This document shows positions 1 through 32,000 of a stretch of DNA of 32,000 nucleotides, piece by piece. Both the position numbers and the translations under genes were made by a program. The stretch is from Planctopirus limnophila DSM 3776. GTDB lineage: Bacteria; Planctomycetota; Planctomycetia; Planctomycetales; Planctomycetaceae. A model generated the notes under the pieces. The model had not been told where the DNA came from. It did not search any database and saw nothing but the letters and a program-made list of their open reading frames with translations. Each line of letters opens with the position of its first letter. The first letter of the stretch is position 1. Location: NCBI RefSeq assembly GCF_000092105.1, contig NC_014148.1, positions 4,290,001 to 4,322,000 of the forward strand, given 5' to 3'.

Positions 1-3000
1 CTCCCAGCAACTCTCACTCACCGCACCTGTTTCCGAAATCTCAAAGTGATAAGCCGAGACATAATCGCGGTCGATATCGAGCGAAATCCTCACCCGGTCG
101 AGTTCTTCTAAAGGAGCATCATACGTCCGGCCACTCGTCTCGACCGGGTTCGCTCGATGCCCGGGATGTCGATGACATTTCCCCGCCAGATAAAGAAATT
201 CCCGATCGTGAGCGATCATCACAAAATCGCGAGGCTGATCCGCCAGTTCCAGGTTCGATAACCCGGGCTTCTGTAATGACAGATCCTTGGCCACTTGCCA
301 GCAATCATCGGAAAGGAGTCCATCCAGCACGGGCTTATGCGAAACATACTGTGAGGTCGCAATTGTTCCCGGCGATGCTCCCGTCGCCGCCGTGATCCAC
401 ATCTCCATGGCAGCAATCTGATGAATCGGATCTGTCGAGATTGTGGCCGACGCTTCTGCACTCTGGGCCTGCTGGCGAATCAACAGCGAGCGATAAATAC
501 TATCGGCTTCTCCAAAGGATCCTCGATGTCTTTTCAGTGCCGCCAGTGGAAACTGAACCTCACTGGATTGAAACACCCTCCGTTCCTGCAGCTCCAGCAT
601 TGCCAGAAGTTCTGCAGCACGCTTTTGTCGTCCTTTGAGCTGATCGTTCTGATAATCTCCCCGACCCGACTGGATTCGACCTTCTGCCCGAGCCTGCACA
701 ATGGGCGAGCGATCCCGCGAACTATACGAACCATCGTCATTCGCGAGTTCTTCACCATTGGCACCCACCCGGCGAATCGTGGGCCTTGTATCGGCTGTCA
801 CCACACTGGTCAGAGAACCTTCTTTTCGTGAGAGCTGGTACATCATTTCTCCACTCGTCCAGTAAGCGACCAGCCATCGCAATGCTGAAGTCCGTTCTGG
901 CGAAGTGGGGTATCTGCGAATCAATTCGAGTTGAGTCTGCTCGAGCAGGTCGTACTGATCATGCTGTCGATAATCGCGGGCCAGTTGTGCCAGAAATGCG
1001 GCTCCCTGAGCCTGATCAAGACCAGCGAGGATGGGCCCCACCTGTGCCAGCATCTGGCCCGCCACACGGGGATCACCCAGTTGCTGGCCAGTGAACGACT
1101 CGACATTCCGCAGCTTGGCGGCTGCCTTCATGCGCTCAGCCAGAATCTGATCATCGACAGGGAGTAAGCCTCGACGAGCCGCCGTCCCAGGGGATATCGA
1201 CAGCCCCGCGAACAGATCCTGCGAAGCCTGTGCACTGACGGCTGGCAACGAACCAATGCCACCCACAAGCTGAGCCGGGTCAAGTCGCCGATAAGCCTCG
1301 CGCTGCAGGAGACCTTGCCTTTGAATCTCTAACAGCCCATCGGCTCTCGCCGCTGCTGTTTTGACTGAGACACCCGTTCGCGGCAAAAACTCAAACGCTT
1401 CCAGTTGAGCATCACCCACACTGCCATCCGGCAATCGCAGAAGAACCCGCGAGACAGACCACGGTGCGAGCCCGACAACTTCCTGTTGCTCGAACAATCG
1501 CGTGGCGTCAGCCGCCAAAGGAATGGCCCGGCACATCGCTGCAAACAGCAACTGAGCGACCGCATCATCAGCCGCCGGTTGATCCAGCATCACCACGTCG
1601 GGCCGCCAGGTTCGCAGATGACGCACAATCTGTCCCAGCAACATCTCGGGCAGTTTGTTTTCTGTCTTGAGCATCCAGTCACGAAAGAGAGCGTCGCGAT
1701 TGTGCTGCATGCCTGGTGTCGAAAGTGGGAAGGCCCAGCCTTCTTCCAGTGCGTTACCACCGGCCAGCAGCACGCCTGCCCGCCGGAGTTCTTCATTGCT
1801 GGCACTGTGAATCAGCCCCTCTTCATGCTCCAGTTTTGCATCAAGTCCTGCCGAAAGCAGAATCACACTCGATCGATACCCTTGCTCACCACTGGCTTTC
1901 GCCAATGCCCACGAAGAGATGCGTTCTGTGCGAGCGGGCATGATCGTCAGTGCGGCTCGGCGACCACCGCCCCGCAAGGCCTTCCAGGTTTTGCCCGAAT
2001 CGGTCGTCTTGAGAATCAACCCGAGATGTCCGACGGCATAGCCCGTGGCGGCATGTTCCAACTGATCGGCCGTCGTCGGCACAAAACGGACGGCTTCTAA
2101 AGGAGCCGTCTCGCCCGTGCTGATGTTCTCCCAAGCTTGACCTGCATTGGAGGAATGCCAGATCACAGAGCCGGGAGAACCCACAATCCAGACATGCTCA
2201 CCCAGACCATGTACGCCTCGAAAATCCATTAACCTGCGTGCTGCTGGCGGAAACTCACCCTGAGGAAGATCCCAGACAATCCCACCATTCGTGGTTGTCA
2301 ACACGGTGGCACCATCACCCACCAGCCAGCCGCGTTCATCTTTCGTTACGAAAGCTCCGCGGAGTGTTCGCAAGCTGCCACCCGGCATCTTGGAAGGCAA
2401 CAGCTGCTCATCACCCACCAGTGAAATCTTCAGGTCACTCCCCGCAACCAGCCCCATTTCCGGGCTGAACCAGGCGGCTGTTTTCCAGTGGCCCTGCCGT
2501 TGACCAGCTAACCGGTGCCAGGTGGTGCCACCATCGACAGTCCGCATCACACCCGTGGGGACATCATCGTCGGCAGCGACGACCACTGCGGCCTGATCCA
2601 TATCAAAAAATTGCACATGCTGCACAGGCGGAAGCTGACCAGCCCCCAGTTCCTGCCAGGTCATGCCGCCATCTGTGGTCGAGAGCAGAACACCTTGCAG
2701 ATGATGATCGGAAGGTTCACCCACATATCCGCCCACCCAGCCGATCTGGTCTGTCACGAATTGGGCACACTTCAAATGAATCAGCCTGGGTGAACCCGTT
2801 CCCTGGGCATGCGAACTCTGAGCCAATGAACTCTGAGCCAGTGAGAACCGCCACGTGGCTCCGGCATCATTCGAGATCCAGACCACGCCACGATCACCCA
2901 CCGCGAAAATATGTTTTTTGCCTACAGTGCAGACCGCCCTTAACGTCGCATCATCCTGCAGGGGAGTGACTGCTGAAAGTACAGGCTCACTCGCTACGAG

Positions 3001-3132
3001 AGATTTTAACAGTACTGCCGGGCAGAGGCTCATCCCGACCATCGCCACGCAATAGCCCATGACAATGCGGGTCAATGGCCAGCGGAAAATCGAAGGTTGA
3101 TCATGGAATGCAGGCAAACGAACAGACTTCAT
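1..3132 (-). CDS. Large secreted multidomain protein with N-terminal BNR/Ycf48-like beta-propeller repeats (partial; C-terminus runs off the left edge)
   Basis: Absent from the ORF track because it has no stop inside the window. I translated the minus frame by hand, with codons ending at 3132, 3129 ... 3. It starts at ATG (complement of 3130-3132) and reads MKSVRLPAFHDQPSIFRWPLTRIVMGYCVAMVGMSLCPAVLL, which is signal/TM-like. Six SxDxGxTW-type BNR motifs follow: SNDAGATW, STTDGGMTW, RTVDGGTTW, TTTNGGIVW, SSNAGQAW, KTTDSGKTW. Codon-by-codon checks at 2041-2100 and 1141-1200 are open in this frame. Every listed minus ORF in 1-3100 lies in one of the other two frames. The last codons read ...SCWE at position 1. 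Downstream domain guesses (degenerate LmbE-like, CBM9-like VLDGLLSDDCW) rest on a rougher translation. Confidence 0.6.
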   Translation of the reverse strand, partial: MKSVRLPAFHDQPSIFRWPLTRIVMGYCVAMVGMSLCPAVLLKSLVASEPVLSAVTPLQDDATLRAVCTVGKKHIFAVGDRGVVWISNDAGATWRFSLAQSSLAQSSHAQGTGSPRLIHLKCAQFVTDQIGWVGGYVGEPSDHHLQGVLLSTTDGGMTWQELGAGQLPPVQHVQFFDMDQAAVVVAADDDVPTGVMRTVDGGTTWHRLAGQRQGHWKTAAWFSPEMGLVAGSDLKISLVGDEQLLPSKMPGGSLRTLRGAFVTKDERGWLVGDGATVLTTTNGGIVWDLPQGEFPPAARRLMDFRGVHGLGEHVWIVGSPGSVIWHSSNAGQAWENISTGETAPLEAVRFVPTTADQLEHAATGYAVGHLGLILKTTDSGKTWKALRGGGRRAALTIMPARTERISSWALAKASGEQGYRSSVILLSAGLDAKLEHEEGLIHSASNEELRRAGVLLAGGNALEEGWAFPLSTPGMQHNRDALFRDWMLKTENKLPEMLLGQIVRHLRTWRPDVVMLDQPAADDAVAQLLFAAMCRAIPLAADATRLFEQQEVVGLAPWSVSRVLLRLPDGSVGDAQLEAFEFLPRTGVSVKTAAARADGLLEIQRQGLLQREAYRRLDPAQLVGGIGSLPAVSAQASQDLFAGLSISPGTAARRGLLPVDDQILAERMKAAAKLRNVESFTGQQLGDPRVAGQMLAQVGPILAGLDQAQGAAFLAQLARDYRQHDQYDLLEQTQLELIRRYPTSPERTSALRWLVAYWTSGEMMYQLSRKEGSLTSVVTADTRPTIRRVGANGEELANDDGSYSSRDRSPIVQARAEGRIQSGRGDYQNDQLKGRQKRAAELLAMLELQERRVFQSSEVQFPLAALKRHRGSFGEADSIYRSLLIRQQAQSAEASATISTDPIHQIAAMEMWITAATGASPGTIATSQYVSHKPVLDGLLSDDCWQVAKDLSLQKPGLSNLELADQPRDFVMIAHDREFLYLAGKCHRHPGHRANPVETSGRTYDAPLEELDRVRISLDIDRDYVSAYHFEISETGAVSESCWE
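2813..2842. repeat. Perfect-frame 15-bp tandem duplication inside the BNR protein gene
   Basis: gaactctgagccaat (2813-2827) is followed directly by gaactctgagccagt (2828-2842), 14/15 identical. On the minus strand this encodes the duplicated peptide LAQSS-LAQSS. Confidence 0.8.
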
Positions 3133-3216
3133 GTCGGCATGTCCTGTGTCGGCATGCTGGCGAATTCACTTTGCAGAGCACGAATTCAGCCATGCGTACC
3201 TCAAGTCGTGTTCAGT

Positions 3217-3714
3217 TCATAAAGAGGCCCGGCCGGTCTCTTCGCTGGCGGCGAATTCTTCTGTGGCGAAGGGGTCTTCAAAGTCTCCCTTCGCTTTCTT
3301 TTTGGTCGAGGCTGTTTTGGCGGGAGGACGAGCTGCACCATACTCACCCGACATCTGCCCGGGCATGGAAGGATTCATACCACTCGAAACCTGCATACCA
3401 TACTGCATACTTCCCGCACGATTGGCCTGAGCCGAACGCGCATAGGCACCATCAACGGGCGGATAAGCACCCATCGGTGGATAGCCTGGCTGCTTTGATG
3501 CCTGCTGCGAGGCGTTGGCTTTGCGCGAACTTCGAGCGGAAGCTTTGTGCGATTCTCCGCAAGAAAACTCATCAGGGTTCGTGGAACTCAGAAATGGATC
3601 CTGCATGCTTTTCGTCATCGTCGAGCAACCGACCAGCCAGGCAAAAGCGACAGCCAGCATCAGCCATTTGACGCTCCAAACCACAAGCGGATGAGTGTTG
3701 ACCTTGGTGATCAT
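3217..3714 (-). CDS. Small lipoprotein, low-complexity Pro/Gly/Ala/Ser/Met-rich (hypothetical)
   Basis: 165-aa ORF. The N-terminus MITKVNTHPLVVWSVKWLMLAVAFAWLVGC carries a lipobox (LVGC). Its ATG overlaps the stop of the upstream gene as ATGA (3711-3714), which suggests translational coupling. Confidence 0.6.
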   Translation of the reverse strand: MITKVNTHPLVVWSVKWLMLAVAFAWLVGCSTMTKSMQDPFLSSTNPDEFSCGESHKASARSSRKANASQQASKQPGYPPMGAYPPVDGAYARSAQANRAGSMQYGMQVSSGMNPSMPGQMSGEYGAARPPAKTASTKKKAKGDFEDPFATEEFAASEETGRASL

Positions 3715-4976
3715 GGCTGACCTTTCGAAGCAGACGATTCGTTGTTGGTAGCGGAAGGCGGGGCTGAACCCGCGGCTTGTCCAGCGGCTTGAGAACTCTG
3801 GCGATCGCGCAAAGCTCGGTCTCGCAGTACCTCACGGCCGTGATACCTGCGGTTGAACGCATCGGGATCAAAAGCATCCGGACGATGTCGGCGGGGTGCC
3901 TCTTCCTCGGAGGAAACTGAATTCTTTGCAGTATCAGCATCACGACCCGGATGGCTCGGCTGAACCTCATCAGGTGGCGTCTGGCGAACAGGGGGAAGCA
4001 GGCCTCCCTCCTCGATCACGCCCGATTTGACTTGCATCTGCCCGGTCGATTCCATGCTTTCGGCGGACTGCGGGCGATTCAATCCGCCTTGAGCATAAGC
4101 ATTCATTTCACTCAGTTTCGGATTACGTTCGACAGCATATCGGTGCACCCACCGCTCCAGTGTTTCGATCTGCTGCCGGCCTGCAGACCCCTGAAGTGGA
4201 GGCTGATTCATCCCGCCATGCATCTGGCGAGTCATCAGTAGAAGCTGGCTTTGTTCGGGTTCACTCAGATTGATCAGGCTCGCCACAGCCGCCAGATTGC
4301 GCTCGGCGTACAAGCGATGGCTCCCACCGGAAACGCGTGTGGTACTCAGGCGGAACTCGGACTTCGAGGAGTTTCCGTGGCAACTTCCCAAGCCGCACTT
4401 GTTCATCAGAATCGGGTGAACTTTGAGTGAAAACTCGGTCGCGGTCGCGCTTGTTAAGCCACCCAGCGATTCGACATTTCGGGTCTGATAACCCAAAGCG
4501 TCTGTTCTGGGTAAGGCCGGTTGTTGAACCACAGGAGCAGGATCGAGCATTTCTTCAATGCGCATGAGTAACCGGCGCAAGGCAGTCCGTTCGGGATCGA
4601 GCTTCAACGCCAGTCGAACCTCATCGCGGGCTTCTCGATACAAGTTTTGCGAGAGACACCATTCGGCCAGTTGATGATGATCTTCGACCGTCGGAATGCG
4701 CTCGCCTGGCTTTTTCCGCTGGGCTCGTATCTGCTGATAGGCATCTGCCATGGAACTGGCCACGCAGGTCACCTGCTCATCCGGCAGCGAAATTGTGCTG
4801 CCACCTCGCTCGACAGCATAACCACCGGTCACAGGCCGCACCTGTCCCTCGATGACCTTACCCGATTTGAGTACCACAAACCTGGCATCACTGCGCACTT
4901 CTTCCGCCAGTGCACTCGCGAGAAGAGTGACTGTCAGAATCGTCATGCCAAAAGCAGGGTGTTGCCAGAGTTTCAT
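3711..4976 (-). CDS. Secreted TPR-like / planctomycete cytochrome-c-like (PSCyt1-like) domain protein
   Basis: The track ORF is 3711..5102. Met43 (ATG = complement of 4974-4976) gives a clean signal peptide, MKLWQHPAFGMTILTVTLLASALA, so I prefer 4976 as the start, with 5102 as the alternative. KVHPILMNKCGLGSCHG resembles the PSCyt1 'PIL..C..CH' motif but has non-canonical Cys spacing. HHQLAEWCLSQNLYREARDEVRLALKLDP is TPR-like. Confidence 0.6.
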   Translation of the reverse strand: MKLWQHPAFGMTILTVTLLASALAEEVRSDARFVVLKSGKVIEGQVRPVTGGYAVERGGSTISLPDEQVTCVASSMADAYQQIRAQRKKPGERIPTVEDHHQLAEWCLSQNLYREARDEVRLALKLDPERTALRRLLMRIEEMLDPAPVVQQPALPRTDALGYQTRNVESLGGLTSATATEFSLKVHPILMNKCGLGSCHGNSSKSEFRLSTTRVSGGSHRLYAERNLAAVASLINLSEPEQSQLLLMTRQMHGGMNQPPLQGSAGRQQIETLERWVHRYAVERNPKLSEMNAYAQGGLNRPQSAESMESTGQMQVKSGVIEEGGLLPPVRQTPPDEVQPSHPGRDADTAKNSVSSEEEAPRRHRPDAFDPDAFNRRYHGREVLRDRALRDRQSSQAAGQAAGSAPPSATNNESSASKGQP

Positions 4977-5330
4977 AGGAAGGGACAACTGGGCAGGAGA
5001 TGAGAAAAGGATTGCTAACTCAAAAACAAACAACTTCGGACCGATCGCTCTTGGTGAGAGCCATTGGTTCGATTGATTGCCAGTCATTGAGATGTAGGGC
5101 AAGGGATCAGGAAGGGTTCAGAACTGTAGGGAGAGCAAAAGCCGGGGAGTAGAGCCTGTATGCAGGCTCATTTTTGATCGATGAAAGTGAATGGAGGTGA
5201 GATCGAAGGTCGAAAGAAAGGCATGTAATTATTGATCAACGGGTGGGAATAGCAGAAGATGCCCAACCCGACAAGACGAGTTTCGCGGAAGACTGAAGAA
5301 TTCGACAGCTCTCCACGCGAAGTGAACACA

Positions 5331-6737
5331 TTACATATTTGTCTTGGCGTCGCCGGCATCGCCCAGCAGGCTCTGCAAAGCCATCGTAATGGCCTTATCG
5401 TTCGCGTGATCCCGACTGTACACGCGGAATACCGACAGACTCAGTGGCAACTGCCGGAAAAGTTCATCATCCGACAGTTCTGTGATCCCATTCGCCGCTG
5501 GATCAAACAGATGATTTTGACCACCCACTGGGAGCCTGCCACTGGGCCGATGATAATGCCGGGCCACATCGATTCGCATTTCAATCGACTTCTTATCCTC
5601 TGGCAACCGGCCGCGCAAGCGCTGCTCGATGAGGTCAGGTTCCGAGAAGATCGACATCCGCTCGGCACTGCTGGTGTAGTACCCCATGGTGCGCTCTGTC
5701 GCCATCTTCCAATGGACTTCGCGCGAAAGAATCTTCTGCCAGCGCTCGCCCAACTGGCGTGTCGCAGGATCGGTTGATTGCGAGAAGCGATCCACATCGA
5801 CCAGAAATGACGATTCCGTCAACCGGCGGTAGTTTTCCAACTGACCAATCGGGCTCCCCTGGAACAGGTGAGGCATCGTTTCGGGAAACAGATCTTCCAG
5901 TGCCAGATCGATGGCCCGCACAGTGCGATGAAAGTAGACGGTGCGAAAGAGGTTGGCACGGGTTTCGATGAAATTGATCAATGTGGGCAAGCCACGAATA
6001 TGAATCGTTAAGCCCTGAGGAGTAAAGAACGAATAGTGGAGCAACCGGGAGATATCAAACGCCCGCACGTTATAGCCCGTCATGTAGGCATCGCGCAAGA
6101 CGAAATCCATGTTGTCTACAGTATAAATACCGCTGAACATGGCCCGCAGTTTTTTGAGCCAGTCGGGATGGCCTTCGTCATCGGGGGAACCTGGCCTGGG
6201 CCGGCGGATCAGCCACGAAATCTGCCGGGGATCGAGTTCTTCCAGGGGCTTGAGTTCTCCTTTGGGATTCCGCCGGATCCCCCGCAGCAGTTCTCCCAGT
6301 TCCTGCTCGATAATCACGCCTCCCACATCTTCGTGAGTGACACCGAACTGTGCCAGGTAATGATCATCAAAGAAATGGCCGAACGGCCCATGCCCTACGT
6401 CGTGGAGCAGAGCCGCCATGCGCAATAGCGATTCGACATAAGGCCGCGAAGGGACATTGCGGCACGCATCGCACAGTGAATCGTACCAGTAGTCAATGGC
6501 CACAGAGGCCAGATGCATGGCCCCCATCACATGCTGAAACCGCATGTGCTCAGCCGCCGGAAAAACCCACCAGGCCGTCTGTAACTGATGAATATGCCGG
6601 AGCCTCTGCACCCACGGATGATCAATGATATCCTGCTCAGCTGTCTCTCCCGCTGGCAGACCCCCACGCGAAATGAACGGAATATAACCGTGAATCGGAT
6701 CGTGGGAGAGGCTTTCGCTGATGAAGTTTCGCGACAT
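5331..6737 (-). CDS. HD-domain dNTP triphosphohydrolase, SAMHD1/EF1143-like (COG1078-type)
   Basis: 468 aa. Motifs: DPIHGYIPF, WVQRLRHIHQLQ, AEHMRFQHVMG (first His of the HD motif), LLHDVGHGPFGHFFD (the HD motif), VDNMDFVLRDAYMTG and FRTVYFHRTVRA. This is the ordered motif set of SAMHD1-like HD phosphohydrolases. Confidence 0.85.
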   Translation of the reverse strand: MSRNFISESLSHDPIHGYIPFISRGGLPAGETAEQDIIDHPWVQRLRHIHQLQTAWWVFPAAEHMRFQHVMGAMHLASVAIDYWYDSLCDACRNVPSRPYVESLLRMAALLHDVGHGPFGHFFDDHYLAQFGVTHEDVGGVIIEQELGELLRGIRRNPKGELKPLEELDPRQISWLIRRPRPGSPDDEGHPDWLKKLRAMFSGIYTVDNMDFVLRDAYMTGYNVRAFDISRLLHYSFFTPQGLTIHIRGLPTLINFIETRANLFRTVYFHRTVRAIDLALEDLFPETMPHLFQGSPIGQLENYRRLTESSFLVDVDRFSQSTDPATRQLGERWQKILSREVHWKMATERTMGYYTSSAERMSIFSEPDLIEQRLRGRLPEDKKSIEMRIDVARHYHRPSGRLPVGGQNHLFDPAANGITELSDDELFRQLPLSLSVFRVYSRDHANDKAITMALQSLLGDAGDAKTNM

Positions 6738-6825
6738 ATCAACTGGACTTATCTGGAACGAGTTCTACGAAACATGAGAGTTTTTTAGACCAATCACGGG
6801 AGTGGCCTGGCCGACATTTCCACCA

Positions 6826-8043
6826 CTACCAGTCGACCGCCAGCATGAGGCAGTTGAGACCGCTCCCAATCCCGAGAAATGCCACGCGGTCGCCCTTCTT
6901 CAGAAAACCACGCTCTTCCGCCAGTGAAGCGGTCATTGGCAAAGAGACTGTCCCCATGTTCCCGAGAAAGGGAAAGGTCGGGAAGTCTTTTTCCAGCGGA
7001 ATTCCCAGCGATTTCAGAACCTGTTCGCGATGTCCCTTCCCCACCTGATGACAGATGACTTTGTCGATTTCCTGTGGCTTCAGCCCAAATCGGGCCAGCA
7101 TCGAAGCCCACGTTTTGACTCCCAGTTCGACACCATACTTCATGACGGAAATCGAATCGGTCTGCATAAACTGGTGGAAGGCGTGCGAAAGCTTGGCGGG
7201 CAAGATCCCGCTCACTTTCTGTTGCACCAGTTGCGGCATGAGTGACCCCAGCCTCGTTTGTGTCACAGCACTGGGAAGCACCTGCTCGACCTTGTTCACA
7301 GCCGCAGGTAAAAGAGATTCAAAACCCCAGCGGCAGAGTTCGTGATGCTCGGGAGCAGCCAACAAGCTGCCACCCAGCAGTTTGTGCCCACGCGCTCGCG
7401 AGAAGGATCCGTCGGTGAGGATCACAGCGACGGCACCACTCCCACCCGTTAACGTGGCCAGAGAGTGTGTCAGATTCTCCATCGTCGGGTCTTCGAGCAA
7501 CCGCTGGATCGTGAACTCGATGATCTCGCGAGCCGATTCGCAGGAAACAACCATCCCTGCACGAATCTGCCCCAGTTCAATCCGGTTGGCAATATCGATG
7601 ATTCCATTGAGCACACCCAGACAGGCATTGCTGAGATCATAGACCGCCACGTCATCGGTCAGACGAAGGTTCGCTGCCACGCCACAGGCGGTTGCCGGCT
7701 CAAACTGTTCCCGGCAGACACCCGCATAAATCAGCACACCAAGATCGCGCGTCGAAACGTTCGATTGTTCGAGTGCCCTGCGGGCCGCTGCTGTCGCTCC
7801 ACTGGTGAGTTTATAGCCTTCCGGCCACCAGCGGCGTTCGCTAATCCCTGTCCAGGCTTCCAACTGCCCGGGGCTCACTTTGAGCTTCTCGTAAACCGGT
7901 GCCAGGCGTTCTTCCAGCTCAACCGAAGAAACAACTTCGGGCGCCAGTTCGTAACCAATGGTTTCAATAAAGACTTTGGAATAACGCATATCGATGAAAG
8001 GATCCGTTTTCAGGAATCGGAGCCGGTCGTTTCGAATCTCCAC
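6826..8043 (-). CDS. Thiolase-superfamily condensing enzyme, FabH family with OleA-like features (3-oxoacyl-ACP synthase III family)
   Basis: 405-aa ORF, with an alternative start at MRYSKVF (ATG = complement of 7987-7989). It has the FabH/OleA catalytic layout: FEPATA (Glu), DLSNACLG (nucleophile Cys141, codon 7621-7623), ICHQVG (His), GNMGTVS (Asn). The C-terminus KKGDRVAFLGIGSGLNCLMLAVDW closely resembles my recollection of Xanthomonas OleA (KKGDRIALLGIGSGLNCSMAEVVW). Confidence 0.85.
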   Translation of the reverse strand: MEIRNDRLRFLKTDPFIDMRYSKVFIETIGYELAPEVVSSVELEERLAPVYEKLKVSPGQLEAWTGISERRWWPEGYKLTSGATAAARRALEQSNVSTRDLGVLIYAGVCREQFEPATACGVAANLRLTDDVAVYDLSNACLGVLNGIIDIANRIELGQIRAGMVVSCESAREIIEFTIQRLLEDPTMENLTHSLATLTGGSGAVAVILTDGSFSRARGHKLLGGSLLAAPEHHELCRWGFESLLPAAVNKVEQVLPSAVTQTRLGSLMPQLVQQKVSGILPAKLSHAFHQFMQTDSISVMKYGVELGVKTWASMLARFGLKPQEIDKVICHQVGKGHREQVLKSLGIPLEKDFPTFPFLGNMGTVSLPMTASLAEERGFLKKGDRVAFLGIGSGLNCLMLAVDW

Positions 8044-8123
8044 AAGGGAGGATTCAACGCTCGAACCGCGTACAGATTCGCAGGTGTGCCCTCGCCTGAC
8101 AACTCATCGCAGGGACTCGACAA

Positions 8124-11100
8124 TCAACCGACACCCCGCACTGCCCAACCTGTCATCTGGTAGATCACCCGCCCATCGACTTCCAGCCAGCCATTGGCAA
8201 TGACCGTATTGGTTGTTCGATCAATCGAAACGATCTCGGCATCAATCGTCACCAGGCTGTCTTTGGGAATCACCTGACCACGATAGACCCATGCCTGCGG
8301 CGTACCACACACAGGTGTTTCAAAGTTCACTCCACCATGCGTACTCACGATTTCGGCTTTGACCATCCAGTGCTTGATCACCTGCAAAAAGGCTTCCAGC
8401 CCCAGCGATCCAGGCATCACCGGGTCTTCGTAGAAGTGCGCCTTGTAATACCATGCTGCCGGATTGACTTGCGCCTCCCCACGGACAAAACCAGCCAGCT
8501 CGGGCCGTCCGGGAACACTGCCCTGCTGGACCAGACAATGTGTGATCTGATCGACAAACGAATAACTCGCTTCAGGAAAAGGTGGCGCTTGTGAGAAGCT
8601 TTCCGAGGCAGCGAAATTTTCCAGCACCACACGCTTGGCATCTCGCAGGCCGACCTGATTGGCGAGTGATGCCGCTGAAAAGAACCCGAAGTAAGTCGTT
8701 CCCGAGTAGACGAGTTCATCCCGGGCAAACATCTCCATCGAGAAGTGCTGAATGATCATGCCGCCTGACATCGAAGCCTGCGTCATGCGGGCTGTGGTGG
8801 TCAACGTACCAATCTCGGGAGTCACGGGCCGATGTTGAGTCGCTTTGCCCCCGAGATTGCGAAACTTGAGATCGGTTTCGCTGGTGAGTGCTGAGCCGGC
8901 ATAAGCCGCCAGCCAGCCACAAGGTTGCAAAGCTGTTTCCAGCAGCACTGAAAATGGCATTTCGGGCTGTCGATTCGCGCTGAAATACCAGGCATCGACA
9001 GGGACATCGTACTGGGCAACGCAATGACAGCCAGCCTTCATGACAAAAGGTGGCCCACCGACTTCCACAATCCGATCCAGAAACTGAAACGGAGGGCCGG
9101 GCAGTCGCGCAATCTTGCGATCGTGGTCGAAGACTGTGTACTCGGGCCCGAAAGCTTCCGAAGGCTTGCCAATCGAATAAGCCGTAATCCTTTCGAGAGG
9201 ATAGATGGCTGGCCGCACATCGTACAGTGGAGTGTTTCCTCCACTCGCCCCGCTCTTCTTAACTTCTCTTATTCCCTCTCCCTCTGGGAGAGGGTTAGGG
9301 TGAGGGTCTTCAATCTTCCTTCCCGCCCAGATCGCTTCCACACGGGCTTTCGTCAGCCCCGTGAACCGCAGCGACATGTTGCTGATTTCCACAATCGGCT
9401 TGCCATCTGCGAACATCAGCGCATCGGCCAGGCAATAGGCATCTCCATGGGAACCCTCTCTCCCATAACCCAGCTCGCGAATCGTGACTTCGTACCAGAC
9501 CTCTTTCGTTGAGGCCAGCACCTGCCCCCGGCACTTGAGCCGACTTTCGATCCCCACGACCGGTTCCGATACCACCTCACCCGTTTCCCCCACCCACCCC
9601 ATGCGGAGCAGATAAATCCGCAACGTGTGCAGGCAGCACTCATACATCAACGTCCCCGGCATCACATGGTCATCACAGAAGTGACATTCGAGGAACCAGT
9701 CGTCGGGATGGATATCGAGTGCGGCACGAATCCGTCCCAGCCCATACTTCCCACCACCGGGTTCAATCTCGAGGACTCGATCCACGAGTCTCAGCTTGCC
9801 ACCCGGAATGGTGTAAGGCTTGTGCAGTGGCAGCCCGGCAAATGCCTGACCAAAAGCACCGACAAGATCTCCCTCTCTCAGCTGTTCGACCTGTGCGTCA
9901 CTCAGATTCCCTGGTGTGATGGCAACGGGTTCGAGCCAATCGGCCGGGAGCTTGCCAGGCCGCGGTGCGAGATCGAGTGTGCTGTGGATGATCCCTTTCC
10001 CTGCTGCCAACGCCGATTCGGTGAAGAACCCGGCACACCCTTCGCGCATCGTAATCAGTGGCTCGCCATTGACTGTTCCATCGAATTCAAATTTGAACAG
10101 CCAGGTCTCACCCTGCTGGAAGAATTTGAGAATGCGAATGTTATAGACAATCGTTTCGCCAGGAACTGGCAGACCCCGGTGGAATGTGACAATCGCATCG
10201 AGAAGACGATAAACCGCCAGGCCACGGGTTTGCAGATCTATCCCCAGCCAGCCCGCGAGAAAGAGATCGGCCTGACCTGATTCTACCGCAATCGCGGTCG
10301 GGATTCGTCCACCATCCAGATACCACCGCGCTGCGTGCACATCGTGTTCTGTCACCACGCAGCCGTGCGACATCGACAGTGGTTCGCCTTCGATGTTCGT
10401 GATTCGATCCACCAACATGAGTGGCTCATCCGGCAGCCGCACACGCGTGGGGTACTGGTCGGCCGCTGCAAAGAGTGGCCCCAGTGCCTCGCCAATTTTC
10501 CCAATCGCGAACTCCAGACACTCCTCGCGCGAGAGACTCCGCGGCGGTGTCGATTTATCGCGTTTCGAGGCAGCCGAATTCGTACTCAGAACCACTTCCT
10601 GATGAGGAGCGAGCTCGAACTCACCTTCTGCCTGCAAACGGGCTAACCGCTCTTCAAAAGCCAGATAGGCCGCTTCAGCAGCATCGAGAGTTTCTGGGGA
10701 ATTCATCGTCATGGGCGTCGCACTTGATGTCTTGGTATCAATCAGTTGTTCAGCAGCAATCTCCTCTCCCTCAGGGAGAGGCCGATTATTTATTCCCTCT
10801 CCCTCAGGGAGAGGGCCAGGGTGAGGGTGAGACTCTGAGCGAGAACTTTCATTCCGCAGTAATTCTTGCAGAACACCCGCGACTTCGCTTGTCACAACGG
10901 GGATCTGCTTCCAGTTCAAGCGTCGGATCGGGATCTCGATCTGCGGGCTGTTGGGCAGGCTCGCAGTCTTTCGTTTTCCTTCAAAGAGCTTCGTGAGCTG
11001 GCATGGTGCGAAGAGTGGAGCCAAATCGACAGCCACTCCCCGGACAGCGAGCCACGCGAGTGTACGGACAAAATGTCGCACGGGATGAGCTGTCAGCGGG

Positions 11101-14100
11101 CAGGCGCTCCGCACGGAAACTTGTTGATCACGGTTTGTGAGAATGGTTTCAATCAAACGCGTGCAGGTGCTGCCCGGGCCAATCTCCAGAAACAGATTAG
11201 TTCCCTCCTGGCGGGCGGCTTCAATGACTGCCGGGAAATCAATCGTATGCAGTGCCTGCGAAGTGATTGCTTCCGCACAGGCCGTCGTGGAAGGGATGTA
11301 GGCCTTCGATGTCGCTGTGCTGTAGACCGTGATCTCTGGTCGCAGTTGAACAGGCAACAGATGCAGTGCCCGCCACTGATCTTCCACCTGCTGCACAAAA
11401 CCCAAATGGACTGTACTGGGCGCCGGCAAAGGTGTGATCGAGAGCGAAAGCTCTTCCAGCATTTCGGTCACTTGCGCTGCATCGCCGCCAATCAGGCATT
11501 TTTGCGGAGCGAGTACAATCAGTAATGCCACCTTTGGTTTTCTGGCAATGGCTGGCCAGAGTCGATCAGCCGGGCATTCGACCACTCCACTCGTCCAGGG
11601 GACAGGTTCATCGGGAGGAATGTTCCATGCCTGGCGGGCCGTATCGAACGGTGGTGTTAATAGACCGGTAAACAGTCGCGAGGCCAGCATGCGCGACAGC
11701 ATTTCATCGCGGGCTGTCCAGATTCTTAATCCGAAGAGTGCTGAGGATTCCCCGAGACTGTTACCAATCGCGGCTTGAGGAACGACTCCAAAGCGGGCCA
11801 GGAGATCGCACATCAATGTGGCCAGCGTCACCTGTCCGAAAATCATCGCCCGATGATCGCCCGCTATGGCTGCTGACGATTCACCATTCCACAACAAGTC
11901 AGGCCGGTACTGATCGGCCAGTCGCAGATTCTCGCGATCCTGCTGTTCGAGGATCTCCGGAAAAGCCTGCCCAAGCTCTCGTCCCATCCCCAGAAAATGG
12001 CTCCCCGAACCTGGAAAAACAAAGGCCAGCTGAGGATTCTGAGGTGCTGAAGAAAGGTAGAGCACACCCTCCTGGCTCAACTCTTCCTGGCCTGAAGCGG
12101 TCGTGATTTGCTCCAGCAAGCTCACCACTGATGCATTCGACGAAACCATCAGAATGGCGAGTGGTCGCGTTACTCCTTGCGGGCGGACTGCATACACCTC
12201 GCAAAAGTGCCGCCACCGGCTGGGCCCCACATGCCGCCCACTCAAACCATTGACAGCCGAGTTCTCCCACGCAGTCAGTAACGAACGCGCCCGCTCTGCC
12301 AGTTGATGTTGGGTTGTCAGGTGAGCAGGCGAAGCTTCTGCAATGCTGTCTGCCTCGTTACCAAATGTTTGTGGCTCAGGCCAGATCACCAGCGGCAATT
12401 CGGTTAAGTGTGGCCTGGTCGCTTCCAGCGATGATAACACCGGCTGTGGAGCTTCCTTAAGCCGAAGCACACTCCACAAGCCTGTCGGAGATTCACATCT
12501 GATGGTGGCTTGGCGCGAACCTTCAGCTCGATTTCTCAACCAGTATTGCCAGCCCTTGGCGCTTTTCCCGAGGGCATCGGCTGCACCGGGTGGGAGTGAT
12601 CGCGTCGCGAGGCAAGCCACAGCGGCAATCGCGTCGATCATCCCGGAAGCCACACCCGCAGGCCCCAAAAGAGCCGAGATTGAAGGAAAGACGTGTGGTA
12701 GTTCCTGAGATGGAGCCTCACCGGCACCAGACGTGATATTCTCGATCAAGGCATAGATCTGATCACCATCGCGCTGGGCATCCGAGAGCCGTTTGAGGAC
12801 GAAAGCACCGGCACCATAGGTCGAGTTGTCGGGAAGCGTACTCTTCCACAACCCGGTTTGATCAGCATCCGGCAGATCGACAGCGCACGCCAGAGCCAGA
12901 TCGATTTCTCTTAATCGTAGCGCCTCGCTGGCCTGACGGAGGGCTTCAAAACTGCTGGCCTCTTCGCTCGAAAGGACAAACGAGGGGCCGCCGCAATCGA
13001 GTTCGCGGGCGACGCGACTGGCCACAATCCCACCGAGATTTCCCATCACTCGATTGGGGGTGAGCGGAGGATGCAGCCCATTCACCAAAGATTCGATGAC
13101 GGCTGCGTGATCTTCGGTCGCAGAGATTCCCGAGTCGCGCAGTTCCTGTTCGAGTCGCCAGCGTAAATGAAAGTTCGACGATTCGATATCGAGGGCAATG
13201 CCGACAAACAGCCCGCAGCGATCTCCTAAGGAGCCTTCAAGACCCGCATGTGCTTTGGCTTCGCTGGCCACATCGAGCATCAGACCCTGTTGAGGGAGCA
13301 TATCCTGCTGCTCGACGGGAGGGATCCGAAAACGCTGCACAGGCCAGGAGAGTTGAGGATCTTCCGTTGGTACAGCTTCCCGTTCGGGATGTCGGCTTTG
13401 CCACCGCTCGAACAGTTGCTCGATCGATGCTTCGCCAAGTGCTGCCGAGAAACCGATGATCGCGACTGGCTCTTGTTCCGGCTGTGGCGTTGTCAGTTCG
13501 GTGGCGACACTCACCTGGACCGGGTGATGAGTTGAGGGGGAATCTGTCTCCTTTCCAGATTCTTCGTCGAGAAACTCTTCCACCAGCAGATGCCCGTTGA
13601 TGCCGCCAAATCCAAAACCATTCACAGCGGCACGCCGGGGGAGACCATGACCTGGGGCTTCCCAGCGTTGACTCTCGCGCAAAACTGCAAAGGGAGAATG
13701 TGGTTCCTGGAGCAGACCGGCTGGCTGCTCATAATTGGCAGTACAGGGCAATATCTGATGCTTGAGAGCCAGCACGACTTTCATCAGAGCAGCCGCACCG
13801 GCACCCGTCAGCAGATGGCCCACATTCGATTTCACTGCTCCCAGCACAGCCCGGGATGAGCGATAGCCTGCCTGCCGCCAGAGTTCATGCAGGCTGGCAA
13901 TCTCGACCTGATCTCCGACTGGTGTTCCCGTGGCATGACATTCGATGAGATCAACACTTTCGGGTAACCATCCCGCCCGCTGATAAGCCGCCCGCATGGC
14001 CCTTAACTGGCCTTCCGCCCGAGGTGAAAGCAGGCTGCCACCCCGATCATTCGAAAGCCCCGCCTCCACCAGCACGGCATGAATTTCCAGGCCGGCTGCA

Positions 14101-15038
14101 ATCGCATCCTGGAGCCTCATCAACAGGAACATCCCCGCTCCCTCACCGACGACCAACCCATCGGCGCGGGCATCGAGTGGACGGCACTTCTGCCCTTGAG
14201 AGAGCGCCTTGAGCTGTGAAAATCCAATCTGTGTGTACTGGCAATCGGGTCGGGAAAGCCCTCCCGCCAGCATCACGTCGGCCCGTCCCGCGCGGAGTTC
14301 ATTCATCGCCAGCTTGACGGCGTAGATCGATGAGGCACAGGCGGCATCGAGTGTGAATGCCGGGCCACGCCAGCCGAGTTCGCGAGCAATGATCGCTGCA
14401 GGCAAGCTCAGCGCGTATCGGTTCTGCTCAGACCAGCGCTGGGAATCTGCCGAGCCGTGGGGCCCAGGTGATTTTGTTCCCGTGGAGGCCTCGAGCACTT
14501 TCGAGAGGTATCTCGAACCGAGAACATCCCAGCACAGATCGTTGATGGATTCGATGGGGAGAGCGATGCTGCCGAGGATCACACCACAGCGGGCCGGGTC
14601 AAACGTCTGCAGGTTCAGCGAGCCGGCTGGCCTGTTCTGATCTGTCCCCCGCAGCAGTGAGTTTTGTGTGCTCTCGATCGTCTGGAAGGCCGTCTTCAGC
14701 CCGAGGCGAAAGAGGGGATCGAGCCCGTTCCATTCGGCTTCAGTGATGGAGGGCAGATGTTGGGAAATGGACGGCCGGTGGGGAAAGAGATTCCAGACCC
14801 CTTCATCGAGATAACAGCCCCAGGTCGAGAGGGCTTTATCCGGCTGAGAAAACGGCCCCAGTGCATAGCGGCTCTCCAACCTCCAGCGACCCTGCGGAAC
14901 ATTTCTCCCGGCATCAACACCTGAGTGAATATTGCTCCAGAAGCCACGCAAATCGCCCGCTCCGGGAAAGTACCCTCCCAGGCCGACAATGGCGATTTTC
15001 TCATGGGAATCAGCAGAGCTTGGGGAACGTTGAGACAC
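8124..15038 (-). CDS. pfaC: PfaC-type PUFA/polyketide synthase subunit: KS - chain-length-factor (inactive KS) - acyltransferase - two tandem FabA-like dehydratase modules
   Basis: 2304 aa with a GTG start at 15038.
- KS: IAIVGLGGYFPGA, TLDAACASS (Cys234, codon 14337-14339), ECHATGTPVGD, KSNVGHLLTGAG.
- Second KS-like domain (about aa 525-900): the active-site position reads FVLSSEEASS, with no Cys, so it is a CLF.
- AT: FVFPGSGSHFLGMG and GNSLGES (Ser about 1094, codon 11757-11759).
- Two DH modules: LFLAGWLGID plus HFCDDHVMPGTL (about aa 1785), and WLAAYAGS plus HFYEDPVMPGSL (about aa 2202).
- I saw no ACP (GxDS), KR or ER motif. Confidence 0.9.
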   Translation of the reverse strand: MSQRSPSSADSHEKIAIVGLGGYFPGAGDLRGFWSNIHSGVDAGRNVPQGRWRLESRYALGPFSQPDKALSTWGCYLDEGVWNLFPHRPSISQHLPSITEAEWNGLDPLFRLGLKTAFQTIESTQNSLLRGTDQNRPAGSLNLQTFDPARCGVILGSIALPIESINDLCWDVLGSRYLSKVLEASTGTKSPGPHGSADSQRWSEQNRYALSLPAAIIARELGWRGPAFTLDAACASSIYAVKLAMNELRAGRADVMLAGGLSRPDCQYTQIGFSQLKALSQGQKCRPLDARADGLVVGEGAGMFLLMRLQDAIAAGLEIHAVLVEAGLSNDRGGSLLSPRAEGQLRAMRAAYQRAGWLPESVDLIECHATGTPVGDQVEIASLHELWRQAGYRSSRAVLGAVKSNVGHLLTGAGAAALMKVVLALKHQILPCTANYEQPAGLLQEPHSPFAVLRESQRWEAPGHGLPRRAAVNGFGFGGINGHLLVEEFLDEESGKETDSPSTHHPVQVSVATELTTPQPEQEPVAIIGFSAALGEASIEQLFERWQSRHPEREAVPTEDPQLSWPVQRFRIPPVEQQDMLPQQGLMLDVASEAKAHAGLEGSLGDRCGLFVGIALDIESSNFHLRWRLEQELRDSGISATEDHAAVIESLVNGLHPPLTPNRVMGNLGGIVASRVARELDCGGPSFVLSSEEASSFEALRQASEALRLREIDLALACAVDLPDADQTGLWKSTLPDNSTYGAGAFVLKRLSDAQRDGDQIYALIENITSGAGEAPSQELPHVFPSISALLGPAGVASGMIDAIAAVACLATRSLPPGAADALGKSAKGWQYWLRNRAEGSRQATIRCESPTGLWSVLRLKEAPQPVLSSLEATRPHLTELPLVIWPEPQTFGNEADSIAEASPAHLTTQHQLAERARSLLTAWENSAVNGLSGRHVGPSRWRHFCEVYAVRPQGVTRPLAILMVSSNASVVSLLEQITTASGQEELSQEGVLYLSSAPQNPQLAFVFPGSGSHFLGMGRELGQAFPEILEQQDRENLRLADQYRPDLLWNGESSAAIAGDHRAMIFGQVTLATLMCDLLARFGVVPQAAIGNSLGESSALFGLRIWTARDEMLSRMLASRLFTGLLTPPFDTARQAWNIPPDEPVPWTSGVVECPADRLWPAIARKPKVALLIVLAPQKCLIGGDAAQVTEMLEELSLSITPLPAPSTVHLGFVQQVEDQWRALHLLPVQLRPEITVYSTATSKAYIPSTTACAEAITSQALHTIDFPAVIEAARQEGTNLFLEIGPGSTCTRLIETILTNRDQQVSVRSACPLTAHPVRHFVRTLAWLAVRGVAVDLAPLFAPCQLTKLFEGKRKTASLPNSPQIEIPIRRLNWKQIPVVTSEVAGVLQELLRNESSRSESHPHPGPLPEGEGINNRPLPEGEEIAAEQLIDTKTSSATPMTMNSPETLDAAEAAYLAFEERLARLQAEGEFELAPHQEVVLSTNSAASKRDKSTPPRSLSREECLEFAIGKIGEALGPLFAAADQYPTRVRLPDEPLMLVDRITNIEGEPLSMSHGCVVTEHDVHAARWYLDGGRIPTAIAVESGQADLFLAGWLGIDLQTRGLAVYRLLDAIVTFHRGLPVPGETIVYNIRILKFFQQGETWLFKFEFDGTVNGEPLITMREGCAGFFTESALAAGKGIIHSTLDLAPRPGKLPADWLEPVAITPGNLSDAQVEQLREGDLVGAFGQAFAGLPLHKPYTIPGGKLRLVDRVLEIEPGGGKYGLGRIRAALDIHPDDWFLECHFCDDHVMPGTLMYECCLHTLRIYLLRMGWVGETGEVVSEPVVGIESRLKCRGQVLASTKEVWYEVTIRELGYGREGSHGDAYCLADALMFADGKPIVEISNMSLRFTGLTKARVEAIWAGRKIEDPHPNPLPEGEGIREVKKSGASGGNTPLYDVRPAIYPLERITAYSIGKPSEAFGPEYTVFDHDRKIARLPGPPFQFLDRIVEVGGPPFVMKAGCHCVAQYDVPVDAWYFSANRQPEMPFSVLLETALQPCGWLAAYAGSALTSETDLKFRNLGGKATQHRPVTPEIGTLTTTARMTQASMSGGMIIQHFSMEMFARDELVYSGTTYFGFFSAASLANQVGLRDAKRVVLENFAASESFSQAPPFPEASYSFVDQITHCLVQQGSVPGRPELAGFVRGEAQVNPAAWYYKAHFYEDPVMPGSLGLEAFLQVIKHWMVKAEIVSTHGGVNFETPVCGTPQAWVYRGQVIPKDSLVTIDAEIVSIDRTTNTVIANGWLEVDGRVIYQMTGWAVRGVG
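9271..9307. repeat. REP-like palindromic element, in frame in the DH1-DH2 linker of the megasynthase
   Basis: Sequence is attccctctccctctgggagagggttagggtgagggt. It contains a perfect 9-bp stem (ccctctccc / gggagaggg) with a 3-nt loop. It matches the copy at 10792-10829 at 34 of 37 aligned positions. On the minus strand it encodes PHPNPLPEGEGI. Confidence 0.85.
10759..10829. repeat. Two tandem REP-like palindromic elements (one truncated, one full), in frame in the AT-DH linker of the megasynthase
   Basis: 10759-10782 is atctcctctccctcagggagaggc, with stem cctctccc/gggagagg and loop tca. 10792-10829 is attccctctccctcagggagagggccagggtgagggtg. Together they encode HPHPGPLPEGEGINNRPLPEGEEI on the minus strand (aa about 1404-1427). 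Confidence 0.85.
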
Positions 15039-15460
15039 TGGGCGTCAGATCATTCAAAAGTCGAATTTCAAACTGGCTCACGTCTGTTCATAGATCCAGG
15101 CGTAGCTCTTGGCAGCAACAGCCCCCCAGTCTACCCAGACAGCAAACCTCAGGCGACTGGCAGGGCTCATTCTAAGGGAAGAAAAGTGCAACGCGCATCC
15201 TTAGCAAAACAAAAGGCGAAATGTCAATAACCGCCTCACACACGAGGAGATCGCTTCGAGAGAGCAGCCACGCTTCTTTCGCAGTTTTTAATGGGGGCGG
15301 AATTATCTCTCGTGAGATAAGCCGTCCACGATCTGACGACTTCATGCAATCACAAGCCCATTCGGTCAGCACCAAAGCCTAGAAAGTCAATGCTTTAATC
15401 TTATGTTTTCTTGTTCATTTGTTGTTTAGTAACAAAATTTAAATGAGATAGGAATTGTCG

Positions 15461-15488
15461 TTGACTTTTAAATTACTTGTGAAATGAT
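15461..15488 (+). promoter_or_regulatory. Candidate sigma70-type promoter for the orphan secreted-protein gene
   Basis: TTGACT (15461-15466), a 16-nt spacer, then AATGAT (15483-15488), preceded by TGa (extended -10-like). It lies in a very AT-rich stretch 55 nt upstream of the ATG at 15543. This is pattern matching only. Confidence 0.3.
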
Positions 15489-15542
15489 CACTCCCACGCT
15501 CACCAAAAGAAATTGTGTTCACAAGAATTTCAGGAGCCCGCG

Positions 15543-16388
15543 ATGATGAAACATGCATTTATTGGTCTGGCGCTACTCATCCATGTTGTCACTGTAGTTA
15601 GTGATGCTGAAGCTACTCTTCCGCGTTTTCTCAGGGCAGCAGGCGACGGAATGCGTACAAGAATCAAAAGTACCGCAGGTGGAATCATTTACGGCGGCAC
15701 TCCATTTGACACTGTTGAATATAATAGTGGATGGGTTGATAGTGCTGTTGGGGATGCGACAGCAGCGATTGATTCAGGTGGTGTTTCTTCATTCTCTACA
15801 GCGGACTCTGCAATTGGCGTAGGTCTTGATGGTCAAACATTAATCTCAACTCCTTTATTATCTCAAGGAGTTATTCTACTTGAGGATTCGGGGACCGGAA
15901 CCGTCAATGGAAGTGTGGGGGTTTTAACAGAATGGGATGTTGAGTGGGTCGTAGATGATGAGGGTGGGCTTCGCGATTTTTCTCATGAGTACACAGTGCA
16001 ATGCGAAATATCGCTTTCTCATTCAATGTTGGCGACGGGAGGTATGTCAACAATGGAGATGATGGCATTCCCTTCAAAAGTTGGTTATGCGGGTAGTTCG
16101 ATAAAGTATGGCGACTCTTTCTTTATTAAGATAGAGGCAGGGGGTGAGGTTATTGAAGTGACTTTTGATGAGTATGAAGGTGAATGGATTTCGAATAATG
16201 GTGTTATTTCTGTATCATACCCCAGCAATGACGATGTTGAAATTGTAGTGAGCAAGAACGTAGTACTCGAAGATGGTGATTCTGTTTCCATTACAGGACA
16301 AATCGGTGTTAATTATACAATATTATCAGCTGATCCTGCTGTTGAGGGTGTTTATACATTGGCTGTTGACGCAAAGCTCATACCCTAG
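15543..16388 (+). CDS. Orphan secreted protein (no recognisable domain), low-GC gene
   Basis: The track ORF starts at TTG 15513. ATG 15543 is preceded by AGGAG (15532-15536) at 6-nt spacing. MMKHAFIGLALLIHVVTVVSDAEA is a signal peptide. The mature part is rich in G/V/S/D/E and looks beta-rich. An open frame of about 280 codons in roughly 40% GC DNA is unlikely by chance. Confidence 0.6.
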   Translation: MMKHAFIGLALLIHVVTVVSDAEATLPRFLRAAGDGMRTRIKSTAGGIIYGGTPFDTVEYNSGWVDSAVGDATAAIDSGGVSSFSTADSAIGVGLDGQTLISTPLLSQGVILLEDSGTGTVNGSVGVLTEWDVEWVVDDEGGLRDFSHEYTVQCEISLSHSMLATGGMSTMEMMAFPSKVGYAGSSIKYGDSFFIKIEAGGEVIEVTFDEYEGEWISNNGVISVSYPSNDDVEIVVSKNVVLEDGDSVSITGQIGVNYTILSADPAVEGVYTLAVDAKLIP

Positions 16389-16754
16389 TTGTATGAGCAA
16401 TTCATCATTATCTTTAAGTGTATTTGAGAATTCGTCGATTGCTCAATTTCTAACAAGACTGCGACTTTCTCTTCTAAAACAAACGTTGTGCTTTTGGTTG
16501 TAAGCCGGGTGATGCTGATATGCCAGCCATACCGAAATGGCTCAGATCGTGCCTAAAAGGCACCTCGATGCAAATTGCGAGTGATCTCACTGTTTATGTA
16601 ACTTCTGGATAGCCCAATCTCGACATTGAGATGAAGACCAAGTAGTGACGATACACGTCAAACAATGCCTCTGACTACCAGGAAATACGCCATATGCCAT
16701 CACAGGATGATTCCTGAAGTGACACATGGCGTTTTACCTTTTGATACGTTGGTA

Positions 16755-18191
16755 TCAATGGGCTGGTGGCGGGCTGTTCTGGAAGGCGCGGTTTCTGAAG
16801 AGAAACTCGACCAGGTTTCCTTCGTGCGGCTGGAGCCAGTTCAATTGGACCGTCTTGACCCGGCCAATGTTCAGCCGGTCGATGTTATACGCATCGAGCA
16901 GTTGCTGGCTGAACTTGGGATCTTCCGTGATCGCTGTGCAGACCAGTGTGGGGCCAATGGCCTTGATCGTCTGATTCTGCGGGCATTCGACAACCGAAGT
17001 AAAGGGGAACATGTACTCGGCATTCGCGAGTTTGGCTTCGGGCGACGAGCAGTGAATGACCGTCGGGAGCAGGTATTCGGACTTCCCCAGTTTCCCGATG
17101 CGGTTACCGCCATGGAAAGCCGCACTGACATCGGTTGAGTAGCCATCCTTCAGACCTTCATCGATCTGGTTCGAGACACTTTCAGCCACACCCGCTGTTG
17201 TGGATGCTGCGAGAATGGCTTTGGGATCCGTTGCGGGAAGAGGCACAATTTCGGACATCTTCTTCGCGATTGCCTGGGCGATTTCCTTCGTGTGCCGGGA
17301 GGCATAGATGCTGGAGCAATTGATACACCCGCGACCACCATTGGCCGCCACGCTATCGACCATGGTATCGAGGTAATCTTCCCAGTGATCCACGAGGTCG
17401 TCGCCCAGAATGATCTTGCTGAAGCCCGGGCCATGAACAGAGACGCGGGGATTGCCTGCATGCTGCTGAACAGTCTGCTGGCTGCCGAAGATCATGCAGC
17501 GATGAGCGTCGCTGAGCAGTCCACCGCCGACATCATGACCACCGGGATACAGCGAAATGGCCTCGCGAGGAATGCCTGCAGCAAAGAATGCTTCCGTGAT
17601 GCGATAAGGTGTCCAGAACTCCTGTGAGCCGGGCTTGAGCATCAAACCAATCTGCATGGGGATCGCTGGGAGCCAGAGTGTATGAACTCCCGGCGAATTC
17701 GAGGGGAGAACAGCCCCCAGAATCGGCGTTGTGGCCTGATAGCTGACCATGACTCCCCGCGATTCCATGCCGTAGCCCTTCGAGAGAATCTCGTGGGGCA
17801 GGCCGCGTGTGAGAGCGTCGATCACTTCGCCCATGTGCGAGAGAACGTACGCATTCTTTCGCATATTGAAGGCACAAAGCGAAATGGGAATACCGGTCGT
17901 TGCGGACTGCATGTTGCAGAACTGCTCAGGAGTGAGTTTCCCGGTGCCGCAGGGAAGTTCGGCATTGAGGTAAAGGTCGGCCGCCTTCTTGCATTTCTCA
18001 ATCAGATCGTCGATCGAAAACTGGCGGAGTGCTTCGCGCGACTGCTGGGCTTTCCGCAGGTCCATCTTCACCATGGCCCCTGTGGCCTGATGCAGTCTGG
18101 CCAGAGTTTCGCCGGTTTCAAAGTGGTTAATATCCACTTTTTCCATACTGTCGTAAGGTTTGCCAAAGCGAAGGATGGGTACGTCGAACAT
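16755..18191 (-). CDS. Aldehyde-dehydrogenase-superfamily protein, LuxC-like acyl-CoA/acyl-protein reductase architecture
   Basis: 478 aa. It has an ALDH-like ordered motif set: LPSNSPGVHTLW (NAD(P)-binding region), VHGPGFSKIIL (equivalent to ELGGKSP), GGRGCINCSSIY (candidate nucleophile Cys), AEYMFPFTSVVECP (equivalent to EExFGP). It is divergent from classical ALDHs. Confidence 0.75.
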   Translation of the reverse strand: MFDVPILRFGKPYDSMEKVDINHFETGETLARLHQATGAMVKMDLRKAQQSREALRQFSIDDLIEKCKKAADLYLNAELPCGTGKLTPEQFCNMQSATTGIPISLCAFNMRKNAYVLSHMGEVIDALTRGLPHEILSKGYGMESRGVMVSYQATTPILGAVLPSNSPGVHTLWLPAIPMQIGLMLKPGSQEFWTPYRITEAFFAAGIPREAISLYPGGHDVGGGLLSDAHRCMIFGSQQTVQQHAGNPRVSVHGPGFSKIILGDDLVDHWEDYLDTMVDSVAANGGRGCINCSSIYASRHTKEIAQAIAKKMSEIVPLPATDPKAILAASTTAGVAESVSNQIDEGLKDGYSTDVSAAFHGGNRIGKLGKSEYLLPTVIHCSSPEAKLANAEYMFPFTSVVECPQNQTIKAIGPTLVCTAITEDPKFSQQLLDAYNIDRLNIGRVKTVQLNWLQPHEGNLVEFLFRNRAFQNSPPPAH

Positions 18192-18266
18192 GGTGGTACT
18201 CGATATGTAAGAGTAAGCAAATATATTTTTTAAAATGATCGTGTGGGAGTGATTTCAGCTCAACCT

Positions 18267-18659
18267 TCAGATGTCTTCAAGAGCTTCCAGTACAACCTCA
18301 CCACCTGCGAAAATATTCATTCGAAGTGAAAACCCTGCCAGCAAAGCCATACCAATGAGTGTAGTGGTGCCGCCACCATAGGCCTCGACAGTGGCACGAC
18401 CAAACTCAGTAACAACATCAACTTGAAAGATGTCTCCAATAGCCAGACTTCCATCAGCAGTGAGATATTGGCCAGTGCCAATTGGACTTAGCCCCAGTTC
18501 CTGTATGACGCCATGATCTAGCACAAGATAGGTTGTACAACCTGTATCAATGATCGCTTCCACCCGAAGAGATCGATCGTCATTCCCCAGCAAGTACACT
18601 GGCAGTACTGGTTCGAGTCGGTCGTTGATGTATCCCTTCAAGCAAGATCCTTCCATCAA
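18267..18659 (-). CDS. Retropepsin-like clan AA aspartic protease (single-domain, about 130 aa)
   Basis: VEAIIDTGCTTYLVLD carries the DTG catalytic motif. LIGMALLAGFSLRMN matches the C-terminal LLGMDxL-type motif of bacterial/archaeal mini-retropepsins. The track start is TTG 18659; ATG follows at 18656. The upstream ORF's stop (TAG, 18660-18662) abuts this start directly. Confidence 0.7.
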   Translation of the reverse strand: MMEGSCLKGYINDRLEPVLPVYLLGNDDRSLRVEAIIDTGCTTYLVLDHGVIQELGLSPIGTGQYLTADGSLAIGDIFQVDVVTEFGRATVEAYGGGTTTLIGMALLAGFSLRMNIFAGGEVVLEALEDI

Positions 18660-18914
18660 CTACGAAACACGACGCCACGAGCCCATTGAGAAAGCCAGAG
18701 GGCTACCAATTTTCCTGAGAAATGGCTTACTTTCCGGATGTCTCGCACGAACTTGCTGTATTGCCAATATCCCTTTGGAGTTGACTTCATAATCACCAGA
18801 TTCGACATCGATAGCGATAAACAGTTCCGGATTTTCGCCAATTAACTGACTAGCGATACGATGCTCGAAAAGCCAGTTGGCCTTATCGGCCGTCGCGTCT
18901 GTTGCAGAGGACAT
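18660..18914 (-). CDS. Small hypothetical protein, partner of the retropepsin-like protease
   Basis: 84 aa: MSSATDATADKANWLFEHRIASQLIGENPELFIAIDVESGDYEV.... Its stop is immediately adjacent to the protease start. It shares the same lower-GC composition as the protease gene. I recognise no domain with certainty. Confidence 0.5.
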   Translation of the reverse strand: MSSATDATADKANWLFEHRIASQLIGENPELFIAIDVESGDYEVNSKGILAIQQVRARHPESKPFLRKIGSPLAFSMGSWRRVS

Positions 18915-18950
18915 GTAAAACCTCCAGGCAAAAATGGATGATTCTATGGC

Positions 18951-20051
18951 CTAGTAAACCCCCACAGTGGTACTCTTCGCAATTTCATGGAATGGGCGGG
19001 TGCCGCTGATGCCGTCCCAGGGGAACTTATCGCAAGGAAGTTCGCGTTCGCCTTCATCGCGTTCCATGAAGCCCGGCACAAAGAGTTCCTTTGTCATCGT
19101 GTAGAGCTTCACGCGGCCTGTCTGGCCGTAATCCACGACCTTGTTGTAATCCTTGAAATCGACCACCTCGATGGCTGCCCGCGGCTGGGGTGCATGGTAG
19201 GTGATTTTATAGTTATCTGCAGGATCGAACGGCTTACTACAGGCCAGGCCCATCAGCGTGTTGCCGTAAGTAGGGGTCATGAAAACATCCGGCCCGAGAA
19301 GTTCTTCACAGCAGTAGCGATACCACTGGGGAGAAAACTCTGTCCCGCCGCCAAAAATCCCCGTAATCCCCTCTTCGGCAATACTGCTCCCATTATCAAT
19401 CAGCTTGAGAGCCAGTGCTTCGAGCAGTTTAGGAGTCATAAAGGCGCACTTGATATCGTGCCCACCTTTGAGAATTGTCAGCACCTGATCAATGCAGTGA
19501 TTCTTATAATCTTCGGCTTCTTTAATGCGTCCCTGCTTGAGCAGCTTAACGACCCACCGTGGGTCAAGATCAATACAGAAGCAGATCCCGCCGCGATATT
19601 GAGCCAGATGCTCAATGGCCAGCCGCAGTCTACGCGGGCCTGACGGGCCGAGCATCAGCCAGTTGGATCCTGGTGGAAACCATTTGTCGTCCAAGGTTTT
19701 GGAAAACTCTTCATAATCGATCCAATGATCTTCAATGACCATGCGGCTTTTGGGCAGACCTGTCGTTCCGCCTGTTTCGAAAACATAGACAGGTTTACCG
19801 GCCAGGCCTTTGGGAACCCAGCGGCTGATCGGCCCGCCACGCAGCCAGTCGTCTTCAAAGTGAGGGAACTTTTTGAGGTCTTCAAAACTTTTCACCTCTT
19901 TAACAGGGTCAAAGTTAAAAGTTTTGGCCTTTTCCAGCCAGAAGGGAGAACCTGTCTCCGGGCTGAAATGCCAGTGAATCGTTTCCACGGTGTGCTGATC
20001 AAGTCGATCTTTGGCAGCAGCAATCTTGGCAGAATCAACCATAGCCATCAC
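18951..20051 (-). CDS. Adenylate-forming enzyme, LuxE (acyl-protein synthetase) / PaaK (aryl-CoA ligase) type
   Basis: 366 aa. FETGGTTGLPKS is the phosphate-binding loop of the LuxE/PaaK branch (compare SSGTTGKP). GIFGGGTEF is the second Gly-rich motif. GTG at 20051 is followed by ATG at 20048, with aggaa upstream. Confidence 0.8.
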   Translation of the reverse strand: MMAMVDSAKIAAAKDRLDQHTVETIHWHFSPETGSPFWLEKAKTFNFDPVKEVKSFEDLKKFPHFEDDWLRGGPISRWVPKGLAGKPVYVFETGGTTGLPKSRMVIEDHWIDYEEFSKTLDDKWFPPGSNWLMLGPSGPRRLRLAIEHLAQYRGGICFCIDLDPRWVVKLLKQGRIKEAEDYKNHCIDQVLTILKGGHDIKCAFMTPKLLEALALKLIDNGSSIAEEGITGIFGGGTEFSPQWYRYCCEELLGPDVFMTPTYGNTLMGLACSKPFDPADNYKITYHAPQPRAAIEVVDFKDYNKVVDYGQTGRVKLYTMTKELFVPGFMERDEGERELPCDKFPWDGISGTRPFHEIAKSTTVGVY

Positions 20052-20169
20052 AGTTCCTGAGAGTTGGTTTTGTGTTTGAAAACTTTGACTATTGTCTGAT
20101 TTTAGAAGTCAGGAATTGAGCGTCTCGAAGAATTATCAAAATCCCGAATTCGAACGCTGAATCACTGAG

Positions 20170-21747
20170 TTAATCCATATCTGTTGCAGATGGTTCGGGA
20201 AGGAAGAAACTCAAAGCAAAGCCCACCAACGTGACAAATCCGGCCACGCTGGCCGCTGCGATTGAGAAGGCCATCGGCGGCGAGAAACCACCGGCGGCAC
20301 CAGCATTGGCTGTCAAAAACCCGGCAATCGTGGTCGTGACCAGGGCAAAGCTGGTACCGATCATCCGGCCACCAATATTGGCAGCAAAGCTTTCTCCCGT
20401 ACCACGCAAATGGAGTGGATAGACGCGAGGCAAATAGTTCCCCCAGAAACTGAATTGTCCCACGACAAACAGGCCGGCCATAAAGACACCCAGTGAGACG
20501 GTGGTAATGGGCAATACACCCAAAAAGATGGCTTCGAGATTGATTTCAAAGAAGGTTTGATTTTCCACCTGCAAAAACAGGGCAAAGACGGCCGGGAGAA
20601 TGATCAAGCCGGGAATCTGCAGGCACCAGAGGAGTTTACGCCGGCTGAGAATTCGCACAGCCAGTAATGCCAGCAGGAAGCGACCAACCAGACCGCCGAT
20701 TTCTTGAACCTTGGTGTATTCACTGGCGATCTTCTGCTCGTATTGCCGCATGGCACCCATTTTGGCTTTTTTCGCCAGTTCAGGATCAGGTGGCAACTTG
20801 GCCTTGTCGGCTGCAGCGATCGCTTTTTCCTTCACATCAGCCAGGCCAGGGACAATTTGTGGAATCTGTTGAATAGCACCGAAAGCTGCCCCATAGCTCA
20901 TGGCGAACATTAACGTGGTCACTATGGTCGTCTTACGCAACTGAGGCGAAAAGAGCTGCGCAATGCTGGGCCGCTTGAGAGTTCCTGCAGTGGCTTTTTC
21001 TTTCCAGGCGGGCGATTCTGGTAAAAAGGGCCTGATGATAATGAGGGGAATGGCAGGGATCAGCCCCGACATCAACGTGTATCGCCACGCTTCGTGATGA
21101 TGTGCCGGTTCAATAGTTCCCCAGAAGCCTGCGGCAAATTCGGGAATGAACGTTGGTGGCAAATCAGCAGCAAAACGGATCGCCAGACCATTCATGATGG
21201 CGACTAGCAAGCCGCCAATCGATGAAAATGCCTGGGTATAACCCAAAACTTTTTCTCGCTGGTGAGGATTCGGGAATAACTCGGCGAGCCACGCCACCGC
21301 AGCCACAAACTCGACACACACACCAATGAACATGGTGCAGCGGAAGAAGAGCAGCATCCAGATACTCGTGGAAAAGCCAGCGAGAAAAGCTGAGCCCGCA
21401 TACAGCAGAATACTCCAGGTCAACACACTGCGGCGACCGAGGCGATCTGTCAGGTATCCTCCCAGAAGGCCGAATGCTCCTCCGGCAAATGCAGGAATGT
21501 AGAAAAGTCGCCCCACCCACATCAAAAACTCGGGGCTGCCAGGCTGTGCACCCACCAGTTCCAAGAGTGCAGGACGGACAATCAGTGGCAACATCAGCAG
21601 TTCATAAATGTCGAACGCAAAGCCAATGGCTGCAATGATGCAAATCAGCCAGCGGGTCATATCCATGGGAACTGGCGGAGGTGGCAATAGGCCCGCAGGT
21701 GAAGAAGACATGCATTGGTTCCAGGCAGGCAACAAAGTGTGGGGCAA
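20170..21747 (-). CDS. MFS transporter (sugar-porter / aromatic-acid:H+ symporter-like)
   Basis: 525 aa with about 12 hydrophobic segments. It has the GYLTDRLGRR loop 2-3 signature and PESPAW after TM6, plus a long charged central loop. The true start may be Met13 (21711) or Met28 (21666, MDMTRWLICII). Confidence 0.85.
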   Translation of the reverse strand: MPHTLLPAWNQCMSSSPAGLLPPPPVPMDMTRWLICIIAAIGFAFDIYELLMLPLIVRPALLELVGAQPGSPEFLMWVGRLFYIPAFAGGAFGLLGGYLTDRLGRRSVLTWSILLYAGSAFLAGFSTSIWMLLFFRCTMFIGVCVEFVAAVAWLAELFPNPHQREKVLGYTQAFSSIGGLLVAIMNGLAIRFAADLPPTFIPEFAAGFWGTIEPAHHHEAWRYTLMSGLIPAIPLIIIRPFLPESPAWKEKATAGTLKRPSIAQLFSPQLRKTTIVTTLMFAMSYGAAFGAIQQIPQIVPGLADVKEKAIAAADKAKLPPDPELAKKAKMGAMRQYEQKIASEYTKVQEIGGLVGRFLLALLAVRILSRRKLLWCLQIPGLIILPAVFALFLQVENQTFFEINLEAIFLGVLPITTVSLGVFMAGLFVVGQFSFWGNYLPRVYPLHLRGTGESFAANIGGRMIGTSFALVTTTIAGFLTANAGAAGGFSPPMAFSIAAASVAGFVTLVGFALSFFLPEPSATDMD

Positions 21748-22328
21748 AGTCGAGACTGAAATTCTACAGTCAGAACTGGCGATGCAAACAGTTGTCTAAA
21801 CAAGTTTAAAGCTGAATTCGAATCGCCGAAAGTCCTGTACACGGATGATCAGACAATTCGGTCGCGGGAAAACCTGAGGATTCTCCACAGGATTCACCCA
21901 CTCATTCATCCAAACTTGTTGATGAATTGTCGCTGGCGAGCATAAAAGCCATGCGGGCCAAAGGCAAACGGTTCCTGGCCAAACATTCGCAAGTTTTTGC
22001 CAGGCTTGTTCCCCTATGAGGAAATTCCACCGGCAATCGGCTTTCTTTCATGAGAAACAGCGAGAATCCCCACTGGAACCATCAGATACTTATCGCATGA
22101 ACACCTATCGACTTTCCATCAACAACCTGATCTGTGTTATGGCGAAAGAAATCGCGACAGGCAGAAATTGCGGGTGAAACCTGACATTCGGGCGTGAACT
22201 CGGGATTGCAGCACTCTTTTGATCGATCTACAGTTCGCCGATCTGTATCCCCCGGCAGGCTCATCGAATTCGGCAATGCCAAGATACTTACTGTCAACAT
22301 TCCTTCTTTTGCAGAGGCAGCTTCCTCG

Positions 22329-23576
22329 ATGATAGACCGAATGCTGCCTATCGTCCCGCCCTGCACCAGAAGCCTCATTCTGGGAACGATCCTCTGTTTG
22401 ACTGTGATTCCCTGTGGTTGCAATTCGCTGACCAAAAAAGTCGATAATCCCGTGATGGTTCCTCCTCCCCGGAGAGTGTCACTGAATGATGAGCGAGCCA
22501 ATGCCGCCGATAAAGCGCTGGCCGAAGGTTCCCTCAAGCTGAAGCAGGCGGCTGCCAGCGATATCGTGCAGACATCGGGGGAAGAAACGATTCTGGCCCA
22601 GAATGATGATGCGGTCTTCGGTGCCCAGGTGGTGGCAAGGGTAAATGGCGCCCCAATTTTTGCCAGTGAAGTCCTCGAGCGGTATGGCGAAGTTCTGGCT
22701 CAGGCCCGCGAAAAACTCCCGCCCGATAAATTCAATCTGCTGCGCGAAAACATTATCGCCCAAAATCTGAGAGCACATGTTGAGCGACAGTTAATTGTCG
22801 AGCGCATGCGAGCGGACATGAAGCCCGATCAACTGAAGCAGTTGGATGGGTATCTTGATGCCGCCTTCGAAAAAGAAATGGTCAAGCTGAAAGAGCAGCT
22901 GAAAGTTCAAACCAAGCCCGAGCTGGAATACGAACTCAACAAGCGCGGGACCTGCCTGGAAGATGTCCGGCAATCCTTCCAGAACAACCGGATTGCGATG
23001 GAGTATCTGGCAGTCAAGGCCGGCAAGCCTGAGCCGATCAATCGTAAAGATCTGGTGGAGTACTATGAATCGCATCCCGAAGAGTTCCGCCTTGAATCCC
23101 GCGTGAAGTGGAAACAGATTCAATGTTCGTTCCTGAAGAGCGATCAGGAGCAGGCCCGGGTGAAGATGAAATCGGCACTCGAAGAACTCGCGAATGGCGA
23201 GTCCTTTGAGGATGTCGCCAGGAAGTACTCCGATGGGGTAACTGCGAAAGAGGGTGGGCACTGGGATTGGACCCAGAAAGGAAGCCTGAGCGATAAAAAG
23301 CTGGAAGAGATCCTCTTCACAGCCAAAGTTGGCGAACTGAGCGATGTGACGATTATCGGCCGGGCCTATCAGGTTGTGTTTGTGGAAGAGCGGGAATCGG
23401 CGGGCATGCGACCCTTTGCAGAGGTCCAGCAGGAAATCCACAAGAAAATCGAGCCGACCCGTTTTCCCAACCCCCGCAAAATCCTCGACGCCATGCTCGC
23501 CAGTGCCGTCATCGAAACCGATTACCCACTCGGCCTCGACACCGCGAAGGCTGGCGCAAACAACGCCACCAAGTAG
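22329..23576 (+). CDS. SurA/PrsA-like peptidyl-prolyl isomerase (parvulin-type), probable lipoprotein
   Basis: The track ORF is 22194..23576. ATG 22329 gives MIDRMLPIVPPCTRSLILGTILCLTVIPCGC, a signal peptide with a lipobox-like Cys. There is a SurA-N-like region (VNGAPIFASEVLERY). The PpiC-type rotamase region runs RVKWKQIQCSF...FEDVARKYSDGVTAKEGGHWDWTQKGSL...VGELSDVTIIGRAYQVVFVEER. Confidence 0.8.
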   Translation: MIDRMLPIVPPCTRSLILGTILCLTVIPCGCNSLTKKVDNPVMVPPPRRVSLNDERANAADKALAEGSLKLKQAAASDIVQTSGEETILAQNDDAVFGAQVVARVNGAPIFASEVLERYGEVLAQAREKLPPDKFNLLRENIIAQNLRAHVERQLIVERMRADMKPDQLKQLDGYLDAAFEKEMVKLKEQLKVQTKPELEYELNKRGTCLEDVRQSFQNNRIAMEYLAVKAGKPEPINRKDLVEYYESHPEEFRLESRVKWKQIQCSFLKSDQEQARVKMKSALEELANGESFEDVARKYSDGVTAKEGGHWDWTQKGSLSDKKLEEILFTAKVGELSDVTIIGRAYQVVFVEERESAGMRPFAEVQQEIHKKIEPTRFPNPRKILDAMLASAVIETDYPLGLDTAKAGANNATK

Positions 23577-23819
23577 GCGAAGCTCTCTGGGTCTGCTATT
23601 GGGTCTAGTTCTCAAATCTTAGATTCGACTGAGACCGATGATTTCGACCCTAAACTTGTAGTCGTTTTCGGTCTATCATTCAGAGCAATCGAGTATCCAA
23701 TCAGCATGAGTCTTCAGACTCATCGTTTTCTGGCTGTAACTCCACGCATCAGCCATTCTCACCTGATAAAAGGTCGAACAGCATTCAGAGATCGATGTTG
23801 TTTGAGGAAATCGCTTTTC

Positions 23820-24242
23820 ATGGCCCGCATTCTCGTTTATGAGCCGTCGCCGTGGTTTCTTCCGGAATTGCAGAGGCAGTACGGAGGTGAGAACGTCTCG
23901 ATGACTGCCGGGAACGAGCGGCAGAGACATGTCGCTTCTCAAGCAGAGAGAGCAGGCCCACCGCATGAAACGACGGCCTGCGTCGTTGTCGATCTGCGCA
24001 GGCGTCCCGAACGTTGCGTCGAACTGGTCGAAGAATTACGCCATCGTCATCCAGAAGCTCGACTGATACTGATTGGTGATGAACGTCTGGCTCCACTTGA
24101 ATGGGTGCTTCGCGAACTGGGAGTGGCACATCTTGAGACCAACCCGGTGCGGGGTGTCGACCTGAAAAGATGGATCGATCCCATTCTGCAGTGCCAGTCG
24201 AGACCGAGAGATCTCTCAATGCCCGTACAGAAATCTCATTGA
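23820..24242 (+). CDS. Hypothetical protein (possibly a degenerate receiver-like fold)
   Basis: The track ORF is 23706..24242. ATG 23820 gives MARILVYEPSPWF...ACVVVDLRRRP...ARLILIGDE, a spacing reminiscent of a CheY-like beta-alpha pattern. The antisense ORF 23818..24219 is Arg/Ser-rich junk, so the plus frame is preferred. Confidence 0.45.
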   Translation: MARILVYEPSPWFLPELQRQYGGENVSMTAGNERQRHVASQAERAGPPHETTACVVVDLRRRPERCVELVEELRHRHPEARLILIGDERLAPLEWVLRELGVAHLETNPVRGVDLKRWIDPILQCQSRPRDLSMPVQKSH

Positions 24243-24249
24243 CAGTCTG

Positions 24250-24657
24250 TCACTGAGACTGATCGAAACGATGTGCGAGATCACAAAGATCTGCCAGATC
24301 AGCTTCTGGAAACAATACTCGCAATCGCCCGGGATCATCAACCTGCCAGCGGGAGACGGCTTCCGCCAGGACATCCAGATAGACGTTTCTGCTCCGTCGT
24401 CCTGGCCCAAAGGGCAAATCCTCGTGACGAATCACCACCGGTCGATCGTGCAGCCACGAAAGATCATTCAAGGCATCTGCCAAAGCATCCCAGTTGTGAC
24501 CAAACCAGGGGCAGCCCAGTTGCTGGCTGTAAATATCCAGAAGTGTCTGCTTCGAGGAAATTCTTGCAGGAATGGTCACTATGAACACACCGACTGCAAG
24601 CTGTACCGGGCTGAGTGGCTCAAAGCAACGGGCGTAGGGAAGATTTTCAGATGACAT
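24250..24657 (-). CDS. Barstar-family ribonuclease inhibitor
   Basis: 135 aa. ISSKQTLLDIYSQQLGCPWFGHNWDALADALNDLSW aligns with barstar's [31 protein letters not shown]. This includes both acidic residues of the barnase-binding helix (D..D in NWDALADAL). It lies 73 bp downstream of a barnase-type RNase gene. Confidence 0.75.
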   Translation of the reverse strand: MSSENLPYARCFEPLSPVQLAVGVFIVTIPARISSKQTLLDIYSQQLGCPWFGHNWDALADALNDLSWLHDRPVVIRHEDLPFGPGRRSRNVYLDVLAEAVSRWQVDDPGRLRVLFPEADLADLCDLAHRFDQSQ

Positions 24658-24730
24658 GAGTCCTCACTGCCGGTTGACGTCGTTGAACCATCGCGTAATT
24701 CGGGCTTGGGAAGGCGAGTTGGCAGCAGAA

Positions 24731-25402
24731 CTATTTCAACTTCTTGAAGCTGCCGTAATGATCGGCAGTGTAATAAATCTCACCCGATTTTCCCGTAATG
24801 ATTCGCTGAGGGCCAGGCCCATCCAGTTCCGCTGTGGGATGCACCCACTCGCGATAATAACCTGCTTCTCGAGTTGGCAACCGGCGTTCGCGATTTTGAA
24901 ACACAGAACCATCATTTCGAAACCGCAGCTTCTCGCCCGCTTCGATCCGGGTGATCGTTTCGGTCAGATCAATATCACCTCGATAAACCACCTTCCCCTG
25001 CAAATCCTTGACCGTCTGCTTGGCAACAATCCAGCGCTTTTCAGCAGAGGGAGTGGGCGATTTCTCAGGCGAAGCGACCTTGGAATTCCCGAGTGAATTC
25101 CCTGCATTCGGTCGTATGACGGGAGATGCATCAGCCGGAGAGTTTCTCAATGCCTCTGGTTGCTGAACGGACTGTGAGGCACCTTGTCGGACCTCGGCAT
25201 TTGCCGGATTCGAAGCCTCCGTCAAGGTGTGATTCTCTTCGGATTCAGCTTCAGTCGCTGGTGCAGGATTCTGAATTGTTGATGGAGGCGACGATGTGGC
25301 AGGTTGTCGCTCCACGACGAACTGCCACGCGAGACTCAAGCTCACGAAAACGATCAGGAGCACCAGATGGGTGCGAGTCATGCGGAACCGGGAGGAAGGC
25401 AC
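24731..25402 (-). CDS. Secreted/membrane-anchored guanyl-specific ribonuclease, barnase / RNase Sa (N1/T1) family
   Basis: 223 aa. The N-terminal TM/signal segment is MTRTHLVLLIVFVSLSLAW. A low-complexity P/S/A/N/E-rich linker of about 110 aa follows. The C-terminal domain DGSVFQNRERRLPTREAGYYREWVHPTAELDGPGPQRIITGKSGEIYYTADHYGSFKKL matches RNase Sa (DGVVFQNRESVLPTQSYGYYHEYTV...GTRRIICG...YYTGDHYATF), including the catalytic Glu, Arg and His positions. Confidence 0.8.
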   Translation of the reverse strand: MPSSRFRMTRTHLVLLIVFVSLSLAWQFVVERQPATSSPPSTIQNPAPATEAESEENHTLTEASNPANAEVRQGASQSVQQPEALRNSPADASPVIRPNAGNSLGNSKVASPEKSPTPSAEKRWIVAKQTVKDLQGKVVYRGDIDLTETITRIEAGEKLRFRNDGSVFQNRERRLPTREAGYYREWVHPTAELDGPGPQRIITGKSGEIYYTADHYGSFKKLK

Positions 25403-25515
25403 TCGTTACTCCACAAAAATCCATCGTGAGATGATCTCAGAATCACTCTCGACCCCCTTGCCGATGTGTTTTTCGGGTGAGATCTGATGCAGAAACGAAT
25501 GACCAAAAACGCGGC

Positions 25516-25555
25516 AGGCCGGAGAGTCCCTTGTGAACAAGATACTCTCCGGCCT
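25516..25555 (-). terminator. Strong hairpin, likely intrinsic terminator of the pilin-like gene
   Basis: aggccggagagt (25516-25527) pairs perfectly with actctccggcct (25544-25555). An inner cttgt/acaag pairing extends the stem. On the minus strand the hairpin is followed by GCCGCGTTTTTGG. It sits 52 nt downstream of the stop at 25607. Confidence 0.5.
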
Positions 25556-25606
25556 GATGTTTGACATCACGAATCGACCAATCACAACGATTGCCAGAAC
25601 TTTCGC

Positions 25607-25915
25607 TTAGATGCGTTCGCCGAGGAAGTCGTTGTTGGGAACAATGTTGTTGTCTTCGTCACAGAAGTCGATGACTTCGTACCAGCTGCTGCCGCTGAAG
25701 CAGGCGTTGTGACCTTCGAGACCATAGTACTGATAAGCTTGAGACATTTTGCCGTAAGCACTGCCGACATCTTCGAGTTCGTTGTTGACGTTCAAGGCGA
25801 CCTCAGAGAGCCCGACAATCATGGCGAGCACTGCAATGGTGGAAACCAGCACGAGTTCGGCAGAGACAATGAAACCGGCTTCGTCACGGTAGAGAGCGTT
25901 GATGATCAGAGACAT
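25607..25915 (-). CDS. Pilin-like mini-protein (Flp/class-III-signal-like N-terminus, C-terminal Cys pair)
   Basis: The track ORF extends to 26062. ATG at 25915 gives MSLIINALYRDEAG|FIVSAELVLVSTIAVLAMIVGL, that is, a short charged leader ending in Gly, then a hydrophobic helix with a Glu, as in prepilins. Two Cys (ACFSGSSWYEVIDFC) could form a pilin-type disulfide loop. The mature protein would be about 90 aa. Confidence 0.45.
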   Translation of the reverse strand: MSLIINALYRDEAGFIVSAELVLVSTIAVLAMIVGLSEVALNVNNELEDVGSAYGKMSQAYQYYGLEGHNACFSGSSWYEVIDFCDEDNNIVPNNDFLGERI

Positions 25916-26361
25916 GAGAGTGACCTTTCTGGCGACAATCGTCGCTAATTGTGTGTGACTCGCGATGAGACGTTTTGTTTCGCAGAGTGAATGATCTGTA
26001 AAGCAGCTTGAATGCCAATTCTTGTCGGCATCAACAACAAACCTCTCCGGCAGGCACAACACTTCTCCATAAGTTATTTCTGGGTATTATTTTAGGACAT
26101 CTTCAGATGGTGCCGAAGTGGTTCGGCATGCCGTGCATGATTCTGTCAACGAAGGATGCCAAAGGGAAACAGGAACTCGCCTGCATCTGAGCGTTGTTCC
26201 ACAACATGTTATTTTGTATTGACTTGCGGCGAATGTTTACGAATGACACCATGTTGTCGATCCGCCACGCATCGTTCATTCCGAGAGGATCGAGCTTTCA
26301 GAGCCTGGGAGCCAATTCGGTGGAATCTGGCGAGGTGGTGAAGTCTCCCTGGCCCGTTGCC

Positions 26362-26389
26362 TTGACGGATGAAATCCTGTGCGTATCAT
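26362..26389 (+). promoter_or_regulatory. Candidate sigma70-type promoter for tRNA-Gly
   Basis: TTGACG (26362-26367), a 16-nt spacer, then TATCAT (26384-26389). The predicted transcription start is about 40 nt upstream of the tRNA 5' end. This is pattern matching only. Confidence 0.35.
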
Positions 26390-26436
26390 GCGTGGTGGAC
26401 TTTGGCAGGCGAGGGCCTGTGACAAGTCTCATGAAT

Positions 26437-26509
<73 letters not shown>

Positions 26510-26797
26510 TTGAGATTTATGGAATGAATTGTTGTAGGGCAATTCTTCCATAGTAAGTTGCGTGACGGATGCAGGAAGGCGGCTTGGCACGAAGTTGACC
26601 GCATGTTGGCGTGATGTCAGCTGCGGAAAGCAAGGTCCGGGTCGCCTTTATCGTTTTCAGGCGGAATTTTTCCGGCTGATTGAACGCTGTCTGCATGGAT
26701 GCTCGTCAAAGACTTTGTACAGTCAATAATTACTGGGAATGTTGGCAGGAGTCGACGACTGCTGCCGAATGAAATTCTTGATTTGAAGGTGGCATTT

Positions 26798-28249
26798 ATG
26801 TCGACTGAAACTGTTGCGGCAGTGGCTGATGCGGACAACAAGCGGAAGCTGGCACTCGAAGTCGATGTTCAGACGGTCGGGCCCTGTCGGCGTCATGTTC
26901 GCGTGAAAATCGCGGAAGCAGAAATTCAGGAAGCCCGCAAGCAGTGTGTGAAAGAGTTTGGAACTTCTGCTGCTGTCCCTGGTTTTCGCGTCGGCAAAGT
27001 TCCCGCAGGATTGATTGAACGCCGCTTCAATAAAGAGATTTCCGAGCGAATTCGCGAAAAGCTCCTCATCGAGAGCCTCGAGCAGCTGGGCGAAGATAAG
27101 TCGATTGAACCGATTGACGAACCACAGTTCGATGTGGCCAGCCTGCAGATCCCTGACACTGGCGATTTTGAATATGAATTCGATGTCGAAGTTCGCCCCG
27201 AGTTTGAAATTCCGGCTTACTCGGGCCTGTCGATCAAGCGACCTGTGCATACTGTGTCAGAAAGCGAAATCGAGAAGCGAATTCGCGATTACCAGATCGA
27301 ACGGGCCACGGAACGTGTCGTTGATCGACCTGTCGCTGCCGGCGATTACGCTCGCGTGACTCTTGAATTCCGACATGCTGATAACAAACTCTCGACAGTT
27401 TCCAATCAGCGCGTGGTCGTTCGGCCCTCACTGAAATTGCGTGATGGCGAGATTACCGGTTTTGACCAGCTGCTCATCGGAGCAAAGGCTGGCGATGTCC
27501 TGACCACCAGCCTCGTGGTCACACCGGAAGCGGAAAACGTGGAACTGCGTGGCGAAACCATCCAGGTCAACGTCACCGTGGTGAATGTCGTTGAGTTCGA
27601 TCTGAAGTCAGTCGATGAAATTGCCGAGGAATTCGCGCTGGAGTCGGCTGAAGAAGTTCGCAATGAAGTCCGTAAGACGCTGGAACGCCAGGTGACATAT
27701 CGTCAGCGGCAGGAAACACGTCGTCAGGTTCTCGAACAGATGACGGCCTCTGCTGATTGGGAACTGCCCGAATCGCTGGTTCGCCGTCAGGTGGAGAACG
27801 CCCTGCGTCGCGAAATGCTCGAAATGCAGCAGGCTGGTTTTTCCTTCGATGAAATTCGTGCTCGCGAAAACGAACTGCGTCAGAAGTCGCTGACAACCAC
27901 TCGCCAGGCACTCAAGGAACATTTTGTTCTCGATCGTGTGGCTACGAAGGAATCGATTGAAGTCGAGCCTTACGAAATTGATGCCGAGATTGGCCTCATG
28001 GCTTACCAGCAGATGGAAACACCACGTAAGCTGCGTGCCCGCCTGCAGAAGAACGGCATGATTGAGAATCTCGAAGCTCAGATTCGCGAACGCAAGGCTG
28101 TGGATCACATCCTGGCTCATGCCACTTTTGAAGATATCCCGATGGAGATCTCTGAGACGGAAACCTCCTTCGCCTTGCCTTACTCAGTTGCCGGGACATC
28201 AGTCGCTGGAACAATTGAGGATAGTCAGGAAGAGGACAGTGAGGAATAA
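26798..28249 (+). CDS. tig: Trigger factor
   Basis: ATG 26798 is preceded by gaaggtgg. In the N-terminal ribosome-binding domain, GFRVGKVP matches the GFRxGxxP TF signature. The protein is about 480 aa with an acidic C-terminus and sits directly upstream of clpP, the classic tig-clpP synteny. The track ORF's extra 33 N-terminal residues are unlikely to be real. Confidence 0.9.
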   Translation: MSTETVAAVADADNKRKLALEVDVQTVGPCRRHVRVKIAEAEIQEARKQCVKEFGTSAAVPGFRVGKVPAGLIERRFNKEISERIREKLLIESLEQLGEDKSIEPIDEPQFDVASLQIPDTGDFEYEFDVEVRPEFEIPAYSGLSIKRPVHTVSESEIEKRIRDYQIERATERVVDRPVAAGDYARVTLEFRHADNKLSTVSNQRVVVRPSLKLRDGEITGFDQLLIGAKAGDVLTTSLVVTPEAENVELRGETIQVNVTVVNVVEFDLKSVDEIAEEFALESAEEVRNEVRKTLERQVTYRQRQETRRQVLEQMTASADWELPESLVRRQVENALRREMLEMQQAGFSFDEIRARENELRQKSLTTTRQALKEHFVLDRVATKESIEVEPYEIDAEIGLMAYQQMETPRKLRARLQKNGMIENLEAQIRERKAVDHILAHATFEDIPMEISETETSFALPYSVAGTSVAGTIEDSQEEDSEE

Positions 28250-28264
28250 TCCTTCGCCGATCTG

Positions 28265-28298
28265 GAAAAGTGCCACTTCGGAAGAAGTGGCACTTTTC
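28265..28298 (+). terminator. Intrinsic terminator after tig
   Basis: Perfect 15-bp inverted repeat gaaaagtgccacttc / gaagtggcacttttc with loop ggaa. The descending arm ends in TTTTC. It starts 16 nt after the tig stop codon. Confidence 0.6.
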
Positions 28299-28617
28299 GA
28301 TTCACAAACCGGCATCAGAGACAATTCGTTTAAGTTTTCCGGCTGATCAATGTTCTCGAAACTCCACGAGTGAATTGAGAACGGCGAATGCAGCCATGAT
28401 CAGACGGAAAGCCCATGCGATCGCGAAAATCGGGAGTGAGTTTTTCGAATCGCTCGGTCTGATGAGTCGAGTAAGTAGGTGATAACTCTCGACCTGCATT
28501 CCGATGAAGACATGCTGATAAAGACAATCTGAAAACTCGAAGCCTTGATGATTTAAACTCGTGACAGTCGATGGTATTGGCCACGACAACCAGCAACATT
28601 CAGAAGGAGTGCCTCTC

Positions 28618-29301
28618 GTGGGACGACCTGATTCCGGTCTGGGTGAGTGGATGGCAGCAAGTGCATCCGGGGGGTATTCCCGGCAGCGTCAGATGGGTCT
28701 GGGTGACCTGCTGCTGGAAAATCGGATCATCTTTCTCGATGGCCCGATTCATGACGCGAGTGCCAATCTGATTGTGATGAAACTCCTCTTCCTGCAGGCA
28801 GAGAATCGCCACCAGGATATCCACTTCTACGTCAATTCCCCTGGTGGCTCTGTCACAGCGACCATGGCGATTTACGACACGATGCAGTTTTTGCAATGTG
28901 ATATCGCCACCTATTGCGTTGGCCTGGCGGCCAGTGGCGGGGCGATTGTGCTGGCCGGTGGAACCAAAGGCAAAAGATATTGCCTCCCTCACGGCAAAGT
29001 GATGATTCACCAGCCTTACGGTGAAGTTGGCGGACAGGTTTCTGATATCGAAATTCAGGCACGCGATATTCTCGATACACGCCGCGTGCTCAATGAGATT
29101 CTGGCCCACCACTGCAATCAGCCCATCGAAATCATCGCTCGGGATACCGAACGCGATTACTACATGAATGCCTATCAGGCCAAAGATTACGGCATCGTCG
29201 ATGAAGTCCTCTCGAACCCGAAGAAGCCACCAGTCGGTATCCCGATCCCAGCTAATAAGCCTGTTGAAGGTGAATCTGCTCCCGGCACAACCGTTTCGTA
29301 G
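28618..29301 (+). CDS. clpP: ATP-dependent Clp protease proteolytic subunit, paralog 1
   Basis: Motifs: [22 protein letters not shown], catalytic Ser in GLAASGGA, His in MIHQP, Asp in [10 protein letters not shown] strong SD (GAAGGAG, 28603-28609) lies 8 nt before GTG 28618. The track start GTG 28561 is the alternative. The Pro-rich C-terminal tail of about 30 aa is unusual. Confidence 0.88.
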
Positions 29302-29402
29302 CGAACATTTGTGGTGCGCGATGTCCATCGGTGACCCGGCACCAACAGAACTCTCTCAGATCGTATTTTCATCACCGTCCCTTTCTCGTGCGAGAATTCA
29401 GC

Positions 29403-30011
29403 ATGACTAATCTGGTTCCTTACGTCATCGAGAAGAACGGTCGCGACGAACGGGCGATGGATATCTATAGCCGTCTGCTCCGCGACCGCATCATTATTCT
29501 CGGCAGTGGTATTGACGATACCGTAGCGAATACGATCGTCGCTCAATTGCTCTTTCTGCAATTTGAAGATAGCAAAGCGGATATCCACCTCTACATTAAC
29601 TCGCCAGGTGGATCGATCACTGCAGGAATGGCCATCTACGATACGATGCAGTATCTCTCATGTGATGTCGCCACCTATTGCCTTGGCCAGTGTGCCAGTA
29701 TGGGTGCTCTGCTGCTGACTGCCGGTGCTGCAGGTAAGCGTCATGCTCTACCCAACAGCCGCATCATGATTCACCAGCCTCTGGCGGGGATGCAGGGGAC
29801 TGCGACCGAACTGGAGATTCACGCGAAGGAAGTTCTCCGCGTGAAGCGCCGGATGAATGAGATTCTGCTCAAGCATACCGGGCAAACCTATGACCAGATC
29901 GAAAGAGACACCGATCGCGACAATTTCATGATGCCGGACGAAGCGAAGTCCTATGGCCTGATCGATAAAATCCTTGAGAAGATGCCCGCATCGCCTGCCG
30001 TTCAAGGCTAA
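29403..30011 (+). CDS. clpP: ATP-dependent Clp protease proteolytic subunit, paralog 2 (canonical)
   Basis: From ATG 29403 it reads [34 protein letters not shown], matching the canonical ClpP N-terminus. It has YINSPGGSI, Ser in GQCASMGA, His in MIHQP and Asp in RDTDRDNFM. The track ORF's additional 24 residues (from 29331) are unlikely to be real. Confidence 0.9.
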
Positions 30012-30157
30012 TCGCTCATTGCGTGTTTCTATAAATTTCATGAACTCTCTGGAAAGGCTCCTATAGTCCTCCAGGGAGTTTTTGCTTTGTGTGAGAGTGC
30101 TTGTGGTTCGAAAATCATGCAGATCGTCGTTTCAGCCACTTGAGCGGAGAGCCAGAG

Positions 30158-30985
30158 ATGACCTGTCGCCAACTCCAGTCTGACTTGAGCCAGATGCTTG
30201 ATTCTGTAGAGATCACATGGTGGGCACCAGAAGATCTCTGGGATGAAGCGCGGTTGAAGGCAGGACAAATTCATTTACTGGATGGCCGAAAGGATGCCGC
30301 CCGATTTGTCGAACATTCGACTGCTTATCAGATCGTGGTCGATGTCACACCCTGGCTTTCGCATCCATTGGCGAAGCAGTTAGCCACATGGATCAATCCC
30401 GATTTGGATCCTCAGCTTTCGGAGGAGCAGTCATCACCGCTGGGGTTGTTGCGAAGAATGAGTATTGCTCTTTCTGGTCCTTCAGCAATCCCTGGCCACC
30501 TCGATCGATTGAAGTGGCAAGGGGCCGCGACGCTGGCCCACTTTTGGGGGCCATTGGAGAAAGTCGCTGCCGTCAACATTCAAACTGCTATGACGCCCGA
30601 GGTCCTTGCATCGAACCAACACCTGATTGTGTGGACGATCTCAACGCTTCGACAAATTATCACGCTGGAAGTGGCCACAGGCTTGCCGCCGCGTGCCTGG
30701 TGTGAAGCAGTTGGCCCTGCGGGTTCATTAGTCGTCGATGGTTTTCTTGACCCTTCTTTAGCAGCCAAGCCTCGCTTCTGGGTGCATGATGCCCGGGGGA
30801 TTCCGCGTGCCGAAGAATTTTCACCTGCCAGTGAAGTCGAACTCTTTGCTCAGGATCTTCGGCTGGCTCAGCACGATTCGGCCCTGCGCGAGCACTGGAG
30901 AATGCGGATCCAAAGAACTTCCCAATGGTTGGAAATCCTCGAAAAATCGGCCACAGAGTCGACGCTGAGTCGCTTTCTGCGATAA
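30158..30985 (+). CDS. Hypothetical protein
   Basis: The track ORF is 30101..30985. ATG 30158 is preceded by ggagag. No domain recognised. Composition and codon usage look like the surrounding genes. Confidence 0.5.
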   Translation: MTCRQLQSDLSQMLDSVEITWWAPEDLWDEARLKAGQIHLLDGRKDAARFVEHSTAYQIVVDVTPWLSHPLAKQLATWINPDLDPQLSEEQSSPLGLLRRMSIALSGPSAIPGHLDRLKWQGAATLAHFWGPLEKVAAVNIQTAMTPEVLASNQHLIVWTISTLRQIITLEVATGLPPRAWCEAVGPAGSLVVDGFLDPSLAAKPRFWVHDARGIPRAEEFSPASEVELFAQDLRLAQHDSALREHWRMRIQRTSQWLEILEKSATESTLSRFLR

Positions 30986-31062
30986 TTCCTTTAGCGAAGC
31001 CAATTTTTACACTCGCCTGCAAGCCATTTTTTCGATCTCCAACAATCTTCGAAGATTTCGCG

Positions 31063-31884
31063 ATGAACACCGCCATTGGCTCATTGAAAACATCGGCTGC
31101 TGCCAGTGAACCCGCTCCGGAGGAAAATCCTCTCGATCGACTGGAAGCTTTGCGTGAGCGGTTGATCCAGCATCCGATCTATCAGGAGGTGAACTCGCTG
31201 GGCCGCATTCGCCTGTTCATGAGAGAACATGCTTTTGCTGTGTGGGATTTCATGTCGTTACTCAAACGGATGCAGCAACTTTGTACCTGCACCACAGTTC
31301 CGTGGGTCCCTTCGCCTCGACCGGAACTGAGCCGCTTTATCAATGAAATTGTGCTCGGTGAAGAGTGTGATGAAGATGGTCGTGGTGGCTACATCAGCCA
31401 TTACGCATTGTATCTTGAAGCCATGACCGAACTGGGTGCGGATCCGAAGCCGATTCAGCAACTGGTTTCCCGTATCGGGAACGGTGCCGATACCTATCGA
31501 GTCCTTGAGCAGCTGCCCGTGCTTTCCGCGACCAAAGAGTTTGTCCGCTTTACGTTGCAGTTGTGCCGGGTGGGGCAGCCTCATGAGGTTGCCGCGGTCT
31601 TCTTTTACAGCCGGGAAGACATCATTCCCGAGATGTTCAGCCGGTTGATTCCTGTACTCGAACCGCAGCAGGTTCCTGTCGGTCGCCTGCTGCATTATCT
31701 TCATCGACATGTTGAGTTAGACGGAGATCGTCACGGGCCACTGGCTCGTCTGGCCATGGAGCATCTTTGTGAAGGGAATGCTCAATGGCAACAACAGGCA
31801 CTCGTAGCCGCCGGAAGAGCCATTGAGCACCGCCTTGCACTCTGGGATGGACTCTTGAAAGCCTTTCAGGATCAGGGGCTTTAA
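31063..31884 (+). CDS. DUF3050-family protein (heme-oxygenase-like helical fold)
   Basis: From ATG 31063 it is 273 aa. HPIYQEVNSLGRIRLFMREHAFAVWDFMSLLKRMQ, CTTVPWVP, INEIVLGEECDED, YLEAMTELGAD, SREDIIPEMF and YLHRHVELDGDRHGPLA match the conserved blocks I recall for DUF3050. The track ORF start at 30925 overlaps the previous gene and is unlikely to be real. Confidence 0.65.
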   Translation: MNTAIGSLKTSAAASEPAPEENPLDRLEALRERLIQHPIYQEVNSLGRIRLFMREHAFAVWDFMSLLKRMQQLCTCTTVPWVPSPRPELSRFINEIVLGEECDEDGRGGYISHYALYLEAMTELGADPKPIQQLVSRIGNGADTYRVLEQLPVLSATKEFVRFTLQLCRVGQPHEVAAVFFYSREDIIPEMFSRLIPVLEPQQVPVGRLLHYLHRHVELDGDRHGPLARLAMEHLCEGNAQWQQQALVAAGRAIEHRLALWDGLLKAFQDQGL

Positions 31885-32000
31885 GAACTTCGAGGATTCC
31901 TGTGTGGTTTCCTGTCGTTCTTTTCTCCTCACGGATTTGAGTATCAACTGCTCCGAAGACTCGATACACAAAGGCAATCAAACATGCTTGCTCCGAGCCG

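Follow-up and report, generated by a model that had tools for sequence, protein, structure and literature searches.

The locus

The window, the whole stretch of 32,000 nucleotides analysed from the freshwater planctomycete Planctopirus limnophila DSM 3776, contains two adjacent genes on its minus strand, one coding for a megasynthase and, downstream of it, one coding for a thiolase. Their features, in the order of transcription, are the following.

8124 to 15038, minus strand: pfaBC-type gene for the KS-CLF-AT-DH2 subunit of a Pfa-like polyunsaturated fatty-acyl synthase, 2304 aa (ORF list; Pfam and NCBIfam domains)
13728 to 15002, minus strand: KS domain, aa 13–437 (PF00109 and PF02801; motifs DAACASS, HATGT, NVGH)
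12399 to 13466, minus strand: CLF domain, KS-like, aa ~525–880 (second PF00109 stretch; SSEEASS; match to 6RIW)
11109 to 12023, minus strand: PfaB-like acyltransferase domain, aa 1006–1310 (PF00698, pfaB_fam TIGR02816; GNS1094LGE)
9384 to 10436, minus strand: first pair of pseudo-DH and FabA-type dehydratase, aa 1535–1885 (PF07977 on segments; HFCDDHVMPG, His1786)
8154 to 9104, minus strand: second pair of pseudo-DH and FabA-type dehydratase, aa 1979–2295 (PF07977 on segments; HFYEDPVMPG, His2201)
7990 to 8123, minus strand: spacer between pfaBC and oleA, 134 bp (sequence; terminator scan)
6826 to 7989, minus strand: oleA, predicted head-to-head Claisen-condensing thiolase, 387 aa (PRK09258; alignment with 3ROW; residues)

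A fusion of PfaB and PfaC

Pfam searches of the complete 2304-aa protein and of its segments, together with the catalytic motifs, bear out the KS-CLF-AT-DH-DH order that a first-pass annotation had read from this sequence. The KS has its active-site residues (Cys234 in DAACASS, His368, and His408), the CLF is a second ketoacyl-synt domain (match at aa ~565–723) that is Cys-less and has Glu693 in place of the cysteine, and the acyltransferase (Acyl_transf_1 at aa 1006–1310) has Ser1094 as the serine of GxSxG. Searches on segments reveal four FabA-like stretches (aa 1535–1661, 1745–1885, 1979–2112, and 2159–2295), that is, two pseudo-DH/DH pairs, whose dehydratase histidines, His1786 and His2201, both lie in HFxxDxVMPG. 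Residues 150–724 align with the solved KS-CLF didomain of PfaC (6RIW). PP-binding, KR, and ER domains are all absent from the protein (Pfam, E <= 0.01), and its C-terminus extends 9 residues beyond DH2.

A PfaB/PfaC fusion, as found in Type I systems (Shulse and Allen 2011), fits the protein better than the labels PfaC or Pfa3, and the name PfaBC is used for it in the following. A canonical PfaC (KS-CLF-DH2, with a separate PfaB) is rejected by the presence of the acyltransferase domain and its similarity to the pfaB family, which amounts to 81 bits against TIGR02816 and is under the cut-off of 144. Myxobacterial Pfa3, which is KS-CLF-AT-DH2-AGPAT, has the same order of its first five domains, but the 1-acylglycerol-3-phosphate acyltransferase has no Pfam match at the C-terminus of PfaBC, and this label is rejected as well.

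A true OleA

The start of oleA is most likely the ATG at 7989, as in public gene calls, 134 bp past the stop of pfaBC; an alternative GTG at 8043 would bring the distance to 80 bp. The terminator scan found no terminator-like site within the spacer. The thiolase, identical to P. limnophila ADG69136.1, scores 519.5 bits against PRK09258 of NCBIfam (cut-off 285) and 80.5 bits against the fabH model TIGR00747 (cut-off 292). Its best solved relative is the OleA of Xanthomonas campestris (3ROW, E = 2e-55), compared with ~1e-20 for FabH structures. Residues Glu97, Cys123, His314, and Asn344 align with the Xanthomonas catalytic set (Glu117, Cys143, His285, and Asn315), including the condensation-specific Glu117, and the C-terminal GIGSGLNC...W is conserved too. 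A 49-residue insertion (aa 226–274) is absent from the Xanthomonas enzyme, which uses chains derived from type II FAS, and varies in length among relatives. Judged by these sequence characters, the thiolase is a true OleA and not a FabH, in line with the first-pass annotation, which had placed an OleA-like gene 80–134 bp downstream. The housekeeping FabH, which that annotation had named as the contrary outcome, is rejected by the score under the fabH cut-off and by the existence of a separate fabH, Plim_2221, which is essential and orthologous to that of E. coli.

Both genes are under purifying selection. The dN/dS is 0.12–0.14 for PfaBC, relative to two other Planctopirus genomes, and 0.02–0.05 for OleA, with dS up to ~1.8. 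Short palindromic repeats are inserted in the linkers of pfaBC. Counting genes along the chromosome, pfaBC and oleA would be ~Plim_3324 and ~Plim_3323, and the local gene order fits moaA = Plim_3318, tig = Plim_3336, and clpP = Plim_3337/3338.

Partner genes in the window and in the genome

No carrier domain was found in the window with E. coli AcpP as phmmer query against all six-frame ORFs of at least 40 aa, nor does the motif GxDS[LIVM] occur in these ORFs. Scans of the other major ORFs of the window with Pfam and NCBIfam show no PfaA, PfaD, PfaE, OleB, OleC, or OleD. The absences reported earlier for the window are thus confirmed. The conclusion once drawn from them, an orphan megasynthase detached from both sets of partners, does not stand, because the genome carries at least two of the partners at another location. 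The published annotation of strain DSM 3776 has pfaA at Plim_0462 and pfaD at Plim_0463, ~2,860 locus tags away from pfaBC-oleA, and a 4′-phosphopantetheinyl transferase is annotated at Plim_2984. Shulse and Allen (2011) described Plim_0462 as KS-MAT-ACP3-KR and Plim_0463 as ER, and classed this cluster of Planctomyces limnophilus, with pfaD and pfaA only, as "Type J, apparently partial." These are domains that PfaBC lacks, and the window holds the missing KS-CLF-AT-DH2 subunit; therefore the Type J synthase appears split rather than partial. Of the options raised by the first-pass annotation, a split cluster was the right one.

The genes oleB, oleC, and oleD are more elusive. They are missing within 17 kb upstream and 10 kb downstream of oleA in three Planctopirus genomes (that of the window included), and likewise in two relatives with 90%-identical OleA. 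Among the 120 nearest relatives of an OleB from a Planctomycetota metagenome-assembled genome (Schlesneria-like by OleA/OleC identity) there is none from Planctopirus; all 35 clusters in the plausible range of 63–72% identity are accounted for, the cluster names covering some of the members only. There is also none among nine OleC clusters examined, whereas the OleA cluster did include three named Planctopirus species. The annotation "AMP-dependent synthetase" does not occur within Plim_0001–2023.

Conservation of the pair

Orthologs of PfaBC align over their full length with 39–57% identity and adjoin pfaA and oleA in other genomes. In a sample of 78 loci from related genomes, chosen as OleA relatives, pfaBC is the gene immediately upstream of oleA in 50 of the 66 loci with enough upstream sequence, and the C-terminus of pfaA upstream of pfaBC in 19 of 39. 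On the other side, OleB is downstream of oleA in 57/68 loci, and the full set of OleB, OleC, and OleD occurs in 32/52. The arrangement pfaBC-oleA-oleB-oleC is kept in seven family-level relatives, and pfaA-pfaBC-oleA-oleB-oleC-oleD in six genomes of other planctomycete orders. The pair itself is conserved in the relatives with 90%-identical OleA. In the pfaA-pfaBC-oleABCD clusters of many lineages, oleA thus usually comes right after pfaBC, and the noncanonical trans-acting arrangement suggested at first is not supported. Complete sets adjacent in relatives, mentioned in the first-pass annotation as evidence against its reading, exist in part: pfaA-pfaBC-oleABCD is contiguous in several planctomycetes, but pfaD was not seen there, and the nearest non-Planctopirus relatives are without pfaA upstream. 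In Schlesneria paludicola the genes are scattered, with oleA alone and oleC also alone, pfaBC being ~8 kb off.

The pair closely resembles the Type I pfa-like systems, with the same KS-CLF-AT-DH2 fusion and oleA immediately downstream, and with the same proposed role in supplying precursors of the C31:9 polyolefin; Shulse and Allen (2011) describe the Type I fusion as probably feeding ole. Unlike in Type I, P. limnophila has its pfaA and pfaD far from the pair, and its oleBCD is nonadjacent, maybe absent. The pfaABCDE and oleABCD operons of Shewanella (Allemann et al. 2019, PMC6463001) have the same chemistry and an OleA of the same family, which is 55% identical to that of Planctopirus with the catalytic cysteine at position 123 in both. 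However, PfaB and PfaC are distinct proteins in Shewanella, which is also an EPA producer and whose pfa and ole operons, though unlinked, are each intact.

A probable split pathway

We consider it highly probable that pfaBC and oleA make up one half of a pfa-ole pathway that is split in P. limnophila DSM 3776, and we regard the locus as a rearranged version of a known system. The physical association with PfaA and PfaD, as well as substrate and product, is inferred by analogy with Shewanella. The 2304-aa protein would be the PfaB/PfaC-fusion subunit of a Type I Pfa-like iterative synthase. Lacking a carrier domain, it would act on acyl chains held by the tandem ACPs of PfaA (Plim_0462), with enoyl reduction provided by PfaD (Plim_0463). 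The synthase would make a polyunsaturated medium-chain acyl thioester, the Shewanella counterpart of which is predicted to be 16:4n-3. OleA would then join two such chains head-to-head, in a nondecarboxylative Claisen condensation, into a 2-alkenyl-3-keto acid. If OleD, OleC, and OleB are encoded elsewhere in the genome, this keto acid would be reduced, converted to a β-lactone, and decarboxylated, giving the C31:9 polyene; without these enzymes, its spontaneous decarboxylation would give a 31:8 ketone. Either of the two may be the end product, because no Planctopirus OleB or OleC appears among the nearest relatives.

Some of these steps have counterparts in other organisms. C31:9 has been reported from many planctomycetes, and Limnoglobus roseus PX52, with linked pfaA-pfaBC-oleA, contains it. 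For Planctopirus, we found no report of C31:9 or of a C31 ketone in the literature. E. coli with pfaA–E and oleA produces the 31:8 ketone, which is also present in a Shewanella ole mutant. It has been proposed that OleA takes 16:4n-3 directly off the ACPs of PfaA.

The first alternative is a variant of the split pathway rather than a contradiction of it: oleBCD would have been lost while pfaA, pfaD, pfaBC, and oleA were kept, with a polyunsaturated C31 ketone (31:8) as product. We regard it as a possible but not the favored outcome. The lack of OleB, OleC, and OleD near oleA in all five genomes, the absence of Planctopirus from the OleB and OleC clusters that contrasts with its presence in the OleA cluster, the sufficiency of pfaA–E and oleA for ketone synthesis, and the very strong constraint on OleA all point in this direction. 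Yet the OleB and OleC negatives rest on the best 120 matches per search, and the gene annotation covers about half of the locus table. Furthermore, since scattered ole genes are common in this family, as in S. paludicola, an unlinked or divergent oleBCD is plausible. That oleBCD is indeed lost, making Planctopirus either a natural OleA-only producer of polyunsaturated C31 ketone or one that passes the keto acid to other enzymes, seems less likely than not. One candidate recipient of the keto acid is a genus-specific pair encoded just upstream on the same strand, comprising an EhpF-like adenylating enzyme together with an aldehyde-dehydrogenase-like protein.

A self-standing module for extension and dehydration, working in trans without a Pfa synthase, for example on acyl-ACPs of the type II FAS, and feeding OleA as part of a novel pathway, is very improbable. 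It would account for the lack of a carrier in PfaBC and in the 32 kb, and for pfaA and pfaD being unlinked to pfaBC. But the lack of an ACP is normal for every PfaC or PfaBC subunit, orthologs directly follow pfaA in other planctomycetes, pfaA and pfaD are kept in the same genome, and the P. limnophila copy is no different in sequence from the cluster-embedded ones. Finally, that the pair is a decaying and now functionless remnant of a broken cluster, as the fragmentation and the palindromic repeats in the pfaBC linkers might suggest, is hardly credible for two intact frames with all their catalytic residues, the low dN/dS values given above, and conservation in the relatives with 90%-identical OleA.

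Implications

The general system is known in outline: Pfa synthases feed OleA, and OleBCD complete the C31:9 polyene, a common planctomycete lipid. What the present analysis changes is that the cluster published for P. limnophila as "partial Type J" would really be a complete synthase spread over two loci. The very wide conservation of pfaBC-oleA fits the proposed direct transfer of substrate from the synthase to OleA. With its genetic tractability and the available transposon libraries, Planctopirus could be convenient for studying the function of the polyene or ketone. If oleBCD is truly missing, Planctopirus could reveal the natural product of an OleA-only pathway.

A PfaB/PfaC-Type Fusion Followed by OleA

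The pfaBC and oleA genes have the following features.

Features of pfaBC and oleA (window coordinates; domains in residues of the product)
8124–15038, minus strand: pfaBC, 2304 aa, in the same direction as oleA (ORF list)
pfaBC aa 13–437: ketosynthase, KS (Pfam)
pfaBC approximately aa 565–723: second ketoacyl-synt domain, partial (Pfam)
pfaBC aa 1006–1310: acyltransferase, AT (Pfam)
6826–7989, minus strand: oleA, 387 aa, ATG at 7989, the form in public gene calls

Pfam also finds four FabA-like stretches in pfaBC, which make two pseudo-DH/DH pairs. The full set of catalytic motifs is present: the KS has Cys234, His368, and His408, the AT motif is GNS1094LGE, and the dehydratases have His1786 and His2201, each within HFxxDxVMPG. 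The second KS-like domain has Glu693 at the position of the cysteine and is therefore a chain-length factor. PP-binding, KR, and ER domains have no Pfam match in pfaBC. A phmmer search with the E. coli ACP against all six-frame ORFs of at least 40 aa gave no carrier protein in the window, a motif search found no GxDS[LIVM] in its ORFs, and PfaA, PfaD, PfaE, OleB, OleC, and OleD are absent among its other major ORFs.

The start of oleA is most likely the ATG at 7989. The product is OleA-like and not a FabH, as it scores 519.5 bits against the NCBIfam model PRK09258 (cut-off 285) versus 80.5 bits against the fabH model (cut-off 292). Its closest solved relative is the Xanthomonas OleA (E = 2e-55), with whose catalytic residues Glu97, Cys123, His314, and Asn344 align, and the OleA of a Shewanella oleABCD operon is 55% identical to it. 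Hence, what the first-pass annotation had seen is borne out on every point, i.e., the domains of pfaBC, the OleA-type thiolase, and the absence of partner genes from the window. The protein is identical to P. limnophila ADG69136.1 and differs by two to four residues from those of P. ephydatiae, P. hydrillae, and a Planctopirus-like MAG. The dN/dS values are 0.02–0.05 for oleA, where dS reaches about 1.8, and 0.12–0.14 for pfaBC, and such low values indicate that both genes are clearly in use.

Relative to the Xanthomonas and Shewanella proteins, OleA has a 49-residue insertion at aa 226–274, which could be a docking surface. The length at this site varies widely among relatives (total OleA length from ~350 to ~399 aa), the longest proteins, of ~399 aa, being those of gammaproteobacterial and Phycisphaerae MAGs. 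In pfaBC, a 19-bp palindrome (CCTCTCCCTSAGGGAGAGG) occurs in three copies (9275–9293, 10763–10781, and 10796–10814) where none is expected by chance. All three lie in linker regions, where their in-frame translation is PLPEGEG or PLPEGEE. The number of copies varies between strains, with one exact copy in a related MAG and none in P. hydrillae, and these palindromes look like small repeat elements tolerated in the interdomain linkers.

The Pair Is the Core of a Known Cluster

We fetched 80 genome loci with OleA relatives at 55–99% identity and mapped PfaBC, the C-terminus of PfaA, OleB, OleC, and OleD onto them; counts are over 78 loci, the two Planctopirus ones (L005 and L006) being left out. 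A pfaBC-type gene lies directly 5′ of oleA in 50 of the 66 loci with enough upstream sequence, usually with a gap of 2–160 bp, and oleB lies just 3′ of oleA in 57 of 68. The three genes oleB, oleC, and oleD are all present in 32/52 loci, and the KR-DH end of pfaA is found just 5′ of pfaBC in 19/39. An unbroken pfaA-pfaBC-oleA-oleB-oleC-oleD array is present in Aquisphaera, in planctomycete MAGs that include Gemmataceae and Kuenenia-labelled ones, and in one MAG from Geobacteraceae. Complete sets thus do occur contiguously in relatives as far as pfaA, pfaBC, and oleABCD are concerned, but pfaD was not seen in the mapped pfaA-pfaBC-ole clusters; this is near to what the first-pass annotation itself named as refuting its reading. 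A known cluster normally has the pfaBC-oleA pair as its core.

The nearest relatives beyond the genus are Schlesneria-like (OleA 74–77% identical), and their loci are mostly pfaBC-oleA-oleB-oleC, without pfaA upstream. In S. paludicola DSM 18645 (JH636434.1; loci L087 and L088), oleA and oleC each stand alone, ~1.55 Mb apart, and pfaBC lies on the strand opposite to oleC at a distance of ~8 kb. As this genome shows, the genes of the pathway disperse freely in Planctomycetaceae; such scattering is common in the family, and the pathway is not halted by it.

A Synthase Probably Split over Two Loci

The first-pass annotation regarded the pair as an orphan, non-canonical arrangement and kept a split cluster as its fallback. 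The genome of P. limnophila bears out the fallback and not the orphan reading. Shulse and Allen (2011) described in Planctomyces limnophilus DSM 3776 a Type J cluster consisting only of pfaD [ER] and pfaA [KS-MAT-ACP3-KR], “apparently partial” and nearest to Type I, and the Type I cluster carries a pfaBC fusion [KS-CLF-AT-DH2] (Shulse and Allen 2011). A transposon study of P. limnophila lists Plim_0462 as PfaA and Plim_0463 as a PfaD family protein in its gene table, both nonessential (PMC10632474). Because pfaBC has exactly the domains absent from Plim_0462/Plim_0463, the synthase is complete but split over two loci. The annotation also has a phosphopantetheinyl transferase (Plim_2984) and a separate, essential fabH (Plim_2221).

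The order of the genes around the pair agrees with the published tags of strain DSM 3776 for moaA (Plim_3318), tig (Plim_3336), and clpP (Plim_3337/3338). From the gene count between these anchors, we infer that oleA is at about Plim_3323 and pfaBC at about Plim_3324, and the two halves of the synthase are ~2,860 locus tags apart. Plim_3297, annotated as FabA/FabZ in an “only essential” paralogue group, was considered as pfaBC and rejected, because paralogue grouping needs similar protein lengths and the gene count places pfaBC elsewhere. In conclusion, the locus belongs to a known system, Type I pfa plus ole, in rearranged form.

Neighbouring Genes

Other features of the window
5331–6737, minus strand: HD-domain gene, SAMHD1/EF1143-type dNTP triphosphohydrolase
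15513–16388, plus strand: 291-aa ORF without family match, between the aldehyde-dehydrogenase-like gene and pfaBC
16755–18191, minus strand: divergent aldehyde-dehydrogenase-family gene, upstream of pfaBC in the same direction
18951–20051, minus strand: EhpF-like single-domain adenylating enzyme, 366 aa (E = 4e-44 to EhpF)
24250–24657 and 24731–25402, minus strand: barnase-family ribonuclease gene, then directly the barstar inhibitor gene (toxin and immunity pair)
26699–30011, plus strand: trigger factor, then two tandem clpP (Plim_3336–3338)
30925–31884: DUF3050/haem-oxygenase-like gene

The order pfaBC-oleA-HD-domain gene is found only in Planctopirus and two uncultured relatives (OleA 90% identical), where the HD-domain gene is always 3′ of oleA; its conservation is very strong (dN/dS 0.01–0.03). 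Being of the SAMHD1/dNTP-triphosphohydrolase type, which has no relation to lipids, it was rejected as a pathway member and is probably merely a stable neighbour. The aldehyde-dehydrogenase-like and EhpF-like genes are beside pfaBC only in Planctopirus. EhpF is a protein of phenazine (griseoluteic acid) biosynthesis. The pairing of these two genes is reminiscent of one enzyme that activates a carboxylate and one that reduces it; that they take part in the pathway is possible, though unsupported. The stretch at 15039–16754 has a low GC content (0.45–0.46 versus 0.55–0.60 on both flanks) and is absent from P. hydrillae, where 294 bp separate the aldehyde-dehydrogenase-like gene from pfaBC; the stretch was probably inserted recently. 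Consensus scans for promoters and terminators did no better than on shuffled sequence.

Proposed Pathway and Product

In Shewanella, the 31:9 hydrocarbon requires the Pfa synthase, OleA is proposed to draw the 16:4n-3 chain directly off the ACP domains of PfaA, and OleBCD convert the keto acid into the alkene; co-expression of pfaA–E and oleA in E. coli yields a 31:8 ketone (Allemann et al. 2019, PMC6463001). By analogy, PfaBC would act on chains carried by PfaA, supplying the second KS/CLF pair, transfer of malonyl or acyl groups, and FabA-type dehydration and isomerisation; PfaD would be the enoyl reductase of the split synthase, and OleA would condense two of its product chains. If OleA is coupled directly to the synthase, this would account for the frequent position of oleA right behind pfaBC.

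The C31 polyene is counted among the lipids of many planctomycetes in a paper citing the Schlesneria description. Limnoglobus roseus PX52, where pfaA-pfaBC-oleA are linked, has 2.4% C31:9, described as a characteristic compound of the Gemmataceae as a whole, and the same alkene is also reported from a Pirellula-like isolate. A literature search for hydrocarbons in Planctopirus found no report.

With OleC and OleB of a Planctomycetota MAG (L020, whose OleA and OleC resemble those of Schlesneria) as queries, no Planctopirus protein is among the best 120 matches listed per search. The matches include Schlesneria and Planctellipticum proteins, the latter named by looking up the members of 29 candidate clusters; other matches were compared with known loci. 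All OleB clusters at a plausible 63–72% identity were checked in one of these two ways, and the OleA cluster does contain the three named Planctopirus species. Within Plim_0001–2023, the annotation lists no AMP-dependent synthetase. This suggests that oleBCD may be missing or divergent in Planctopirus.

Two modest points are new. The “partial Type J” cluster of the literature is completed by the pfaBC locus, and Planctopirus may lack oleBCD, in which case the end product would be the ketone.

Follow-up and report, generated by a model that had tools for sequence, protein, structure and literature searches.

Introduction

Carboxylic acid reductases of the Nocardia type (CAR) unite adenylation, carrier and reductase domains in a single polypeptide, and aromatic acids are their typical substrates. 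In the LuxE/LuxC system, a short ANL-type enzyme activates the acid with ATP, and the acyl group passes to a cysteine of an ALDH-fold reductase, where NADPH reduces it to the aldehyde. In ANL enzymes the C-terminal domain normally supplies the lysine that helps in adenylation, and the C-terminal AMP-binding domain carries out the thioester half-reaction. EhpF, encoded together with EhpG in the ehp cluster of Pantoea agglomerans for the biosynthesis of the phenazine D-alanylgriseoluteic acid, is an adenylating enzyme without this usual domain. To our knowledge, split carboxylic acid reductases have to date been studied in two antibiotic pathways only. For GriC/GriD, from the grixazone pathway of Streptomyces griseus, adenylation of 3-amino-4-hydroxybenzoate and its reduction to the aldehyde are reported (Suzuki, Ohnishi and Horinouchi 2007, J Antibiot 60:380, as cited in PMC10179220). 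As summarized in PMC10179220, two proteins are at work here as well, an AMP-binding protein that forms the acyl-AMP and an ALDH-like partner that forms the aldehyde.

Here, we examine a window of 32,000 nucleotides, the whole stretch of DNA that was analysed, from Planctopirus limnophila DSM 3776. The original prediction had read three of its genes, for an MFS permease, a 366-aa adenylate-forming enzyme and a 478-aa ALDH-fold protein, as a carboxylate-to-aldehyde module, either a LuxE/LuxC-like fatty acid reductase fed by adjacent lipid genes or a route for the uptake and CoA activation of aromatic acids. We will argue that the 366-aa and 478-aa proteins are the two subunits of a split carboxylic acid reductase that depends on ATP and NAD(P)H, belongs to the EhpF/EhpG (GriC/GriD) type and acts on an acid that is probably chorismate-derived and of the hydroxybenzoate type, and we put the probability of this reading at roughly 0.7.

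Results and Discussion

Table 1. Features of the reductase locus, with positions in the window.
Feature	Position	Strand	Description	Basis
MFS permease gene	20170-21747	minus	525 aa, TTG start	ORF and Pfam
Putative EhpF/GriC-type adenylating subunit gene	18951-20051	minus	366 aa	ORF and EhpF homology
Putative EhpG/GriD-type ALDH-fold subunit gene	16755-18191	minus	478 aa	ORF and EhpG homology
Two-gene inserted cassette	18267-18914	minus	between the two reductase genes	
84-aa ORF	18660-18914	minus	part of the cassette	
130-aa retropepsin-like ORF	18267-18659	minus	part of the cassette	Asp_protease_2 3.9e-5, TIGR03698 1.4e-9

The three genes are co-directional, as had been stated, and the motifs listed for them are present in the translations: DRLGRR and PESPAW in the permease, FETGGTTGLPKS (the P-loop, from residue 93) and GGGTEF (residue 234) in the 366-aa protein, and GGRGCINCSS, which contains Cys289, in the 478-aa protein. 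A 759-bp spacer, which contains the cassette, parts the two reductase genes, and the trio is thus not contiguous. The cassette is present in three genomes of the genus (G000, G002, G003), absent from two others (G001, G004), and was not found at the equivalent position in the other genera examined; it is an insertion and no part of the reductase. Between the ALDH gene and pfaC there is a 1.7-kb gap (15039-16754) with an ORF on the opposite strand. The pfaC product has 2304 residues with two ketoacyl-synthase stretches, an acyltransferase domain and four FabA stretches, and the other lipid neighbour is a FabH-type KAS III (NF006720, 519 bits).

The 366-aa protein is homologous to EhpF (PDB: 3HGU, 3HGV, 3L2K) along its full length, with an E-value of 4e-44 to 3L2K/3HGU in a phmmer search of the PDB; its residues 17-354 align with residues 20-353 of the 366 in the EhpF chain. 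Since the two C-termini coincide, the planctomycete protein, like EhpF, is without the AMP-binding C-terminal domain, and neither AMP-binding_C nor AMP-binding_C_2 is matched in Pfam at E <= 0.1. LuxE (PF04443) gives no match either (hmmscan, Pfam, E <= 0.1), the only Pfam signal being a sub-threshold AMP-binding match at the P-loop (16.3 bits vs a cut-off of 29.9). In NCBIfam, the only match is a weak one to F390 synthetase over residues 33-117 (29 bits vs a cut-off of 459). A PaaK was considered and rejected, as there is no match to TIGR02155 and no C-terminal domain of the AMP-binding_C_2 kind; a true PaaK-like gene is located elsewhere in the P. limnophila genome. The P-loop, T93-GGTTGLPK, is conserved among the relatives, and the residues invariant in the ANL alignment include G94, G95, G98, P100, G263, N264, E330, R331 and D332. 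Judged from these comparisons, the protein is an adenylating subunit of the EhpF/GriC type that consists of the ANL N-terminal domain only, and neither a LuxE nor a PaaK. That it can adenylate despite the missing C-terminal domain with its lysine is assumed by analogy with GriC and EhpF.

The 478-aa protein aligns with Pantoea EhpG over its full length (BLASTP E 6e-31, residues 21-470), while the best ALDH of solved structure gives only a partial match of 6e-10 (residues 154-407). The only Pfam family found is PF00171 Aldedh (8.3e-22), LuxC (PF05893) is not matched (hmmscan, E <= 0.1), and all scores to the ALDH equivalogs of NCBIfam are far under the cut-offs. The nucleophile C289 and the oxyanion asparagine N165 are invariant in 24 sequences. 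The general-base glutamate is absent from the aligned ELGGK segment, which reads VHGPGFSK here and VQGPGRSK in EhpG, with Gln at the Glu position; its place is taken by His253, conserved in at least 90% of the aligned sequences. EhpG thus shares the retained Cys and Asn and the absent Glu. A hydrolytic NAD(P)+ aldehyde dehydrogenase was ruled out because this glutamate is absent. The protein appears to be a reductase subunit of the EhpG/GriD type, closer to EhpG than to ordinary ALDHs. With PF04443 and PF05893 both unmatched and EhpF/EhpG as the relatives, the LuxE/LuxC identity suggested earlier has to be abandoned; the idea of an acid-to-aldehyde module would nonetheless hold for these two proteins, since the pair is of the EhpF/EhpG type.

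The gene order, ANL then ALDH, is identical to that in Pantoea, where the two genes abut. The ALDH gene adjoins the ANL gene on its downstream side in 14 of 18 genomes from other genera and is located elsewhere in the genome where the pair is separated. Both pair-less genomes in which it was sought are also without it, and distant family members are paired as well (L036, L038). In the source genome, only the inserted cassette stands between the ANL gene and its downstream partner, which is encoded on the same strand. A complex of the two proteins was also predicted, with an ipSAE of 0.64 compared to 0.00 for the best control; this mark is attained by 58 of 80 solved complexes and by 2 of 110 mismatched pairs. 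At least 93% of the contacts agree between runs, and the partner pLDDT is at least 90. The two subunits therefore probably form a complex. The predicted interface consists of residues 176-281 of the ANL protein and residues 15-46, 227 and 243 of the ALDH-fold protein. Neither the P-loop nor Cys289 is visibly part of it, and the prediction alone therefore shows no channel between the active sites.

A mechanism can be proposed in which we infer every catalytic step from homology and conserved residues. The 366-aa subunit, without a C-terminal domain, would convert the carboxylate and ATP into the acyl-AMP, and the acyl group would then be moved to Cys289 of the ALDH-fold subunit, its probable partner in the complex. 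Reduction of the thioester by NAD(P)H would release the aldehyde, and the absence of the general-base glutamate would block hydrolysis back to the acid. Finally, the aldehyde would be reduced to the alcohol, probably by a dedicated Fe-alcohol dehydrogenase (Fe-ADH) encoded ca 500 kb away. Some members of the family are fused to a class-III aminotransferase (P0215) or a Zn-alcohol dehydrogenase (P0227), and these fusions, together with the Fe-ADH genes found downstream of the pair, count in favour of an aldehyde as the likely product.

It is instructive to compare the pair with the described systems. The identity to EhpF/EhpG is only ca 24-31%, phenazine (phz) genes are absent from the planctomycete context, and phenazine-1,6-dicarboxylate, the proposed Ehp substrate, is without a source pathway there. 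Moreover, in Pantoea the pair is carried on a plasmid and serves antibiotic production as an accessory function, whereas the planctomycete pair is single-copy, chromosomal and nearly class-wide. The likeness to GriC/GriD is drawn through the shared EhpF/EhpG family and the NCBI name 'arylcarboxylate reductase', which some Streptomyces homologues carry. The aromatic substrate reported for GriC/GriD (in PMC10179220) fits the chorismate-lyase context of the planctomycete pair, but GriC/GriD belongs to a dedicated secondary-metabolite cluster. LuxE/LuxC has the same chemistry and similar protein sizes; the planctomycete pair differs in having no LuxD, no luciferase and no conserved link to lipid genes. 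With CAR the net reaction is shared (acid, ATP and NADPH to aldehyde), but the pair has no carrier domain, phosphopantetheine arm or SDR-type reductase domain, and the acyl acceptor would instead be the cysteine of the ALDH-fold protein.

We now consider the distribution of the pair. It is single-copy, and the ANL gene occurs in 36 of 41 relatives from the class with 64-100% identity (64-81% between families). In a presence/absence comparison over 34 high-quality relatives, with a threshold of at least 50% identity for the Fe-ADH orthologue, the ANL gene, the Fe-ADH gene and a gene for a chorismate-lyase-fold protein are found together in the same 30 genomes and are together missing from the same four, a co-absence that represents two independent lineages only (families f4 and f8). 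In three families, the ALDH gene is immediately followed by an Fe-ADH gene, and single same-strand operons unite the pair with these module genes at three loci (L024, L026, L027). In some families, one operon comprises the pair along with Fe-ADH, the chorismate-lyase-fold protein, propeller proteins and a HemN-like radical SAM enzyme. The class-wide gene set around the pair consists of the Fe-ADH, three PQQ-like propeller proteins, the HemN-like enzyme, the chorismate-lyase-fold protein, a halogenase-like (CmlS-like) flavoenzyme, a PaaK-like ligase, a GcvH-like protein and a ferredoxin-domain protein. Synteny and co-occurrence show that the pair belongs to this set, which is conserved over the class and scattered in the source genome.

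The model of the chorismate-lyase-fold protein has a pLDDT of 89; its top Foldseek match is AF1396 (DUF98) with an E-value of 1.3e-9, and E. coli chorismate lyase is matched at ca 1e-4. From the linkage via such intermediate genes, we infer that the pair most likely acts on a hydroxybenzoate-type acid that derives from chorismate. Another option is a role in core metabolism, where the substrate would be a small carboxylate, either aliphatic or derived from an amino acid (for example lactate, succinate, 3-hydroxypropionate or a dicarboxylic amino acid), and the Fe-ADH would carry the product on to a diol or hydroxy acid. The Fe-ADH is indeed nearest to enzymes for small aliphatic aldehydes (ErcA, lactaldehyde reductase, 4-hydroxybutyrate dehydrogenase, and those acting on sulfoacetaldehyde), all under the cut-offs, which fits a small hydrophilic acid equally, and a single-copy, near-universal gene with this degree of identity over families is typical of core metabolism. 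However, both studied relatives have been assigned aromatic acids, shown to be reduced by GriC/GriD and proposed for EhpF/EhpG, and the tight linkage to the chorismate-lyase-fold protein, the CmlS-like flavoenzyme and the PaaK-like ligase suggests aromatic chemistry. ProA and ProB are, furthermore, both encoded in the source genome, so the pair is no replacement for them. We consider the aliphatic substrate unlikely.

Less probable still is aromatic-acid catabolism, in which the acid would enter through the permease and be converted to its CoA thioester by the 366-aa protein in the manner of PaaK, leaving the ALDH-fold protein either to work on that ester or to oxidise an aldehyde. The MFS gene is co-directional and 118 bp upstream of the pair in all five genomes of the genus, and the best NCBIfam match of its product is to the aromatic acid:H+ symporter subfamily (TIGR00895). 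This match is weak, with 63.2 bits vs a cut-off of 418.55, and all subfamily matches are far under their cut-offs; the PcaK-like character noted earlier does not stand, since NF053517 (PcaK) scores 24.8 bits where 770 are required. The general Pfam matches are Sugar_tr (5.5e-19) and MFS_1 (8.4e-17). The orthologues in 18 other genomes are at least 35 kb from the pair or on other contigs, and many pair-bearing genomes have none, so the permease, which had been counted as a member of the module, is probably a genus-specific upstream neighbour and not part of the conserved system. CoA activation by the 366-aa enzyme is not expected because the C-terminal domain for thioester formation is missing, the ALDH-fold protein is without the glutamate required for aldehyde oxidation, and no ring-cleavage or beta-oxidation genes were found near the pair. 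Of this part of the original prediction, the aromatic acid probably stands, while uptake and CoA activation do not; the context of the pair points to biosynthesis from chorismate instead.

A LuxE/LuxC-kind reductase making fatty aldehydes or alcohols from PfaC/KAS III products, although chemically compatible with the pair and suggested by the distance of only 1.7 kb to pfaC in the source genus and by a metagenome relative (ANL 80% identical) with a PfaC-like gene 6 kb downstream, is very improbable and largely refuted by co-occurrence: beyond these two cases no linkage is seen, PfaC orthologues were found in only ca one third of the relatives, at 1.4 Mb (G016) or 440 kb (G029) from the pair or on other contigs (family f5), family f4 has PfaC without the pair, most pair-bearing f1 genera yielded no PfaC, and neither PfaC nor KAS III lies within 10 kb of the pair at 14 loci of other genera. 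The lipid link that had been drawn to pfaC/oleA thus finds neighbourhood and co-occurrence both against it, and the PfaC/KAS III genes, like the permease and the retropepsin cassette, are local neighbours outside the system. This corrects a tempting mis-annotation, namely a LuxE/LuxC fatty-acid reductase tied to polyunsaturated-lipid genes.

Returning to the split reductase with a hydroxybenzoate-type substrate, the single-copy state of the pair and its identity across families suggest that its product is physiologically important. Tentatively, the pair may reduce the acid to the aldehyde within an undescribed pathway of ca 12-15 genes, which nearly all Planctomycetia would keep under strong selection and which would occupy at least six loci in the present genome. 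The product would be a modified aldehyde or alcohol of the hydroxybenzyl type, with a role as cofactor, signal or part of the envelope and not as an occasional antibiotic. The members of the pathway would be the split reductase and the proteins of the class-wide set, the GcvH-like one serving as carrier. The genetic tractability of P. limnophila DSM 3776 would make the strain convenient for identifying both substrate and product. Two-protein reductases may also interest biocatalysis, because no phosphopantetheine carrier is required.

A related gene arrangement is the BaaA/BaaB locus of Planctomycetales strain 10988, proposed for 3,5-dibromo-p-anisic acid but not genetically validated (bioRxiv 10.1101/723874), in which a chorismate-lyase-like gene stands beside a flavin halogenase. 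Unlike in the planctomycete pair, the carboxyl group is kept in that proposal and there is no reductase step. The same adjacency is found in one relative (G029), within a cluster that bears the Fe-ADH gene; in the source genome, 3.8 Mb separate the lyase-fold gene from the halogenase-like one.

Identity of the two enzymes

On the basis of sequence alignments, the 366-aa adenylating enzyme and the 478-aa ALDH-fold protein are homologues of EhpF and EhpG, respectively. A comparison with solved structures gave an end-to-end match of the 366-aa protein to Pantoea agglomerans EhpF (3L2K/3HGU, E 4e-44), with query residues 17-354 aligned to residues 20-353 of the 366 in the chain. A Pantoea plasmid carries the EhpG gene, annotated as 'aldehyde dehydrogenase family', immediately after that of EhpF, and the 478-aa protein aligns with this EhpG over the full length (E 6e-31). 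This match is far better than those to solved ALDHs, the best of which is partial and reaches only 6e-10. Some Streptomyces homologues are labelled 'arylcarboxylate reductase' by NCBI.

The original prediction had viewed the two proteins as LuxE- and LuxC-like subunits of a fatty acid reductase, or the smaller one as a PaaK-like activating enzyme. These assignments have to be abandoned, as the 366-aa protein matches neither the LuxE (PF04443) nor the PaaK profile and the 478-aa protein does not match that of LuxC (PF05893).

EhpF was reportedly described by Bera et al. (2010) as an ANL enzyme that lacks the C-terminal domain, and EhpF and EhpG are reported to have been proposed to convert phenazine-1,6-dicarboxylate to the 6-formyl compound via an acyl-adenylate. 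The in vivo evidence among the relatives concerns GriC/GriD of grixazone biosynthesis, where GriC makes the acyl-AMP of 3-amino-4-hydroxybenzoate and GriD carries out the reduction to the aldehyde, according to the description of Suzuki et al. 2007 in PMC10179220. The enzyme type is already known, but the way in which its planctomycete representative is distributed is unusual: it is a single-copy pair kept across almost the whole class, and not an accessory function of antibiotic synthesis.

Features in the window and module orthologues elsewhere in the P. limnophila genome
Feature	Location	Strand	Remarks
FabH-type KAS III gene, after PfaC-like gene	window 6826-8043	minus	
PfaC-like gene, 2304 aa	window 8124-15038	minus	two ketoacyl-synthase stretches, acyltransferase domain, four FabA stretches
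ALDH-fold protein, 478 aa	window 16755-18191	minus	Aldedh fold confirmed by Pfam
Cassette, 84-aa ORF and 130-aa ORF	window 18267-18914	minus	inside 759-bp spacer
Adenylating enzyme, 366 aa	window 18951-20051	minus	Pfam AMP-binding P-loop match, sub-threshold only
MFS permease, 525 aa	window 20170-21747	minus	MFS confirmed by Pfam
Barnase-type ribonuclease (223 aa), then directly barstar-type inhibitor (135 aa)	window 24250-25402	minus	PF00545; PF01337
Housekeeping trigger factor gene, then two ClpP paralogues	window 26699-30011	plus	
DUF3050 gene	window 30925-31884		haem-oxygenase-like
Radical SAM enzyme and 180-aa protein	contig 1, 0.195 Mb (180-aa gene 196590-197135)		
PaaK-like ligase	contig 1, 1.66 Mb		
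Propellers and Fe-alcohol dehydrogenase	contig 1, 3.80-3.81 Mb (Fe-alcohol dehydrogenase 3805007-3806182)		
Halogenase-like flavoenzyme	contig 1, 4.04 Mb		
GcvH-like and ferredoxin-domain proteins	contig 1, 4.28 Mb (4280687-4282534)		about 8 kb before window start
Reductase pair	contig 1, 4.31 Mb		

Catalytic residues and proposed reaction

The catalytic residues of both subunits are conserved. When 24 members of the ALDH-fold family, distant ones included, are aligned, Asn165 and Cys289 of the 478-aa protein are invariant. In the adenylating subunit, the P-loop and E330-R331-D332 are invariant. Hydrolytic ALDHs have their general-base Glu in an ELGGK segment; at this place the 478-aa protein has VHGPGFSK, with His253 at least 90% conserved, and Pantoea EhpG has VQGPGRSK. 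By analogy with reductive members of the ALDH superfamily, loss of the water-activating Glu with retention of the nucleophile and the oxyanion hole would be expected for thioester reduction, not hydrolysis.

In the proposed reaction, the 366-aa subunit would adenylate a carboxylate, a thioester would form on Cys289 of the ALDH-fold subunit, and NAD(P)H would then reduce it, the probable end product of the pair's branch being an alcohol. Two gene fusions connect the adenylating subunit with enzymes that consume aldehydes: it is fused to a class-III aminotransferase in one family member and to a Zn-alcohol dehydrogenase in another. Another option considered was that the pair replaces ProB/ProA. 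This can be rejected, since the P. limnophila genome encodes both of them, each scoring above its cut-off.

Pairing and distribution

Of the 41 class relatives, 36 carry the adenylating gene as a single copy (30/34 high-quality genomes), with identities of 64-100%, and its pairing with the ALDH gene is conserved. In 14 of 18 genomes from other genera, the ALDH gene comes immediately after it; in three of the four exceptions, all three that were searched, the ALDH gene is found elsewhere in the genome, and it is absent from both pair-less genomes searched. Distant family members from metagenomes are likewise paired. Matches occur in 68 of the 251 genomes sampled across the phylum, and orthologues with at least 50% identity in about 55. 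At one locus on a Streptomyces plasmid (NZ_CP108024.1, 5947-13029), the gene after an 'arylcarboxylate reductase' homologue encodes a type I polyketide synthase, not an ALDH-fold protein, which suggests that the adenylating subunit is able to work with different partners.

Complex prediction for the pair, using custom alignments and including controls, gave scores of 0.64, 0.64 and 0.61 in three runs, the best control reaching 0.00. Of 80 solved complexes, 58 attain the 0.64 mark, as do 2 of 110 mismatched pairs. Contacts agree to at least 93% between runs and the partner pLDDT is at least 90. The predicted interface has no obvious overlap with the two active sites; residues placed in it include 215, 242, 246 and 250 of the adenylating subunit and 16, 39, 43 and 46 of the ALDH-fold subunit. 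To our knowledge, there is no solved complex for the EhpF/EhpG family. The model supports binding of the two subunits, without demonstrating it.

Genes linked to the pair

Both synteny and co-occurrence connect the pair with an Fe-alcohol dehydrogenase (Fe-ADH) and a 180-aa chorismate-lyase-fold protein. In three families of class relatives (f2, f3 and f5), the ALDH gene is immediately followed by that of the Fe-ADH. The adenylating gene, the Fe-ADH orthologue (at least 50% identity) and the 180-aa gene follow one presence/absence pattern, occurring in the same 30 of 34 high-quality relatives and missing from genomes G027, G031, G032 and G037. Three genomes are discordant, each less than 90% complete. 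The co-occurrence statistic is modest, because the four shared absences represent only two independent lineages.

At three loci (L024, L026 and L027), the pair is part of a tightly packed same-strand operon together with a PaaK-like ligase, two large PQQ-like propeller proteins, the Fe-ADH, a third propeller protein, a HemN-like radical SAM enzyme (best match ChuW/HutW class), a GcvH-like protein and a ferredoxin-domain protein. Directly upstream of the PaaK-like gene in L026 there is a lipoate/biotin protein ligase family gene (16595-17389, minus strand). The H-like protein could be modified with a lipoyl-type group. At two other loci (L043 and L045), the Fe-ADH, a propeller, the radical SAM enzyme and the 180-aa protein cluster with a CmlS-like flavoenzyme. 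In P. limnophila, the orthologues of these genes occupy at least six separate loci. The GcvH-like and ferredoxin-domain genes are some 24 kb away from the pair; in other families they share its operon.

The substrate

The main uncertainty about the pair is its substrate, which we infer to be an aromatic, hydroxybenzoate-type acid. The 180-aa protein gave no match in Pfam and NCBIfam searches and is placed solely by fold search and language-model neighbours. Its predicted fold is confident (pLDDT 89), and the top match in the fold search is AF1396 (E 1.3e-9, TM 0.67-0.78), a structure of DUF98, the Pfam family now named Rv2949c-like; E. coli chorismate lyase is matched at about 1e-4. The fold is shared by GntR effector domains. 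Some orthologues are named chorismate-pyruvate lyase by JGI. In another planctomycete, a chorismate-lyase-like gene beside a flavin brominase has been proposed as the source of 3,5-dibromo-p-anisic acid, without genetic proof (bioRxiv 10.1101/723874). A small hydrophilic acid is also a possible substrate, because the nearest named relatives of the Fe-ADH are enzymes of small aliphatic aldehydes.

Neighbouring genes in the window

The MFS, adenylating and ALDH-fold genes are co-directional, as originally predicted, and every motif quoted for their products is found in the translations. They are not contiguous: a 759-bp spacer with two ORFs separates the 366-aa from the 478-aa gene. A 1.7-kb gap with an opposite-strand ORF lies between the ALDH gene and the PfaC-like gene. 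The latter is solitary, with no pfaA, pfaB, pfaD or oleBCD in the window; further large KS-containing genes of the genome are distant, at about 0.59 and 2.16 Mb. A promoter and terminator scan of 14800-22300 gave counts not above those of shuffled sequence.

Comparison across the 41 relatives reveals no conserved link of the pair to the MFS or PfaC genes, and at 14 loci of other genera the MFS, cassette and Pfa genes are all missing from the 10 kb around the pair. MFS orthologues are present in 23 of the 41 relatives and adjoin the pair solely in the five genomes of the window's genus. Outside it they are either on separate contigs or at distances from 35 kb to more than 1 Mb, and they are missing from many pair-bearing genomes. 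The proposed trio with the permease is thus confined to one genus, and the MFS can be rejected as a conserved part of the system outside it.

Proximity of full-length PfaC orthologues to the pair is likewise limited to this genus. In one metagenome relative, a PfaC-like gene is found 6 kb downstream of the pair, whereas PfaC and the pair are 1.4 Mb apart in one class relative (G016) and 440 kb apart in another (G029). The original prediction had made its lipid link dependent on co-occurrence with pfaC/oleA. That link falls away, because family f4 has PfaC without the pair, PfaC is not seen in most pair-bearing genera of family f1, and linkage is confined to this genus and the one metagenome relative.

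The 130-aa ORF of the cassette is a clan AA retropepsin-like protein with a DTG motif, and the 84-aa ORF gave no match in the family search. The cassette is found in three of the five genomes of the genus and is missing from the other two. Since one cassette-free genome carries a 99-100% identical reductase, the insertion or loss must be recent. The evidence suggests a mobile or recently gained module. On the other side of the MFS gene, the barnase-type and barstar-type genes look like a secreted RNase with its immunity partner.
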